Shown here one piece after another: positions 1 to 64,000 of a stretch of DNA of 64,000 nt. The position numbers were made by a program, and so were the translations under genes. The notes under the pieces are model-generated. The model was not told the origin of the DNA and searched no databases. It saw only the letters and a program-made list of their open reading frames with translations. Every line of letters begins with the position of its first letter. The first letter of the stretch is position 1. Source of the stretch: an uncultured virus (IMG/VR IMGVR_UViG_2645727884_000004) (lineage: Duplodnaviria > Heunggongvirae > Uroviricota > Caudoviricetes); IMG/VR virus record IMGVR_UViG_2645727884_000004, positions 1 through 64,000 of that record; one strand, 5' to 3'.

Positions 1-197
1 GAGTCATACCTTGTTCAAGCAGTGGTTGTCCGTAGGGCTGCTTCGACACGTCCCGCCAAGGTGTACCAATCGATCGTGAAGACGACGATTAGTACGGGAA
101 AAATGGCGATCCTGCCAACCCCAGATCTGGTAGGTGCATCTGACCCGGCATTCTATTCGAAGTGCCATCACTGGGTAGAAAGGGAGCAGGATAAAAC

Positions 198-225
198 AAA
201 AAGCCCCGCGCGAGGCGGGGCTTTT
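198..225. terminator. Intrinsic terminator downstream of tRNA-Thr 3' end (possibly bidirectional)
   Basis: AAAAAGCCCCGC-GCGA-GGCGGGGCTTTT hairpin with A/T tails, ~10 nt beyond the CCA end on the minus strand. Confidence 0.8.
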
Positions 226-234
226 CGGGATTCA

Positions 235-279
235 TGGTGCCGGCACCAGGAGTCGAACCCGGGACCTACTGATTACAAG
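235..279 (-). repeat. att core: 3' half of tRNA-Thr(TGT), left prophage boundary
   Basis: Minus strand reads CTTGTAATCAGTAGGTCCCGGGTTCGACTCCTGGTGCCGGCACCA (anticodon loop, T-arm, CCA); no 5' half; repeated at 37260-37304. Confidence 0.92.
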
Positions 280-307
280 AAAGCTAGGCACTGCTTTGAA
301 ATCAGTA

Positions 308-383
308 AGTTACGTCGAGGCTTGTTACGTAAGGGCACGAGCAAAACCCAGGAGCCATGCGGCTCCTGGCTTGCTTGTTACGC
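308..383. promoter_or_regulatory. Putative integrase arm-type sites (CTTGTTACG)
   Basis: CTTGTTACG at 321 and 374, partial at 308; the same motif is in tandem at 37190-37211. Confidence 0.6.
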
Positions 384-390
384 AAGGAAG

Positions 391-1539
391 TCAGTCGGCG
401 GAAGGGGACACGATAGGCACGCTCAGATCGTAGACATCAAGCATCGACTCGTCGCGGTGGCCACTGGCTTCTTGCTTATCGGCCCTGGTGCCGGGAGTGT
501 CGGTAATGCCGCGCCGCTTGAGATCGTGCAGGCCGAAGCGCTGGTCGGGAGTGATGATGCCTGCTTCGAGGGCTGCGGTGATGAACCGCTGCCAGGCCGA
601 GTCTAGGCTCGACTTCTGCAGTGAGCCGCCGTGCGATGCTACAATGATCGGTCGCAGCTCTGGTGCCGTGGGGGTTGGTAGGGACTTCGAGGTCCACACC
701 TGAGTGCGGTAGGCCTTCGCATGGTCCCACGCAGCCCGCAGGCGAGGTGTCCAGCGCACGACGTTGTTGCGACTTCCCTTTCTGCGATTCGTAAGTATGC
801 CCTCGGGGAGTTCGTTGGCGTCGCTGAGGGTGACTGTCTCGATACCGCGCAGGCGACATAGGTAGGCCAGCTCCATGACGCTGCATAGGTACGCGGGGCA
901 TGCGCCCGGTTGCCCTCGCTTGAGCTTGCCCAACTCACGCGCCCGATCGATCAGGCGGTACATCACCGTCGGGGCAGGAAGGCGACGCTGCTTTCGTTCT
1001 ACAGGTGCTTCGATGCCTTGGGCGACGTTGATTTGAAGGTAGCCTCGGTTGCGGCCCCACTGCATCACTCGTCGCAAGTAGCGCAGCACATGGGCAGCTT
1101 TCGAGGGGGTGCCTTCTTCGGCAATGCGGTCGACCAGGCGCTGCACTAGGGCAGGGGAGAATTTTCGAACTGCCAGCTCGCCGAGCGGCTTCTTCAGCCG
1201 CGTTGGGATGGCCAGCAGGACTTCTCGGCAGTACTCGTAGTCACTCTGGGTCTTGGGTTTCAGCCGCTTGAACTGAGTACTCTTATGGAACTCGCCGCAC
1301 AGGTTCGCCAGGCTGTCTCGATTGATCCCTTCCCGTTCCTCCATGATGCGGTGGAGCTCGGAGAGGGTCACGTAGGAGGGGGCAAGGTTCGTCCGCCGCT
1401 GGCGACCTCCTTCATCATAATGCAGCGTGTACCACACGCCGTTGCCGCGATGATCGAAGAAAACGGCCGCCGGAATGGCGGCCTGGTCGATGTGCTGAGG
1501 TATGTGCGGATTATGCTTCCGCTTGCGGGATCGCCTCAT
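391..1539 (-). CDS. int: Tyrosine recombinase / phage integrase
   Basis: 382 aa; LCRLR..E, HDLKR, SGH and catalytic Y (DVYD) motifs; next to att. Confidence 0.92.
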   Translation of the reverse strand: MRRSRKRKHNPHIPQHIDQAAIPAAVFFDHRGNGVWYTLHYDEGGRQRRTNLAPSYVTLSELHRIMEEREGINRDSLANLCGEFHKSTQFKRLKPKTQSDYEYCREVLLAIPTRLKKPLGELAVRKFSPALVQRLVDRIAEEGTPSKAAHVLRYLRRVMQWGRNRGYLQINVAQGIEAPVERKQRRLPAPTVMYRLIDRARELGKLKRGQPGACPAYLCSVMELAYLCRLRGIETVTLSDANELPEGILTNRRKGSRNNVVRWTPRLRAAWDHAKAYRTQVWTSKSLPTPTAPELRPIIVASHGGSLQKSSLDSAWQRFITAALEAGIITPDQRFGLHDLKRRGITDTPGTRADKQEASGHRDESMLDVYDLSVPIVSPSAD

Positions 1540-1748
1540 AGGATTCTGCTGTCGTACTGCTCGTCGTCCGATGTTTGCCCGCCTGCCTGATTGACCATTT
1601 CAATGGTGGTCCAGGGGCCGTGACGGCCCCAGAACCATCGGATTCCCTGTTTACGCAGTGCCCGCTCTACACCAGAGCGCTTGGTGTATCCGGTTAGCTG
1701 CTGCAGATCCTCGAAGGTCAGGATTGTGCCCGGGGGCTGCTTGATCAT
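1536..1748 (-). CDS. Excisionase-like small DNA-binding protein (DUF4224-like)
   Basis: 70 aa, overlaps int start; paralogous to 38564-38779. Confidence 0.7.
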   Translation of the reverse strand: MIKQPPGTILTFEDLQQLTGYTKRSGVERALRKQGIRWFWGRHGPWTTIEMVNQAGGQTSDDEQYDSRIL

Positions 1749-1933
1749 ACCGCCCTGTCTCCCTCGGGACTGACTAGAATGATGGCCCCTCTTTTCTGGG
1801 TATCGATGACGGGCCTCGAATCAGCTTGCGCGCCGCTCTTCAACATGAAGAACACCGCCAGGACAACCAGAACTGCCAGCGAGAAGTTCAGTAAGCTGCG
1901 CGGGTTGTCCAGCATCTTGAGTAGGTCGTGCAT
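1745..1933 (-). CDS. Small membrane protein
   Basis: MHDLLKML start; hydrophobic stretch FSLAVLVVLAVFFML; coupled to neighbours. Confidence 0.55.
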   Translation of the reverse strand: MHDLLKMLDNPRSLLNFSLAVLVVLAVFFMLKSGAQADSRPVIDTQKRGAIILVSPEGDRAV

Positions 1934-1943
1934 GGTGCAGTCC

Positions 1944-3176
1944 TCAGCAGAACAGCAGCGGCTGCACCGCGCCGTCGGCGAAAATTTTGTCGAGAGGCAT
2001 GGTGGCGATCGGTTCGCCACCATGCCAGCCATCCGGCCAGGTGCCGGTGGCGATCAGTTCGCGGATGCGGGACTCTTCCTCGGCGTTGATCAGGTCGATG
2101 CGAGGGCGACCGAGGCGGTCTGCTGCGGCGTTGCACTCGGCCTGGATGGCCAGTACTCGCTCCAAGCCCATCAAGCGGGACTTCAGCAGGATCGGTCCCA
2201 TGCGCTGGGGGTTCGCGGCGATGCTGCCGTCTTTCAGCCGCTCGATGCCGGCCTTGCGCAGGCGGTGCTGGGGTTCGCGCAGTTCTCGCCAGAGCTCTTT
2301 CAGGCCTCGCAGCGGCGTCAGGTATGCCCAGTGCGGCATGGCCAGCACAGTTTCGAGCGCCTTCTCCTCGCTGGCCAGCGGACAGCCGGTGCAGCCGGTA
2401 CGGGCGTTGATCTCTTCGGCTTCGTCGCCGCCGTATGCGTCCGCGATCATCGCGGTGGACCAGTCGCCGAACTCGGCAAGTGGCGCCCAGTGCTTCAGCC
2501 ACTCCCATACGTGGCAGACGCGCCAGTGCAGGAGTGGGGCGAGGGTGGCGAGCCGTCCCTTGAGGCCCTTTGTCTCGGGCAGGACCTTCTGGTACCAGCC
2601 CTGTCCGCACTCGGCACCGTCCTTACCGCAGGACATCTCGATCCGCTTGTCGCGGATGGCGCTTTCGCCCTGGCGCACGCCAGTGATCATCAGCACATTC
2701 CCGTCGAGCGCGGCCAGGCGCTGCTCCAGGGCGGCCTGCATCGGGTCGATCTTGATCTGGCGGGTACACCAGCGCAGCGTGTTGTTGTTCGGTGGGGGAA
2801 CGCCGCGGCCCAGGATGTAGACCATGAAGCGCTTGTCGAGCGGTGCGCATACCACCTCGACGTGGATGCTGCGGTCCTGCAGTTCATCCATGATTTGGTG
2901 CGCCGCGATGGCCAGCGGTGGCAGTTCCTGGCGGGTGTCTGCGTAGAACACGGTCAGCGTCTTCGGTGCCTTGACCCGACCGGTGTCGATCAGCCAGATC
3001 AGCAGCGTTAGCGTGGTGGTGCTGTCCTTGCCGCCGGACCAGGCCACAGCCCAGTGCTCATGGTCGGCGCCGTAGGCCTGCATGCTCTGGATAGTCAGCT
3101 CGATGCTCTCGGTCATCTGCAGGCGCTGGGCGCCGGCGGCGAAGATGTCACTCTGGCGCGGGGAAAGGGCTTTCAT
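1944..3176 (-). CDS. PAPS reductase-family / DndC-like PP-loop protein
   Basis: 410 aa; WSGGKDS PP-loop, RWCT..KI.P, GVR..ES..R and RTGCTGC motifs. Confidence 0.85.
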   Translation of the reverse strand: MKALSPRQSDIFAAGAQRLQMTESIELTIQSMQAYGADHEHWAVAWSGGKDSTTTLTLLIWLIDTGRVKAPKTLTVFYADTRQELPPLAIAAHQIMDELQDRSIHVEVVCAPLDKRFMVYILGRGVPPPNNNTLRWCTRQIKIDPMQAALEQRLAALDGNVLMITGVRQGESAIRDKRIEMSCGKDGAECGQGWYQKVLPETKGLKGRLATLAPLLHWRVCHVWEWLKHWAPLAEFGDWSTAMIADAYGGDEAEEINARTGCTGCPLASEEKALETVLAMPHWAYLTPLRGLKELWRELREPQHRLRKAGIERLKDGSIAANPQRMGPILLKSRLMGLERVLAIQAECNAAADRLGRPRIDLINAEEESRIRELIATGTWPDGWHGGEPIATMPLDKIFADGAVQPLLFC

Positions 3177-5083
3177 TGCTGCACCTCCTGTTGCGCGACG
3201 CTCAGCGCCACCGCAACCGGGCGCACCCAGATCGGCGTATTGCTGAGCATGAAGGTTTCGCCCTGCTCGGCCAGCAGCAGGGTGGTGCCCATCACGCCGG
3301 CGATGGCCTCGGCCGCGGCCGGCGGTACGGCGTTGCCGATGCGCTCGCGCCAGTCGCTGTCGCTCAGGCCGTCGAGGATCAACTGTTCTTCCGGGTCCAC
3401 CAGGCTCTGCAGCGCGGCCAACTCCAGGGTGGTGAAGGGCCGGTGCCAGGTACCGTCAAGCGACTGGATGATGCAGGTGAGGCGGTCGTTCGCCGCCGGC
3501 ATGCGCGGGTCGGCGACGCTCCAGCGGCCGTTGTCGTAGCGGGCGCTGGCGGAGACGGCTCCGGACACCTGGTCCCAGCCCATCACGCCGTAGTGGCCAC
3601 CGCCTACCCAGGCATCGCCAGGCTGCCGGTCGAATGCTCGAGGATCAGCGATCGACAGCGCGCCGCTGGCCACCTGCTGGGAGCCGGTGACCGTGCCGGT
3701 AGCGCTTCCCCACTCGCCGACGTGCAATTTGCGGCTGCTCGCCCCTGGGTGCCAGTTGTGGTACCTGGGATCGGCAACAGCCTGGCCGCCGGAGCTGGGT
3801 GAGTGCCCGCCGGTGACGGTTCCGGCGTGGCTCCCCATGCTGACGACGCGAAACACGTTGTTGTGCCGGACGCCGCCTGGGCGCGGGTCGGCCACGGCGA
3901 ATGCGCCCTGGCCGGTAGTACTGGCCGCGATCACGGTGCCGGACGGACCGTCCCAGTCGGTGACCGGGTACTTGCCGAAACTCTGGCCGCGGGGATCGGC
4001 GACGGAGTACGTGCCCTGGCCGGGCGACTTGACGCCGATGATGGCGCCCGAGGTGTCAGTCCAGCGGCGCACGCCGTACTGCTGGTACTGCAGGGCGTTT
4101 GCCGGCGCGCGAGGATCCGCGACTGAGAACCGCCCGTTCATCGGGCGGCTCGCGCCGGCGACAACGCCACACGAATCGCCCCAGTGATTCACGCCCAGGA
4201 CGCCCCGGTGGTACTCCGGCACGATGATCAGATCGCGCAGGTAGCCATCCTCGACGGCGAGGTCGTTCAGGCTGCGCCAGTCGCTGCCGGCTCGCACCAG
4301 AGCGAGGCGCACCCAGGTCTTCCACTGCAAGGACGGTACGCGGTGCATCGGGCCGGCGGCCTCGATGTCGCCGGGAAGCGGCATGCGGTCGAGGATGTCG
4401 CCGACGGCGCGGAGCGACTTCTTCTCTGGTTCGTACAGGAAGGGCGGCACTTTCTCGACGTGGCGGGCGACAAGCAGGAAGCGCTTCCGGGACTGCGCCA
4501 GGCCGCCGAGTTCGCCGCAGTCGTGAGTGGTTTCCGCCACGGCGTAGCCGAAGCCGCCGAGTAGGCCGTTGATCTGGTCAAGCAGGTGCCGGCCGCGGCT
4601 CGCCAGGCGCGGGACGTTCTCGAAAACGATCAGCGGCACTGGGTCATCAGCCCATGCCTCGCCCATCAGCCAGATGCAGCGCAGCGTCAACTCGTTCAGC
4701 GCCTGGTACTTCGGGGTCAGGCTCATCTTCTCCGACAGCAGGCCGCTGGCGCCTTTGCAGGGCGAGCTGATGAACACGGCATCCGGTCGGCGCCCGCCGG
4801 CGGCGCGTCGGATGTCCTCCGGGGTTGCCTCCCTCCAACCGGCGGGCGGCTCCGTTCCATGGAAGCGGATGTATTGGTCGCGGGTGAACAGGTCCAGCAG
4901 GGTGCCCGGGACGCCGGCCAGGCGCTCGAAGTCGCGGAGGCCGGCCGGGTCCACGTCGATGCCACCAAGGCATTCCCAATGGGCCTCGACGTTGCCGACC
5001 CGCGGCCGCGCCCGGTTGAAGCCTGCGGCGCCGCCGCCCAGGCCGCAGCAGAAGTGGAAGTGGTAGAGGGTACGCTTAAGCAT
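3173..5083 (-). CDS. DNA (cytosine-5) methyltransferase with internal repeats
   Basis: FCCGLGG (motif I), SSPCKG (IV), ENV (VI), QSRKR (VIII), IGNAVPP (X); start set at MLKRT. Confidence 0.88.
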   Translation of the reverse strand: MLKRTLYHFHFCCGLGGGAAGFNRARPRVGNVEAHWECLGGIDVDPAGLRDFERLAGVPGTLLDLFTRDQYIRFHGTEPPAGWREATPEDIRRAAGGRRPDAVFISSPCKGASGLLSEKMSLTPKYQALNELTLRCIWLMGEAWADDPVPLIVFENVPRLASRGRHLLDQINGLLGGFGYAVAETTHDCGELGGLAQSRKRFLLVARHVEKVPPFLYEPEKKSLRAVGDILDRMPLPGDIEAAGPMHRVPSLQWKTWVRLALVRAGSDWRSLNDLAVEDGYLRDLIIVPEYHRGVLGVNHWGDSCGVVAGASRPMNGRFSVADPRAPANALQYQQYGVRRWTDTSGAIIGVKSPGQGTYSVADPRGQSFGKYPVTDWDGPSGTVIAASTTGQGAFAVADPRPGGVRHNNVFRVVSMGSHAGTVTGGHSPSSGGQAVADPRYHNWHPGASSRKLHVGEWGSATGTVTGSQQVASGALSIADPRAFDRQPGDAWVGGGHYGVMGWDQVSGAVSASARYDNGRWSVADPRMPAANDRLTCIIQSLDGTWHRPFTTLELAALQSLVDPEEQLILDGLSDSDWRERIGNAVPPAAAEAIAGVMGTTLLLAEQGETFMLSNTPIWVRPVAVALSVAQQEVQQ

Positions 5084-5327
5084 GCCGCCGCCCTCCCTGC
5101 GTTTTCCTGGCCACCAGGTTGGCCATGTAGCTGGCCCACTCGACAGCCTTGGCCTGTTGGCGAATTCGGCTGCAGCGTTGGTGTTTGCCGGTGGAACGTG
5201 CGTTGCCGCAGATATCACAGATGCTCGGAAGGTCCAGCCGCTTGCTGGCCATCGCTGGGCGAGTGCGAGCCGCCGACGTGGTTGTGCTAGCCTTGGCGCC
5301 GCCGCCTTGAGGCTGATTCGCTTGCAT
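5076..5327 (-). CDS. Hypothetical protein, CxxC..H..C zinc-finger-like
   Basis: Start MQANQ after AAAGGAGA RBS; CDICG..KHQRCS. Confidence 0.6.
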   Translation of the reverse strand: MQANQPQGGGAKASTTTSAARTRPAMASKRLDLPSICDICGNARSTGKHQRCSRIRQQAKAVEWASYMANLVARKTQGGRRHA

Positions 5328-5386
5328 GGTGTCTCTCCTTTGGGGTGGTTGGCGCCAGGGAGTTGCCGCTCCCTGGCGCCTCTTCT

Positions 5387-5593
5387 TCAGCGCCGCGCGG
5401 GGTGCTCGCGCAGTTCCTGACAACTGATGCAGCACTCGCAGCCCGGAGCAGCCTGGCGGCGGGCCTCGGGTATCTGCTCTCCGCAGTCCTCGCACCAGAG
5501 GGCGCTGGGCGCCAGGCGGGTGTTTGTCCGCTGGGCCAGGGCGGCCTGGACCATGTTCTCGGCCCGTTCGTTGGCTTGGTCGATCACATCCAC
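5387..5593 (-). CDS. TraR/DksA C4 zinc-finger protein
   Basis: D.ID.A acidic tip; CEDCGEQIPEARRQAAPGCECCISCQ. Confidence 0.88.
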   Translation of the reverse strand: MDVIDQANERAENMVQAALAQRTNTRLAPSALWCEDCGEQIPEARRQAAPGCECCISCQELREHPARR

Positions 5594-5604
5594 AGTCAGC
5601 CTCC

Positions 5605-5958
5605 TTATGCTGCAAGCTTCGCTGCGGCCCAGCGCTTGCTCAGGTCCTGCCAGATCGCATCGCCGTTTTCGAAGTACTCATGCACTTCCTGTTTCGGGGC
5701 GTAGTCCATGCGCAGCACGGACAGGCACGCATCGAACAGCGCTGGGTCGAGGCGGCGCAGCTCGGTGAGGTCGAAGCGGTGGGCTTGGCCGTTGTACAGG
5801 CCGAGCAGGAACCGACCGATCACGCCGCTCTGGCCGCTGTCGCGCTGGGCGATCGGCAGCAGGCGTTTCAGCGCGGTGAGGCCGGCTACCTCGTTCTCCT
5901 GCTGCCTGGTCTGGAAGTCGTGGATCAGTTGCAGATAGTCGTGGGGGAGGGGTTGCAT
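5605..5958 (-). CDS. Conserved phage hypothetical protein
   Basis: MQPLPHD start with RBS; GQS..IGRFLLGLYNG motif. Confidence 0.65.
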   Translation of the reverse strand: MQPLPHDYLQLIHDFQTRQQENEVAGLTALKRLLPIAQRDSGQSGVIGRFLLGLYNGQAHRFDLTELRRLDPALFDACLSVLRMDYAPKQEVHEYFENGDAIWQDLSKRWAAAKLAA

Positions 5959-6002
5959 GGTGTCTCTCCTTTGGGGTTGCAGTTCCGGCGTTGCCGCGCC
6001 GG

Positions 6003-8722
6003 TCAGGCTTGGAAAATCCAGCACTTGACGGTGCTGGGTCGGTTGGTGAGAGGGTTCTGGCGGGCGTGTGCCGAACGCACGGCACTGTCGACGGCCTTGT
6101 ATTCGATGAACTTGTGCCGGCGGGACTCTTTCAGCAGGTCGCGCAGGGTTGCCGCGTCGGCCACCTTCTGGCGGTGGTCGGCGGCCAGCTTCACGAACTC
6201 GTTGAGGTTGATGGCGATGGTTCCGGGGTTCTTGCTGTGGTTGAGCACCGGCTCTTCGCTGAGATTTTCGAGGTAGTCGTAGACCTCCCAGAACTCGGCC
6301 ACCTCGGGCGCGTCGGCGTTGACGGCCTCCTGGCGCTCCAGGGCCATCGTCATCAGGGTCTGCTGAGCGCAGGCGAGCTGGTGCTCGGACAGCGGCACCA
6401 CCAGGCGCAGTGCGTCGACCAGGGCCATCATCTGCGCGTGGTTGAGTATCAGCCGCTCGATACGAATCTGCTTCAGACCGCGCAGCGTCGCGCTGTGAAC
6501 CTTCAGCCGCTCGCGGAAGCACTCCAGCACCTGGCCTTCGGCGCGGATCGCCTGTAGCAGGAAGTGGCTGACCTCAAGCACTGACAGATGGTTGAGGTTG
6601 TCGGCCGCGGCCTGGCTCTCGCGGGTGATTTCCGGCCGGCTGAAGTGCAGCTTCACGATACGGGTCATGATCGCTTCGGAGGCCTGCACCGTGGCGTTCT
6701 GGCTCATCACCAGGGTGCCGCGGAAGGGGGCTCGTAGGTTTCGTTGCCGGCGGTCTTCTGGCCGGTCACGCCCAACGCGCGGCCGTTGAACAGCGGCTTG
6801 AACTCGTCCCAGTCGAAGGACTTGGCGGCGCCGCCGGCGCGGCTGTTGTCGCTGCGGTCGGCCTCGAGCATGACCATGGGCATGTTCGACAGCTGGGTTA
6901 GCCAGCGGCGCAGGCCCGCCTTGGTCATCTTCGACGGGTCCTGGCCTTCTTCGTCGGCGCGGCCGAGCAGCTTCCACAGGAAGGTGATCAGCGTGGACTT
7001 GCCGGCACCGGCCTCGCCGGTGGCTTCAAGGAACGGAAAGGACTGGAACTCGGCGCGGATCTGCTCCGCGAACAGCGAGCCGAACCAGAACGCCAGCGCC
7101 ACCAGGCCCTTGGCGCCGAAGCAGGTCCACAGCCAGTCCAGCCACTCCGGGCGGTAGTCCTTGGCGTCGGTGGCGATCTGCAGCTTGATCGAGCGCTGCA
7201 GGGTCTTCAGCCGCAGCTTCTGGAACTCGAAGAAGTCTTCGGCGTTGGCCTTTTCGATCACGCCACCGCGCACCGCCACGTCGCCCAGAACGTAGCAGGC
7301 ATGCTCCCGGCTGTAGCCTAGGTAATCGATGGTGGCCACGGTCTTCAGGCCGGTGAGTTGCAGCTTCATGATCTGGTCGAGCTGCGCGCCGCTACCGGTG
7401 AATATCGCCCCGGCCGCCACGCCGAGCAGGCGCTTCTTGAACTCGCTGGCCGCCGCGACCTGGGCGCTGGTGAATGTGTTCTTCACGCTCTCGTCATCGG
7501 GGCGATCGATGCGGAAGTAGTACCAGCTCTCGTCTGTGACCTCGTTGCGCTGGAAGTACAGGGCCTGGGGGAAGCAGTTGGCGATTTCCACGACGCCGCC
7601 GGCTTGCTGCAGGGCCTTGTCGCGCATCTGTTTCTGGTTGAGCAACTGGTCGTCGTGGTTGTCGCTGTCCTCCAGGCTCTGCATGGCCTTGTTGAACTTC
7701 TCGATATCCAGCTTGAACCAGTAGAGGCGGTTGGCGAAGCGGAAGTGGAATTCACCGCGCTTGCCCCAGTCGTACATCAGCAGGGCCTTCTCGGCGGCAC
7801 TCTCGGCGATCAGCAGCGCGCCCTCATGACGCGCGGTCTTGAGGTCCTTCTCGATCTGCGCGGCGCGCTCGGCCGCGTCATCGATGAACATCCAGCGCTG
7901 GTGCAGGTCGTTCCAGTCGAATTTGCGGTTGTTGCGCTGCGGTAGTTGGGCCGCTTCGCAGACGTAGCCCAGGGCACGTGCCTCGGTCACCCACCGCCGG
8001 GTGTACCTGTGGGCGCCGGGTTCGTTGTCCAGCGCCCAGATCAGTTTCGGCAGCTTGCGGCCACGGGCTGTCGCGAGTTCGCGCAAAGACTGCTCGGGGA
8101 AGGCGTTGGAGCTCATGGCCGACACGGCGTCGATGCCGTGGTGCAGCAGTGCGATGGCGTCGAAGATACCTTCGACGATCCACAGCTCCTTCACCTCCTG
8201 CAGGTCGACGCTGGGTGGGCACCACCAGACGCCTCGCGGGCTGTCGCCCGGCTTGAAGCGCGCCTTCTTCTTGCCGAAGCGGCTCGGGCGATCGATCAGG
8301 CGTTCCCAGTAGCCGCCTTTCTTCAGCGGGAAGCGTACTGTCGCGCTACCGATCTCAAGGTCGCGGTCCCAGTAGTTTTCCTGGCTGTACCAGCCATCGA
8401 TCAGCGTCAAGTCGAAGCCGCGGGCATGTGCCAGGTACGCCCGGGCCGAGGCGGCGGGTTCCTTGTCGGTGGCCGGCGCTCGCTTGCTCCAGTCGTCGAA
8501 GAGCTCCGGGTAGATTTCCTTGATGTGCCAGGTGTCGCCGCACTTGCCGCGCCCGCAGCGGATGAACCAGGGGCTGTCGACCAGGGTGTAGAGCTCCTTT
8601 TTGCCGCACGTCGGGCACTCGCCCTTGCGCATGTACTTTGTGCCCTTGATCGGCGTCAGTCCGTACTGATCCTGCAGGCGGCGCAGCACGTCGGCCTTGA
8701 GTTCGCGGTCCATTTCCTTCAT
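6003..8722 (-). pseudogene. Replication primase-helicase (Zn finger + toprim + P-loop), frameshifted at G5 run 6726-6730
   Basis: CPTCGKK..C..KCG, toprim VEGIFDA/ALDNE, Walker A GEAGAGKS. One extra C restores YEPPFRGTLV and joins ORFs 6707-8722 and 6003-6977; may be a sequencing error. Confidence 0.8.
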
Positions 8723-8952
8723 GCGCGCCCCCGAATCTGCTTGCGCAGTTCGCGGATGGTCCGGCAGATGCCGGCAATGTGTGGGCGATCCTCGAGGATG
8801 CGCTTGCCGCGCAGGCCCTGCGGCGTATAGCGGTAGCGACCGTCGTACCAGCACTCGGCCATGGCGGCTTCGTACTGGCTGACCAGCCAGAGCAGGTACT
8901 TCTCAGCCTGGTTCTGGTCGACTTCGACGGTGATTGAAATGTGGCCGCTCAT
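8719..8952 (-). CDS. Hypothetical protein
   Basis: 77 aa, GAGG RBS, stop overlaps replicase start. Confidence 0.65.
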   Translation of the reverse strand: MSGHISITVEVDQNQAEKYLLWLVSQYEAAMAECWYDGRYRYTPQGLRGKRILEDRPHIAGICRTIRELRKQIRGRA

Positions 8953-9028
8953 GGCGGTGATACCTCGAATTCTGGGCGTAACTTCCCCAAACCCACGGCA
9001 GTGGAGTGGGTAGGGCGTGTTTCAGGGA

Positions 9029-9379
9029 TTACTGGGTGTGCTGGGGGCGCTGTTTGAGCAGGTGCGCGGGCAGATAGCGGGCCGGGATCGGGAAGCGACA
9101 GTGACTGCGGGTGTCGATCAGGTAGACCACCTCGTCGTCTCCCTGGCCCCAGTCGATACCCAGCCAGATAGGGTCTGGCCCCGCGAAGACTTCATCCCAC
9201 GCGCGCTGGGCGAGTTGTTCGGCCATGAACTGGGGAACCTCGAGGCCTTTGGCCAGATGGTTGACACAGGCATCGAACAACCGGTCGGAGCCGGAGGACA
9301 GATATTGGTTGGCGTTGGCCAGCAGGTACGCTGCGGCGGCTTGCTGCATGGTGCTGCGGTAGTCGTTGGTGCCGTTCAT
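9029..9379 (-). CDS. Hypothetical protein
   Basis: MNGTNDY start overlaps ogr stop. Confidence 0.6.
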   Translation of the reverse strand: MNGTNDYRSTMQQAAAAYLLANANQYLSSGSDRLFDACVNHLAKGLEVPQFMAEQLAQRAWDEVFAGPDPIWLGIDWGQGDDEVVYLIDTRSHCRFPIPARYLPAHLLKQRPQHTQ

Positions 9380-9669
9380 TGCATGCACTCCACATGATCC
9401 AGCAGGTCCAGTTGGTTGGTTGCGGCCGCGAGGTCGCGGCGTGCCAGTTGACGGGTTTTCGAAGGCGCCATGGGGAGTACCAGCAGTGGCCGCTCGAGGC
9501 CCGAGGGGCTGAGCTGGTAGTCCCAGCTCAGGGAGCCGGTGAAGGTGGCGCCGCAGAGCGCGTTTGTGCATTGCGCGTACATCGAGCGGAAGCACGGGGT
9601 TTGGCCCTCGGAGGAGCGGATCCGCATCCGGCTGTGGCAGCAGGGGCAGACGAGCTTGTAGACGCTCAC
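9376..9669 (-). CDS. ogr: Ogr/Delta-like late transcription activator
   Basis: CPCCHSRMRIRSS...YAQCTNALCGATF zinc finger typical of P2 Ogr. Confidence 0.88.
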   Translation of the reverse strand: MSVYKLVCPCCHSRMRIRSSEGQTPCFRSMYAQCTNALCGATFTGSLSWDYQLSPSGLERPLLVLPMAPSKTRQLARRDLAAATNQLDLLDHVECMQ

Positions 9670-10136
9670 GCCTTGACCCTCCGGTGCAGGGTGATCACTG
9701 CGCCGACTTCGGCATGTCGTGCGGCCAGGTGTTGGCGGTGGGCGACGATGATTTCGGCGAGTTCGGCCTCGTCGATCTCTCCGTCGCGTAGCGCCTCGGC
9801 GATGATGCGGTCGACCTCGCCGCGCCTGATGGCGGTGGCGACGCCCCTGGCGTACAGGTCGAGGTTGTCCAGCTGGGCTGGATCGGGCATCTGCACGAAC
9901 ATGCCGCCATACAGGTGTGCGACGTACTCGGGGAAGTGGCTGGTGCCGGTTTCCTGCTCGAGCAAGAGCAACTGGTCGTCGCTGAGCGGCTTGCTGCCGG
10001 CGTTTTCGTAGGCGTGGTTGTCAAACTTCTTCAGGTCGAGGCCCAGGCGGGCAGCGGCGCATTCGCGACCGCCGGGGTAGGCGCCGATGATCGCGCTGAC
10101 CACCTGGCGCCGCGTTTCTAGGAGCGGGCGTTTCAT
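9666..10136 (-). CDS. Phage regulatory protein (CII/YmfL-like)
   Basis: YPGGRECAAARLG..F.N N-terminal HTH-like motif; position after cox. Confidence 0.7.
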   Translation of the reverse strand: MKRPLLETRRQVVSAIIGAYPGGRECAAARLGLDLKKFDNHAYENAGSKPLSDDQLLLLEQETGTSHFPEYVAHLYGGMFVQMPDPAQLDNLDLYARGVATAIRRGEVDRIIAEALRDGEIDEAELAEIIVAHRQHLAARHAEVGAVITLHRRVKA

Positions 10137-10165
10137 CTTCTGGTGTCCCCCCAGTGCGGTGGCCA

Positions 10166-10378
10166 TTACTGTGCGATCACGCCGTCTTTGATGCCGAGAA
10201 GGACAGCCGCGCGATGGGCTTCGCCGCGCAGGCACTTCTTCTGCCGGTTGAGGACGGCGTACACGGTCGAGGGGGTGAGGTTGTTCTTCACCGCCCATTG
10301 CCTGGCCGACAGCCCTTGGCTCGCCAGATGCTGGCGCGCTTTCTCGCACGCTTGCTCGGTGGGGTAGGCGTTGTGCAT
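10166..10378 (-). CDS. Cox/Cro-like DNA-binding protein (BcepMu gp16-like)
   Basis: GLSARQWA...VYAVL...RGEAHRAAVLLGIK; divergent from repressor. Confidence 0.8.
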   Translation of the reverse strand: MHNAYPTEQACEKARQHLASQGLSARQWAVKNNLTPSTVYAVLNRQKKCLRGEAHRAAVLLGIKDGVIAQ

Positions 10379-10385
10379 AGTCTCG

Positions 10386-10405
10386 TTTCGTGTGATTTCG
10401 TGTGA
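10386..10405. promoter_or_regulatory. Tandem direct repeat in immunity switch (candidate operator)
   Basis: TTTCGTGTGA x2 between divergent cox-like and repressor genes. Confidence 0.45.
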
Positions 10406-10463
10406 ATGCAAGGCGATGATGTCCCTGAAAGCAGGTAATGTCAACGCTTGAGGTCCAACTTTT

Positions 10464-10805
10464 ATGACCATAGGCGAACGCCTGAAGGAAGAGCGGCAGC
10501 GGTTGGGGATGAGCCAAACCGAACTTGCCGAGCAGTGTGGTGTGTCGAAAAACACCCAACTGGCATATGAGAAAGGCGAACGCAGCCCTGACGCGGCCTA
10601 TCTACTGAGGGCCTCGTTGCTTGGCGCTGATGTGCTTTACGTTATAACTGGGCGTCGCCAGCCTGCAGAGCTTGAGTCACTCAGTCAGGAGGAACTTGAT
10701 GTGCTGAGGTACATGAAGTCCATGGAGGAAGAAGACCGAATAGCGTACCTACGGGTGGGGCGAGGTATCTCAGAGTCAACTGAGTCGCGTCGTACAAGCA
10801 AATAG
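10464..10805 (+). CDS. Immunity repressor (XRE HTH)
   Basis: IGERLKEERQRLGMSQTELA...YEKGERSPD; no S24 domain, as in P2-type C. Confidence 0.88.
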   Translation: MTIGERLKEERQRLGMSQTELAEQCGVSKNTQLAYEKGERSPDAAYLLRASLLGADVLYVITGRRQPAELESLSQEELDVLRYMKSMEEEDRIAYLRVGRGISESTESRRTSK

Positions 10806-10956
10806 GACACCTCGCCAGCAGGGAAAAAAAATCCCGGGCGACCTACCGTGGATTTCTGCTTCTGGCACGCGGGCCTATGTGAAGAATGGGGTACTCCCGG
10901 GCTGCTATCACGGTGACATCGTGTCGCCGGGTGGCCTGTCAAAGGAGTAGACCAAT

Positions 10957-11071
10957 GTATAGGCCCATCGACCCCATCGTGCTCACCGCCCTGCTGATCT
11001 GCCTTAGCCAGATGAGCGAGCAGGATCAACTGGACCTGCTGCGGTTGGCGTGCGCTCTCAGGGGGCATTGA
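10957..11071 (+). CDS. Small hypothetical protein
   Basis: AAAGGAG RBS before MYRPIDP. Confidence 0.4.
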
Positions 11072-11123
11072 TTGAATGGGCCTTCGGTCGTAGCCGAAGG
11101 CCCCACTGTGAAGAGAGGGACGT

Positions 11124-11474
11124 ATGAACTGGCTCAAGGGAATGACCGCTGCGGTCGGACTGATGGTCTCGTGTGTTGCGATGGCTGACTCGGCCGCCCA
11201 GGTCGAACTGATGGACAACCTGCACCAGAGGATGCTGGACGCGTTGCAGGCCTCGAGTGTTGACCAGGTGACTGAGGTTTTTGGTGATCTGGACCGGTAC
11301 CGCCCTGGTATCCGCAGCACCGCCAGTGAAACCTGTTTCAAGGCCTATGAGGCACTGGGATGGGTGTTGTCCGACATAGTGGTGCAGGCCGATATGGATG
11401 GTCCTCTTCCTGAGCTGAAAAAACACCAGCAGGACTACGAGCGGAAGCGCTTGGCCTGTGCTGCAGGGACTTAA
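11124..11474 (+). CDS. Putative exported protein
   Basis: N-terminal signal peptide (MNWLKG...CVAMA-D), two further Cys. Confidence 0.7.
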   Translation: MNWLKGMTAAVGLMVSCVAMADSAAQVELMDNLHQRMLDALQASSVDQVTEVFGDLDRYRPGIRSTASETCFKAYEALGWVLSDIVVQADMDGPLPELKKHQQDYERKRLACAAGT

Positions 11475-11527
11475 TTCTTGATGACCCCACCAAACCATTT
11501 GCCTGATGGGGTCTTCTTCACTGCTGA

Positions 11528-12067
11528 CTAAATAACCCAGGTTGGGCCGAAATCAATGGACTTTCTGCCCGCAATGGGAATCTTAACCCATACGTGCGCT
11601 TCAAGCTGGAGTCCAAATCCACCAATAACTTTCAAGTTCACATCGTAACTTGCTCCGAGAGAGCTGCCTCCAATCTCTTCTGCGCGATGAAGAGTTCCAT
11701 TCTCGAATGACATTCGGGATGTGCCGACACTAAAACCCAGAATCTTTGAGGTGACATCGACAGAGTATCCGTCGCTGCTCGTTTGATTCACAACGATGTG
11801 GAATGATGCTATTCCGAAGTTAATATCCTTGGTGATTGGAAATAGACTGGATCCACCTCCACCAGTGATATAGCTTTGCTTCTCGCTGCTGTAGAATACC
11901 TCCTGCGACTGCTTGTGGCTGTAAAGCTGCAGGTAAGATTCTGCAAGTTTGTCTTTGAAAGAGTCCTCTCCTAGCTTAGCTTCTTTGTAGAGTTGTTGTA
12001 CTTCAGGGTTTTCAAAATTGTCATCAATGAAGTTTTTGATGAAGCTTTCTGCAGTAGTCATAGTCAT
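11528..12067 (-). CDS. Hypothetical accessory protein (beta-rich C-terminus)
   Basis: 179 aa, AT-rich, AAGGAG RBS. Confidence 0.75.
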   Translation of the reverse strand: MTMTTAESFIKNFIDDNFENPEVQQLYKEAKLGEDSFKDKLAESYLQLYSHKQSQEVFYSSEKQSYITGGGGSSLFPITKDINFGIASFHIVVNQTSSDGYSVDVTSKILGFSVGTSRMSFENGTLHRAEEIGGSSLGASYDVNLKVIGGFGLQLEAHVWVKIPIAGRKSIDFGPTWVI

Positions 12068-12183
12068 CTCCTTAGAGTAGGCAGCAGAGCGGGCTGCTCT
12101 GCCAGTGGAAGATTAGGTTTGGCTCCTGAAATCGCTATGGCAAAAAATAATGAATTTCTTGGCTCCTAACAGTTTTGATAGGG

Positions 12184-12723
12184 TCAGAGGAGTTCGAGAA
12201 TTGCAGCTAAAGCAATGGCTTGAGGTTTGTTCCTGCATCTAAGCTTTCTAGTGGCGCTGTTAATATGAGAGTTAACTGTGTGTGGGGATAAACTTAGTTT
12301 CTCAGATATCGATAGCGCCGTTTGTCCATCTGCTGATCTACGTAATATCTCGAGCTCTCTTTTGGTTAGCTTGGTGTCTGGGGTTATGAATAAGTTTGGG
12401 GCCATTTTCTTGGTATTACTTATGAGAATTCCAAATAAAGCATATGTGTAGATTTTTGCGTGGATATGGTCTACTTTGGTGTCTTTGTATTTTGTTGTTA
12501 TTGTTGTTTTGTATAGATTTTGTGGTGTTAACGTTAGTCTGAATGTTGCTCCTTGTTTTTGGTCGCTTCCTGTTTTGGATGTGTATATTCTCTCTGGGCT
12601 CAGTGGGATGGGATGTCTTATTGATATTTCGTGGAATACTGGGAATGGTCCTTTTAAGTGGTTTTTTATTATTCTGGTGGTTTCTTCTAGAGCCTCACCT
12701 ATTCTTGTTTCTATCTTTTCCAT
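12184..12723 (-). CDS. LuxR-family C-terminal HTH regulator
   Basis: LTKRELEILRRSADGQT..IS..LSLS..TVNSH....RKL...NK.QA; AT-rich. Confidence 0.8.
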   Translation of the reverse strand: MEKIETRIGEALEETTRIIKNHLKGPFPVFHEISIRHPIPLSPERIYTSKTGSDQKQGATFRLTLTPQNLYKTTITTKYKDTKVDHIHAKIYTYALFGILISNTKKMAPNLFITPDTKLTKRELEILRRSADGQTALSISEKLSLSPHTVNSHINSATRKLRCRNKPQAIALAAILELL

Positions 12724-12944
12724 TGTGTGCCCTTATATTGATGGCGGCACGCAAACTAGTGGTTTGGCTTTGATGCGGGTACCTATCCGTTTTGTTACGG
12801 CCACTCTCACCGGTGGGGCTGGCGTGAGCTCAAAGGTGCTGTGAGATGTGTTCAAGTTTTCTGTATGGTCTATCCAGTTTCAACGAACAATGACTGAGCT
12901 AGGTTTCTTCAATTTGTGGAGGAAAAGGTGCGCTGGAAGAGCGA

Positions 12945-14222
12945 TCACCTCCTGCCTCTCACTTGCAGCCGGTTCAACTCCCGATCGACAGCCCGCTTCG
13001 CGCTGGACTTGGTGCTGTACAGGTAGCACAGGCGGCGCGGCTTGCTCTGGTCTCCCGCGGTGATGGTCTTCTCCGTCCCGCTCTTCTCGTCACGGTAGTA
13101 GGCGATGATGCCGGTGTAGTCGCCGCCGGTGTCGTCGGCCAGGTCGCTGACCAGGTCCTCGGGCAACTTGCTTTCCAGCTCCAGGCTGGTGATGTAGCCG
13201 CCGTCGGCGCTGAGGCTGTGCTGCACATTGCCGCCGTACCAGATGATCGCGTCTATCTCCGTCTTCACGCCCTGCAGGGTGTAGGTCAGCTCCGGGATCA
13301 GGTCCGCCCGGCCTCTGGCGAGCACGTAGCTGAGCGTGGCGCTGCCACGCTGCAGGCGGTTCCACTCGGCGCGGGCAGCGCGCAGGGCGCTCTGGCGGTC
13401 GCTGTAGGTGTGGCGCAGGTCCTTCAGGTTGTCGCCCTTGGCACCGGCGATGGCCTCTTGCTTCTTTGCGCTGTTCACGTCGTAGAAGTACGCGCGCACG
13501 CCGTCGTAGCTGTCGCGGTCGGCCTGCAGGTAGCGGTGCTGGTCGCCATCCTGGCGGGTGAGGATGATGTGCGGCAGCGCCAGGCCGCTGGCAGTCTTGC
13601 CGCCGCCGGCCGGCAGGCAGAGCAGGCAGCCGGCTTTCACGGTGGCCACCGCATCGAAGTCCTCGCCCAGGCGGGTCAGCAGGTTGGCGTCTGACTCGTT
13701 GGCCTGGTCCAGTTGCAGGATCGGCAGGCCCGCCAGCGCCGGCGCGAGCACCGGCTTCAGGTTGTTGCCGAGGGCAATGTCGGTGAGCACGTCGCCCAAC
13801 GTCTTCGGGCTGCTCCAGCTGCGCTCGCGCTTGACCTTCAGGCCCTTGCGCAGGTCTGCCGAGCGGGCGCGGATGCTGAGCACGTCCGGCGCGCCGCTGT
13901 GCTCGGTTTCGTCGACGGTGTAGGTGCCCTTGTCGACCAGTCCGCTGTCACTCCAGCCCAGCCAGAGGTGCAGCACGGCGCCGCGCGGGGGGATCGCGAG
14001 CAACCCGTCATGATCGCTGAGTGTCACGCTCAACTGATCGGCCTCGAGGCCGCGATTGTCGGTCAGGTCCAGGGCGATCAGTCGTGGGCTGATGAGCTGG
14101 GCGATGTCGTTGCCGTCGACTGTGAGCCGGAACACCGGCACCGGGTAGCCGGCGTCGCGCTGCAGCTGGTCGACCGCGCTGGTCAGGTAGCCCGTCACGC
14201 GGGCGAGGGCGGCATCGATCAC
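12945..14222 (-). CDS. Tail protein D (late control D family)
   Basis: LTDNRGLEADQL..., DQANESD motifs; P2 gpD position. Confidence 0.9.
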   Translation of the reverse strand: MIDAALARVTGYLTSAVDQLQRDAGYPVPVFRLTVDGNDIAQLISPRLIALDLTDNRGLEADQLSVTLSDHDGLLAIPPRGAVLHLWLGWSDSGLVDKGTYTVDETEHSGAPDVLSIRARSADLRKGLKVKRERSWSSPKTLGDVLTDIALGNNLKPVLAPALAGLPILQLDQANESDANLLTRLGEDFDAVATVKAGCLLCLPAGGGKTASGLALPHIILTRQDGDQHRYLQADRDSYDGVRAYFYDVNSAKKQEAIAGAKGDNLKDLRHTYSDRQSALRAARAEWNRLQRGSATLSYVLARGRADLIPELTYTLQGVKTEIDAIIWYGGNVQHSLSADGGYITSLELESKLPEDLVSDLADDTGGDYTGIIAYYRDEKSGTEKTITAGDQSKPRRLCYLYSTKSSAKRAVDRELNRLQVRGRR

Positions 14223-14659
14223 AGGATGCGTCTCAGCAGGTTGCCGGCGGTACCGAGGACCGAACCGAGCAGATCGGTGCGGCCGTCGTCGATGCGCTTG
14301 AGCTCGAGGGAGAACTCGATCCGCCGCGGGGTGCCGTCGGCGAAGAAGAGTGTCCGCGTCTCGGTGACACGCTCGATCACCCACAGGCCGTAGATGCGTC
14401 CGGTGCCCTCGACCATGGGCCAGGCCGACCCGGTGTCAGCCATCTGCCGCAACACGTCCAGGCTCAACGCGCTGCCGGCCAGCTCCGGCAGCAGCACGCC
14501 GGGCAGGGTGATCGCGTCGTCGCCGCGACCGACGAACTGGCGCGCCGGCTGGGCGCCGATGCGGCTGCTGCTGGCGTGTCGCCACTCGGTCTGCCGCTGG
14601 AACTCTTGATAGGCCAGCGTGTGCAGGCTGAAGACGAACATCCCGAGGGACAGCATCAT
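14219..14659 (-). CDS. Tail protein U
   Basis: MMLSLGMFVF...FFADGTPRRIEFSLEL. Confidence 0.92.
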   Translation of the reverse strand: MMLSLGMFVFSLHTLAYQEFQRQTEWRHASSSRIGAQPARQFVGRGDDAITLPGVLLPELAGSALSLDVLRQMADTGSAWPMVEGTGRIYGLWVIERVTETRTLFFADGTPRRIEFSLELKRIDDGRTDLLGSVLGTAGNLLRRIL

Positions 14660-14664
14660 GGTGG

Positions 14665-17424
14665 TTACTCCCGGTCCTGCAGGCGGGCGCGCAGGCGCGC
14701 CGCCTTGTTGCGTTCGCGCTCGTCCAGCAGTTGGCTGAGCGTGCGTTTCAGGTCTGCGGCGTCGCTGCCCGGGCCGGCCTGGATGGTGATGTAGTAGGTG
14801 TCGCCGCCGATGCTGACTGCCGCTGGCGCCGAGCTGACCGGGGGACGGTTGTCGATGGTGATGGCTTGCGCTGGGGCGCTGGCGCCGAGCACCAGGGCAC
14901 CGATGGCGCCGGCGCTCTTGCCCAGGTCGCCCAGCATGGCCAGCAGCGGCTGGTCGAACGTCGGCGAGCGTTGGCGCTGGGCCGCGACCAGTTCGGTCAC
15001 CGCTGCCGGCGGGGTGATCGTCGGGCGGGCGCTTCGGGTCAGCTCACTGTCCAGGCCCGCGACAGCCTGGCGCCCTGCGTTGACCAGGCCCTGGCCGATA
15101 CGCGCAATTACGCCCAGCGGGCCGGCCTGGCCGGCGCCGAGGCCCTGGGCTAGGCCGGCCATGGTGAACCCGCCCAGGTCGGCGAATACCCGCGACGGCG
15201 AATGGATGCCGAGCTTGTCCTTGAACCAGTCGATCGCGGCACCGCCGACGCGCTGGACGGCGCGCTTGATCTGCCCTATGCCGGCGAGCAGGCCGTTCAC
15301 CAGGCCCTGGACGATCATGTTGCCGAAGTCGCTGAAGCGCGCCGGCAGGTCGATGCCCAGGTAGCCCAGGACGCCGGAGAACGCACGGTAGATTAGACCG
15401 AGGGGGCTGAAATTCATCAGGGTTGAAAGAATGCCCCCGATGCCGCCGTCGAAACCTGCCTTGATCTCTTCCCACAGCCCCAGCAGGTACGTCTTGACGG
15501 CGTCCCAATTGCGATAGATCAGGTACGCGGCGCCGGCCAGCACCGCCACGACGGCGGCAATTGCCAGGACCACCGGGTTGGCGGCCAGGCCCCACAGCGC
15601 GATGCTCACGACGCGCAAGGCGGTCACCAGCGGGCCGATCAACAGGCCGGCCAGCATGCGGATCGGTGCGAACAGCAGTTTCAGCAAGCCGATCAGACCG
15701 GGCAGGCGAATGCCGATGGTGCCGAGCATGAAGCGGACCGCGATCATCGGGCCGAGGATGCCGGCTAGGGTGATGGCCAGACTGCCGACGGTGGCCATCA
15801 GCGCCGAGAACGCGGCGACGGTGATGACGATGCCCTTGCTGACTTGCGGGTTGGCCTTCAGGAACTCGCCGACGTTGTGTAGCAGGTGACTGAGGTCGGC
15901 GGCGAGTTCGCGCAGCCAGGGGCTGTTCTTGTCGAACAGCTCGACCGAAATGTTTTCCAGGGCGGCATGCAGCATGGTCATGTCGCCCTTGAGGTTGTCC
16001 AGCTGAGTGGACGCGACCCGGGCGGCCCCTCCCTCGGAGTTGTTCAGGCTTTCGCGCATGGTCTGGAACTGGCCGCCCTCGACGGCGCGCATCAGGGTGC
16101 CGAAGCTGGTAACCGCGTACTGCCCGGCGATGTCCTTGAAGATCGCGCCTCTCTGTACGTTGCCCATGCCGGCGGTCTTCTTGTTGATGTCCTTCAGGAT
16201 GTCCAGCATGTCGCGCATGTTGCCGTTGGCATCCTTGGTCTGGACGCCCAGCTTGGCTACCGCCTTGGACGTGCCCAGGCGGGTCAGAACAGAGCGCATC
16301 GAGGTGCCGGCCATGCTGCCCTGGACGCCGGCGTTGCCGAGCAGGGCGGTGGCGGTGGTGACCGTCTCCAGGCTCTGGCCGTACTCGCGGCCGACGCCGG
16401 CGGAGTACTTCAGCGAGTCGCCGAGCATGCGGATGTCGACGTTGTTCCGGGTGAATGCCGCAGTCAGTACGTCGGCCACCTGGTCCATCTTCTCGGCTGG
16501 AATACCCATCGCCGTCTGGATGTTCGAGGCGATGTCAGCAGTGTCGCCGAGGTCCATGTCGCCCGCGGCGGCCAGGTTGAGCATGCCGGGCATTGCGCCG
16601 AGGATCTGCTTCGCGCTGTAGCCGGTGCGGCCCAGGAAGTACTGGCCCTGGGCGACTTCCTTGTCTGTGAACTTGCTGGACAGCGGCAGGGTGCGGGCCT
16701 GTTGCCGCAGCGCCTGCATCTGCGGATCGTCCTTGCGCTCGATGCGGGTCACCGCCTGGGTGGCCGACATCGTTGCGTCGAACTCGTAGCCTACGCCGAG
16801 CATCTGCCGCAGCTTGTCGCCGGTGTACATGCCCGTCGCGCGCGCCGCCATGCCGGTGCCGGCCAGCGCGGCAGCGCTCTGGATGCCACGGCTGTAGGTG
16901 TTGCGGGCGTGGGTTAGGCGCTCCTGCTGTTGGCTGAGGTTGCGTAAGCGCTGCGCCTGGCTGTTGATGGCGCCATTGGCCGCCTGGATCTGCGCGCGCA
17001 GGTCGCGCTCATGCTGGCCGAGGTTGCGCGTGCTGATGCCGGCGTTGCTGAGGCGCGTGCGCAGTTGCTGCAGGGCTTGGCTCTGCTGCGCGTGCTGCTG
17101 CTTGAGGAAACCGGCTTCACGGATTGCCCGGTTGTAGTCGCGGGTGAGCGCACGGGTGGGGTTGCCGGCGGCGGCCATCTGCTGGGCTAGCGCTTTCACT
17201 CGAGCCTGTTGCGCGTCCAGCGCGGTGCTGACTTGCTCCAGGGCGCCGCGCTGGGTGCGGAATGCGCGCACGTCGCTCTGCTGAGCGTTGAGCTGCTTCA
17301 GGCGCTCGCGAGTTGCCTTGAGCGCCCGGGCCGTCGCGTCGCTGCCTTGCATGATGCGACGCAGGGGAGCGGAGGCTCTGTCGATCGCGCTGAGTAGCAC
17401 GCGCAGCTGCAGGTCATTCGCCAT
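14665..17424 (-). CDS. Tail tape measure protein T
   Basis: 919 aa Ala/Gly-rich; TP901-like core; LGIHSPSRVF. Confidence 0.92.
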   Translation of the reverse strand: MANDLQLRVLLSAIDRASAPLRRIMQGSDATARALKATRERLKQLNAQQSDVRAFRTQRGALEQVSTALDAQQARVKALAQQMAAAGNPTRALTRDYNRAIREAGFLKQQHAQQSQALQQLRTRLSNAGISTRNLGQHERDLRAQIQAANGAINSQAQRLRNLSQQQERLTHARNTYSRGIQSAAALAGTGMAARATGMYTGDKLRQMLGVGYEFDATMSATQAVTRIERKDDPQMQALRQQARTLPLSSKFTDKEVAQGQYFLGRTGYSAKQILGAMPGMLNLAAAGDMDLGDTADIASNIQTAMGIPAEKMDQVADVLTAAFTRNNVDIRMLGDSLKYSAGVGREYGQSLETVTTATALLGNAGVQGSMAGTSMRSVLTRLGTSKAVAKLGVQTKDANGNMRDMLDILKDINKKTAGMGNVQRGAIFKDIAGQYAVTSFGTLMRAVEGGQFQTMRESLNNSEGGAARVASTQLDNLKGDMTMLHAALENISVELFDKNSPWLRELAADLSHLLHNVGEFLKANPQVSKGIVITVAAFSALMATVGSLAITLAGILGPMIAVRFMLGTIGIRLPGLIGLLKLLFAPIRMLAGLLIGPLVTALRVVSIALWGLAANPVVLAIAAVVAVLAGAAYLIYRNWDAVKTYLLGLWEEIKAGFDGGIGGILSTLMNFSPLGLIYRAFSGVLGYLGIDLPARFSDFGNMIVQGLVNGLLAGIGQIKRAVQRVGGAAIDWFKDKLGIHSPSRVFADLGGFTMAGLAQGLGAGQAGPLGVIARIGQGLVNAGRQAVAGLDSELTRSARPTITPPAAVTELVAAQRQRSPTFDQPLLAMLGDLGKSAGAIGALVLGASAPAQAITIDNRPPVSSAPAAVSIGGDTYYITIQAGPGSDAADLKRTLSQLLDERERNKAARLRARLQDRE

Positions 17425-17533
17425 CGGCGGAACTCCGTACCCGGGCGCGTTCGCGCCATTCCATCAGTTCGGTGAGCGAGAGCCGGTCCATATGGTCCGG
17501 CGCCCAGTGAAACGTCACGGCCAGGTCGGCCAT
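17414..17533 (-). CDS. Tail chaperone E' extension (reached by -1 frameshift)
   Basis: MADLAVTFHW.P...L.ELMEWRERA; in the -1 frame after TTTTTTG at 17584-17590. Confidence 0.85.
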   Translation of the reverse strand: MADLAVTFHWAPDHMDRLSLTELMEWRERARVRSSADGE

Positions 17534-17541
17534 GGCGTTTT

Positions 17542-17871
17542 CTACGCGATCAGGGAGGCTGCCGCCTTCGCCCGCTTCTGCAGCAAAAAACCGGCGATCA
17601 CCTGGCCGCAGGCGAGCAGGTCAGCCGGGTCCATGCTGGCGGCCTCAGGCTCGGTGATGGTCGGCTGGCTGATGCGCGGCAGGATTTTCATGGTCGCAGC
17701 CACGTCGAACTGCAGCAGGTCGAGCAGGTGCAGGCCGCGGAGTTCGCCAGATGAGGGCTTGCGCAGGGTGAGCGATTCGATGGACTGGGCGCCGCGCTTG
17801 ATCGGCTGGTCGAGGGTGACGACGTTGTCGGGAGCGTTCTGCAGGTCAGCGAGAGTCTGTTCGGTTTTCAT
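17542..17871 (-). CDS. Tail assembly chaperone E
   Basis: VTLDQPIKRG..LRKP..GELRG; slippery T6G near end. Confidence 0.9.
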   Translation of the reverse strand: MKTEQTLADLQNAPDNVVTLDQPIKRGAQSIESLTLRKPSSGELRGLHLLDLLQFDVAATMKILPRISQPTITEPEAASMDPADLLACGQVIAGFLLQKRAKAAASLIA

Positions 17872-17925
17872 GGGCGTCGGTATCCAAGGGGGAGAGAAAC
17901 CGCCGGTCGGGCCGGCGGGAAGGGA

Positions 17926-18441
17926 CTACAGGCCGATGGCCTTGCGCTGTGCCTCGAGCAGGTCCTTGCCGTTGACCTTCTCGACGAAGTTCAGCAGGTC
18001 GATCTCGATGACTTCCTCGCCGTTGACGACGAGCTTGTAGTAGCTGCAGGTGGTGGTGATCTTGTGCTCGGTGTCTTCGCCGGGCTGGGCGTCACCCATC
18101 TCGATGGTCTCGTGCCGGCCGCGAACGACGATTTCGACGGACGTGACCGCGCCGGTATCGTCCTGCTGGTAGGCGCCGGCGAAACGCAGCATCACGCCGC
18201 TGGCGCTGACTGCGCCGTACTGCTTGAGGACGGTCAGCTCCAGGCCCCCGACGGTCCACTCGAACTGGATGCCGTCGTCGTCGTGGCCGAGGTCGGCCTT
18301 GACCGGGCCGTTCATGCCGCCCCCGCGGAAGGCCTCCATCTTGCGGGCCAGCGGGGGCAGGGTGCAGGACTTCACGAGGCCCTGGTAGCTACCGCCATCG
18401 TTGAAGAGGTTCATGTTCTTGAGCTTGCGCGGCATGGCCAT
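17926..18441 (-). CDS. Tail tube protein FII
   Basis: MAMPRKLKNMNLFNDG...RGGGMNG. Confidence 0.93.
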   Translation of the reverse strand: MAMPRKLKNMNLFNDGGSYQGLVKSCTLPPLARKMEAFRGGGMNGPVKADLGHDDDGIQFEWTVGGLELTVLKQYGAVSASGVMLRFAGAYQQDDTGAVTSVEIVVRGRHETIEMGDAQPGEDTEHKITTTCSYYKLVVNGEEVIEIDLLNFVEKVNGKDLLEAQRKAIGL

Positions 18442-18497
18442 TGTGGGGCTCTCCGGGAATCAGGTGGGTCGGCTCCCCGTCCGGGGAGCGCTGGGCG

Positions 18498-19673
18498 TCA
18501 GGCGTTGACGCGGCTGGCGAAGTCGACGAGGTAGCTGTCGGTGATCTTCTGGAAGAAGGTCAGGTCCTCGAGCGGCGGCACCGGGGTGTAGTCGTAGGTG
18601 ATGCGCAGCTTGCCGGCCTTGAGCGTGTCCTTGTCGTTCATGCTGGGGTCGTACCAGGCCTGGGCATCGATGATCAGGCCGAGCCCCTTGAGTTCGCGTA
18701 ACTTGGCGTTCACGCCCTCGAGGATGTCGCGCACCAGCGACGGGTGCATGGGCTTGTCGACAGCCCACATATGCGCTTCGGCGATGGTGTCGGCTAGCAC
18801 CTGGGCGGTGCGGGTGTAGTTCTCGAAGGCGAACAGCGGATCATCGCTGCAGGTGCGCGAACCCCAGAAACGGAATCCCCCTTCCTGCACCAGGGTGGTG
18901 ACCTCGTTCTCGTTGAGGTAGTTGGCGTCGGTGCTGGGGCTCTGCAGGTCCCAGAACACGTCGGCGCTGATGCCGGTCACGCCGTTGACGGCGACGTTCG
19001 ACAGTGTCTTGTGCCAACCGACCTCCTGATCGATCCGGGCGCGCAAGCCCAGGGCCTGGGCAACAGCTGGCGCAGGCACGGTCTGGTTGACCACGGTGCT
19101 CCAAGTCAGGAAGTCCGGCCAGATCACCATGGCTTCGCGCGCGGCGAAGTTCTCGCGATAGGCGGTGGCCTCTTCCTTGGTCTTGCAGCCATTGGCGGAG
19201 ACGTAGGCGAAGCCGCGCAACTGCTGGGCGATGGCGATGAGTGCGGTAGCGACCGGCTGGGTATCCAGGCCCGGTGCGCCGAGGATGCGCGGTACCACGC
19301 CCAAGCGGGCCTTGGCGGCAAGCAAGGCCTTCATGCCGGTGTACTTGCCATCGGCACTGACGCCGCCGATGACGGCGCTATTGGTCGCGGCTTCATCCTC
19401 ACCCGGCTTCACCCGTACCACCACCGTGGCGGCGTTGGCCTGGTCGGCGATTGCCTGCAGGCTTGCGGGTAGCGTACCGCTGGTGCCTGCTTTTCCGATG
19501 GCGGCCTGCACGTTGGTGATGAGTACCGGTGTATCGAGTGGAAAGGCGGTGGCGTCGGCGTCTTCGGCGGTGGCTACCAGGCCGATGATCGCGGTGGCGA
19601 TGGTGCGAATGGGGCGGGTCCCGTCATTGATCTCTTGGACCCGGACACCGTGATGGTATTGGTCAGCGGCCAT
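18498..19673 (-). CDS. Tail sheath protein FI
   Basis: YHHGVRV...GFRFWGSRT...DYTPVPPLE. Confidence 0.93.
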   Translation of the reverse strand: MAADQYHHGVRVQEINDGTRPIRTIATAIIGLVATAEDADATAFPLDTPVLITNVQAAIGKAGTSGTLPASLQAIADQANAATVVVRVKPGEDEAATNSAVIGGVSADGKYTGMKALLAAKARLGVVPRILGAPGLDTQPVATALIAIAQQLRGFAYVSANGCKTKEEATAYRENFAAREAMVIWPDFLTWSTVVNQTVPAPAVAQALGLRARIDQEVGWHKTLSNVAVNGVTGISADVFWDLQSPSTDANYLNENEVTTLVQEGGFRFWGSRTCSDDPLFAFENYTRTAQVLADTIAEAHMWAVDKPMHPSLVRDILEGVNAKLRELKGLGLIIDAQAWYDPSMNDKDTLKAGKLRITYDYTPVPPLEDLTFFQKITDSYLVDFASRVNA

Positions 19674-19748
19674 GGGGTGTGCCTGTGCAGTGGTTGGATG
19701 ACACTGCACAGGCTGCCGCGCGCGCGGTGGAAGAGCGAGCACGGCGCC

Positions 19749-19769
19749 TTGTGGCCCGGCCCTCTACAA
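19749..19769. promoter_or_regulatory. Ogr-type activator box of FI late promoter
   Basis: TTGT-N13-ACAA upstream of sheath gene. Confidence 0.6.
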
Positions 19770-19773
19770 AATG

Positions 19774-20208
19774 TCAGGATGCCAGTTCGCCTGTCAGCCA
19801 TTCCGGCGCTGCTGGCCGGTGTTCTGCGAGCGGAAACTCTCCAGCTTCCGGCCAGTCCCGGAGTGCGCGCCGGTAGGCCTGCAGGGCGCTGTATTTCTCG
19901 GTGTCGAGAGTCGGTGCTTCCCCGGTCTCAATCTCGTCGCGGTGCCGGGCAACTAGTGAGTCTGTTTCGCGCAACCGTGCGTCGCGCCAGATGCGTTCGA
20001 AGCTCTCCAGTTCGTCCCGTGTGGGAGCTGGTGGGTCCAGCAGGATCGGCCGACCGTCTTTGCCGGCTGCGATGCGCTTGCCGCGCGCCTGGGCCACGAG
20101 CAGAGCGGCGTGCTCGTCTGCGGTGATCTCTACGGCATCGTCGGGGATGTCGGTGTTGATCGCTGTGTCGTAGAAAGCGACGGGATCTGCGCCGAAGAAG
20201 TGCGCCAT
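19774..20208 (-). CDS. Tail fibre assembly chaperone
   Basis: IPDDAVEIT...YRRALRDWP...RPAAPEW. Confidence 0.85.
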   Translation of the reverse strand: MAHFFGADPVAFYDTAINTDIPDDAVEITADEHAALLVAQARGKRIAAGKDGRPILLDPPAPTRDELESFERIWRDARLRETDSLVARHRDEIETGEAPTLDTEKYSALQAYRRALRDWPEAGEFPLAEHRPAAPEWLTGELAS

Positions 20209-20217
20209 GTTCTGTCC

Positions 20218-22035
20218 TCAGTATCCGATTGCAACGTAGTTCACGGTGCCGGCCACCTCGCGCGGCGTCGAACCGCTGTTCAGTGAGCAGGCGATTGCAG
20301 TGGGCGTAATGCTCCCTGACCAGACGCTGAACCCGTACCAGCTCGAGCTGGTCCCGCCGTATTGCAGCGACGGCACGACAGTCAAGGGACCATTCGGGAA
20401 TGCGATGGGCAACGTTGCCCAGCCGGTGCTTTCACCGGTACCAGGTGGAATGCTGACGCTGCCGAACTGCAGAATCAGGCCGCTCGGAAGCTTCTGATAG
20501 CCCGGCGACGAACGCAGCGCGGGGAAGGAGGGGGTGGCTTCGACAAGCCACATCGACGCCTGGTATTTCGTGAGGGAAATCGACGTGCCGTTGGGGATGA
20601 TGTAGGTGGTCGCAGTCCCGGATGGGTCGGTTGCGCTGATGTAGCGGTCGGTTGTCGAGCGTTGCACCAGCGTTACGGTGAAGCCGCTCAGGTTGACCAA
20701 GCGCAGCGATGCGCCTTGTGGGATTGCCGAAAGTTGCGGAGTCGTCCACGTCGCCTCTCGGTTATGTGCGCCGGCCACCACAGTCAGGCCGACGAGGGGG
20801 GCGTCGAGGGTAGCATCGCCCGTCAGCACCGCTGCGCCGGCCATGCTACCGAGAGCGGCACGCACATACTCGGTCGTGGCGATCGACGAGTCCCTATCGA
20901 ACGCCGCCGGCGTCGGCGCGCTGGGGGAGCCCGTCAGGGCGAGGCTATCGGCGAGCTGGACATCTATCGTTACGTCGCTCGAGCCATCGAACTGAACGCT
21001 GCCGCTGGCCTGGCCACTCAGCGTGAGTTTGCGAGAGTTCGCGAGTTGCACGGCTTTCCCTGCGGGCTTCGTTCCGTCGATCAGCCCATCCACGAGGCCC
21101 TTCAGCGCAGCGGTCGGGCGTGACACGTGGCTGATCAGCCACAGGCCTGGCTGGTACTTCGAGATAGTTGCGGTGACGTTGTTCGGTATCGTGTACGAGA
21201 TTGCCACGCCGGACGGGTCGTCCGCGCTGATGTAATGATCCGCAGCGGTACGCTGGACCAACGTCAGCGTCGAACCGCTGATGTTGACGATGTGGAACGA
21301 CGCGCCAGTTGGTAGAACAGACAGGTTCGGCGTGGTCCATGTGAAGTCGCGGTCATGCGAGCCAGCGACGAGGATCGAACCAATTACCGGTTCATCCAGC
21401 ACCGTATTGCCGGTGTAGGAGATTGCTCGTGCGGCGCTACCCAGGGCCATTCTGACGTACTCGGTAGTCGCAAGCTTCTGGTCGTGTGCGAACAGTGGCG
21501 GGGTGGGAGCTGTTGGTGCTCCACTGAACGCCGGTGAGAAGAGGGGGGCGTAGCTCTTCAACTGGTCGAGTACATAGGCGCGCGTGGCAAGTACCACTGC
21601 CGGATCGATCTTCAACTCGACGTTCGCGGAGTTGCTGACAATCAGGTTCATGCGTACAACCTGCGTGCGTCCCGACCCCTGGTTCAGCAATGGCTTGAAG
21701 CTGGGCGCGCAGTTTGCGACCGCGACAAGGTCGTTGTCGGCATCGTAGAGTCCGATTTCCCGGATCCACCAGCCGCCGACGTTCTCCGGGATGATCTGTT
21801 CGGCGATGATCACCGCCGCATTCTGCGGATCCACTTTGAGATGGTTGAGCGGCGCCCGGCGTCGCTCGTTGATCAGCGCAGTCTGGGTGGGGGATGGAAT
21901 CGGGTCGGTGCCGCCAGCGTCACCCACGCCCATCTGGGTGATCTTCCACGGGATGCCAAGGGCATCGGCGTTGGCCTGCTTGGCCGCGCCGATGTTGGTC
22001 AGGATGGCGAAGAACTGTGAATTCTGATCGATCAT
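20218..22035 (-). CDS. Tail fibre protein H
   Basis: P2/R-pyocin N-terminus (GGWWIREIGL), duplicated knob module, C-terminal GYQKLPSGLILQFG. Confidence 0.9.
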   Translation of the reverse strand: MIDQNSQFFAILTNIGAAKQANADALGIPWKITQMGVGDAGGTDPIPSPTQTALINERRRAPLNHLKVDPQNAAVIIAEQIIPENVGGWWIREIGLYDADNDLVAVANCAPSFKPLLNQGSGRTQVVRMNLIVSNSANVELKIDPAVVLATRAYVLDQLKSYAPLFSPAFSGAPTAPTPPLFAHDQKLATTEYVRMALGSAARAISYTGNTVLDEPVIGSILVAGSHDRDFTWTTPNLSVLPTGASFHIVNISGSTLTLVQRTAADHYISADDPSGVAISYTIPNNVTATISKYQPGLWLISHVSRPTAALKGLVDGLIDGTKPAGKAVQLANSRKLTLSGQASGSVQFDGSSDVTIDVQLADSLALTGSPSAPTPAAFDRDSSIATTEYVRAALGSMAGAAVLTGDATLDAPLVGLTVVAGAHNREATWTTPQLSAIPQGASLRLVNLSGFTVTLVQRSTTDRYISATDPSGTATTYIIPNGTSISLTKYQASMWLVEATPSFPALRSSPGYQKLPSGLILQFGSVSIPPGTGESTGWATLPIAFPNGPLTVVPSLQYGGTSSSWYGFSVWSGSITPTAIACSLNSGSTPREVAGTVNYVAIGY

Positions 22036-22649
22036 GGGTACACATCCAGAGTATCGATGGTGTGATCGCGACCGCCCCGGCCGATGGTGCCGGTGACTTC
22101 GATGTCGCGGGGGCTCGGGGGATAAACGTCGATTTCGTCGCCGTCGTAGACAGCGGCGCCCAGGCGCACGCTGCCGGTGCTCTCAAGGCTGATGGCGAGG
22201 CCGACGAGGTGCCGGGTCAACGGCTTGGCATCGTCGATCAGCCAAGTCAGTTCCTCATACATCTCTTCGGTGATACCGGTTTCGAGTACGCCGACCAGCA
22301 GTTCGAAGGTTCCGGGAATGCCGGCCGGCGCCTGCTGCCACCACTCACGGACCTCGATCAGATACCCCAGTGGTTCAACTACGCGGCGCAAGGCGCCGAT
22401 CGTGCCCTTGCGCGAATGGATGAAGAATGCCGAACGGATGGCGCCGCGGCGTGCCGATTCAGGCCACGTGCTGCTCCAGCGGTCAACGGAAAACGCCCAT
22501 GCGAGGTACGGCAGCAGATTCGTAGGGCACGTATCCGGGTTGCAGAGCGTGCGCAGTGGGATCGGTACCCGCTGTATCTCCGCCAGCGCCTGGGCCGCCA
22601 GGCGTTCGAGCTCGGAGGCGTTGCGAGGCAGCAGTGGTAGCGCAGTCAT
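22032..22649 (-). CDS. Baseplate protein I
   Basis: LLPYLAWAFSVD.W...H..KGT. Confidence 0.92.
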   Translation of the reverse strand: MTALPLLPRNASELERLAAQALAEIQRVPIPLRTLCNPDTCPTNLLPYLAWAFSVDRWSSTWPESARRGAIRSAFFIHSRKGTIGALRRVVEPLGYLIEVREWWQQAPAGIPGTFELLVGVLETGITEEMYEELTWLIDDAKPLTRHLVGLAISLESTGSVRLGAAVYDGDEIDVYPPSPRDIEVTGTIGRGGRDHTIDTLDVYP

Positions 22650-23563
22650 GGCTCGGCACCGATGGTGAGTGTGATGTTCGTGCAGTACGGCGCCTGGCAT
22701 GCAGTGGCGGCGATGTCTGCCCAGCCGGCGAGTTCGACTTTACGAACCCCTTCGACGTGCAGCGCGGCATGGATCGCCGACTCTGATACTTCCATCCCCA
22801 ACCGCCGTCGTTGAAAGACATAGGCCTCGAGCTGCGCGCGGGCGGCGGCCTGGATCGGCTCGGCTTCGGGGCCGATGGTCGTAAGAAACAGCGATGCGCT
22901 GATGCTGTACTCGATGACTTCGGCGCTCTGGACGATCAGTCGGTCGGCGACTGGGCGGCGATCTTCGTCTGAGAGATAGCGCTCTACGACGGCCAGCAAC
23001 TCTGCTGGAGCTGAACCGTTACCGATGGCCGACTGCACAGTGACCACTGCAACCGCAGGTGATGGGCTGACGGCCGAGGCATCGCCGACGCGACCGTCGG
23101 CGGCGCGGGCGTGGAAGATGTAGCTGTTACGCGGTCCCGCGGTGCTGAGGCCTTCCCAGGCCATCTGCGCCCGCTCGCGCAGGCTGTCGTCGGACTCCAG
23201 CAGTTCCGGCACGGGCGGCACCTTCGACGGATCTCCGGGCTGGATGACCAAGCGCCTGACGTTGTAGTTGGCGGCGAGCTGGTCGAGGTCGGCGCCCTGG
23301 GCGCTGGCCAGCATGTTTGCGAGAGCCGCCTCGTTGACCCGCTGGCGCCAGAGCATTTCGCGGTATGCGTTTTCCTCGAGCAGCTTGGTCAGCGGTTCGG
23401 ACTCCAGGGCGAGGCGGGCGGCGATTTCCGCCTGCTGATCCTCCGGCCAGAGGCTGATGGCGTAGGCCTTGCGCTCGGCGAGTATCTGCTCGTAGTCCAG
23501 CTGCTCCACCGCGTGTGGTGGCGGCAACTGGCTGAGGTCGATGGCGACGAAGTTCGTTGTCAT
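22646..23563 (-). CDS. Baseplate protein J
   Basis: IDLSQLPPP...LESEPL...STAGP. Confidence 0.92.
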   Translation of the reverse strand: MTTNFVAIDLSQLPPPHAVEQLDYEQILAERKAYAISLWPEDQQAEIAARLALESEPLTKLLEENAYREMLWRQRVNEAALANMLASAQGADLDQLAANYNVRRLVIQPGDPSKVPPVPELLESDDSLRERAQMAWEGLSTAGPRNSYIFHARAADGRVGDASAVSPSPAVAVVTVQSAIGNGSAPAELLAVVERYLSDEDRRPVADRLIVQSAEVIEYSISASLFLTTIGPEAEPIQAAARAQLEAYVFQRRRLGMEVSESAIHAALHVEGVRKVELAGWADIAATACQAPYCTNITLTIGAEP

Positions 23564-23904
23564 GCGCTGGCGCCCATCTGCAGGGGGATGCTCAGGTTGT
23601 GTGGCTCGTTGCTGTCCACCAGGGTGGCGTCAATCTCCATAAGCACCTGGCCGGCCAGGTTCTGGCCGGTGATCTGGACACGGCTCAGGCGGATGCGCGG
23701 TTCCCAGCGCATGAGGGCCATGGCGGTGGCGGCATAGACCTGCAGGCGGGTGGTGTCGTTGAACGGAGCATCGATCAGCTCCGGCAACTGGCTGCCGTAT
23801 TCGCGCCGCATGACGCGGCTACCGATGCGAGTGGTGAGGATGTCGGCGATTGACTGGCGGATGTGTGCCAAGCGGTCGATGGTGCCGCCGGTATGGGCGT
23901 TCAT
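23560..23904 (-). CDS. Baseplate protein W (gp25-like)
   Basis: HIRQSIADIL.T.IGSRVMRREYGS...WEPR. Confidence 0.92.
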   Translation of the reverse strand: MNAHTGGTIDRLAHIRQSIADILTTRIGSRVMRREYGSQLPELIDAPFNDTTRLQVYAATAMALMRWEPRIRLSRVQITGQNLAGQVLMEIDATLVDSNEPHNLSIPLQMGASA

Positions 23905-24473
23905 TGCGGTTTCCCCGTCGTAGCGCCGCCCGGCATGACGCCGCCGTGGGTATGACCGACCAGGCTGATGCCCTTGGCGATCACGTCGACGCTCACGGTG
24001 ACCTTGCCGGTAACGGTCTGGTTGCCGGTCTGGATGTAGTCGCCTTGGTGGGTGATGTCGCCGACGATACGGATGCCGCCGTCGCTGATGAGCTCGGTGG
24101 TACCGCCGGCGGGAAGAACTGCGCGCAGGTGGTGGGCGGCGCTGTCGTACTCGATCACCGCGCCGTCACGGTAGGTGGTGCGATGCAGGGCGTCGCGGTC
24201 GCCGTTGGGCGGGATCAGGTCACTGAACAAGCCGGTCAGGACCACGCCATTCGCGGTCTGCCCGGATGGGCTGAAGAGCAGTACCTGCTCGTTCAGGGTG
24301 GGGGCGTTCCATTCGCGGTCGGCGCCGGCCCGCGGCGATGCCCAGGGCAGCCAGCCGGTCAGCAGGTCACCGGTCAACACACGGACGCGCTGCGCGGCAT
24401 GGTCCACCGCGGCGATGGTGCCGAGGCGGATCAGGTTCTCGATCATGCGGGAGAGGGCGGCGAAGTCGTTCAT
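23901..24473 (-). CDS. Baseplate spike protein V
   Basis: ENLIRLGTI...WLPW...HTHGGV. Confidence 0.92.
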   Translation of the reverse strand: MNDFAALSRMIENLIRLGTIAAVDHAAQRVRVLTGDLLTGWLPWASPRAGADREWNAPTLNEQVLLFSPSGQTANGVVLTGLFSDLIPPNGDRDALHRTTYRDGAVIEYDSAAHHLRAVLPAGGTTELISDGGIRIVGDITHQGDYIQTGNQTVTGKVTVSVDVIAKGISLVGHTHGGVMPGGATTGKPQ

Positions 24474-24520
24474 GCCACCGATGTTTATTATGTTTTTGTG
24501 CTGCGTGAATCTTTTAAGCC

Positions 24521-24540
24521 TGTACTGTGGCTGACTACAA
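24521..24540. promoter_or_regulatory. Ogr-type activator box of V late promoter
   Basis: TGT-N13-ACAA upstream of gene V. Confidence 0.55.
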
Positions 24541-24552
24541 ATAGTCGCTACC

Positions 24553-25281
24553 CTAGTCCGACGAGTCTGCTTGGGCGCCGCTTAAGTAATCTTCAATGGA
24601 GGCTTTGTCTGTTAAGATTTTGGAGTATTCATTGTTGTGCTTTATTTTTTCGCTAAGTTGGTTTAGCTCGTCTGCAATACCCTTGGTGAGAATTTCTAGA
24701 TCAGGGAGTAAGACCAAGGTTGATTGGTTGTTCTGTAAGATTGTGTAAAGCTCTTTGTTGTTTTTGTCTCCTGAGTAGAATTTGTTGATAAATTCATCAT
24801 CAATTATTGTGATTCCTTCTAGACCTGAATGGTGAGGCTCAAATGGTAGGGTGGCGAGATCACAATAGGCAGGGTGGTGAGTGAGGAGAAATGCTTTTGG
24901 GTGTTTGAGGAAGTTTGCCCACCGTTTTATGGTTATTGTATTTTTGAAGTCCTTGTTTTTAATATCTTGGGGGTAGGATATTAATTTCAATACTTCATGT
25001 ATATTTTCGGATAGCAAATACAGCCATAATATATAGGTTTTTTCTGCAAAAGCTTCGTCTGCTGGGTAAGATAGACTTTTGGTGCTTTTTGATAGTAAGT
25101 CTGCAGCGTCTTTGAGGTTTATAACGTTGCCGGCGAGATTGCAGGCAATGCAGTTGTGACTATCCTTGTCTGGGGATATATCATGCAGGCTGCATATGCT
25201 GGGGTACTCGTTTGTGAATAATTCTTTTTCTATTATTTTTAATATGTTCTCAAATTTTCTGTTTGTTAGGGATTCTTTCAT
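24553..25281 (-). CDS. AT-rich moron, hypothetical (R-x6-H motif)
   Basis: 242 aa between S and V; CIACN and RWANFLKH. Confidence 0.8.
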   Translation of the reverse strand: MKESLTNRKFENILKIIEKELFTNEYPSICSLHDISPDKDSHNCIACNLAGNVINLKDAADLLSKSTKSLSYPADEAFAEKTYILWLYLLSENIHEVLKLISYPQDIKNKDFKNTITIKRWANFLKHPKAFLLTHHPAYCDLATLPFEPHHSGLEGITIIDDEFINKFYSGDKNNKELYTILQNNQSTLVLLPDLEILTKGIADELNQLSEKIKHNNEYSKILTDKASIEDYLSGAQADSSD

Positions 25282-25314
25282 TTCGTTGTCTCGATATTAG
25301 ACAGCCCGTCGAGG

Positions 25315-25785
25315 CTAAATGGGAGAGTTTGCGTCTATGTGCGCCAAAATTCCATTCTGGATCGTTTCCATATCGCTGCTATCAAAGCCAAGTAGGAGAC
25401 GCTGCGCGTAGCTGACTTCGGGAGCGCCAGGCTCAGCACGGTCCCTCAGCCCGTACTGGTGAACCCGCGCGATGCGTGCGATCCGACCAGCGAAGGAAAC
25501 AGTAATCGCCTGGGCGTCGCCCTTGGCGCGCAGATAGCGCACCGTGCGCAGCTTCTGGAACATCTTGATCTTGCGCCGAATACGACCCTGCTTGCCGCGC
25601 AGTTCGCGTTTCTTGCGTGGCTCGTAGGCGCTTCCGTCGGGGTTGCGCTGTGCCATTACGCGCTTCTGCTGGCTGCGCCGTAGATCGCGGGCGAGCGAAC
25701 GCGCCAGGGCAGCACGAGGGCCTGGCTCGAGGGCGCGGAGAATCGGCCCTGCCCAGTCTTCCAGAGCCTCGAGGCTGTCAGCCAT
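25315..25785 (-). CDS. Tail completion protein S
   Basis: AQRNPDGSAYEPRK...ARVHQYG...RLLLG. Confidence 0.9.
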   Translation of the reverse strand: MADSLEALEDWAGPILRALEPGPRAALARSLARDLRRSQQKRVMAQRNPDGSAYEPRKKRELRGKQGRIRRKIKMFQKLRTVRYLRAKGDAQAITVSFAGRIARIARVHQYGLRDRAEPGAPEVSYAQRLLLGFDSSDMETIQNGILAHIDANSPI

Positions 25786-26314
25786 TGGCCGGGCGCCTGA
25801 TCTGCGGCGTCTCGAGCATGACGGCCTCGGTGGGCGTCGGCGGCGTCCACTCGGCCAGCAGCTCGCCGTTGGCGAGCATCTGCATCGGCCCATCGACCTC
25901 GATGGCCTCGGTGAGCTGGGGCTCTTCCGGGTGACTCACATCGTAGCGGCCATCCTCGCGGCGCTTGACGACGACACGCTCGGTCAGTTGCAGGACGATA
26001 CCGAGGTCGACCTTGCTGCGGTCGAGCATGTCGGCCTCGAAGGTGATGCCGTCCTGCACCTTGGTGAGGTTGGCCAGCAGATCCGACTGGTTCACCAGCA
26101 GCCAGCCGAGCAGCGGCAGAAACACGCTGTCGGGGTGCCCGGCGAAGTCGGTGAGGATCACCTGCAGGTCATAGGCGTATTCGAAGGACAGGCTCTCGGC
26201 CGAGGTGCTGCGGACCCTACCGTTGTCGATGAATATCACCAGGCGGTCGCCGTTGTTCCTGAGTTCCGGCACGGCGGCGAGCAGATGCGCCTTCAGGCTA
26301 TCGAGCTTGTTCAT
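25778..26314 (-). CDS. Tail completion protein R
   Basis: SLSFEYAY.L...DF.G...LTERV. Confidence 0.9.
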   Translation of the reverse strand: MNKLDSLKAHLLAAVPELRNNGDRLVIFIDNGRVRSTSAESLSFEYAYDLQVILTDFAGHPDSVFLPLLGWLLVNQSDLLANLTKVQDGITFEADMLDRSKVDLGIVLQLTERVVVKRREDGRYDVSHPEEPQLTEAIEVDGPMQMLANGELLAEWTPPTPTEAVMLETPQIRRPANG

Positions 26315-26567
26315 GGGTAGCCCCTTGGGTGCGGATGATCATGTCGACCTTCGCGGCGCACTCGGCCCAGGCCAGGCCGATACGCTCGACCTCAGTCTGT
26401 AGACCACCGTTGTCCTTCGGTGCCGCTGACTCCAGGCTGCAGGGCGTCACGGCGGGACAGCCACTGATGGTAAGCGGCCGCTCCGGTGATAGCGGGGCGC
26501 TGTTGCAGCCGGCGAGCAACATCAGGCAGAGGCTGGTCAGCCCACTGGCGATAGGGTTCATCGTCAC
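26298..26567 (-). CDS. o-spanin (LysC/Rz1-like lipoprotein)
   Basis: Lipobox LLAGC, GCPAVTPC; overlaps LysB. Confidence 0.8.
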   Translation of the reverse strand: MTMNPIASGLTSLCLMLLAGCNSAPLSPERPLTISGCPAVTPCSLESAAPKDNGGLQTEVERIGLAWAECAAKVDMIIRTQGATHEQAR

Positions 26568-26853
26568 GTTTCAGGTCCTCGATCAAGCGTTCGCGGATGG
26601 CCAGCGCCTGGCGCAGCTGCTGCCGCTGTTGGTCCAGGTCGGCCTGAGCCTGGCGCTCGCGGGAAAGGGCGGCCTCGAGGGCCGTGATGGTGCCGGCCTG
26701 GCGGGAAAGCTGGGCGTCGCTGGCTTTCCTTGCCAACTCGGCCTGGGCCAGGCGGGCCTGCGCCAGGTCGATGCGCTGCTGCTGTACCCACAGGAGCAAG
26801 CCGAGGGCGCCGAGCAGGGCGGCGCTGTACAACACCTGGCGCAGAAGGCTCAC
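26392..26853 (-). CDS. i-spanin (LysB/Rz-like)
   Basis: GTG start, N-terminal TM, coiled coil, WADQPLP. Confidence 0.8.
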   Translation of the reverse strand: MSLLRQVLYSAALLGALGLLLWVQQQRIDLAQARLAQAELARKASDAQLSRQAGTITALEAALSRERQAQADLDQQRQQLRQALAIRERLIEDLKRDDEPYRQWADQPLPDVARRLQQRPAITGAAAYHQWLSRRDALQPGVSGTEGQRWSTD

Positions 26854-27656
26854 GCGCTGGCCTCGGTGCAGTTGGCGTGTTGCTCGTAGGCTCGCGCGAG
26901 CTTGGTGTCGTAGAGGTTCCGCTTGTAGTCGGGGCCGTTGTAGAGGCGGGCGAAGTCGGCCCATTTGCGAGCCTTCAGCGCCTTGTGTAGCGCCGGGTCG
27001 GTGTCGATGAAGCGGACGAACGCTTCGAACTGAGCCGACTCGCTGCGCCCCATGGCCTCGGCGAAGGCCTGCACGCTGATGTAGCCCAGGCGTTGCCAGT
27101 GGAAACCCATGATCTGGAAGGCGCCCCAACTGGCCGACTCCAGTGCGGCGGTATCGTCGATCTGGCGAGCGTTCGCCAGGCGCTGGTGCTCGGCGGTTCC
27201 GCCGGCATAGCCGCCCGGGCGAGGATTCACCAGCGCGGGGAACTGTGCGGCCAACTGGTCGGCGGTGACCTGATCGTGGGCGGCGAGACGGCGGTACATG
27301 ATGTGGCGTTCGAACAGGATTGCCGGCTTGCCGTTGCCCAGGAACCCCTGGCCGTTCGACTCGACCTGGTTGACTGCATAGATCGTCGCCAGCGGCAGGC
27401 CGAGGCGAGCTCCGGCGGCGACGAGGTCGGCGTTTTGCAGCAGGTGCGAACAGTCAGCGCCGCCGAGGGCGGACAGTGTCTTCGGGCCGGCGATGCCATC
27501 GGCGACCAGTCCATGCGAGCGCTGAAAGGCGCGCACCGCGTCCTCGGTGGCGGCGCCGAAGTGGCCGTCCTCGTAGAGGTTGGCGCCGGCCCAGGTGTTC
27601 AGTCGACGCTGAAGCTGGCGGACCTCTTGAGAACGATCACCATATCGAAGGGTCAT
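26850..27656 (-). CDS. Endolysin: PG-binding domain + N-acetylmuramidase (DUF3380-type)
   Basis: DGIAGPKT; VESNG..ILFERH; SWGAFQIMGFH; YNGP. Confidence 0.92.
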   Translation of the reverse strand: MTLRYGDRSQEVRQLQRRLNTWAGANLYEDGHFGAATEDAVRAFQRSHGLVADGIAGPKTLSALGGADCSHLLQNADLVAAGARLGLPLATIYAVNQVESNGQGFLGNGKPAILFERHIMYRRLAAHDQVTADQLAAQFPALVNPRPGGYAGGTAEHQRLANARQIDDTAALESASWGAFQIMGFHWQRLGYISVQAFAEAMGRSESAQFEAFVRFIDTDPALHKALKARKWADFARLYNGPDYKRNLYDTKLARAYEQHANCTEASA

Positions 27657-27925
27657 GCGGATGGCCTCAGCAGGGCGGCGACGTTGCCGCGGGAACGGAA
27701 GATCAGCAGGCACAGCAGGGCGGCGACGATGGCGTGCCAGATACTGACCGGTGGGCGGTAGAGCAGGATTTCCAGGCCGCAGATGGCCATGGATGCGCCG
27801 AGCAGGCTGGCGAGCAACGAGACGCTGCGGCGGAAGCGAGCGCCGCAGCGCTGGTAGCAGACCAGGCGCAGCGCTGCGGCGATGTAGGCCAGGGCGGCGA
27901 TCAACGGAACGGTAGTCATGAGCAT
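27653..27925 (-). CDS. Holin-family membrane protein
   Basis: Three hydrophobic segments, RGNVA C-terminal motif. Confidence 0.8.
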   Translation of the reverse strand: MLMTTVPLIAALAYIAAALRLVCYQRCGARFRRSVSLLASLLGASMAICGLEILLYRPPVSIWHAIVAALLCLLIFRSRGNVAALLRPSA

Positions 27926-27926
27926 G

Positions 27927-28280
27927 TCAGCGACCTCCTCGGATGCGGCGCCAGAGGTCGTCGAAGTCGACCTTGTCGACCCAGGCGACCGCCTTGAGGC
28001 TGAGAGGAATGACCACCAGGGCGCAGACGAAGGCAGAGAAGGCCAGGTTGGTCAGCCAGGGCACACGGGCGAGGGCAACATCGGCGAACAGGTAGCCGAC
28101 GCAGGTCGGCAGGATCAGCGACAGCAGACGCGACCAGGCCTTCAGGTCCTGCTTCGTGCCGGTGGCCAGCCAGGCGCCGAGCAGGGCGCCGAACAGCATG
28201 CCGCCGTCAACCGGAAGGGTTACGCCCAGGCCGAGGCCCATGATGGCGCCGGCCGTGGCGGTGGTGGTGAGGTCAGCCAT
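27927..28280 (-). CDS. Putative holin/antiholin
   Basis: Multi-TM, GALLGA motif, in lysis cassette. Confidence 0.75.
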   Translation of the reverse strand: MADLTTTATAGAIMGLGLGVTLPVDGGMLFGALLGAWLATGTKQDLKAWSRLLSLILPTCVGYLFADVALARVPWLTNLAFSAFVCALVVIPLSLKAVAWVDKVDFDDLWRRIRGGR

Positions 28281-28304
28281 GCGGGGTGGTTCCTTGCAAA
28301 GTGG

Positions 28305-28518
28305 TCAGTCCCATAGGTTCACCATCTGCCGTTCCGGGGCGGCTGTCGGAATGTCCGGCATGGTGACCTTGAGGCCAGGGGGGGAGGGTGGGGCCGTGGT
28401 CGGCCAGGCCGTGGTTCGCCTCGAGGACCGCCTCGGTCACGCCGGCGGTGCGGCCGTAGTGCCGCCAGCACAGCGCCTCGACGGTGTCGTTCTGGTGGGC
28501 GATCGCGACGGCGGCCAT
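28305..28518 (-). pseudogene. Tail protein X, +1 frameshift in G7 run (28378-28384)
   Basis: Removing one base restores LPPGLKVTMPD...VNLWD*, the typical gpX ending. Confidence 0.8.
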
Positions 28519-28979
28519 CAGATCAGCTCCACCGTTGTGCGGGGACGCTTGAGAAAGTCACGGATCGCCCAGCGCTGGTCGCGGCGGTAGTCGTCGATGG
28601 TGGTTGCGATGTCCTGGGCCTTGTCGTTGCCGTTGGTGGTGGTGTCGTACCAGCGGTAGCGCTCGGCCACTTCGGCGGCGGTAGCCGACTGCACTGCGCG
28701 CAGATACAGCTGCACCAGTTCGGAGGTGTCCCGCACCTTGTCGGACGGCACCTGGGCGAGTTCGGCATAGCCGGCCGCGATCTTCTCAAGGCGCCAGGTC
28801 CGCAGCTCGCGGTTGACGCTGATCACCGCGGCAATGACCGCGACTTCAAGGCGCGCCGGGTCGACGCTGGAGTCGATGCGCAGGTTCGCGCGCACATGCT
28901 CGAGCTCGATGGTGGGCCAGAAGGGGTCGCTGTTGATGTGCCCGCTCGGGACCGGGCCGTTGGCGATGAATCCGCTCAT
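28518..28979 (-). CDS. Head completion protein L
   Basis: FWP.I...YLRAV...RWAIRD...TTVELI. Confidence 0.9.
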   Translation of the reverse strand: MSGFIANGPVPSGHINSDPFWPTIELEHVRANLRIDSSVDPARLEVAVIAAVISVNRELRTWRLEKIAAGYAELAQVPSDKVRDTSELVQLYLRAVQSATAAEVAERYRWYDTTTNGNDKAQDIATTIDDYRRDQRWAIRDFLKRPRTTVELI

Positions 28980-29082
28980 GCTGCTGCTCGCTTGAGTTCG
29001 CCGGTGGTCGGGGCGTCACTGCTCAGGAAGGAGAGGACCTGGCAGATCGGCCCCGAGCCGGCGGGGCGCGGGGTACGCTCGG

Positions 29083-29784
29083 TCAACCGCCAGAGGCGGT
29101 CAGTTTCTTCTGGAGCCGTTCGGCGGCCTCCAAATCCTTCTTCCCGCCGCACTTGTCGTGCAGCTGGATCGCGCGCTTGAGCAGATCGATGCCGGCTTGC
29201 ACCTGCCCGGGTTGCCCGGGGCTCTCCACAGAAAGGCCTTCCAGGGTGGCATGGCCGGCGGCGAGATAGAGCTTCGCGCGGGCTTCGTCGGGCATGTCGG
29301 CCTGGTCGGTGAGCAGGAGGGTGCGATGCAAGGTCGCAAGGTCGAAGCTGCCGCCGGTCTTCTGTGCCTTGAGCGCGGCATCGGCGATCTCTTCGGCGAT
29401 GACGCAGCCGGCGGTACGCGCGAAGCGGTCGGGCATGACTAGGTCGTGTGCGAGCACGTAGTCGGCGATGTCCAGGGCGCCGGCGTAATCGCCGGCATCG
29501 ATGCGCCAGAGCATGACGGTGGTGATCACCTCGTCCTGGGCGCCCTTGCCGGCCTGCAGCACGCCGGAAATGTACGGCTGGTAGGCCGGCAGCAACTCGA
29601 CCTTGAGCGCTGCCTTACCTTCGCCGGACTGGATGTTCTTCAGGCGGCTACGATCCTGATACAGCTGGGCGAGCTGCAGCTCATAGGCGTTCGCGCCTTC
29701 CATGCCCTGGTGCGGGGCAGTGGCCGCCGCCTCTTGAGCGGCGGTCACGCGCAGGAAGTGCGCCTTGGCGGGACTGAAGGCCAT
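29083..29784 (-). CDS. Terminase endonuclease subunit M
   Basis: SPAKAH...MLWRIDAGD...DMPDEARAKL. Confidence 0.92.
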   Translation of the reverse strand: MAFSPAKAHFLRVTAAQEAAATAPHQGMEGANAYELQLAQLYQDRSRLKNIQSGEGKAALKVELLPAYQPYISGVLQAGKGAQDEVITTVMLWRIDAGDYAGALDIADYVLAHDLVMPDRFARTAGCVIAEEIADAALKAQKTGGSFDLATLHRTLLLTDQADMPDEARAKLYLAAGHATLEGLSVESPGQPGQVQAGIDLLKRAIQLHDKCGGKKDLEAAERLQKKLTASGG

Positions 29785-29789
29785 GTCGT

Positions 29790-30806
29790 CTACTCCGCGA
29801 CTTCGATGTTCTCGACCAGACAGCCGAGGCCGTAGTCCTCGACGACGTAGGCGTCGTTGCTGGACTCGTAGTTCTCGATGCGGTTCTTCTCCGGTACCTC
29901 CTTCAGGTAGCGGCGGCGACCGCCGATCTGCCAGTAGAGCGACAGGTTCTTCAGGGTGGTGACCATGAGGCCCTTCTCGGGCACGTAGGGCACTTCCACC
30001 GGCGGCAGGCCGCCCATGCGCTTCTGCGACAGGATGAGGTCGGTGGCGATCTTCTCGGTTGCCGGCTGGTCCTTGTTCACCATCGGGAAGTACTTGTCGT
30101 GGACCAGCTCGCGGCCGAGGATCACCACCAGGCCCGGGTCGCGGCGGTGCCAGGGATCGATCAGGCTGCTGACCACGTCGAACACCAGGGCGTCGAGGTT
30201 CTTGTAGTCGGCGTCGGCGCCGTTGCCGACTACCACCTTGCCGGCGGCCTTCCCTTCCTTCAGTACCCGTGCCGGAGCGTTGTTGCGGTACTGCTGGAAC
30301 CAGCCAATGTTCACGTCCTGCAGCAGCGGGTTGGCGGCGCGGTTGGTGGTAGCCGCGGCGCTGGTACCGTTGAAGCCGATCATCAGGCGGTCAAGGGCCT
30401 GGCGCTTGAGAATCGCGTCGCGCAGCAGGGCCTGGAACTCCGGGAACTTGGCCCAGGCGTCGAGCATGGCGTAGGTGATTGCGGTGTCGAAGTCGGTGTG
30501 CTTGCACTCGTAACGCTGATTGTCGAGCGCGGACACGTCGCGCGGCTTGCGTACACCGTCGCCGGTGGTATCGGTACGGCTGGCGATGGTGCCGCTGACG
30601 CCGATGCCGATCTTCTCGCCTTGCAGCTCGTCGACGCCGTAGACGTTGATCTGCTTCAGGAACTCGCTGGACTCCTGAATACGTTGCTCCAACTTCTGCT
30701 GGACACTCGGCTCGACGGCGAAGGTCTGGACGGCGGAGTTCACGCCGTTGAGCTTGGCGAGCTGCGCCAGGTAGGCGTCGAACTGTTTGCGGGTTTCGTT
30801 GCGCAT
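29790..30806 (-). CDS. Major capsid protein N
   Basis: MRNETR...LDR.MIGFNG...NPLLQDVN. Confidence 0.95.
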   Translation of the reverse strand: MRNETRKQFDAYLAQLAKLNGVNSAVQTFAVEPSVQQKLEQRIQESSEFLKQINVYGVDELQGEKIGIGVSGTIASRTDTTGDGVRKPRDVSALDNQRYECKHTDFDTAITYAMLDAWAKFPEFQALLRDAILKRQALDRLMIGFNGTSAAATTNRAANPLLQDVNIGWFQQYRNNAPARVLKEGKAAGKVVVGNGADADYKNLDALVFDVVSSLIDPWHRRDPGLVVILGRELVHDKYFPMVNKDQPATEKIATDLILSQKRMGGLPPVEVPYVPEKGLMVTTLKNLSLYWQIGGRRRYLKEVPEKNRIENYESSNDAYVVEDYGLGCLVENIEVAE

Positions 30807-30841
30807 GGTGCTTTTCCTTTGGATACCGGGGCGGGGGACGG

Positions 30842-31663
30842 TTAGCAGTCGGTCAGGGCGACACTGCCGCCACCGGTGACCGGGGGCCGCTGCTGTTGGC
30901 TGTGGTCCCGGGTGCTATCGAGGGTGCTCTTGAGGTCCGCCAGTTCCTTGGTGACCTTGTCCAGCTGGCTGGCCAGTTGCTGGGTCTGCTTCTTCTGCTC
31001 GCCGAGTTGCTCGCCCAGGTCGCGGCTGTGCTCGGCGATTGCTTCGACGGCCTCGCCGACCTGGCCGAACTCGGCTTGGGTGCGGGCTTCCTTGCCCTTG
31101 AGCAGTTCCTTGACCTTGGTGAACAGCGCCGCGCCGACCGAGGGTTTGTCCTCGTATTCCTCGAACTCGAGGGTGCCCTCTTCGGCAGCGCTGAACAGGG
31201 TGTCGGGGTTGGTCTTGCGGCTGGCGAGGGTCCCGTTCTTGGCGCTGAAGGACAGCGCCTCGGTGCCCAGGCTGGCGGGTGAGTCGGTGATGGCCAGGCC
31301 GACCAAGTAGGCCTTGCCGGTGTCGGCGAACTTGGGATCGATCTCGACCGAGGTGTAGACCTTCTGCCGCTGCTTGTTCAGTTCCAGCAGCGCCTGGTTG
31401 GGCTCCAGTTGGGCGAAGAGGGCGAGCTTCTTCTGCCCGTTGATGTCGATCTCTTCCGCCTTGCACGCCAGCACGTCGCCATAGGCGCCGAACTCACCAG
31501 CCGGCCAGGCCCACTTGATGTGCTCGCAGTTGATCCGCGCGCCGTAGGTGTTCGGGTCGTACTGCGCGGCCATTTGCTCGATCCAGTCGCGCTCGATGTT
31601 GCGGCCGTCCGTGGTCGCCCCTTCGACGGCGATGCGGAACCATTTGCTGCGGAATTTCTTCAT
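30842..31663 (-). CDS. Capsid scaffolding/protease O
   Basis: FRIAVEGATTDGR...GLAITDSPASLGT. Confidence 0.93.
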   Translation of the reverse strand: MKKFRSKWFRIAVEGATTDGRNIERDWIEQMAAQYDPNTYGARINCEHIKWAWPAGEFGAYGDVLACKAEEIDINGQKKLALFAQLEPNQALLELNKQRQKVYTSVEIDPKFADTGKAYLVGLAITDSPASLGTEALSFSAKNGTLASRKTNPDTLFSAAEEGTLEFEEYEDKPSVGAALFTKVKELLKGKEARTQAEFGQVGEAVEAIAEHSRDLGEQLGEQKKQTQQLASQLDKVTKELADLKSTLDSTRDHSQQQRPPVTGGGSVALTDC

Positions 31664-31751
31664 GCCGGGAGTCCTCAATGCGGCTGATGCGGGGTGCATG
31701 GCAATGAGGGGCATGTTCGGGACGCGCGCGCGGCCCAGCAATCAAGCGGGA

Positions 31752-31772
31752 TTGTAGGGCGCGGAGCTACAA
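31752..31772. promoter_or_regulatory. Ogr-type activator box between divergent O and P
   Basis: TTGT-N13-ACAA. Confidence 0.6.
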
Positions 31773-31818
31773 GGGGCGGCGCTACTGAGGGGCGAGGGTG
31801 GGCGGCAGCATCTGCGCC

Positions 31819-33579
31819 ATGAACGCTGCCGTCGAAATTCCCATCCGTGACAACCGCCGCCAGGCCAAATTCCTGTACTGGATGGGTTGGCGTGTCTGCG
31901 ACATCGCCGATCACCTGGGCGAGAAGGACAAGACCCTTCACTCATGGAAGGACCGCGACGGATGGGACCGGGCCGACAGCGTAGAACGGATCGGGGGCGC
32001 CCTGGAAGCCCGGTTGGTTCAGTTGATCCTAAAGGACGGCAAGACCGGCGGTGACTACAAGGAAATCGACCTGCTGCATCGGCAGCTTGAGCGCCAGGCG
32101 CGGATCCAGCGTTACCAGGGCGGAGGTACCGAAACCGACCTGAACCCCGAGCTTGCCAAGCGTAACGAAGGTCCCAAGCGCAAGCCGAAGCGTAACGACA
32201 TCAGCGAGGAACTGACCGAGAAACTGGTCGAGGCCTTCCTCGACGGTTGCTTCGACTACCAGAAAGACTGGTACCGCGCGGGTAATCAGCGAACCCGCGT
32301 GATTCTCAAGTCGCGACAGATCGGCGCCACGTTCTACTTCGCCCGCGAGGCGCTGATCGACGCGCTGGAAACGGGGCGCAACCAGATATTCCTGTCGGCC
32401 AGCAAGGCCCAGGCACACATCTTCAAGGCGTATATCCAGGCCTTCGCGCGCGATGCGGTAGGTGTCGAACTGAAGGGCGACCCGATCATCCTGCCGAACG
32501 GCGCGGAACTGCACTTCCTCGGTACCAATGCGCGGACTGCCCAGGGCTACCACGGTAACTTCTACTTCGACGAGTTCTTCTGGACCTTCAAGTTCAAGGA
32601 GCTGAACAAGGTCGCCAGCGGTATGGCGATGCAGAAGCGCTACCGGCGGACCTATTTCTCGACGCCCAGCTCGATGGCGCATGAGGCCTACACATTCTGG
32701 ACTGGCGAGCGCTTCAACAAGGGCAAGCCAGCTGCCGATCGCATCAAGATCGACGTAAGTCATGACGCCCTGCAGCAAGGGCGACTGTGCGAGGACCGCA
32801 TCTGGCGCCAGATCGTCACGATCCTCGATGCCGAGGCCCGTGGCTGCGACCTGTTCGACATCGACGAGCTGCGTCTCGAGTACGACGCCGAGGCTTTCCA
32901 GAACCTGCTGATGTGCCAGTTCGTCGACGACGGCGCGAGCATTTTCCCGCTGACCATGCTGCAGCCGTGCATGGTCGATAGCTGGGACCTGTGGTCGGAG
33001 GACTACAAGCCGTTCGCGCTGCGACCGTTCGGTGATCGCCAGGTGTGGCTGGGCTATGACCCAGCCGAGACGGGCGACACTGCGGGTCTGGTGGTGGTGG
33101 CGCCGCCGGCGGTACCGGGCGGCAAGTTCCGCGTGCTGGAGCGCCATCAGTTCCGCGGCAAGGACTTCGCCGAGCAGGCCGAGTTCATCCGCAAGGTGAC
33201 CCAGCGCTACTGGGTCACCTACATCGGCGTCGACACCACCGGCATGGGGTCTGGCGTCGCGCAGCTGGTGCGCCAGTTCTTCCCGGGGGTGCGCACCTTC
33301 AGCTACTCGCCCGAGGTGAAGACGCAGTTGGTCATGAAGGCCTGGTCGGTGATCAAGAACGGCCGCCTCGAATTCGACGCCGGCTGGACCGACCTGGCCC
33401 AGGCGCTGATGGCTATCCGCAAGACCATCACGGCCGGTGGGCGCCAGTTCACATACACCGCCGGCCGCAACGACAACACCGGCCACGCCGATCTGGCCTG
33501 GGCGCTATTCCACGCATTGCAGAACGAACCGCTCGAGGGGCAGACCCCCGCGAATACCGGGCGCATGGAGATTTTCTGA
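31819..33579 (+). CDS. Terminase ATPase subunit P
   Basis: LKSRQIGAT, YFDE, GHADLAWA. Confidence 0.95.
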   Translation: MNAAVEIPIRDNRRQAKFLYWMGWRVCDIADHLGEKDKTLHSWKDRDGWDRADSVERIGGALEARLVQLILKDGKTGGDYKEIDLLHRQLERQARIQRYQGGGTETDLNPELAKRNEGPKRKPKRNDISEELTEKLVEAFLDGCFDYQKDWYRAGNQRTRVILKSRQIGATFYFAREALIDALETGRNQIFLSASKAQAHIFKAYIQAFARDAVGVELKGDPIILPNGAELHFLGTNARTAQGYHGNFYFDEFFWTFKFKELNKVASGMAMQKRYRRTYFSTPSSMAHEAYTFWTGERFNKGKPAADRIKIDVSHDALQQGRLCEDRIWRQIVTILDAEARGCDLFDIDELRLEYDAEAFQNLLMCQFVDDGASIFPLTMLQPCMVDSWDLWSEDYKPFALRPFGDRQVWLGYDPAETGDTAGLVVVAPPAVPGGKFRVLERHQFRGKDFAEQAEFIRKVTQRYWVTYIGVDTTGMGSGVAQLVRQFFPGVRTFSYSPEVKTQLVMKAWSVIKNGRLEFDAGWTDLAQALMAIRKTITAGGRQFTYTAGRNDNTGHADLAWALFHALQNEPLEGQTPANTGRMEIF

Positions 33580-34646
33580 TGAGCAAACGTCGCAGCCACC
33601 GCCGCCAGCAGCCGGTTACAGTCCAATCCGCCCAGGAAGGCGAGTTCATCCCGCGTCAGGGCGGCCGTGCCGAGGCCTTCACCTTCGGTGACCCGATGCC
33701 GGTGCTCGACGGCCGAGGCATCCTCGACTATCTCGAGTGCTGGTCGAACGGGCGGTGGTACGAGCCGCCGCTTTCCATGGAGGGGCTGGCCAAGGCGGTG
33801 GGGTCGAGCGTTTACCTGCAGTCGGGTCTGAAGTTCAAGCGCAACATGCTGGCCAAGACCTTCATCCCGCACCGCCTGCTCAGCCGGGCGACATTCGAGC
33901 AGTTCTCCCTGGACTGGCTGACATTCGGCTCGGCCTACCTCGAGCAGCCTCGTTCGCGCCTGGGTACGCGGATGCCGCTGCAGGCGCCGCTGGCCAAGTA
34001 CATGCGCCGCGGCACCGATCTGGAGACGTTCTACCAGGTGCGCAGTTGGAAGGATGAGCACGAATTCGAGAAGGGTAGCGTGATCCAGCTGCGCGAAGCC
34101 GACATCAACCAGGAAATCTACGGGGTGCCGGAGTGGTTCTGCGCCCTACAGAGCGCTTTGCTGAACGAGTCGGCCACCCTGTTCCGGCGCAAGTACTACA
34201 ACAACGGCAGCCACGCTGGATTCATCCTCTACATGACCGACGCCGCACAGAACGAGGAAGACATCGACGCGCTGCGCACGGCGCTGAAGACCGCGAAGGG
34301 GCCGGGCAATTTCCGCAACCTGTTCGTCTATGCGCCGAACGGGAAGAAGGAGGGGATCCAACTGATTCCGGTCAGCGAGGTCGCAGCCAAGGACGAGTTC
34401 GGCTCGATCAAGAACATCAGCCGCGACGACCAGCTCGCCGGTCTACGGGTCTATCCGCAAATGATGGGGGTGGTGCCGCAGAACGCTGGTGGGTTCGGGT
34501 CCATCAGTGATGCGGCGGCGGTCTGGGCCAGCCTGGAGCTGGAACCAATGCAGGCGCGCCTGCAGCAGGTCAATGAGCTGATCGGGGAAGAGGTTGTGAG
34601 GTTTAATGGTTTTTCTCTTCAGACTTCACGATGCAGCCCTTCATGA
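33579..34646 (+). CDS. Portal protein Q (PBSX family)
   Basis: AFTFGDP...YGVPE...FRRKYYNNG. Confidence 0.95.
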   Translation: MSKRRSHRRQQPVTVQSAQEGEFIPRQGGRAEAFTFGDPMPVLDGRGILDYLECWSNGRWYEPPLSMEGLAKAVGSSVYLQSGLKFKRNMLAKTFIPHRLLSRATFEQFSLDWLTFGSAYLEQPRSRLGTRMPLQAPLAKYMRRGTDLETFYQVRSWKDEHEFEKGSVIQLREADINQEIYGVPEWFCALQSALLNESATLFRRKYYNNGSHAGFILYMTDAAQNEEDIDALRTALKTAKGPGNFRNLFVYAPNGKKEGIQLIPVSEVAAKDEFGSIKNISRDDQLAGLRVYPQMMGVVPQNAGGFGSISDAAAVWASLELEPMQARLQQVNELIGEEVVRFNGFSLQTSRCSPS

Positions 34647-35218
34647 AGGCGGCAGTAATGGATAGACAGTTTAAATGCAAAAAGGAAATGACCAAGCTGA
34701 TTCAGAGTAAAGTTTTTGTGCTCGGGTTTTTCTTGGAGAAAAAGTTTTAAAGGTAGCGAAAACACACTGTCTAATACTGCAATGCAGTCCTCTAGCAGTG
34801 AAGCCCCTGCGGGGAAAAATATCAGGCTGGTAATTCTTTGTTCTTTAATGGCGTTAAGCTTCTGGTCTATTGACTCTCTACTAAGGTTTTGTGAGTTTTC
34901 AAGGGCGGCTTTGTATTTATCAAAAGATACGAGCGGGGCAAAGGTTACATTTACCGGGAGATCTCTTTTGTTGTCTTGGTCGATGTCGCATGAGTTGGAG
35001 AGTATGACCCCCTTGACTTTTCTTGTTTGCGATGAATTGTAATCAAAATAAGGTACGTTCTCCCAGCAATCGCCCTGCAGTATCTCAGTGGCAAACAGGT
35101 CTGTGTAAATATTGCTGTCTGGAGAAAATTGTCTAAACGCGTCTGCTAATCCAGTTTTCTGCTCCTGGGTTAGATAGTACGGGAAAAAATCTTCAACCTT
35201 GAAGGTATCTATATCCAT
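34619..35218 (-). CDS. Hypothetical accessory protein
   Basis: 199 aa, AT-rich; LQGD...ILSNSCDI...APL motif. Confidence 0.8.
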   Translation of the reverse strand: MDIDTFKVEDFFPYYLTQEQKTGLADAFRQFSPDSNIYTDLFATEILQGDCWENVPYFDYNSSQTRKVKGVILSNSCDIDQDNKRDLPVNVTFAPLVSFDKYKAALENSQNLSRESIDQKLNAIKEQRITSLIFFPAGASLLEDCIAVLDSVFSLPLKLFLQEKPEHKNFTLNQLGHFLFAFKLSIHYCRLHEGLHREV

Positions 35219-35228
35219 TTACTGATTC

Positions 35229-35558
35229 TTATGCGAGAAGATCTAAAAAATTATCGCTCAGTATTTTGGAGAACTCGTACTCAAGAGGTTCCTGCATCGA
35301 TGCCAACCTACTGGAGAATGCAGATGTCGCCGCTTCTAAGCTTAGGTGTTCATCCGTATGCAACGATGCGCTAACCGATGAGGAAAAATCATAGGTATAA
35401 TTCGTATAATTGTTATGTATAACTCCATTGCTTGCCATTTCTATTCCTTGAAGTGGTTCTAGCGTGGGAGGGGTAGCCTGTTGTATAGCGGTGAAGCCAA
35501 GCAGCATCATCATGGTCCAAGTGGCTTTCTCTGATGAGGTAACTTGATAACTACTCAT
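35229..35558 (-). CDS. Small hypothetical protein
   Basis: 109 aa, overlaps upstream gene stop. Confidence 0.7.
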   Translation of the reverse strand: MSSYQVTSSEKATWTMMMLLGFTAIQQATPPTLEPLQGIEMASNGVIHNNYTNYTYDFSSSVSASLHTDEHLSLEAATSAFSSRLASMQEPLEYEFSKILSDNFLDLLA

Positions 35559-36315
35559 AGCTTGGCTCCAACCAGTTCAATGCTCTTTCCGAAAGGCACT
35601 CGAAGAAGATCTCTTTGCTTGCCTTATGAATTTCGTCGGAACGGTCAATGATTTTAGCTAGGAAAATTTCTGCAGACTCTCCGCCAATATTGGCGAAAGA
35701 GTCTATGTCAATTACTTTTCCTTGTCGTGGCTTCGATTCGCCGATCAATTGAGTCGTGGCGTCAGATATAAGTCTTATAGAGTGTTCAAAATTTTTCTGC
35801 GTAAAAGAGACGCGAATCTCGTAGTCATTGATGGTGGTTTTATCACCTATGCCTAAATTTAGCGTGAAGACCTCAGAGGCGGGTAGGTCTAATTCGTGAC
35901 TAATAATGTCAATGTACTTCATGGAGTATCTATTGACAGAGTCAATTAAGCCGGAGCTGCAAGCTATGGACATAACTTCGTAGATAGCGCTTCTTAGATT
36001 GCTCCATCCAGCATAGGGGAGTTTGCTCGAAACAGAGCAAGAGTTGTCGCCTACAAAAACCCAATATCTATCCCAGCCAAGCTTAAATAACGGGGCAAAG
36101 CGCAAGTTCGGGTCCATTTCCCTAACTTCTTTGGGCATAGACATAATTGGAGTAGGCTCTATGCTTTTTTTGCCTTGCAATGCGCTGAATAGAATGCCTG
36201 GCAATATACTTCCCACTGCGACGCCTGAAGAGAAACGCATCTCAAAAACCGCATCAATTAGCGGTTCCCGCCCCAGCTTTGTCGGTACTTGATGAAGCGG
36301 ATTCGGCATGTTCAC
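35551..36315 (-). CDS. TIGR04255-like protein
   Basis: PLIDAVFEMRF, PY.GW, RYSMKYID, IDID, IH....IF motifs recalled for this family. Confidence 0.65.
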   Translation of the reverse strand: MNMPNPLHQVPTKLGREPLIDAVFEMRFSSGVAVGSILPGILFSALQGKKSIEPTPIMSMPKEVREMDPNLRFAPLFKLGWDRYWVFVGDNSCSVSSKLPYAGWSNLRSAIYEVMSIACSSGLIDSVNRYSMKYIDIISHELDLPASEVFTLNLGIGDKTTINDYEIRVSFTQKNFEHSIRLISDATTQLIGESKPRQGKVIDIDSFANIGGESAEIFLAKIIDRSDEIHKASKEIFFECLSERALNWLEPSYE

Positions 36316-36570
36316 ATTCCTACCCTTCTGTATCTGCGTCCTGCACAGACAAGGCGATTGTCCCTTGTATGGGCGCTATAAGCCTGTCTGTCAAGGTCGC
36401 GAATCATAAGCTACCAGGAGTGGGGGTGTCGATGGCGCGCGGATTGGCTCGCCCCTTGGAGCCGGCCCAGTTCGCCAAGAAACCATGATGGTAGGCAACC
36501 TCCTGCAGCATTGGTCACAAAAGGCGCTAAGAGCATTTCTGTAGGTGTCAGCCTCGCAATTTGGCGCGCG

Positions 36571-36591
36571 CAGTCGTCCCCCCGCCACGCC
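36571..36591 (-). other. cos site (cohesive end)
   Basis: Minus strand GGCGTGGCGGGGGGACGACTG resembles P2/P4-type cos GGCG[AT]GGCGGGG. Confidence 0.75.
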
Positions 36592-36753
36592 TCCGCTCTA
36601 AATAGACCTCTTTTTCTGCACTTCTGCACAGCGCCGCCAACGGCCCAGGCTGGGCGTTGCCTTCCGATTTCCGAACTCGGAAATCCCTGCGAATCCCTGC
36701 ACCAGAGGCCCTTTTCTGAGGGCGGCAAGGGGCCTTCCTGGGGATGTTTTTCT

Positions 36754-37063
36754 GTTGACCCCTCGGAAAAAGGTAATTTCGGTAATTTTGGGTTCGAAGA
36801 GGGCTGTAAGCCGCGTGGTTACTGGCTTTCAGCAATTACCTTGAAAGGTAATTTAGGGTAATTGGAAAGGTAATTTTTTTGTAAGCCATTGATTTATAAG
36901 GGATTTATAAATCGGCGAGCTTACCCAGCACAAAGGTAATTCGATTACCTCAAAATTACCCTATTATTACCTTTAAGAATCTTCTATAAGATATTGAATT
37001 TAAAGGATTAAATGGCTGTTCTAAAAACGAATTACCAAAATTACCAAATTTCGATGGGTCAAC
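36754..37063. repeat. GGTAAT/ATTACC array within 34-bp imperfect inverted repeats; candidate origin
   Basis: About a dozen hexamers in both orientations, AT-rich core, IR at 36754-36787 / 37030-37063. Confidence 0.7.
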
Positions 37064-37259
37064 ATAAAACGAGGGGTTGCCTGGCGGGGCGGGTATTGGA
37101 ACCTGGCTGTCTGCTGCCGCTCTGTCACCTGCGCTGGCTCTCTCTGCCACGTCTGCTAAGGCGCAGACGACCGCGCTAGCTCGGCTAGTCTTGTTACGTC
37201 GCTTGTTACGTAGAGGCCTGCTGCTGGCCTCCGAATGCGTCGTGAATCCTTGATCTAGA

Positions 37260-37304
37260 TGGTGCCGGCACCAGGAATCGAACCCGGGACCTACTGATTA
37301 CAAG
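37260..37304 (-). repeat. att core (tRNA-Thr 3' half) at junction of the two prophages
   Basis: 44/45 identical to 235-279. Confidence 0.92.
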
Positions 37305-37397
37305 TAATCCGCCCTTAATTGCAAAATCAACGGTTTACGACGTTTCTTTGTACGCGCTTGCTGTCGTTCAGGCCGCATTCTATGCGGGGTGTTTCGA

Positions 37398-38567
37398 TCA
37401 TTGTACGCCCCCGTTCGGGCCTCCCGAGGGGGCGACTATAGGTACGCTGAAGTCATAGACGTCCAGCATCGACTCGTCACGGTGGCCGCTGGCCTCCTGC
37501 TTTTCTCCCCGGGTGCCGGGGGTGTCAGTGATGCCGCGGCGTTTAAGGTCGTGCATGCCGAAGCGCTCCTCGGCGGTGATGATGTTCTTCTCCAGGGCCT
37601 GGGTGATGAACCGCTGCCAGGCGGTGTCTAGGCTCGACTTCCGGAGTGGCCCGCCGTGGGCTGCCACGATCAGCCGGCGCTGATCCGCTGCGATCGGTAC
37701 CGGCATGCGCTTCTTCTCCCACACGTCAGCACGGACTTTCTTTGCTGCATCCCAGGCCGCGCGTAGGCGCGGTGTCCAGCGGACGATGTTGTCGCGGCTG
37801 CCCTTGCGGCGGTTGGTCAGCACGCCTTCTTCTGTTTCGTTCGCGTCGGTGAGCGTGACTGTCTCGATGCCGCGCAGGCGGCACAAGTAGCTGATCTCCA
37901 TGACATACCAGAGGTAGGGCGCGCAGGCGCCTTTCTGGCCGCGCACCAGTTGGCCCTGCTGATAGGCGAACTGAATGAGCTGCGTCATAGCAGCCGGCGC
38001 AGGCAGCCGGCGGCGCTTTCGTTCTTTGGGTGCCTCGATGCCTTTGGCGACGTTCTCGTCGACAAAGCCCCGGTTCTTGCCCCACTGCAGCACCAGACGC
38101 AGGTAGCGCAGGGCGTGGGCCGCCTTGGATGGCGTGCCTTGCTCCGCGATCTTGTCGATCAGGCGCTGGACCAGGGGAGAGGTGAACTTGCGGACGGCCA
38201 GGTCGCCCAGCGTCTTGCCGGCGAGTTGGGTCGGTACGCCAAGCAGCACGTCGCGGCTGTAGCTGTAGTCTTCCTGGGTCTTCTGGCCGAGGCTGGTGAA
38301 CCTGATGCTGGCGTGATACTGCTCGCACAGGTACCGCAGGCTGTCACGGTCGATGCCCTGCAATTCTTCGACGATGCGGTGCAGTTCGGCCAGGGTGACC
38401 GTAGCGCCGCACAGGTTCTTGCGTACCCGGCGGCCGGCTTCGTTCATGCTCAACCGGTACCAGCAGCCGGCGCCGCGGTGGTCGAAATAGACGTCCTTCG
38501 GCAGAGAAGCTTGGTCTATGTGGGCAGGGATGTGAGGGTTTGCCTGGCGTTTTCTTCCGCGTCTCAT
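37398..38567 (-). CDS. int: Tyrosine recombinase / integrase
   Basis: Close paralogue of 391-1539 (LCRLRGIET, HDLKRRGITDT, SGHRDESMLDVYD). Confidence 0.92.
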   Translation of the reverse strand: MRRGRKRQANPHIPAHIDQASLPKDVYFDHRGAGCWYRLSMNEAGRRVRKNLCGATVTLAELHRIVEELQGIDRDSLRYLCEQYHASIRFTSLGQKTQEDYSYSRDVLLGVPTQLAGKTLGDLAVRKFTSPLVQRLIDKIAEQGTPSKAAHALRYLRLVLQWGKNRGFVDENVAKGIEAPKERKRRRLPAPAAMTQLIQFAYQQGQLVRGQKGACAPYLWYVMEISYLCRLRGIETVTLTDANETEEGVLTNRRKGSRDNIVRWTPRLRAAWDAAKKVRADVWEKKRMPVPIAADQRRLIVAAHGGPLRKSSLDTAWQRFITQALEKNIITAEERFGMHDLKRRGITDTPGTRGEKQEASGHRDESMLDVYDFSVPIVAPSGGPNGGVQ

Positions 38568-38779
38568 CTGAGTATGTCTGGTCCGTAGTGTTCCTGGTTG
38601 CCTGCGGCGAGGCCCGCGGCATGGTTGATCAGTTCTGTGGTGGTCCATGGGCCCTTGCGGCCGTGGAAAATCTTGATGCCCTGCTCACGCAGCACGCGCT
38701 CGACATCGGCGCGGCGCACGTAGCCGGTGACCTGCTGAAGATCCTCGAAGTCTAGGATGCCGGCGACATTGCTGCTCAT
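38564..38779 (-). CDS. Excisionase-like protein (DUF4224-like)
   Basis: FEDLQQVTGY...GPWTT; paralogue of 1536-1748. Confidence 0.7.
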   Translation of the reverse strand: MSSNVAGILDFEDLQQVTGYVRRADVERVLREQGIKIFHGRKGPWTTTELINHAAGLAAGNQEHYGPDILR

Positions 38780-38795
38780 GATCGCGTTCTCCTGC

Positions 38796-39254
38796 TCAGG
38801 CGGCGACTGGCGAGGGCCAGGCGCCGACAGCGTCATAGATGCGGGCGGCCTGGGCTTCGTCCAGGGTCACGCTGTCGGGAATTGCAATCCAGCCGGAGCT
38901 GACGATGTGCTTCGAATTACAGCTGGCGAGGTGTTCGCGGTAGAAGGCCTCTATCACGTCGGTTAGCTGGTCGGCGAGGTAGACGCCTTGTGGCGCCACC
39001 TCGGTGCTCTTGATGTAGCGCTTGCCGAACTGGTCGATGCACAGGGCGCTGATGTAGATGCACCAGGGATGGGTGAAGTCGCACACCGCGTCAACCATGG
39101 GGTGCGACTTAATCAGCCTGCCGGTTTTCCAGTTCACTAGGTGCTGGTCGCCGGCTGGATCGATGTTGATCACGGCGGCGTGGTTGGTGCGCACCAGTGC
39201 CCGGCAGTTGCGCTCGAGGCGGGCGCGCATGTTGTGGGGCTTGCGGGTGCTCAT
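38796..39254 (-). CDS. Conserved phage hypothetical protein
   Basis: 152 aa, coupled to neighbours. Confidence 0.7.
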   Translation of the reverse strand: MSTRKPHNMRARLERNCRALVRTNHAAVINIDPAGDQHLVNWKTGRLIKSHPMVDAVCDFTHPWCIYISALCIDQFGKRYIKSTEVAPQGVYLADQLTDVIEAFYREHLASCNSKHIVSSGWIAIPDSVTLDEAQAARIYDAVGAWPSPVAA

Positions 39255-40765
39255 TTCGCCCCCTTGAACATGCGGCGCTCGGTCTGGCCGACGAGCCAGG
39301 CCTTCGGCACCTCATTGCCGGGCGAGGCGGTGAGCAGTTCGGCAGCACGCCACAGCGCGTCACTGGTGCGAAGATCGGAATAGGCCATGATCGCTTCCCA
39401 GTGGCTTTCCGCCTCTTCGTCATCGAACTCGGACAGCAACTGAACGATGGCAAAGGTCTGGGCGTGCTCCGGGGCACCGGAGTCAAACATGCCGGCAGCG
39501 TTGAGCGAGTATTTCCTTCCTTCGGCCGCTACCAGAGCGGCGGCATTTAACGGCACGCTGTGCTGAGCCTGGTTGTCGATCAACGCGATGATGTGGTCAG
39601 GCATGGTCAGCGCCTCGTAACGCACCATCAGGTCCGAGGCCTCATCTCCGCTGAGTAGCGGGTTCTTGAGTGCGACAGCAATTCGGCGCAGTTCCGAGTG
39701 GTCGCCGGACTGAGTCTGGGTTACTGGGGCGTCGGTGCGGGCCCAACCAGCTGAGCACATGGCAGCTTCGTCCACTGCTTGGATGTCATTCGTAGAGCTT
39801 AGGAAAACCACAATTGCCTCGGGGTTGCACTGCGCCCGAATAGCGTCATGGAACCGCTTGCATTCGTGAACCTGCTCTTCGTTGAAGTCGCCGACCAGGG
39901 CGATTACCGAAGCATCTACGGGAACATCCTTGATGCGCGCGGCGACCAGGGCTTCGAGTGCTTTGACCCTGGCCAGGGCAGCGTCGCGCAGTTTCTGGAG
40001 CGCCCTGGATTCAGCTTCCCAGTGGTCGGCAGCGCCTCGCAGTTCCTTAATCTCCATTTCCATTCCAGCGCACTGATGGCGCGCAGCATCGCCTTTTGCG
40101 GCCGCGTCGTTTGCCATAGCTAGTTCGGCTTCCAACTCCGCGCACCTGGCCAGGGCGGCGTCGCGCTCTTGCTCCAGTTGGTCGATACCAACAGACAGGT
40201 AGCCGTCCATCATGCCCATCATGCGGTGTTCGAGGGCGTCGGCGCGCTCGTTGGCGGCGTCTCGCTCTTTTTCGCAGCGCCCCCAGCCGTTCGTTGCGCT
40301 ACCGAGCTTGAAGATCAGCTCGGTGTTGCGCTCTCGCTGAGATTGAAGCTCCGCCCGCAGTGCTTCGACTTCGGCCTGGGCGACTTTCAGTTGATCCTCC
40401 AAGCGCTTGGCATAGCCGCGAATGCCTTGCACGGTCCAGCCACCATCGATGGCGTCTTGCGGCAGCCCTTCGCAGATACGCTCGAACTGGCGCAGGCGCA
40501 CGGCGATTTCGTTCTTGTGGTCTCGCTCCTGTTCGGCCAGGTATTGCCAGTGCTCGGCAGCCGGCCATGGGGACGGAACAACCACTGCGTCGACCGTAAT
40601 TCCCTCTGGCATCGGCAGGGCATTCAGGTCGGCCGCGTGCTTGTCGGCGTCTTCGCGGCTGAATGCTGCGTACAGTTCGTCCGGCCCTTGGGCATGTACA
40701 GCCCACAGTTCCGGCCGCTCCGCCTCGGCGATGGGCAGGCTGTCTTGTTGGGTCTTCTGGCTCAT
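39251..40765 (-). CDS. Mosaic coiled-coil protein (Ead/Ea22-like)
   Basis: 504 aa, repeated (E/L)RDAA(LAR) heptads, DAIDGGWT motif. Confidence 0.6.
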   Translation of the reverse strand: MSQKTQQDSLPIAEAERPELWAVHAQGPDELYAAFSREDADKHAADLNALPMPEGITVDAVVVPSPWPAAEHWQYLAEQERDHKNEIAVRLRQFERICEGLPQDAIDGGWTVQGIRGYAKRLEDQLKVAQAEVEALRAELQSQRERNTELIFKLGSATNGWGRCEKERDAANERADALEHRMMGMMDGYLSVGIDQLEQERDAALARCAELEAELAMANDAAAKGDAARHQCAGMEMEIKELRGAADHWEAESRALQKLRDAALARVKALEALVAARIKDVPVDASVIALVGDFNEEQVHECKRFHDAIRAQCNPEAIVVFLSSTNDIQAVDEAAMCSAGWARTDAPVTQTQSGDHSELRRIAVALKNPLLSGDEASDLMVRYEALTMPDHIIALIDNQAQHSVPLNAAALVAAEGRKYSLNAAGMFDSGAPEHAQTFAIVQLLSEFDDEEAESHWEAIMAYSDLRTSDALWRAAELLTASPGNEVPKAWLVGQTERRMFKGAK

Positions 40766-41940
40766 GCTGCCTCCTTGAACGTCTTGCGCAGGTTTGCGGA
40801 GACAGAGCGGCCGCGCTTCTGCACGATCCTGGCCAGCCTCCGGCGGGCGTTGTGGCTGTGGCTGGCCTGGTCCAGCAGGCCGAAGTAGCTGTTGGCGGTT
40901 TCGCGCAGCTGTTCCCCCGGCGCGGCGCTTACCTGGCGCAGGGCAGTTTCCACGGTGCGCGGGCGTGTGACGCGGCGGTGCGGAAGGATCACCTGGCCAA
41001 CGAAATCGATCCCGCGGGCGATGGGCTGGAGCACGGTCTTCGCAGGGTTGAGTCGGGCATGTAACGTGTCGGCCAGGAATGCCTCGATCTGGTTGTGCCA
41101 GGCATTCAGCTGTTGGGGAGACTCGGCCAGCAGAACGAAGTCATCGACGTAACGGATGTAGTGCTTCACGCGCAGCTGGTGTTTCACGAACTGGTCCAGA
41201 GCGTCGAGGTGCACGTTGGCGAAGAACTGTGACGACAGGTTGCCGATAGGCAGGCCCAGGTACGCCGGCTGGGCGGTGAGCCGCTTGTGCTGCGGCACGC
41301 GATTCAGCAAGCGGGTGGGGCTGCGGGTTTCGTAGTTGGTGCGTGGGTCGTGCCAGAGGATCTGTAGGGCAAGTGCCCGCCAGGTTGGCTCGGGGATGCG
41401 CGCGATCAGTTGCTGCTCGAGCACCCGCTTGTCGAGGGAGATGAAGAAATTGGACAGGTCGCACTTCAGGTAGAAGGCGCGGCGTTTCCAGTTGCGGGTG
41501 ATGCTGCGCACCTTCTTCTCCAGGCGCTGGGCGCCATAGAGTGTGCCGCGGCCCTTGATGCAGGCACAGCTATCAACAATGAAGGAGCGCTCGATGCGCG
41601 GGCCGATGTGGTTGTACAGCAGGTGGTGGACGATTCTGTCTCTGAAGTCGGCGGCCCACACCTCGCGGTGCTTCGGGTGGGTCACGACAAAGCAGATGGA
41701 GGCGCCGGGTTGGTAGGCGCCGGTGTTCAGCTCATGGTGGAGTTGCATGATGTTGCGCTCCAGGTTGAACTCGAATGCAAGGGCCGACTTGCTGTTGCGC
41801 TTGCTGCGCCGGCAGTCGTAATAGGCCTGCATGAGTGCCTCGATAGAAAATCCAGCATGGCCGCCGGTGTTGCCGTTCGATGCTGCGGACGGCGAAAGCG
41901 GGCCGTGCGTTGTCCTTGTCGTCGTTGTTCTGGTTGCCAT
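40762..41940 (-). CDS. DGR reverse transcriptase (start uncertain: 41940 or 41832)
   Basis: FRDRIVHH, GLPIGNLSSQFFAN, YIRYVDDF, GIDFVG; no maturase/endonuclease domain. Confidence 0.93.
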   Translation of the reverse strand: MATRTTTTRTTHGPLSPSAASNGNTGGHAGFSIEALMQAYYDCRRSKRNSKSALAFEFNLERNIMQLHHELNTGAYQPGASICFVVTHPKHREVWAADFRDRIVHHLLYNHIGPRIERSFIVDSCACIKGRGTLYGAQRLEKKVRSITRNWKRRAFYLKCDLSNFFISLDKRVLEQQLIARIPEPTWRALALQILWHDPRTNYETRSPTRLLNRVPQHKRLTAQPAYLGLPIGNLSSQFFANVHLDALDQFVKHQLRVKHYIRYVDDFVLLAESPQQLNAWHNQIEAFLADTLHARLNPAKTVLQPIARGIDFVGQVILPHRRVTRPRTVETALRQVSAAPGEQLRETANSYFGLLDQASHSHNARRRLARIVQKRGRSVSANLRKTFKEAA

Positions 41941-41982
41941 CGTCGAAGTTCTGGATCCACGCGTTGTTCGGGCCGTTCTGCG
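41883..41982 (-). repeat. DGR template repeat (TR)
   Basis: 100 bp, 29 adenines on the coding strand, eight AAC codons in the VR frame. Confidence 0.95.
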
Positions 41983-42154
41983 CCAGGTCGTGCTATCTAC
42001 GTCGCGCTGCCGAAGGCCGAGGCCGATCAGTGGCGAGACTGCGCAGGGCCTGCCGGGACGATGCCCGGCGGTTCCCCTGGTGCGCATGACGGTGGCCTTG
42101 TGAGCCAGCGGCACGACCAGAATCAAAATCGCGCTGGTGTGAGGGCCGTGGCGC

Positions 42155-42517
42155 TCACACGGCTGGCGATGCGGCGGCATTTCGTTTCCACCCAGTGGCC
42201 TGCCGGCCTATGTCGTCGGTGATTTCAATGGCTCGGCCGTGCTGGGCTCCGCTGAGCAGCCCGAGGTCGACCGAGAGGCGCAGCATCAGTTCGACGACCT
42301 GGATGCGTTCCAGGATCAGCTGAATGTGCGCTACCCGTTCCTGGCCGCCGGCCGTGTTGGCGCGGAAGATCAGGATCGACACGTCGATGCACTCGTTGAG
42401 CACCTTTTCCCCGAGGGTGCGCTTGAAGTCGCGGCGCCACCCTTTGGAGAGGTCGGCTACAAGCCGGGCCAGTTCTCCGGCGCGTTTGTAGATCGGCAGG
42501 TGTTGGGCGATGGCCAT
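42155..42517 (-). CDS. avd: Accessory variability determinant (four-helix bundle)
   Basis: LPIYK...LG......I.RAN...IGRQATGW; between target and TR. Confidence 0.88.
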   Translation of the reverse strand: MAIAQHLPIYKRAGELARLVADLSKGWRRDFKRTLGEKVLNECIDVSILIFRANTAGGQERVAHIQLILERIQVVELMLRLSVDLGLLSGAQHGRAIEITDDIGRQATGWKRNAAASPAV

Positions 42518-42531
42518 GCTGGAAAACTCGC

Positions 42532-43194
42532 TTACTGCGCGCTGCGCGCGCAGTTGTTCAGAGCATTAAGTGGTGAAGGGATGAGGATTCTGCGGACGGC
42601 GAAAGCGGGCCGTGCGTTGCCCTTGACGCCGTTGCTCTGGGTGCCATCGTCGAAGTACTGGAGCCACGCGTAGTTCGGGCCGTACTGCGTGCTGGTGAGG
42701 CACCAGCCCTTGCCCTGAAACTGTTCAGGGATGTGTGCCCAGCACAGGTACGCCTCTGCGCGGGACGGCAGGTAGAGATCCGTGTGTCCTTCAGCTTCCT
42801 GCTCGGTGGCCCATAGCGCAGCAGGGTGATCGATATCATGAGCGGTCAACGCACGGGTGTTGGCCAGGCCGTCGCGGATGTGATCTGCGCCGGTGACCCG
42901 GTAGCCGCGGCCGCCGTAGGTGATCGAGTCGATCTGTGCATGCTTCGGGGCGATAAGGTGGTAATCCGGTTCGCCATTTTCGCCACGCATCACGCCGACG
43001 TAAGTGCCGCCCTGGCCGTGCCAGTGCTGGCCGATAGCGGGCGGAGTGAGGTGGGCATCGAGAGTGATCAAGTTGCCCTGGATGCTGCCGCTGGGTATCA
43101 GGCCTGTTTCCTGTTCCAAGGTGTGGCGGGCGAGCAGGGCGTTGGTGGTGATGAGCGTGGTGTCGCCGATTGCCAGAGTGATTTCGTTCTGCAT
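42532..43194 (-). CDS. DGR target protein 1 (DUF1566/CLec-like)
   Basis: DGLANT, LYLPSRAE, C-terminal VR ending AVRR. Confidence 0.88.
   Translation of the reverse strand: MQNEITLAIGDTTLITTNALLARHTLEQETGLIPSGSIQGNLITLDAHLTPPAIGQHWHGQGGTYVGVMRGENGEPDYHLIAPKHAQIDSITYGGRGYRVTGADHIRDGLANTRALTAHDIDHPAALWATEQEAEGHTDLYLPSRAEAYLCWAHIPEQFQGKGWCLTSTQYGPNYAWLQYFDDGTQSNGVKGNARPAFAVRRILIPSPLNALNNCARSAQ
42534..42554. other. DGR target-recognition hairpin after VR1
   Basis: ACTGCGCGC-TGC-GCGCGCAGT, 36 nt from VR1 3' end. Confidence 0.75.
42590..42689 (-). repeat. Variable repeat VR1
   Basis: 9 mismatches to TR, all at TR adenines. Confidence 0.95.
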
Positions 43195-43221
43195 GGTCTA
43201 GTCCTCAAAAATTTGAGCCGA

Positions 43222-43240
43222 CCGCGCGCGGGGCGCGCGG
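43222..43240. other. DGR target-recognition hairpin after VR2
   Basis: CCGCGCGC-GGG-GCGCGCGG, 36 nt from VR2 3' end. Confidence 0.75.
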
Positions 43241-43256
43241 CAGGAAAGCGAAGTGG

Positions 43257-43871
43257 TCAAGGGGTGACTTTGATTCTGCGGACGGCGAAAGCGGGCCGTG
43301 CGAAGTCCTTGCCGCCGTCGTACTGGTAGCCACCGACGAAGTACTGGACCCACGCGTCGTCCGGGCCGTTCTGCGTACTGGTCCAATAACTGCGGGCCTC
43401 CAGCGCCTCCTCGCCGCCATCCTGGAAGATGGCAATGGGGCTCTGCCCGGGCGCCACGGCGGTGTACGGGTAGCCCGGCGGCAAGCTGCTGGGGTTGTCG
43501 CCATCGCGGAAGCTGCACCAGTTCTCATCGGTGGTGGGCTTGCAGACCCGATAGATCATTTCGTTCTCGTCGCGGGCGCCGAGATACCAGTCGTTGTGGC
43601 CGCCAATCGAAAGGCCGAGCGCCCAGGCGGCCAGTTTCGAGCCGGCTTCGGCCATGGCCTTGGTGTTGGCCAGGCCGTCCACGAAGCTATCGGCGTCCGG
43701 GATCAGCAGTCCGTACTCACCTCAGTGGATGGGAGCGTGGAAGCCCAGTGCTTTGGGTGCGCGGATGAGGGCGAAGCGCTCGCCCTGAATCTGGTACTGG
43801 CCCATGTAGAAGCCGCCCTCGAACGGGGTGCCGAGGACGGTTGGCAGGGCGATGCTGGTCAGTGCGTTCAT
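43257..43871 (-). pseudogene. DGR target protein 2 (DUF1566/CLec-like), in-frame TGA at codon 50
   Basis: MNALTSIALP..GTPFEGGFY..PIH*GEYG..DGLANT..DWYL..YWTSTQ; stop at 43722-43724; in-frame GTG at 43682. Confidence 0.85.
43276..43375 (-). repeat. Variable repeat VR2
   Basis: 13 mismatches to TR, all at TR adenines. Confidence 0.95.
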
Positions 43872-43882
43872 GTTTCATTTCC

Positions 43883-44425
43883 TCAGGCATTCGCGGTGCG
43901 ATGGGTGATGGAGAGCAGATCCATCAGGCGGTAGTGGAAGCGGGTGCTGGCTTCTTCGATGGACCAGGGCTTGATGCGTGCCGCCAAGGGCTGGATACCG
44001 TTCAGGCAGGCCCACTCGGCGGGGTCGGCAGGCATCAGGTCGCGGCGCTCGGTGGCCAGCGCCACCAGGTCGGCGTGCTTGACTGACTCCGGCAGTTCCT
44101 TGTCCAGGTCGAACCGGGTGCAGATGGCTTCCCAGATGTGGTCCTCGACTTCGCGGTAGGCATGTATCTGCTTCTTGAGCGGCCGGACCATGTCACCGAC
44201 GTAGGACTCGGTGGCGTCATGCAGCAGGGCGGACAGGCAGTCGGTGCTCGGCACCAGGTCTGCCACCAGGTAGCTGTGCTGGGCAACGCTGTAGTGCTGG
44301 GACACGTGGCCGTTGAACCGGCAGCAGTGGGCCAGGGCGTGGGAGATATCCCGCGGATCGATCATTTCCGGCTTGGGCTCGAATAGGTCGAAGCGCTTGC
44401 CGGTGTAGGTGAGAATCCAGGTCAT
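43883..44425 (-). CDS. HD-superfamily phosphohydrolase (YfdR/YfbR-like)
   Basis: DISHAL..CRFNGH..YSVAQHS..LLHDA.E.Y.GD. Confidence 0.88.
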   Translation of the reverse strand: MTWILTYTGKRFDLFEPKPEMIDPRDISHALAHCCRFNGHVSQHYSVAQHSYLVADLVPSTDCLSALLHDATESYVGDMVRPLKKQIHAYREVEDHIWEAICTRFDLDKELPESVKHADLVALATERRDLMPADPAEWACLNGIQPLAARIKPWSIEEASTRFHYRLMDLLSITHRTANA

Positions 44426-44428
44426 GGG

Positions 44429-45169
44429 TCACCTCACATGCACATCGGCGCGGTGTCGCCGGTGTAGTCGAGGTCCACCGCCTCCCAGGCGGAGAGTCTG
44501 TCTGTCGACTTGGCGTGCGGCAGGTTGGCCCCCAGGTGCCTCGGACTCCTCGGCCTTGACCAAGGCGTAGGTGACGGCCTCGCGGATCGTCCTGGTGCCC
44601 CGGAAGGTATCGCCGACCTCGAAGCTCAAGGTGAAGGTGCCGAAGTCTGCGGAGCCGGTTGCATGCTGCTCGAGGAAGTCAAACAGCTTCGTATCAAGCG
44701 GCGGGGGCACTTCAGCGGCGAGTGCGGCCGGGATGCGCTGGAGCAACGCGCGGATTGCTTCCTGCGCGGCGTGGGCCTCTTCAGCCTTGTCGTTAGCGTG
44801 CAGGCGGGCGAACACGTCTCCGGCCAGGCGGAGCAGCTTCGCGGAGGTGGTGAGGGTGTCTCCGTCGCCTGGCTGAAACTGAGCGTACTGGGTACGGGCG
44901 TTGTTCCTGTCCAGGATCTGGTCGGCCTGCAGAAGCAGTGCTGCACGATCGTTGATGTGTTTCGCCTGCATCGCGCCCACGTCGGCCTGGAGAGCTCGAA
45001 TGTGGACCTGCTGGTCTTCGATGCGGAGTTCGCAGGCTCTGGATGCATCGTCGTGGCCGGAGTTGTAGCCATTGGCATAGGCGGCGCGAGAGGCGCGGAG
45101 TGCGAAGAACAGAACCGCGGCGCAGGCGAGAGCCAGTCCGCCGATGATGAACTGATAGGTGATAGGCAT
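44429..45169 (-). CDS. Hypothetical protein, N-terminal TM + coiled coil
   Basis: 246 aa; C-terminus may be frameshifted at C5 run ~44529-44533. Confidence 0.65.
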   Translation of the reverse strand: MPITYQFIIGGLALACAAVLFFALRASRAAYANGYNSGHDDASRACELRIEDQQVHIRALQADVGAMQAKHINDRAALLLQADQILDRNNARTQYAQFQPGDGDTLTTSAKLLRLAGDVFARLHANDKAEEAHAAQEAIRALLQRIPAALAAEVPPPLDTKLFDFLEQHATGSADFGTFTLSFEVGDTFRGTRTIREAVTYALVKAEESEAPGGQPAARQVDRQTLRLGGGGPRLHRRHRADVHVR

Positions 45170-45235
45170 GTGCTGTGTCCTCGTATAGCCCGCCGCCGGT
45201 GTAGAGGCCGGCGGCGGGGTGCTGCGTGGTAGGAG

Positions 45236-46045
45236 TTATTCGCCGACCTTGAAGGTGCCGATGGTCAGATCGGTGGAGGTGATGTCGGTAGCGAGCATGT
45301 CCTTGAACTCCTGCGCGATTTCCTCTCGCACCTGCTGTTCAGCTACCCAGCGAGGCTTGATTACCGGTTTGGCTTCGCCAGTCAGCACTGACAGGCGCAG
45401 GACGAAACTGCGCAGCGGCAGGCCGTCGTAGGGCAGGCAGGTGAAGATCAGCGAGGCCGGCAGCGTGTCCTGGCTGGCAGCCTCGATCTGGTCCATGGCG
45501 CTGCGCGACGCATTGAAGTTGCCCTCAACGCTGGTGCGCTCGCTGGAAGCCTTGATGGTGATGTTGCGTACTGCCGCGATGGCCTGGACCAGGGGCATTT
45601 CCTGATCATCCGGGGAGATCGCCTTCAGGAAGTCGCGCCAGTCTTCCATCCACTCAGCCAGGTCCTTCTGCGACAGACGCTGGCCAGCGATGTCTTGCAG
45701 AGCGGCATAAGCGGCCGTGGGCTGCAGCGCCAAGGTGGCGATATCGTCGGCGTGCCCGGCCAGTTCGGTATCACCCAGGTTGAAGATCACCCGGCAGGAC
45801 ATGCTGTCCTTGTCGACGAAGCCGCGAGCCTCTTCTCCGGCGCGCTCGTTCACGTAGGTTACGAAATCTGCGAGCGAGGAGGTGGTCAGGGCACCACGGA
45901 AACGGTTGCGGTGCGCTTCCAGCCGTTCCAGGCTTTGGAGCTTGAAGCCCTCCGGGACAACCGCCATGGCGCCGGCCGAGCCGGTGATACGGGTGCCTGC
46001 GGCAGCGATGGCGTTGGCGAGGACCAGTTGCAGTGCTTCTTTCAT
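45236..46045 (-). CDS. YfdQ / DUF2303 family protein
   Basis: RFRGALTTSS..DF...FNLG..GHAD...LAEW.EDW. Confidence 0.85.
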   Translation of the reverse strand: MKEALQLVLANAIAAAGTRITGSAGAMAVVPEGFKLQSLERLEAHRNRFRGALTTSSLADFVTYVNERAGEEARGFVDKDSMSCRVIFNLGDTELAGHADDIATLALQPTAAYAALQDIAGQRLSQKDLAEWMEDWRDFLKAISPDDQEMPLVQAIAAVRNITIKASSERTSVEGNFNASRSAMDQIEAASQDTLPASLIFTCLPYDGLPLRSFVLRLSVLTGEAKPVIKPRWVAEQQVREEIAQEFKDMLATDITSTDLTIGTFKVGE

Positions 46046-46090
46046 GTGCTGTGTTCCTTGATGTAGTAGAGGTTGTGGGGTGTGGACGGG

Positions 46091-46438
46091 TTAAGCGTCC
46101 TGGGGGACGACCGGTGCCTGCTGGCGGTTGAACAACTGGTCGGTCGGGTTGGTCTGGAATAGCTCCAGGCCGTTAGGGGTGACGTACATCGGGGTGTCCA
46201 GCGCGGTGTCTTCGCTGCGACTGCCGCGCTTGGTGGGCACCTTGTAGTCGAGTTTGTGGTTGATCTTTACCTGGTTGGATTCGCCGATCTGACTGAGCTC
46301 CAAGGTGATGACGACTTTGCCTTTCTTGCCGAACTCGACCACGCCGGAGCCGACGTCGGAGAGGGCCGTGCCGATCTGGTTGGCGAAGACGCCCGCATTC
46401 AGCGAGCTGAAGAAGTCGTTCACGTCGGTCTTTTTCAT
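46091..46438 (-). CDS. YfdP-like hypothetical protein
   Basis: L.AGVF...KGKV.I...PT.RG...E...TPMYV; precedes YfdQ. Confidence 0.7.
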   Translation of the reverse strand: MKKTDVNDFFSSLNAGVFANQIGTALSDVGSGVVEFGKKGKVVITLELSQIGESNQVKINHKLDYKVPTKRGSRSEDTALDTPMYVTPNGLELFQTNPTDQLFNRQQAPVVPQDA

Positions 46439-46655
46439 GTGCTGTGCCTCGTTGGTGGTGGTTGGTATTCCCCAGGACGCTCTCGTCGAAAGCGCCCTGG
46501 GGAAGGCCCGTCTCCAGGCCTTCCGGTTTCACATACGCCGCCATATGTGACTGCTGGTCGAGCTCGGCCAGTTGGGCTGACCTGCCCCGGTTGGGATGTC
46601 TACATGGCTGCCACTCCTCCCTGTCGTTTCACCCGGTTGCGCCGGGGCGCGTCGA

Positions 46656-46892
46656 TCAGGCTGCCTTGACGCCCTTAGCGTCGAGGAACTCGGCCAGGTC
46701 CGTCAGGTACACCAGCGGCTCCTCCAGTCGGGACGTCGTGAGCTTGCGGGTGACCAGTGCCACCTCCCCGCTCTTGATCAGAGCCCGCAGGCGTTTATCG
46801 GTCTTCAGGTGTGGGAAGTACGCTGCCCGGACCTGGGCGAGGGTGAGCGTTGCTGTACCCCACTGCTGGTAGAGCTGCTCAAGTGTCGTCAT
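46656..46892 (-). CDS. Pyocin activator PrtN-family DNA-binding protein
   Basis: T...L..Q.G...L..VR..YF.HL.....VYLTDLAEFLD. Confidence 0.7.
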   Translation of the reverse strand: MTTLEQLYQQWGTATLTLAQVRAAYFPHLKTDKRLRALIKSGEVALVTRKLTTSRLEEPLVYLTDLAEFLDAKGVKAA

Positions 46893-47257
46893 AGCGCCTC
46901 CCCGCGCCCCGCTGGTAGGCGAGCCGACACCAAGGCGACTAGGCCGTTGACTGTCTTGCCGAGGCCGCTAGCGGCGATGTTGCCCGCCGCGTCGGTGACT
47001 ATGGCGCCGTAAGGGCGCACTTCGTCGTTGGTGAGCGTGACGTGGGGTAGCCAGCCGCGCGGGGTGATGGCCACCAAGGCGGTATAGAGGAGCGCCAGTT
47101 GAGTTACTTCCTGGGGCTGGGTGTCCAGGCGGTCGATGCACTCTGCCGCGGCGGCCTGTAGAGCGTCGGCCGGGTAGGCAGTCGGTGCCGCGAAGTGCAT
47201 GCCGACCAGCTTGAGCGTGCCGACGGCGTCGGCGATGGGGTTCGGTTTCGGAGTCAT
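46889..47257 (-). CDS. Hypothetical protein
   Basis: 122 aa, 4-nt overlaps on both sides. Confidence 0.65.
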   Translation of the reverse strand: MTPKPNPIADAVGTLKLVGMHFAAPTAYPADALQAAAAECIDRLDTQPQEVTQLALLYTALVAITPRGWLPHVTLTNDEVRPYGAIVTDAAGNIAASGLGKTVNGLVALVSARLPAGRGEAL

Positions 47258-47538
47258 GCCACGTCGTCCTTGTGCTGGGTGACGGTGATGGACACGCCGA
47301 GGCGCTTGGCCAGGTAGGCGATTCCAGCCTCGGTGACCATCACCACGCTGTAGTGGGTGTACTGGCCCAGTCGCGGGTTCCAGCGCGAGCGCGGATCCAT
47401 GAACAGGTGGCCCTGGCCGATGTGCTTGGCCGCCAGGGTGCCGTCCTGGTTCAGGTCCTTGTGCTGCCGCAGGTGGTTGCGCAGGTCCCGTTCGCTGACG
47501 CCGAGGGCGGCAGCTGCATGGCGGATATCCCGGTTCAT
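47254..47538 (-). CDS. Antirepressor KilAC-like domain protein
   Basis: AAALGVSE..LR..LR...VTEAGIAYL. Confidence 0.65.
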   Translation of the reverse strand: MNRDIRHAAAALGVSERDLRNHLRQHKDLNQDGTLAAKHIGQGHLFMDPRSRWNPRLGQYTHYSVVMVTEAGIAYLAKRLGVSITVTQHKDDVA

Positions 47539-47549
47539 GGCGGGCCCTC

Positions 47550-48119
47550 TCAGGCTGCGTTCTTTGCGCGGAGTTGGAGCAGTGCCATCACTTCGTCCAG
47601 CGTCTGGTAGAGATCATTCAGACTGCCGTCGTTGCTGATGAACAGGTCGTGTGCCCCCGCTGTGATGCCCGACTCGCTACTGTGCGCGGCGACTTCGGCG
47701 GTATCCTGTCGATGCAGATGGACGACTACGCCGCCCTTGGCGCGGATCCAGTCCGCCTCGTTGTCGAAGCGCACGTCGCTGATGACGAACCCCTGGGCCT
47801 GAGGCATCGCCTCCAGGTGGTTGGATAGGTTCATGTCGGCCAGCATCAGCCAGAGCTGCGGATGCACTAAGTTGCGGCCCCACTCAGTGCCCAGCAGTTG
47901 CATCAGTTCGCGCGGCGACTTGCCCAGCCAAGGCAGCGGCTGTTCCTTCGCCGGACCCTCCAGGGCGGACCCGGGCAAGTTCAGCATGTCGAGCAGGGCC
48001 AGCTTCAGCGGTGAGGCTAGGGCATAGACCAGCAGGCCGAACTGGGCGGCGAGGTAGTTCGCCGCAGTGTCTTTGCCGGAGCGAGCGCGGCCAGTGAGGC
48101 CGATCAGGAAGGGCTTCAT
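47550..48119 (-). CDS. Deoxynucleotide monophosphate kinase
   Basis: GLTGRARSGKDT, SPRELMQLLGTEWGR, ISDVRF.NE, HSSE. Confidence 0.9.
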   Translation of the reverse strand: MKPFLIGLTGRARSGKDTAANYLAAQFGLLVYALASPLKLALLDMLNLPGSALEGPAKEQPLPWLGKSPRELMQLLGTEWGRNLVHPQLWLMLADMNLSNHLEAMPQAQGFVISDVRFDNEADWIRAKGGVVVHLHRQDTAEVAAHSSESGITAGAHDLFISNDGSLNDLYQTLDEVMALLQLRAKNAA

Positions 48120-48424
48120 GCCGCGGCCTCCATGCTGAGGTAGCGCTGGGTGAAGGTCAGGAGCATCGACAGGTTCTGCCGGGATTCGTCCTCCGTGAGG
48201 TTCCTGCGACGGCCACGGGTGTCGGCGCCGATGAAGGCGTACTCGTAGGCATGGGCAACTCGGGCTCCCAACGGCGTGGTGTCGTCGGCCCGGTGGATTG
48301 AAACGGAGACGTCCGCGTCGATGCAGGACAGATAGAAGGTGGCCTTCCACTTGCCCTGGCTGTCGATCAGCAGGCAGGTGGAGAGGATCTGCAGCAGTAG
48401 TTCCTCAATGGTGGGCTTGTTCAT
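48116..48424 (-). CDS. Hypothetical protein
   Basis: MNKPT start, coupled overlaps. Confidence 0.6.
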   Translation of the reverse strand: MNKPTIEELLLQILSTCLLIDSQGKWKATFYLSCIDADVSVSIHRADDTTPLGARVAHAYEYAFIGADTRGRRRNLTEDESRQNLSMLLTFTQRYLSMEAAA

Positions 48425-48630
48425 GCAGCACCTCCCCACGGGCCGCTGTCGGCATCCGTGCTGGGGGCGACAGGGCGCGGCTGGTAGAGACAGGCGCGCT
48501 GGGAGGTGCTGATGATCACCAGCAGCCCGGTGCGGGCCTGGATGGCCTCAACAGTGGCGGGGCTGGTGGCCGCTGCCGGGTGTAGGTACACCGGGCAGCG
48601 GGCTTTGGGCGTGTGCTGTGCCGATTGCAT
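48421..48630 (-). CDS. Hypothetical protein (first gene of left early operon)
   Basis: VYLHPAA.TSP..V.AIQ..TGL; GGAG RBS. Confidence 0.6.
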   Translation of the reverse strand: MQSAQHTPKARCPVYLHPAAATSPATVEAIQARTGLLVIISTSQRACLYQPRPVAPSTDADSGPWGGAA

Positions 48631-48670
48631 GTCTCGTACTCCAAGGTAGAGGGTGGGTACGAAACACAGA

Positions 48671-48684
48671 TTAGCTACAGCTAA
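48671..48684. promoter_or_regulatory. Operator OL candidate
   Basis: TTAGC-N4-GCTAA palindrome, with further half sites to 48710. Confidence 0.65.
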
Positions 48685-48717
48685 TTACATTAGCAATACA
48701 GAATGCTAAATTTTTTG

Positions 48718-49404
48718 TCAGGCGGAGGGAATAAAGCGTGAGGACTTGACTATCGCTCCAACGAAATGGACATGGACGATCTCGTCGTCTTCCAGGAAGA
48801 CGGGAGATTCGTTGGGGTTCACGCTGTCGAAGCGCCAAGTGCCCTCTCGGCGGTAGCTGTATTCCTTGATCATTGCGCGGCCATCAACTGTCTTAACCAG
48901 CACTTCGTCGCCTGGCGCAAAGGAGCGGTTTGGCTCGATCATCACATACTCTTTGTGCTTGATTCTCGGGTGCATGCTATGCCCGACAACCTGCAGCGCA
49001 TAGGCATTGGGATCGGTGCTGCTGATTAAGATGCTGCCGTCGCCATGGCCCACTGGATAGTCTAGGGCCTCGAAGTATCCATCTACACCCAACTTAGCTT
49101 TCCCTACTACTGGGACGCTTCCTTTCAGCACCGGTAGGGCTTCCTCTTCCAGGTTGCTCACCGGTAGGTCTTTCCCTTGAGCCCGATGCACGTCCGGGAA
49201 TTGGGTTGGCATCACAAGAGAGTTCGGTGCTAGGCCAATCTTTGCCTCTAGGTTTCGTGCGGCTTTCTCGCCCATCGGGCGATGGCCATTCAGCAGTTGC
49301 GAGATGTAGGAAGCGTCAAGGTTGTGCTTCTCAGCAAAATCCTTGGTCTTCTGATCGCCGATGAGGGCGCCAAGGGCGCGGATTCTGAGCTTGTTGATGT
49401 CCAT
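48718..49404 (-). CDS. cI: CI repressor (HTH + S24 peptidase)
   Basis: SYISQLLNGHR..GEK.AR; VGHSMHP; IKEY. Confidence 0.9.
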   Translation of the reverse strand: MDINKLRIRALGALIGDQKTKDFAEKHNLDASYISQLLNGHRPMGEKAARNLEAKIGLAPNSLVMPTQFPDVHRAQGKDLPVSNLEEEALPVLKGSVPVVGKAKLGVDGYFEALDYPVGHGDGSILISSTDPNAYALQVVGHSMHPRIKHKEYVMIEPNRSFAPGDEVLVKTVDGRAMIKEYSYRREGTWRFDSVNPNESPVFLEDDEIVHVHFVGAIVKSSRFIPSA

Positions 49405-49472
49405 GGGCCAAGGTTCGCCAAGTGTTAGCGTTTTGTAAATTGATGGCTGCTAATCCCTTGTTGCTATATTCG

Positions 49473-49486
49473 TTAGCGGACGCTAA
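49473..49486. promoter_or_regulatory. Operator OR candidate
   Basis: TTAGC-N4-GCTAA, with degenerate copies 49424-49454. Confidence 0.65.
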
Positions 49487-49506
49487 TCTTTGCGGCAGGA
49501 GGGACC

Positions 49507-49737
49507 ATGAAACTACTCGACTACCTCAAGCCCCTGAGTAAAGACGCAAAGGCAGCGCTTGCGGCCCGTTGTGGGACGACTGTGGGGCAACTGACCCAGG
49601 TGGCTTACGGGCATCGTCGGGCGAATGCCGCCCTGGCAATTGATCTCGATAGGGAGACTGGCGGTGTTGTGGCATGCGAAGAGACCAGGCCTGACATCGA
49701 CTGGGCCTATCTCCGCGGGAAGCAGCGAGCGGCATGA
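49507..49737 (+). CDS. cro: Cro-like (YdaS-type) regulator
   Basis: LAARCGTTVGQL.QVAYG...T.G.V...RPDIDW. Confidence 0.85.
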   Translation: MKLLDYLKPLSKDAKAALAARCGTTVGQLTQVAYGHRRANAALAIDLDRETGGVVACEETRPDIDWAYLRGKQRAA

Positions 49738-49985
49738 AATATTCATCGGATGCAGGGGAGCGTATGGACATATTCGCGGATAACTTCGGTGTGGCCCCCG
49801 GCCTGGAGGTGGTGATGCGCCACCTCGATGACGGCCTGGTCATGGTCACGGCACGGCACAAAGGGGAGGCCTTCGAAAGCTATCGCGCCGTCCCGGTGGA
49901 GAAGGCCTTGGAAGTAGCTGGCTACCTCATTCGAGGCTCTCAACCACCACGCGCCCTGTTTTGTCCCTGTACACCTGCTCGCTGA
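49734..49985 (+). CDS. Hypothetical protein
   Basis: ATGA overlap with cro. Confidence 0.45.
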   Translation: MKYSSDAGERMDIFADNFGVAPGLEVVMRHLDDGLVMVTARHKGEAFESYRAVPVEKALEVAGYLIRGSQPPRALFCPCTPAR

Positions 49986-50130
49986 ATTCGACCTGGACCA
50001 GTTCGGGGCCGCGCTGTTTTAGGCGGTAGAACTCTAGGCCGCTGAAGTCGACTTCGTAGTGATCGGGGTAGACGGCGAGATGCTCCCGGAGCATTCCGAC
50101 GGTGATTGTCTGAGGCTTCTTGGAGGGCAT
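49927..50130 (-). CDS. Small counter-oriented hypothetical protein
   Basis: AAGGA RBS; MPSKKPQTITVGMLREHL... Confidence 0.6.
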   Translation of the reverse strand: MPSKKPQTITVGMLREHLAVYPDHYEVDFSGLEFYRLKQRGPELVQVEFSEQVYRDKTGRVVVESLE

Positions 50131-50336
50131 ACGCAGTTCCTTGCGAAAAGAAGAGGGAGGTGAATACAGAAAAGGTTGGCCGGCGCGGGCCTCTACACCC
50201 GCGCCGGCCGGGTGCCGGACAGGGCCTCTACACCCTGGGCCCGGCGTACGACGACACAGCACATTGCATCGGTCGTGGTCATAGAGTAGGGCGAGCCCCG
50301 CTCGATGGCTACACCGTAAAAGGAGTATTTACGGTT

Positions 50337-50837
50337 ATGAGCCGGAAAGACCTGCTGCCGGACGCCGGTCCGGTATTCGATCTCCGCCAGGCGCTATACC
50401 GCGCAGGGCGCGACTACAAGGGAGGCTTGACCTCCCTGGCCCACGACATGGTTCTGCCCTATGAGGACCTGCAGAAGAAACTGAAGCTTGACGAGGAACG
50501 CCGGTGGCCCACCCCCGACGAACTCGAAGACATCATCCGCCTGACCAAGGATCCACGCCTGCTGGACGCACTGATGCGCCCGGCCGGTGCTGTCTGGTAT
50601 CGGCCTGAGGCGGTCAATGCCACGGCTTCCGCCCTGAAGGCGGTCGGGGATTTGCTGCAGCGCGAAGGCGAGTTTGTTGCCAGTCTGCATAAAGGTGCGG
50701 ATGACAACCGCTGGGAGCCCGTCGAGGTCGCCGATCTGGAGTACCACGGTGCGAATGTGATTCGGGCTGTCCTGGGCATCATGGCCGGCGCCCGCCAGGC
50801 AATGGAGCAGGATCTGGAGGATAGAGCCAATGGGTGA
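50337..50837 (+). CDS. CII-like regulatory protein
   Basis: ALYRAGRDYKGGLTSLA..M......LQKKL. Confidence 0.75.
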   Translation: MSRKDLLPDAGPVFDLRQALYRAGRDYKGGLTSLAHDMVLPYEDLQKKLKLDEERRWPTPDELEDIIRLTKDPRLLDALMRPAGAVWYRPEAVNATASALKAVGDLLQREGEFVASLHKGADDNRWEPVEVADLEYHGANVIRAVLGIMAGARQAMEQDLEDRANG

Positions 50838-51072
50838 CATCCTCGATCGCGCCTCCGAACTGGAGGAGTTCCATTTGCAGGCGGCGCTCGCTTCTCGACC
50901 CCGTCCGGCGCCGGCGTACAGTATCAGCGCGACGATCTGCGATGACTGCGGCAGCGAGATCCCACCAGCGCGCCGCCTGGCGGTGCCTGGGTGTGATTGC
51001 TGCGTTGAGTGCCAGCAGCGCAGGGAGGTGCGTCGTGGATACCGCTTGCAGACTAAGTCGGGGGCGGTATGA
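50830..51072 (+). CDS. TraR/DksA C4 zinc-finger protein
   Basis: MGDILDRA; CDDCGSEIPPARRLAVPGCDCCVECQ. Confidence 0.88.
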   Translation: MGDILDRASELEEFHLQAALASRPRPAPAYSISATICDDCGSEIPPARRLAVPGCDCCVECQQRREVRRGYRLQTKSGAV

Positions 51073-53808
51073 GGCCTGGCGAAGATAGTCTACGTAGCGA
51101 GTGGGCTCGCTGGTATGTCGAACAAGGCATCGCGCTGGTAGTCATCGAACCGGGGAACAAGATCCCCAAGGGCAAGGCCTGGCAGAGGCCAGGTGGTTAC
51201 TACACCGATGCTGCCCAGGCTGAGGCTTTCTGGTCCAAGCATCCGAAGCACAACATGGGGGCTGTACTCGGCCCCAGTCGTGTTTGCTCGCTGGACGTCG
51301 ACGACGTCCCATCCACTCGCCAGGTGCTGTGGGACTGCCTCGGGTTGGATCTGGATGCGTTGCCGGTAGCCTACCCCACCGTGGTAGGGAATCCGGAGCG
51401 CTTCCGAATTCTGTTCCAGGTGCCGGATGGGGTTGAGCTGAGTCGGCACTCACTGAGCTGGCCCAACGAGAAGGACCCGGACGGCTCCAAGTTCAAGCTC
51501 GCGCAGGCGGCGATCCTCGCAGCGAAAGAGAAGGGGGATGCCGAGCAGCAGACAAAGATGCAGGTGCTGGCCGACAGCCTGAAGCGCTTCACCGTGTTCG
51601 AGCTGCGCGCAGGCCTAGTGCAGGACGTCCTGCCACCCTCCATCCATCCTGGCACCGGGCGACCGTACACCTGGCGCAACCCGCCAAAGGGTGAGGGGCT
51701 ACCGGTATTGCCGGACAACCTGCTGAACATCTGGAAGAACTGGGACATCTTCAAGCGTGACGCCGAGGCGGCATGCCCTTGGGCGCCGGTGCAGAAACCG
51801 AAGAAGGTTACCAAACCGAAGCGGCTGGCTCCGGCTGGTAGCGCTGGGTCGGTTATCGATGCCTTCAACCGGGCACACGATGTCGAGGCATTGCTCGAGG
51901 CGCATGGCTACCTCAAGCGTGGGAAGAAGTGGCTGTGTCCGCAGAGCAGCACCGGCTTGCCGGGCGTCACGGTCAGCGAGGGGCGGGTGTATTCACACCA
52001 TGGCTCAGACCCTCTCGCCAACGGCCACCAGAACGACGCGTTCGACGTGTTCTGCATCCTCGACCACAACGGCAACCAGGGCGAGGCGGTCAAGGCCGCG
52101 GCGCGCCTACTGGGCATCGAGCGCGAGTCCAGAGCACCCAGTGTTCGCGAGGCGCTGGAGCAGTTCGATCAGATGCTTAGCGGCGATGAGCCGCCCCCCA
52201 GCCCGGCCAAGGAGCTTCCCCGCTCCCCATCGGTCGAAGACGTGGATGCCGACGGCGACGCCGCAGGTGACAGGGGGGCGGGGGAGGGCCTGACTCTGGC
52301 CAAGGCGCTGCGGCGCTACGCCCTGGTCGAGGGGACAACCCACGTGTGGGACATCGACAAGGCGATGAAGATGAAGAAGACCGCCTTCGTCGCCCTGGTG
52401 GGCCAGAAGGTTTTCAAGGAGTGGTCGGAGGTTACCGACGAGAAGAAGAAAAAGCGCATCAGCGAAGAGCAGGTCAAGGAGATCGAGCGAGCCCGGTCCA
52501 TGGCCGGAAAGGCTGTCGGGCCGATGAGCATGCCTCCAGCGGTGCGCTACGTCTACATCGATGGCACCAAGGACGTGTGGGACCTGGCGAAGAAACGGCG
52601 TGTGCCCGAGGGCGCAGTGAAGATGGCCCTGGGCGATGCCTACTCGCTCTGGCTCAACAGCCCGGAGCGCCGGGTGGTAGACGTTGCCGACATTGTCTTT
52701 GACCCGACGATGACGTGCGACACCAAGACATGCATCAACACGTTCGAGGGCCTGCCGCTGGAGCCCAAGCGCGATGATGCGGCGTGCGAGAACCTCCGCT
52801 GGCTGATCGCCTTTCTGTGCAACCACGCTGAGGACTCCATGCAGTGGCTGGTGCGCTGGCTTGCGTATCCGCTGCAGCACACCGGCGCGAAGATGGACAC
52901 GGCGGTGCTGATGCACTCGACGATGGAGGGGTCAGGCAAGAGCCTCTTGTTCTCCGTCGTGATGGGACGCCTGTATGGTCAGTATTCCGCCACGGTTGGG
53001 CAGACCCAGCTTGAGGGGAACTTCAATGCCTGGCAGAGCGGCAAGTTGTGGGCGGTGTTCGAGGAAGTGGTCAGCCGGGACCAGCGCTACAACCAGGTCG
53101 GCAAGATCAAGCAGTTGATCACCGGTCAGACCGTGCGCATCGAGAGCAAGTTCGTGAACGGCTGGGAAGAAGCCAGCCACATGAACGCTGTGTTCCTTTC
53201 CAACGAAATCATGCCCTGGCCAATCAGCGAGGGTGATCGGCGGTTCTTGGTCATGTGGCCCGAGGAAAAGCTGCCGGAGGCCAGGCAGAAGGCGATCAAG
53301 CACGAGTTGGCCAATGGCGGCGTCGAAGCGCTATATGCCTGGCTGCTGGCCCAGGACTTAGGCGACTTCGACCCACAGACCAAGCCACCGAGCACGCCGG
53401 CGCGCGAACGCCTGGTGGCCTTGAGTAGGTCCACCTGGCAGACGTTCGTACACCTCTGGCGCAGCGGTGAACTCGGGCACGGGCTGTGGGGGGCATGCAT
53501 GAGCAAAGATCTCTACGCGCTGTTTCTGGAGTGGTGCCAGCAGAACAAGGAGCATTCGATAAGCCACACGAAGTTCAGTCTGTTCATCAGCACGGCAAGT
53601 ATCGAGAAGACCAGGCCAATTCCCTGGACGGACGGCAGCAACCGTCGGTTCGCGGCGTTCTTCTTCCCTGAGGACCCGGAGTCCTTCCTGCCCCCCATCC
53701 CCTTCCTCGGCCGCGCTGGGTGCGCACGTGGTCGAGTGGCGGGCGCGAGCCAAGCTAGCGGGCTGGAACGTGGACAGTTGGGACCATGTGAAGGGGCACG
53801 CGACGTGA
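51069..53808 (+). CDS. Bifunctional Prim-Pol + SF3/D5-like helicase (probable +1 frameshift at C6 run 53691-53696)
   Basis: SLDVDD, VLPPSIHP, Walker A MEGSGKS, FEE, DRRF; corrected frame ends ...AKLAGWNVDSWDHVKGHAT*. Confidence 0.85.
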
Positions 53809-53819
53809 ATCTGCCCGGA

Positions 53820-54121
53820 AGTGTGTTGGGTGTGTTGGGTATGTGTTGGGTTGTTTTGCGAACCCAACACAGCGTGAGGCCGCGAAACTCGGGGCCTCTG
53901 GGTGTGTGTGTTGGGTGTGTTGGGTTTACGCGCGCGGGCGCGTGCGTGCGAATAAAAAAATGCACCAAGATCATGGTGCGGCGCGCTGCTTTTTTTCCTA
54001 CGCGAGGGCTGGAAAAACCCAACACACCCAACACACCCGACACACGTTTATCTAGCTCATTGATTCTATTGAGTTTTAAGTGTGTTGGGTGTGTGTTGGG
54101 TATGGCGTTTTTGTGTTGGGT
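53820..54121. repeat. TGTGTTGGG iteron-like array (candidate origin)
   Basis: About 11 copies in both orientations just after the primase-helicase. Confidence 0.75.
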
Positions 54122-54147
54122 TGAGGTTTCAGGCGGGGAGAGGGGCG

Positions 54148-54705
54148 ATGATTGAAGAGATCGAAGTGTTGATGCGGCATTGGAGTGCGCAGATCGGCCG
54201 TAATGGGGTGGGATGCAGTTCCATATCCAGCAGCCTGGCGGGTTTGATTGAGTGGCAGGGCGCGCCGCCGCGCGGCGAGCCTGGTTCGCGTGTGTTGCTC
54301 GGTGGAACCTCCGTCGATCATCGTGCGCGCGAGGTTCAGGCATGCATAGATGCGATCGAACGGCGAGGGGAGGAAGGTGCATGTCTCGCGCGCTTGGCGC
54401 GCTTGCGCTATCTGAGTTGTCCTCCGCGCACCGTCAAACAGCAGATCGCGGCACTTGAGGTCGGGGAAATCACCGACCGTACCTATCGCAACTGGGTGCA
54501 GCGCCTCCATGAACTGGTGTTGTGCGAACTGATCCGCCGGCATGCCGGCACGCTGGAGGCGATCAAGGCGCTCCGGAAGGTCGAGCGGCGGCGCACTGCT
54601 GCACGGCGTGGCAAAGCCGTACGCGGGGTAAATGGTGAATACCGTTCGTCGGCAATTGCTCCCCCGTCAGCCCCCGCGAGCCCCCGTCAGCCCGTGTCAG
54701 GATAA
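54148..54705 (+). CDS. Late-gene regulator (Q-like antiterminator)
   Basis: Position before lysis genes; C-terminal HTH-like LARLRY...RTYRNWV..LH. Confidence 0.6.
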   Translation: MIEEIEVLMRHWSAQIGRNGVGCSSISSSLAGLIEWQGAPPRGEPGSRVLLGGTSVDHRAREVQACIDAIERRGEEGACLARLARLRYLSCPPRTVKQQIAALEVGEITDRTYRNWVQRLHELVLCELIRRHAGTLEAIKALRKVERRRTAARRGKAVRGVNGEYRSSAIAPPSAPASPRQPVSG

Positions 54706-54846
54706 CCGATAATTCCCCCCTTTCGGTTTTTCCGTTCGGGGGGTACAAAGCCGCCATGGTGTTCGAGATCCGCCAAGGCGGTCCGGCATCGAGTGATGCA
54801 CGTGCTGTGCAAACCGCCCCGGAGCTTCCCCGCCCGGGTCACCCTG

Positions 54847-54877
54847 AAAGCCCCTCGCTCGAGGGGCTTTCTCTTTT
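54847..54877 (+). terminator. tR'-like intrinsic terminator
   Basis: AAAGCCCCTCG-CT-CGAGGGGCTTT-CTCTTTT before late operon. Confidence 0.75.
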
Positions 54878-54903
54878 CTGCCGCCGGCTGAGGAGTTCTA
54901 GCG

Positions 54904-55269
54904 ATGGGAGAACCAGCGAGCACGACTGCTTCCGCTGTTGTGGCCGGTGCCGCTGGTATCGGTCTGGCCGGGTATCTGGCCGGCATCGATGGGGCCGCTG
55001 CTGTGGGCGCGCTGTTCGGCGCTCTGCTGTATTCGACGACGAACAAGGAATATCCGACCTGGCAGCGGGTGCTGTTTCTGCTGATCTCGTTCGTCATGGG
55101 CTATATGACCGCGCCGGCAATCAAGGACGTTGATGTATACGGATACCGGCCGTTCCACTATTCGGGTCTGGCTGCCTTTGTCGCGGCGCTGCTGGTGGTG
55201 ACTGTTTCTCTGTGGTTGCTCCGGCGAGGTAAGGCAGGACCTGGCGCAATAGGAGGCCAAGATGGGTAA
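54904..55269 (+). CDS. Putative holin
   Basis: Multi-TM, GALFGA motif. Confidence 0.75.
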   Translation: MGEPASTTASAVVAGAAGIGLAGYLAGIDGAAAVGALFGALLYSTTNKEYPTWQRVLFLLISFVMGYMTAPAIKDVDVYGYRPFHYSGLAAFVAALLVVTVSLWLLRRGKAGPGAIGGQDG

Positions 55270-55552
55270 CCATCTGGTGCAATTGCTGCTGACGCAAGCG
55301 ACGTTCTGGCTTTGCGTCGGTATGTTCCTCCGGCTCTTCACCTACCAGCGGGGGGAAGCACGCTATCGGTTCGGTATCTCGTGCCTCGCCTGGCTGGTTA
55401 TGGGGAGCGCTGGTTCTGCAGCGCTCTACATCCTGAAAGGCTGGCTGGTTGTACCGCCGCATGCCTGGCCTCTGGTCGTCTTGCTCGGCGTGTTCGCGTG
55501 GGCGTTGTTTCGGACTCGGGGCAACCTTGCCCGGGTCTGGCGGATTCAGTAG
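55262..55552 (+). CDS. Holin-family membrane protein
   Basis: YQRGEARYR..S.LA...RGNLAR; same family as 27653-27925. Confidence 0.75.
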   Translation: MGNHLVQLLLTQATFWLCVGMFLRLFTYQRGEARYRFGISCLAWLVMGSAGSAALYILKGWLVVPPHAWPLVVLLGVFAWALFRTRGNLARVWRIQ

Positions 55553-55554
55553 CG

Positions 55555-56292
55555 ATGCGCGGCAGTATCTCGGCCAGGGACTTGGACGACGCCGTTCGGT
55601 CCTTGCAGCAGCTCGGTGGCGACTTGCCTGCTGCTGTGTTGGCCGACGCCTTGAACCACACGGCGAACCAGGCGAATCAGGCGCTGGTCGGGGAGATCGA
55701 CCAGGTCTTCGACCGGCCGACACCGTTCACCCGCAACGCTGTCCGCATCCTGCATGCCACTTCGCGCCGCCTTGAGGCGGCCTTGTGGGTGAAGGACGAA
55801 AAGGACCATGCCTCGAAGGGGCAGGCGCCGGAGGACTGGGTGGCTCCCCAAGTCTTCGGGGGGCCGAGGGTGGACAAGGCGTCGGAGCGGAACCTCCGAG
55901 CCCGAGGCATCCTGCCGGCGGGCATGTTCGTCGTTCCAGCGGAGGGCGCCCGGCTGGACCAGTACGGCAACATGAGCCGCGGCCAGATGATCCAGATCCT
56001 CTCCGGCCTGGGCGCCCTGGAATACCGAGCGGGGTTCAAAGGAAACGCCACTCAGTCGGCGCGCTCCCTGGCGAAGGGACACCAACTGGCGTACTTCGTG
56101 ATGCGCCGTGGCCGCCGACCCATTGGCATCGCCGAGCGCCGTGGACGGACGTTGACCATGGTCCTCGCCTTCGTCCGCCAGCCTCAGTACCGCGTGCGCT
56201 TCCAGTTTCACGAAGTCGTTCGGCGTGTTGCCGAGGACGACGCGCGCATCGAGGCGAACATCGAGCGGGCCCTGGCGAAAGCGTTGCGCTGA
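55555..56292 (+). CDS. Conserved phage protein (possible tail-completion family)
   Basis: ALNHTA...FDRPTPFT.N...LDQYGN. Confidence 0.7.
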   Translation: MRGSISARDLDDAVRSLQQLGGDLPAAVLADALNHTANQANQALVGEIDQVFDRPTPFTRNAVRILHATSRRLEAALWVKDEKDHASKGQAPEDWVAPQVFGGPRVDKASERNLRARGILPAGMFVVPAEGARLDQYGNMSRGQMIQILSGLGALEYRAGFKGNATQSARSLAKGHQLAYFVMRRGRRPIGIAERRGRTLTMVLAFVRQPQYRVRFQFHEVVRRVAEDDARIEANIERALAKALR

Positions 56293-56548
56293 ATCGTTGG
56301 CGGGTGGCCTGGCCGGGTGGAGCGGGGTTAGTTCAACCCGAGCCGGCAATGGCCACCCGCGGGCGGGGTGTCGCGAAAAGCGGGGCAGTGACGTGCTACT
56401 CAAAAAGCACCGGGGGGCCCCTGAAGCGCCGCCCCCGACAAGGGTGATTCGAACCCCGTTCTCGCGCTAGTGGCTGGGCCGGGAAGTTAGTTAACAGGGT
56501 TAACCGGGTTAACCCCCCTCGGTTCATCGTGGTTAACAGGTACCGCAC

Positions 56549-57139
56549 ATGGAGTTCATGACCAAGGCAGCGTTCGCGGACCGCCAAGGCTGGTCGCGCG
56601 CCTACGTGTCGAAGCTGGTCCGGCAAGGACGCCTCGTCCTCACTGCCGACGGAAAGGTCGACGTCCAGGCGAGCGACGAACTGCTGGCCGCCAGCGCAGA
56701 CCCGAGCAAGGCTGCCGTGGCCGAGCGGCACCGGCAGGAGCGGGTGGAGAAGGGCGTGTACGCCCACATAGGCGCAGGTGCAGCCCCGAGCCCGGCCTTA
56801 CCGGCACCTGGGCAGACCGCACCGCTGCCCGACTACCAGAAAGCCCGCGCGCGGCGGGAGTACGCCCTGGCTCTGCTGGCAGAAGACGAACACCGCAAGA
56901 GCCGTGGCGAGACGGTCGAGCGCGCGCGTGTCGACTCCGCGGCCTTCACCGCTGCTCGCGCTCTGCGCGATCTGCTGATGGGCGTGCCGCCGAAAATCGC
57001 CGGCGACCTGGTGACGCTGACCGACCCCTGGGAAATCGAACGCCGCCTGACCCAGGCGCTGCGCCGTGCCTTGGAAGATGCCGACCGCCTCCTGCAGCTC
57101 GATGCCGAGATCGAACAAGGGGGCAAGGAGCCGAACTGA
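56549..57139 (+). CDS. Terminase small subunit
   Basis: N-terminal wHTH (MTKAAFA..GWSRAYVSKL), YQKARA.RE; precedes gpA. Confidence 0.85.
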   Translation: MEFMTKAAFADRQGWSRAYVSKLVRQGRLVLTADGKVDVQASDELLAASADPSKAAVAERHRQERVEKGVYAHIGAGAAPSPALPAPGQTAPLPDYQKARARREYALALLAEDEHRKSRGETVERARVDSAAFTAARALRDLLMGVPPKIAGDLVTLTDPWEIERRLTQALRRALEDADRLLQLDAEIEQGGKEPN

Positions 57140-57142
57140 ACC

Positions 57143-59158
57143 ATGGAACAACCGTATGCCGACGGTGCCGCCGTGTACCTGGCGGCATACCGTCGAGGAC
57201 TGAAGCCTGACCCCGAACTGTGGATCGATGAGTGGGCGGACGAGTTCCAGATGATCCCGGCGGATACGGGGGCGGCCGAGCCGGGCAAGTACCACACCGA
57301 CCGGACCCCCTATGCGCGCGAGCCGATGCGTTGCCTGTCGCCGCTGTTCCCAGCCAAGCGCGTGGTGACGATGATCGCCTCGCAGCTGATGAAGACCCAG
57401 GTCGCCTTGAACTGGATCGGCGGCTGTATCCACATGGCACCGGCCAACATCCTGGTGCTGCTGCCCACCGAGAAGCTGAGCAAGCGGGTATCAGGACGGA
57501 TCGATAAGACGATCAAGGCCGTGCCTGTGCTGACCGCGCGCGTTGCCAAGGCCCGCTCGCGCGACTCGCGAAACACGCTCGACACCAAGGAGTTCGAGGG
57601 GGGCGCACTGTACTGCGCATCAGCCGGCTCGGCCTCCAACCTGGCCGAGTTGTCCGCTCGGTACGTGTACGGCGACGAAATCGATCGCTGGGAAATGGAC
57701 GTCGACGACGACGGCGACCCGGTCAAGCAGGCCGAGGCGCGCGGTTCGACGTTCGGCCGCCGCGCGAAGTTCTACTACTCCAGCTCGCCCACGCTGAAAG
57801 GCGTTTCGCGGATCGCCGACCTCTTCACCCAGGGCGACCAGCGGCACTACTACGTCCCGTGTCCGCATTGCGGAACGATGCAGGTGCTGGAATGGGAGGG
57901 CCTGAAGTACGACCCCGAGTACCGCCTTGTGCAGTACATGTGCTGCAACGAGGAGTGCGGCGCCCTGATCGAGGAGCACCACAAGGCGGCCATGCTGTCC
58001 GCTGGCGAGTGGCGAGCCCATGCCGTCGGTGACGGCGAGACCGTCAGTTTCACCCTGAGCGCGCTGTATGCGCCTCCCGGCTGGTTGACCTGGACGGACC
58101 TGGCGAAGGAGTACGACGAGGCCAAGCGTCTACAGGAGAAGGGCGATCCCGGGTCCATGCAGGTGTTCTACAACACCCGTTTGGCCCGGCTGTGGGACAG
58201 CGCCGAGGAAATGACCAAGGCGGACGAGCTGCGCAAGCGAGCCGAGGCCGAGGGGCATCGGCTGGGTCTGGTACCCGCCGGAGCGCTGCTGCTGACCGCG
58301 GCGGTCGATACCCAGCACAACCGCTTGGAAATGCTGGTGATGGGCTGGGGCGAGGGCCTGGAGCGCTGGACGGTCGATTTCCAGGTGATCCCCGGCGACC
58401 CGACCGACGAGCGTACCTGGGTGCTGCTCGACGAGCGCCTGAAGGCTCGATATCGGCACGTCAGCGGTGTGGACCTGGCCATCTGCGCGGTCTGCATCGA
58501 CTCGGGCGGTCACCATACCCATGAGGTCTACCAGTTCACCCGCCTGCGCCGCTGGCGAAACGTGCTGGCGGTGAAGGGGGCGAGCAAGCGCGGCCGCCCA
58601 GTGCTGGCCCAGCGGCCGTCCAAGGTCGACGTCACCTGGCAGGGCACCGTCGAGAAGAGTGGCGCCGAACTATGGATGGTCGGTACCGACACGGCGAAGG
58701 ACTGGGTCTACAACCGCTACCACCTCAAGGATGGCCCCGGGGCGTTGCACTTCTCCGCAGACCTGCCGCCTGACTTCTTCGACCAGTGCGTGGCCGAGCG
58801 CAAGGTGGTCCGCTACGTGAAGGGGTTCAAGCGCACCGACTGGGTCAAGGCCAAGTCGGAGCGAAACGAGGCCCTCGACCTCATCGTGTACAACCTGGCC
58901 GCAGCCCACTTCCTCAACCTGCATCGCTATCACGCTCCTCAGTGGAGCAGCCTGCGCGCAGCGGTAGGTCAAGGCAGCCTGTTCGCCGACCCAGTCGCCA
59001 CGGTGCCCAGCGCAGCCGACGAGGCGGACGAGCATGAGCCGCAGGGCGAGGCGCCAAGCGCCCCAGTGCGGCCGGCACCTCCCGCGCGGAGCGCGAACCC
59101 ACCATCCCAACCAACTGGCCGGCGTACCTCGCGCAGCGGGTATCTGAGCCGCCGATAG
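57143..59158 (+). CDS. Terminase large subunit (lambda gpA family)
   Basis: ASQLMKT, DEID, SSPT, VPCPHCG, RNEALD. Confidence 0.95.
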   Translation: MEQPYADGAAVYLAAYRRGLKPDPELWIDEWADEFQMIPADTGAAEPGKYHTDRTPYAREPMRCLSPLFPAKRVVTMIASQLMKTQVALNWIGGCIHMAPANILVLLPTEKLSKRVSGRIDKTIKAVPVLTARVAKARSRDSRNTLDTKEFEGGALYCASAGSASNLAELSARYVYGDEIDRWEMDVDDDGDPVKQAEARGSTFGRRAKFYYSSSPTLKGVSRIADLFTQGDQRHYYVPCPHCGTMQVLEWEGLKYDPEYRLVQYMCCNEECGALIEEHHKAAMLSAGEWRAHAVGDGETVSFTLSALYAPPGWLTWTDLAKEYDEAKRLQEKGDPGSMQVFYNTRLARLWDSAEEMTKADELRKRAEAEGHRLGLVPAGALLLTAAVDTQHNRLEMLVMGWGEGLERWTVDFQVIPGDPTDERTWVLLDERLKARYRHVSGVDLAICAVCIDSGGHHTHEVYQFTRLRRWRNVLAVKGASKRGRPVLAQRPSKVDVTWQGTVEKSGAELWMVGTDTAKDWVYNRYHLKDGPGALHFSADLPPDFFDQCVAERKVVRYVKGFKRTDWVKAKSERNEALDLIVYNLAAAHFLNLHRYHAPQWSSLRAAVGQGSLFADPVATVPSAADEADEHEPQGEAPSAPVRPAPPARSANPPSQPTGRRTSRSGYLSRR

Positions 59159-59169
59159 ACGAGGTCAGC

Positions 59170-59394
59170 ATGAGCACAGCGCAGCAGCGCCTGGACGAGG
59201 TCCGGGTGGCGATTCAGGACATCCTGAAAAAAGGGCAGTCGGTGCGCAAGGGAGACCGCCAGGTCGACCGCGCGCAACTGGCGAGTCTGCGCGTTCTGGA
59301 GCAGCAGTACGCCGAAGCCGCAGCCCTGGAGGCGGCTACGAACAACCGGCGCTCGCGCCAGGTTCGCCTCTACAGCGGAGGCAAGGGGATCTGA
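59170..59394 (+). CDS. Head-tail joining protein (gpW-like)
   Basis: 74 aa between terminase and portal; GQSV..GDR. Confidence 0.75.
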   Translation: MSTAQQRLDEVRVAIQDILKKGQSVRKGDRQVDRAQLASLRVLEQQYAEAAALEAATNNRRSRQVRLYSGGKGI

Positions 59395-60860
59395 TGGCTA
59401 CCCGATACCGAATCACGTCGAAGCGCATTCGCAACAGCTACGAGGGCGCTGGCACCGGACGCCGCGCCGCTGGCTGGGACGCGCCCGAGGCGGCGCTGAA
59501 TGCGGTAGCCATTCCGGCATTGCCGACCCTGCGCAAGCGCTCGCGAGCGGCGGTGAGGAATGACCCCTACGCCGCGAGCGCGATCAGCAAGCGCGTCAGC
59601 AACCTGATCGGCACCGGCATTACGCCGCGCGCACGTCTGGACGACGCGGTGCTGCGCGAGGCGTTGAACCTGCTGTGGGAGGACTGGGTAGACGAGTCGG
59701 ACGCGGATGACCGTACCGATTTCTACGGCCTGCAGATGATCATCGCGCGGATGGTCGAGGAAGCGGGCGAGTGCTTCGTGAGGCGCCGTAACCGGCGGCC
59801 GGAGGACGGCCTGGCGGTCCCACTGCAACTGCAGGTGCTACCGCCTGACTTCGTCCCGGTGGATCGCAATTTCACGACCCGCAGCGGCAACGTGGTGCGC
59901 GCGGGAATCGAGTTCGATGCCATCGGCCGCCGGATTGCCTACTGGATGTGGCAGAGCCATCCCGGCGATCCGGCAGCGCCCCGGCGCGGCTACAACCAGC
60001 TCAACCGCATCCCGGCGGACCAGGTGCTGCACATCTTCGAGCCGCTGGAGGGTGGCCAGTTGCGCGGTGTGCCGCGCTTGTCGCCGGTTCTCCTGCGGCT
60101 GAAGTCGCTGGATAACTACGACGACGCGGTGCTGTTCAGGCAGGAAGTCTCCAACCTGTTCGCCGGCTTCATCACCAGGCCTCGACAGGATGGGGCGCCG
60201 ATCTTCGATCCGTCGACCGGGCTGGCACCTGCGCAGGATCGCGACGGGACGCCGATGGTCGGCCTGGAGCCGGGGACCATGCAGGAACTGTTGGAAGGGG
60301 AGGAGGTGGTTTTCTCCGACCCGCCGGACGCCGGTAACACCTACGTCGACTTCATGCGACAGCAACTGATGGCAGCGGCGGTCGGTGTCGACCTGCCGTA
60401 TGAGCTACTCACCGGCGACATGGGCGATATCAGCGACCGCACCTTGCGGGTGCTGCTCAACGAGTTTCGGCGCCGGATCGAACAGGTTCAATTCAGCGTG
60501 TACGTCTACCAGCTCTGCCGCCCGGTGCGCGCGTGGTGGCTGGATACCGCGTACCTCAGCGGAGCAGTCGACCTGCCGGACTATCCGGCGCGGCGACGTG
60601 AGTTCCTGCGCACGCGTTGGATCCCGCAGGGCTGGGCCTACATCCATCCGGTGCAGGACGTCCAGGGCAAGCTGCTGGAGATCGGCGGAGGCCTCGCCAG
60701 CCGGAGCGAGCATGCGCTACGCACCGGATACGACGCCGAGGTGATCGACCGGGAGAACGCCCAGGACAACGCCCGGGCCGAGAGCCTGAACCTGCACTAC
60801 ACCACCGACACCGGGCAACCGGTGAGAGACCAAGGGGACACCCATGAAGAAACGCAATGA
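59394..60860 (+). CDS. Portal protein, lambda family
   Basis: LR.RSR..VRNDPYA, GIEFD..GR, GQLRGVP. Confidence 0.93.
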   Translation: MATRYRITSKRIRNSYEGAGTGRRAAGWDAPEAALNAVAIPALPTLRKRSRAAVRNDPYAASAISKRVSNLIGTGITPRARLDDAVLREALNLLWEDWVDESDADDRTDFYGLQMIIARMVEEAGECFVRRRNRRPEDGLAVPLQLQVLPPDFVPVDRNFTTRSGNVVRAGIEFDAIGRRIAYWMWQSHPGDPAAPRRGYNQLNRIPADQVLHIFEPLEGGQLRGVPRLSPVLLRLKSLDNYDDAVLFRQEVSNLFAGFITRPRQDGAPIFDPSTGLAPAQDRDGTPMVGLEPGTMQELLEGEEVVFSDPPDAGNTYVDFMRQQLMAAAVGVDLPYELLTGDMGDISDRTLRVLLNEFRRRIEQVQFSVYVYQLCRPVRAWWLDTAYLSGAVDLPDYPARRREFLRTRWIPQGWAYIHPVQDVQGKLLEIGGGLASRSEHALRTGYDAEVIDRENAQDNARAESLNLHYTTDTGQPVRDQGDTHEETQ

Positions 60861-62016
60861 ACAGCCCCTGGCGCTGGCCGCCCTGTGGGCGTTGCTGGGC
60901 GTAGGCACGCTCGCCGATCCGCGCATCCAGAACAAGGCGCAGGGCGCGCCGGATCTGCAGGCCGAGCACTGGTACAGCGTCAAGGCGCTGAGCGCTGAGG
61001 GTGCCGGCTCGGTCGCCTCCATCGAGATCTATATCTACGGCGAAATCGGCTTTTGGGGCATCACCTCCGCGGATTTCATCCGCGACCTGAAAGCAGTCGA
61101 CGACGGCACCTCTCCGGTACTGGTTCACTTCGACACCATCGGCGGCGACCTCTTCGACGGCATCGCCATCCACAACGCGCTCCGGGCCCTGGGCGAACGC
61201 TGCACCGCCCGGATCGACGGGGCCTGCTTCAGCGCGGGCAGTGTCGCGGCCTGCGGCGCGCACCGGGTCGAAATGGCCGACAACGCGCTGTTCATGATCC
61301 ACAACCCCTGGACCTTCGCGGCAGGCGACAGCGAAGACCTGCGCAAGGTCGCCGACATGATGGACCAGGCGTTCGAGGGCATCGTGGCGAGCTACCAGCA
61401 TCGGCCGCTGAATGTCGACGACGCCGAACTGCGCCGGATGATCGACGACGAAACCTGGCTCACCGCGCCCGAGGCGAAGGACAAGGGGTTCGTGGACGAG
61501 GTGCTCGGCGCGGCCGAGCCGGTCGGCGTGAATGCACGCCTGGGCAAGGTGCTGAATCGCTATCGCAACACGCCTGACGCGGCGCGCCGGCTGCTGGCCA
61601 GCCAGGAGCCAGCGGGTGACCTCCCCCCGACGTCGGCCGAACTGGCTGCGGAGCTGACGGCGGACTGCGCCCAGGCCGGTCTGGCCGACTGCGCGGCGTA
61701 TCTGATCAAGGCCTCGGGCCTGAAGGATCGCGAGACTGTGCGCGGGGCCTTGGACCGGGCGAAGGCCGTCCGGTCGGTATGCCTCGTCGCGAAAATGCCC
61801 AATGAGGCCAAGGCGCTCATCGAGGAGGGCCTGGATGCCGACGGCGCCCGTCTGCGGCTGTACGACAAGATCGTAGCGCGCAGCACCCAGGTGGAGATCG
61901 ACAACCGCGTGCCGACGGACGATCTGCCGCAGAACAAGGCTTACCAACCCCCGGCGCCGAGCGACGTGTACGCGAAGCGCCGGCTCAATGCCTCGAAAGG
62001 AGGAAAGCAAGCATGA
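60844..62016 (+). CDS. ClpP-like head maturation protease/scaffold
   Basis: IYGEIG.WG, GG..FDG.AI.N, SAGS, FMIHNP, ETWL. Confidence 0.9.
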   Translation: MKKRNEQPLALAALWALLGVGTLADPRIQNKAQGAPDLQAEHWYSVKALSAEGAGSVASIEIYIYGEIGFWGITSADFIRDLKAVDDGTSPVLVHFDTIGGDLFDGIAIHNALRALGERCTARIDGACFSAGSVAACGAHRVEMADNALFMIHNPWTFAAGDSEDLRKVADMMDQAFEGIVASYQHRPLNVDDAELRRMIDDETWLTAPEAKDKGFVDEVLGAAEPVGVNARLGKVLNRYRNTPDAARRLLASQEPAGDLPPTSAELAAELTADCAQAGLADCAAYLIKASGLKDRETVRGALDRAKAVRSVCLVAKMPNEAKALIEEGLDADGARLRLYDKIVARSTQVEIDNRVPTDDLPQNKAYQPPAPSDVYAKRRLNASKGGKQA

Positions 62017-62648
62017 CCATCAAGACCGAAGGCGTTCACGCCGGAGAGTTCCTCCTGTCGGAGGCCAACGGCTCGCGCAGCCGCGAAAACATCGTCATCA
62101 CCGCCGGCTCCGGCCGGCTGGTGGCGGGTACCTTGATCGCCCCCATCACCGCCGCCAATGCGCTGACCGCAACCGCGGCGGCAGGGAACACCGGCGACGG
62201 CACCGTCGGTGCCACCGTGGTGACCAGCGCCGCCATCAGCGGCACCTACGTGCTGGAAATCACCGAGGCCGGAGCCAATGGCGGCAAGTTCGAGGTGGTC
62301 GACCCGCAGGGACGCCAGGTGGGCACTGGTCAAGTCGGCCAGGCGTTCACCGGCGGCGGAATCGGCTTCACCCTTTCCGACGGGGCCACCGACTTCGTGG
62401 TGGGTGATCGCTTCACCCTGCAGGTGTTGGCAGGGCTCGGCGAGTGGACGCCCTACGACGACGACGGTGCCGATGACGGCCGTCGCGCGGCTGGCGGCAT
62501 TCTGTTCGGTCCAGTGGACGCCACGGATGCCGACGTCAAGGCGGTGGCCGTAGTCCGTGATGCCGAAGTGATCGCCAGCCTGCTGACCGGCCTGGATGCC
62601 GCCGGTGAGGCCGACCTCAAGGCGCTGGGCCTCATCCTTCGCACCTGA
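62013..62648 (+). CDS. Head decoration protein with inserted domain
   Basis: EFLLSEANG.RSRE N-terminus and AVVRDAEV C-terminus flank a Gly/Thr-rich insert. Confidence 0.8.
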   Translation: MTIKTEGVHAGEFLLSEANGSRSRENIVITAGSGRLVAGTLIAPITAANALTATAAAGNTGDGTVGATVVTSAAISGTYVLEITEAGANGGKFEVVDPQGRQVGTGQVGQAFTGGGIGFTLSDGATDFVVGDRFTLQVLAGLGEWTPYDDDGADDGRRAAGGILFGPVDATDADVKAVAVVRDAEVIASLLTGLDAAGEADLKALGLILRT

Positions 62649-62673
62649 CCCTCCTCCGTCCCTCAACCACCTC

Positions 62674-62697
62674 AAGCCCCGCCTGCGCGGGGTTTTT
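62674..62697 (+). terminator. Hairpin/terminator between decoration and capsid genes
   Basis: AAGCCCCGC-CTGC-GCGGGGTTTTT. Confidence 0.55.
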
Positions 62698-62715
62698 CAT
62701 TTCTGGAGTATCCAC

Positions 62716-63714
62716 ATGGCTGAAATCAGCATTTTCGAAGATGAGGCGTTCTCGGTGGAGGCGCTGCTGGCGGTGATCAACACCGATCACCCGGTGCCGG
62801 GGCAACTCGCCGCGCTGGGCCTGTTCGAGGAACAGGGTGTGTCCTCGCTGGTGGTGCAGATCGAAAAAGACGGCACCACGCTGCAACTGGTGGAGGCGAA
62901 AGCCCGCGGCGGCGTAGGCCAGGTCGTGACCGGTGACAAGCGTCAACTGGTCCCCTTCAACACCGTTCACCTGCCGCAGACGTTCCAGATCCTCGCCGAT
63001 GAAATCCAGGGCATCCGTGCGGTGGGTAGCCGGACCGAGCTGCAGTCCGCCGAGGCGGTCGTGGCCAAGCGCCTGGAAAAAGCGCGCCGCCAGTTGGACC
63101 TGACCCACGAGTATCAGCGCATCGGCGCCATCAAGGGCAAGATTCTTGATGCCGACGGTTCGACGGTACTGCTGGATATCTACCAGGCCTTCGGACTGAG
63201 GAAGCCCAAGCCGCGATCGCTCGAACTGGGTAACCCCGAGGGTGATCTGAGCGGCATTCTTGCCGACCTACTCGACGAGCAGGACGACGCGCTGGGCAAC
63301 GTCACCAGCACCGGTTCGCGAGCGTTCTGTGGCAAGAACTTCTGGGCCAAGTTCATCGATCACCCCAAAGTGCGCGGCACTTACCTGAACACTCTGCAGG
63401 CGGCGCAACTGCGGGGTGACCGTCGCCAGTCGTTCGAGTTCGGCGGCGTGGTCTGGGAGCGCTATCGCGGCAAGCATGACGGGGAGCCGTTCGTGGACGA
63501 TGGCAGTGCCCAACTGGTCCCGGAGGGGGTTCCGGACCTGTTCATCAGCGCCTTTGCGCCGGCGGACTACATGGAGGTCGTCAACACCGAAGGCCTGCCG
63601 TACTACGCCAAGCTTGAGCGTCTGCCCTTCGACAAAGGCGTGGCTGGGGAAGCGCAATCGAACCCGCTGCACCTGTGCACTCGCCCGTTGGCGGTGCGCG
63701 AACTGACCCTCTGA
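62716..63714 (+). CDS. Major capsid protein (lambda gpE family)
   Basis: LGLFEE.G, THEYQRIGA.KG, FAPADY, QSNPL. Confidence 0.92.
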   Translation: MAEISIFEDEAFSVEALLAVINTDHPVPGQLAALGLFEEQGVSSLVVQIEKDGTTLQLVEAKARGGVGQVVTGDKRQLVPFNTVHLPQTFQILADEIQGIRAVGSRTELQSAEAVVAKRLEKARRQLDLTHEYQRIGAIKGKILDADGSTVLLDIYQAFGLRKPKPRSLELGNPEGDLSGILADLLDEQDDALGNVTSTGSRAFCGKNFWAKFIDHPKVRGTYLNTLQAAQLRGDRRQSFEFGGVVWERYRGKHDGEPFVDDGSAQLVPEGVPDLFISAFAPADYMEVVNTEGLPYYAKLERLPFDKGVAGEAQSNPLHLCTRPLAVRELTL

Positions 63715-63716
63715 CC

Positions 63717-64000
63717 GTGGCGGGTTTCTCTGAACTGGTCGCCGACATGGACGAGATCATCGCCGACGTCCTCGGCGATGGTGAGTTTGGCTACCTGGAC
63801 CGCTCTGGCCGGCAGGTCGGCAATGCTGCGGTGATCGTTGAGGAAGGTGTTGAGCGCATGGAGGCCGGCGCCCTGGATCGCTACCGGACCATTGCGTGCC
63901 GCAAGGCCGAGTTGCAGCCCCTTGATCGCAAGGGAGCTTTCCTCGATTCCGATGGCCAGGTCTGGCGCATCGACGGCATCCATGCCGACGACGGCGACTG
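63717..64000 (+). CDS. Head-tail joining protein (partial)
   Basis: GTG start after capsid gene, open to window end (MAGFSELVADMDEIIADVLGDG...). Confidence 0.55.
   Translation, partial: MAGFSELVADMDEIIADVLGDGEFGYLDRSGRQVGNAAVIVEEGVERMEAGALDRYRTIACRKAELQPLDRKGAFLDSDGQVWRIDGIHADDGD

Follow-up and report, generated by a model that had tools for sequence, protein, structure and literature searches.

A two-target diversity-generating retroelement of the DUF1566 lineage between xis and int in a lambda-like Pseudomonas aeruginosa prophage

Results

The window, the whole 64,000-nt stretch of viral DNA that we analysed, carries the prophage of a lambda-like P. aeruginosa siphovirus with 99% identity to phage LPPA56. 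On its minus strand lies a complete diversity-generating retroelement (DGR) cassette, in the order target gene 2 (T2), target gene 1 (T1), avd, an RT-15 RNA, the template repeat (TR) and the reverse transcriptase (RT). The RT gene (40762..41832, minus) encodes 356 aa that match Pfam RVT_1 (2.5e-13) and phrog_1423 (5.7e-110), and both motifs named in an earlier reading made from the sequence alone are present, IGNLSSQ at residue 196 and YVDD at residue 228. We placed its start at the ATG at 41832, as in the annotated LPPA56 CDS; a 472-aa ORF from 42180 was rejected, as it merely reads through the TR. The same reading had put avd between the targets and the TR, and we found it there (42155..42517, minus, 120 aa), with a match to phrog_3206, "Avd protein of DGR," at 6.3e-26. 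Its matches to Pfam bAvd (2.9e-6, 28 bits) and NCBIfam DivGenRetAVD (1.3e-8, 35 bits) fall under the respective cutoffs of 40 and 80. Immediately 5′ of the TR, and overlapping the last 17 nt of avd, is the structured RT-15 RNA (41981..42171, minus; Rfam RF03018), detected at full length by cmscan with 172.2 bits (E 7e-43; gathering score, 82). All 10 DGR-bearing related loci that were scanned have this RNA upstream of the RT and beside avd, and it was found in neither of the 2 DGR-less loci. Folding revealed two GC-rich hairpins on the minus strand, each with an 8-bp stem and a 3-nt loop: one 3′ of variable repeat 2 (VR2) in the gap between T2 and T1 (43222..43240) and one 3′ of VR1 (42535..42553), overlapping the last T1 codons.

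A repeat search returned a three-copy family with spacings of 707 and 686 nt, all on the minus strand: the TR (41883-41982), with 29 A and, when read in the frame of the VRs, 8 AAC codons; VR1 (42590-42689), at the 3′ end of T1; and VR2 (43276-43375), at the 3′ end of T2. We rederived, in the same register, the ungapped alignment reported earlier, with 9 mismatches between TR and VR1 and 13 between TR and VR2, every one of them at a TR adenine, and the three translations quoted with it were correct. With 29 A in 100 nt, the probability that 9 plus 13 mismatches fall only on A by chance is about 5e-14. Directly 3′ of the A-variable part, the TR has C (position 41882) and both VRs have A. This difference is a marker of the IMH/IMH* type and is present in 33/33 TR/VR pairs of related elements.

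We then compared the cassette with its relatives. The window shares an identical TR with LPPA56 and with 7 of 15 related loci (L006-L010, L012 and L013). Against LPPA56, VR1 differs at 14 positions and VR2 at 13, all of them TR-A sites; these make up 27 of the 29 differences over 3139 bp and 27 of the 32 over 12.65 kb, within 200 nt of VR. Likewise, 27 of the 31 differences between the window and L007 over 12.94 kb are inside the VRs. Across 33 TR/VR pairs from 17 related elements, 424 of 979 TR-A positions were changed, with 3 sporadic non-A changes apart from the invariant IMH marker, and TR substitutions of diverged elements (L011, L017 and L018/19) recur in both of their VRs. Distinct alleles numbered 15 among 17 for VR1 and 15 among 16 for VR2. 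None of the 33 VRs contains a stop codon, and the A of three CAG (Gln) codons is changed in none of them. Judged from these sequence comparisons, the DGR is real, VR1 and VR2 are both genuine targets as first proposed, and in nature both VRs have received information from the TR, recently and more than once. Inactivity is refuted at the level of the lineage by the VR differences from LPPA56 and L007 and by the 17-element comparison. Scaffold dN/dS values were 0.227 (T1) and 0.223 (T2), and the VRs gave about 1.9; these values show purifying selection on both scaffolds at the sequence level, with the variable residues at the C-terminal end.

T1 (42532..43194, minus) encodes 220 aa, with a conserved N-terminal module of about 45 aa, a beta-hairpin plus helix, followed by a DUF1566/Lcl_C domain of C-type-lectin fold. 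Its homologues form 98 clusters, and any name given is "DUF1566 domain-containing protein." Lcl_C was detected in 39 of 58 aligned members of the family; the T1 protein of the window itself gave no match to it at E 1e-3. The predicted T1 structure (pLDDT 87) matches 8q4e, the Lcl C-terminal domain (Z 14.0, rmsd 3.5 Å over 120 aligned residues), and 4eps (Z 12.5). The three best structural relatives, Lcl, the BACOVA_04982 pilus tip and Bd2740, each form the tip of an extracellular adhesive fibre. T2 (43257..43871, minus; ATG at 43871, stop at 43257) matches phrog_4245, whose profile length is 583. Its Lcl_C match in Pfam (E 1.5e-5, 25.7 bits) is under the cutoff of 34.9, and the top PDB match of its predicted structure (pLDDT 77) is 8q4e, the Lcl C-terminal domain, at E 7e-4. 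The sequence-only reading had suggested looking for a DUF1566 or C-type-lectin fold, and the evidence supports each protein being a stand-alone C-type-lectin-like DUF1566/Lcl_C domain. They are small paralogues, as had been claimed, with about 32% identity. BFVD matches place the DUF1566 fold at the C terminus of long phage tail-fibre-like proteins as well; we found no longer, fused homologue of the targets at E≤1e-5, which is weak evidence. The absence of an obvious signal held up in a crude script (not SignalP): none of the 54 T1-type and 16 T2-type sequences examined showed a lipobox, TAT motif or TM segment. A Cys pair is conserved in T2 (15/16 and 16/16 sequences).

The description of T2 as an intact target of about 205 aa does not hold for the window, where codon 50 (43724-43722) is an in-frame TGA that the first reading had overlooked. 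T2 is intact, with 203 to 204 aa and Trp at that column, in 14/14 related loci and in LPPA56. In the window copy, either only T1 is functional or the TGA is an assembly error.

From cI, the minus strand reads an OL-like operator, a dNMP kinase, xis, phrog_204/210 genes, a dNMP phosphatase, T2 and T1, then avd, TR, RT, p504, p152 and int. The cassette thus sits between xis and int in a leftward operon downstream of cI. The genes from terminase to tail lie on the plus strand and begin at 55.3 kb. The phage has a J-like protein of 1183 aa and a tail protein of 623 aa of its own. When the phage map is drawn as a circle, only some 6 kb, holding the lysis genes, att and int, separate the cassette from the last tail gene. 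An operator-like palindrome, TTAGC-N4-GCTAA (48671..48684), lies between cI and the first leftward ORF, just downstream of cI; the one further copy that the window holds, at 49473-49486 in the cI-cro gap, forms with it inverted-repeat pair I1. At up to 1 mismatch, 0.74 matches would be expected by chance in 64 kb, and 2 were present. A promoter scan returned no sigma-70 consensus site. The proposed placement of the cassette in an early left operon by int is supported by its position between xis and int, downstream of cI, and by the strand; the accompanying claim of cI control is suggested only by the two palindromes.

Early placement recurs in other Pseudomonas phage groups. In phPA-G, the early-region DGR cassette follows a CI-like repressor gene and adjoins an exonuclease gene; in Cruim01 it is in the early region beside SSB and endonuclease genes. 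The DGR-less phages Medea1 and vB_Pae_U7 retain DUF1566 genes among Erf, exonuclease and SSB early genes.

The element is a canonical DGR of the catalogued Pseudomonas "TG-TG-AVD-TR-RT / CLec2 / DUF1566" lineage. Its layout, with two short DUF1566 targets, was catalogued in Pseudomonas, including P. aeruginosa, in 2018: Table S1 of Wu et al. (NAR 46:11; PMC5758913) lists eight such DGRs, and no. 47, from P. aeruginosa 213BR, and seven further Pseudomonas entries bear code B1, VR class CLec2 and target motif DUF1566 (d1). As listed there, the 213BR DGR shares with the window the gene order, adjacent C-terminal VRs, short DUF1566-only targets and identical spacings (VR2 to VR1, 686 nt; VR1 to TR, 707 nt); its second target is 663 nt, its avd is 360 nt and its GC stem-loops are "strong, strong." Very probably, one and the same element is present in both strains. 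The table entry differs in being labelled "chromosome," with an empty phage-homologue column and no prophage or early-operon setting or function recorded. Identity to LPPA56 (GenBank OR188718.1, 42,384 bp, circular) reaches 99.1% across the cassette and 99.75% across 12.65 kb, with identical TR, RT and avd and the same gene order from cI to int; unlike the window, LPPA56 has an intact T2 of 204 aa, with a Trp codon in place of the TGA. Every one of its cassette genes is annotated "hypothetical protein," and our literature search returned no paper naming this phage. Near-identical and related phages are present in GenBank.

Bordetella phage BPP-1 differs from the window in its single target, Mtd (381 aa), a tail-fibre tip protein encoded in the tail module, whereas the window has two DUF1566 proteins of 204 to 220 aa in an early left operon and a 190-nt RT-15 RNA 5′ of the TR. 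Its DGR (mtd-avd-TR-brt), as described in PMC5758913, shares the target-avd-TR-RT core, A-specific mutagenesis, a C-terminal VR on a C-type-lectin fold, and the IMH with GC hairpin. The Legionella pneumophila DGR also has a CLec2-type VR on a DUF1566-like domain, and Wu et al. (PMC5758913) take its target LdtA as the exemplar of their DUF1566 "category d"; the C-terminal domain of Legionella Lcl is the closest solved fold to our target model. LdtA is described as a lipoprotein of the cell surface that carries an export signal, whereas no lipobox or TAT motif was seen in the T1 and T2 families (0 of 54 and 0 of 16). In the accounts of the Bacuni phages (PMC8143477) and Toutatisvirus (bioRxiv 10.1101/2024.10.15.618418), one TR likewise feeds two VRs on lectin-like targets, near-identical phages differ almost wholly in the VRs, and some relatives without the DGR keep both targets. 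The targets of these phages have been interpreted as receptor-binding or head-decoration proteins and are encoded beside tail genes or at a distance from the RT, unlike the adjacent, early-operon targets of the window.

Discussion

By analogy with BPP-1, a transcript carrying the RT-15 RNA and TR would be reverse transcribed by the RT with Avd, random misincorporation would occur opposite template adenines during cDNA synthesis, and the cDNA would replace VR1 and VR2, each marked by its IMH-type 3′ end and GC hairpin. T1 and T2 would be made upon infection or induction, from a leftward transcript under cI control. We lean toward regarding them as early-operon hypervariable binders, intracellular or at least non-virion, rather than late tail components. 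This choice is tentative, and we would put it a little short of an even chance; the anti-defence or host-takeover role put forward in the sequence-only reading would be just one reading among several. The choice is made because the cassette lies among minus-strand early genes, opposite to the late genes; because early placement recurs in phPA-G and Cruim01, and Medea1 and vB_Pae_U7 keep DUF1566 genes among early genes; and because the crude scan found no export signals in either family and, more weakly, no fused homologue was found.

The DGR may instead be active on virion-associated accessory adhesins, carried on the tail tip, fibres or capsid and simply encoded apart from the late operon, giving a tropism switch as in BPP-1. 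To our knowledge, the phage DGR targets with experimental backing are all receptor-binding proteins, which counts against a non-virion role. Mtd of BPP-1 is such a target (PMC5758913), and in the Bacuni phages, VR differences in DUF1566 targets are reported to correlate with host range (PMC8143477). The nearest folds are fibre-tip adhesins, the fold is known in long tail-fibre-like proteins, the T2 Cys pair, if it formed a disulfide, would suit an extracellular protein, the T1 N-terminal module could serve for docking, and the circular map brings the cassette near the last tail gene. Even so, we consider virion adhesins the less likely reading: the late operon is on the other strand, and the two genes lie amid nucleotide-metabolism, recombination and xis genes, in a placement conserved in several Pseudomonas phage groups; T2 is a lectin domain alone, without an anchor; a fused tail-fibre homologue did not appear (weak evidence); and the phage already has its own J-like protein and 623-aa tail protein.

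Less probable still is that T1 and T2 serve the lysogen as hypervariable sensors or blockers, for instance of proteins of superinfecting phages, in analogy to the intracellular sensors that cellular DGRs diversify. Intracellular targets have been described for cellular DGRs (PMC10907252), and the lack of export signals would suit this role. RNA-library contigs from cultures cover the locus, coverage that is no proof of transcription. However, proteins of 204 to 220 aa without an effector domain and with no conserved partner gene downstream (most related loci lack p504) fit it poorly, and the leftward operon, if repressed by cI, should be silent in lysogens. That the element is a fossil or a chance similarity, with VR differences reflecting ordinary paralogue divergence, is hardly credible: T2 is broken in the window copy, and Medea1 and U7 show gene pairs persisting with relic VR-like 3′ ends, but the A-only mismatches, the concentration of differences from a 99.7%-identical phage in the VRs, the copying of TR changes into both VRs of diverged lineages, and the intact RT, Avd, RT-15 RNA and hairpins all speak against it.

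Anatomy of the cassette

A repeat search of 40000-45000 returned a single family of three direct repeats, at 41879-41989, 42586-42696, and 43272-43382, with spacings of 707 and 686 nt. Aligned without gaps on the minus strand, the template repeat (TR; 41883-41982) differs from the variable repeat of the first target gene (VR1; 42590-42689) at 9 positions and from that of the second (VR2; 43276-43375) at 13. The sequence-only reading had placed every difference at a TR adenine, and the realignment agrees: all 22 mismatches (9/9 in VR1 and 13/13 in VR2) fall on TR adenines, with a probability by chance of about 5 × 10−14 given 29 A per 100 nt of TR. Its translations of TR, VR1, and VR2 are also correct. 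The TR reading frame has 8 AAC codons, and codon positions 1 and 2 hold 29 of the 30 adenines in the 104-nt register. Immediately beyond the 3′ end of the variable part, TR has C at 41882 and both VRs have A; judged from the sequence, a difference of this kind distinguishes IMH from IMH*.

The whole cassette reads along the minus strand. Target gene 2 (T2) runs from an ATG at 43871 to a stop at 43257, and target gene 1 (T1) occupies 43194-42532. As is typical of diversity-generating retroelements (DGRs), each VR sits at the 3′ end of its target open reading frame (ORF) with an IMH-type end, followed by a perfect GC hairpin with an 8-bp stem and a 3-nt loop (42553-42535 after VR1 and 43240-43222 after VR2). 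No comparable GC-rich hairpin was found downstream of TR; the sequence there does not fold better than shuffled versions of it (z = −0.31). The avd gene (42517-42155) and the RT-15 RNA (42171-41981) come next; TR lies between this RNA and a spacer of only about 47 nt, after which the reverse transcriptase (RT) gene runs from an ATG at 41832 to 40762. A longer ORF of 472 aa, from 42180, is the RT ORF extended upstream through TR; both the annotation of the near-identical Pseudomonas phage LPPA56 (GenBank OR188718.1) and the PHROG match begin near 41832.

The motifs [I/L]GxxxSQ and YxDD are diagnostic of DGR-type RTs. The RT, which carries them as IGNLSSQ (residue 196) and YVDD (residue 228), as had been read from the sequence, is of this type. 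It matches Pfam RVT_1 (2.5e-13) and phrog_1423 (5.7e-110); against NCBIfam there were only weak, sub-threshold matches to group II, retron, and Drt RTs, and no DGR-RT model was matched. The avd gene, as it had been called, matches phrog_3206, “Avd protein of DGR,” over its full length (6.3e-26), with scores below the curated cutoffs of Pfam bAvd (28 bits versus 40) and NCBIfam DivGenRetAVD (35 versus 80). The RT-15 RNA (Rfam RF03018) is a full-length match, at 172 bits versus a gathering score of 82, and ends where TR starts. It lies upstream of RT, adjoining avd, in 10/10 DGR-bearing related loci scanned (L006, L011, L016-L018, L022, and L024-L027) and is absent from 2/2 DGR-less loci scanned. 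This placement indicates that the structured part of the DGR RNA is 5′ of TR in this lineage. Our literature search found no paper on RT-15. Downstream of RT, a 504-aa coiled-coil gene was rejected as part of the cassette, since full-length homologues occur only in LPPA56 and the IMG/VR contig L007; L008-L010 have fragments of it, and the remaining loci have no homologue.

Activity of the element

The window and LPPA56 are 99.1% identical over 40762-43900. VR1 accounts for 14 of the 29 differences there and VR2 for 13, every one at a TR-A site; the two outside the VRs are at 43072 and at the T2 stop at 43722. When the comparison with LPPA56 is widened to 12.65 kb, 27 of 32 differences lie in the 200 nt that make up the two VRs, and against L007, over 12.94 kb, 27 of 31 lie within the two VRs. 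The VRs thus turn over between otherwise identical genomes, as mutagenic homing predicts.

We then looked across relatives. A search with T1 as the query gave 20 viral loci, 15 of which (L006-L020) have the same cassette, with identities to the window of 68 to 95% for T1 and 74 to 100% for RT; one of them, L020, ends before T2. A single-protein query of genome contigs returned 8 loci, only one of them close. The window, LPPA56, and L006-L020 together provide 33 TR/VR pairs. The sequence-only reading had put forward the comparison of VR alleles among related prophages as a check, with a lack of A-specific variation pointing to an inactive element. In these pairs, 424 of 979 TR-A positions differ, versus 3 sporadic non-A changes, and the IMH marker at 41882 (C in TR, A in VR) is invariant (33/33). 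Substitutions in the TRs of L011, L017/L020, and L018/L019 recur in both VRs of the same element, showing that both VRs receive TR information. Distinct sequences make up 15 of 17 VR1 and 15 of 16 VR2, and none of the 33 VRs has a stop codon. The A of the three Gln codons never changed and that of the Lys codon almost never did; the products are therefore under selection. In a set of 12 loci (L010, L019, and L020 being excluded as near-duplicates or truncated), dN/dS of the scaffold is 0.227 for T1 (57/66 pairs with dS > 0.1) and 0.223 for T2 (61/66); for the VRs it is about 1.9. We conclude that this two-target DGR is genuine, that it has been active in nature, and that its mechanism is ordinary.

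The copy in the window carries two disruptive private changes within 1 kb. Codon 50 of T2 (43724-43722) is an in-frame TGA, which the sequence-only reading overlooked. T2 is an intact ORF of 203 to 204 aa in LPPA56 and in all 14 related loci where it could be delimited; this column is Trp in 17/17 other sequences of our alignment of T2-type proteins, and contigs from three RNA-library runs (X15, X16, and X18) likewise carry the other base at 43722. The second change, at 44529, is an indel of 1 nt when the window is compared with LPPA56, L007, and the X15 contig. It alters the last ~30 codons of a 246-aa gene (44429-45169) neighboring T2. Either this copy is in decay, then, or its assembly contains errors.

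Known relatives of the DGR

The existence of this DGR is nothing new: it is an ordinary member of a lineage that has been catalogued. In the scheme of Wu et al. (2018; PMC5758913), target category “d” (DUF1566/CLec2) accounts for 14% of DGRs, and roughly half of its members are short proteins made up of DUF1566 alone. Their Table S1 has 9 Pseudomonas DGRs, 8 of them ordered TG-TG-AVD-TR-RT. By its entries, the DGR of the window is of architecture B1 (“TG-TG-AVD-TR-RT”), CLec2, target category d1 (rows 35-40, 47, and 49), with which it shares gene order, two adjacent DUF1566-only targets, C-terminal VRs, and about 30 A in TR (29 to 30 in the window). The spacings of no. 47, from P. aeruginosa 213BR, are exactly those of the window; that entry is labeled “chromosome,” without a phage flag. 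A literature search found no paper naming LPPA56 and none joining “diversity-generating retroelement” and “Pseudomonas phage” that treats this lineage.

Other Pseudomonas phages have comparable cassettes. The cassette of phPA-G (Detrevirus), with a 194-aa target, Avd, and RT, sits downstream of a CI-like repressor, beside an exonuclease; in Cruim01, two targets of 203 to 205 aa, Avd, RT-15, and RT lie beside SSB and endonuclease genes. The available portions of the papers on these two phages make no mention of an RT, Avd, or DGR. An early-region position is not peculiar to the phage of the window. Medea1 (L028, 5986-7294) and vB_Pae_U7 (L029, 5387-6582) are complete records without any DGR RT that keep adjacent T2-like and T1-like DUF1566 genes among early Erf, exonuclease, and SSB genes. 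At the 3′ end, both members of a pair retain similarity in the manner of relic VRs: 82% identity over 114 nt in Medea1 and 45 identical nt in U7.

Position in the prophage

The DGR belongs to a lambda-like siphovirus prophage that occupies 37.25-64 kb of the window and extends beyond it, up to 79.2 kb in the provirus record of 79,195 bp. On the minus strand are int (37398-38648), an xis-like gene (46656-46892), and cI (48718-49404). A cro-like gene (49507-49737) is on the plus strand, followed there by cII-like, primase, terminase, portal, protease, and capsid genes, and beyond the window by those for the major tail protein, the tape measure, a J-like 1183-aa protein, a 623-aa tail protein, endolysin, and spanin. 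The targets had been assigned to the left operon near int, far from virion genes. They do lie on the minus strand between xis and int; the late genes, which start at 55.3 kb and continue past the window, are on the plus strand. T1 and T2 are outside the tail and late structural module, unlike Mtd of BPP-1. When the phage map is drawn as a circle, about 6 kb lies between the cassette and the last tail gene, which is on the opposite strand; lysis genes, a Doc-like gene, att, and int come in between.

The DGR is thus part of the leftward operon, where it directly follows a dNMP-phosphatase-like gene, with 11 nt from its stop to the T2 ATG. An exact palindrome, TTAGC-N4-GCTAA, has only two copies in 64 kb. 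One lies between cI, 34 nt past its stop, and the first leftward ORF, and the other is in the cI-cro gap; the pair would fit OL/OR-type control by cI. Scans of 37000-50000 gave 0 sigma-70-like promoter sites versus 2.6 expected and 4 terminator-like sites versus 9.8 expected, and both are uninformative.

Several accessory genes were also seen in this prophage. The early-left operon contains a YfbR-like dNMP phosphatase (43883-44425; phrog_318, 1.1e-71) and a dNMP kinase (47550-48350; phrog_139, 6.9e-56), nucleotide-pool enzymes of opposite action on either side of the recombination/xis block. The Doc-like toxin gene (14521-15018 of record L005, 78521-79018 of G000; phrog_577, 1.4e-43) is at the far end of the prophage, past the lysis genes.

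The target proteins and their role

T1 has 98 homologous clusters, most from Pseudomonas, and the closest one alone has 158 member sequences. The named clusters are “DUF1566 domain-containing protein” or “Lcl C-terminal domain-containing protein.” Pfam Lcl_C (PF07603) does not match T1 itself at an E value of 1e-3; it matches 39 of 58 aligned T1 homologues (best, 5.3e-12), and a T2 fragment reaches 25.7 bits, below the cutoff of 34.9. The T1 model (pLDDT 87, pTM 0.73) has an N-terminal β-hairpin and helix (residues 1-30, pLDDT ~76 to 81), a disordered linker, and a lectin-like domain. A DUF1566/CLec fold, which the sequence-only reading had proposed to look for, is what the model shows: it aligns with the C-terminal domain of Legionella Lcl (8q4e) at Z 14.0 and an rmsd of 3.5 Å, over 120 of 131 residues with 22% identity. 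It also resembles a Bacteroides ovatus fimbrial tip protein (4eps; Z 12.5), the Bdellovibrio Bd2740 C-terminal domain (Z 10.8), and, with Z ~9, below 8q4e, snaclec/CTLD C-type-lectin-like proteins. The N-terminal 50 residues of T1 had no usable match in the ESM Atlas. The T2 model (pLDDT 77) has the same core, and its best Foldseek match is also 8q4e (E = 7e-4).

The T2 model additionally has a low-confidence insertion at residues 112-151 that holds two conserved Cys. This T2-specific stretch of ~40 residues, CKPTTDENWC...NPSSLPPGYPYT (cited at window 43538-43512, T2 residues 110-119, and in homologues), is highly conserved in sequence (Cys in 15/16 and 16/16), yet its pLDDT is <50. On the model, it could be a disulfide-bonded or partner-binding loop.

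What do these proteins bind? Benler et al. (2018) found only 5 targets similar to Mtd among 92 from phage DGRs, the rest being of unknown function; that most phage DGR targets lack a known function is an acknowledged gap. We tentatively favor T1 and T2 as putative signal-less, lectin-fold binders of the early operon that are not part of the virion, a reading that falls a little short of probable. No obvious export signal had been noticed in the targets, and a crude script bears this out: a lipobox or TAT motif in the first 35 residues was found in 0/54 T1-type and 0/16 T2-type sequences, and a hydrophobic 19-mer above threshold in 1/54 and 0/16. In this they differ from Legionella LdtA, a surface lipoprotein.

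T1 and T2 could instead be virion-associated adhesins, which we consider rather unlikely. Surveys assume tail or adhesion roles for targets, and in the available portion of Roux et al. (2021), most viral targets are classed as tail proteins by machine learning and nonstructural ones are mentioned only in passing. In BFVD, the fold occurs at the end of long tail-fiber-like proteins and also in small stand-alone phage proteins of 169 to 228 aa, such as one of 186 aa from Pseudomonas phage D3. A search of 895 candidates found no longer, fused T1 homologue at E ≤ 1e-5, which is weak evidence.

An elaboration of the nonvirion binder reading, proposed by analogy and more doubtful than either, is that T1 and T2 would form a conserved cytoplasmic pair diversified by the DGR, possibly a snaclec-like two-chain heteromer. 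Produced early on, during infection or induction, this “antibody-like” repertoire would neutralize variable host proteins, such as defense systems. Four observations are compatible with it: the early-operon position is conserved in several Pseudomonas phage groups, DGR-less phages retain the pair, export signals are lacking, and both scaffolds are under purifying selection. If so, DGR variation would widen intracellular host range rather than adsorption.

A role on the lysogen side is improbable, and whatever likelihood is left belongs to something else. RNA libraries are uninformative on early versus lysogenic expression: six runs match the stretch, and the contigs of four (X15-X18, from 3 studies), compared over 37001-57000, cover 29, 30, 29, and 19 of 30 bins, including int, both targets, cI, and primase, at flat depth, but DNA may be present, and level, strand, and ends are not shown. 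Contig breaks inside VR1 may reflect the TR/VR repeats.

With its targets in the early operon, this phage makes the function of DGR targets tractable: its complete genome has been deposited, its host is easy to work with in the laboratory, and the natural allele series and the DGR-less relatives are available as controls. Placing T1 and T2 in the virion or inside the cell would decide whether DGRs of temperate phages serve only tropism.

A tandem P2-like prophage

A second prophage, a P2-like myovirus, occupies 1-37250 in tandem with the DGR phage. It has an integrase (391-1539), primase (6707-8854), tape measure (14665-17424), sheath (18498-19742), tail fiber (20218-22035), capsid (29790-30806), terminase (31798-33579), and portal (33579-34646). 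Both integrases match the same PHROGs, phrog_14425 and phrog_1, and a 126-nt stretch at the int-proximal end of L007 has 99% identity to 154-279. These findings point to a repeated att site and to a single attachment locus shared by the two phages. At 1944-5218, the P2-like prophage carries a PAPS-reductase-like gene (phrog_12882, 1.9e-263) and, directly after it, one for a DNA-methyltransferase-like protein of 681 aa, by sequence a possible DNA-modification or defense-related moron.
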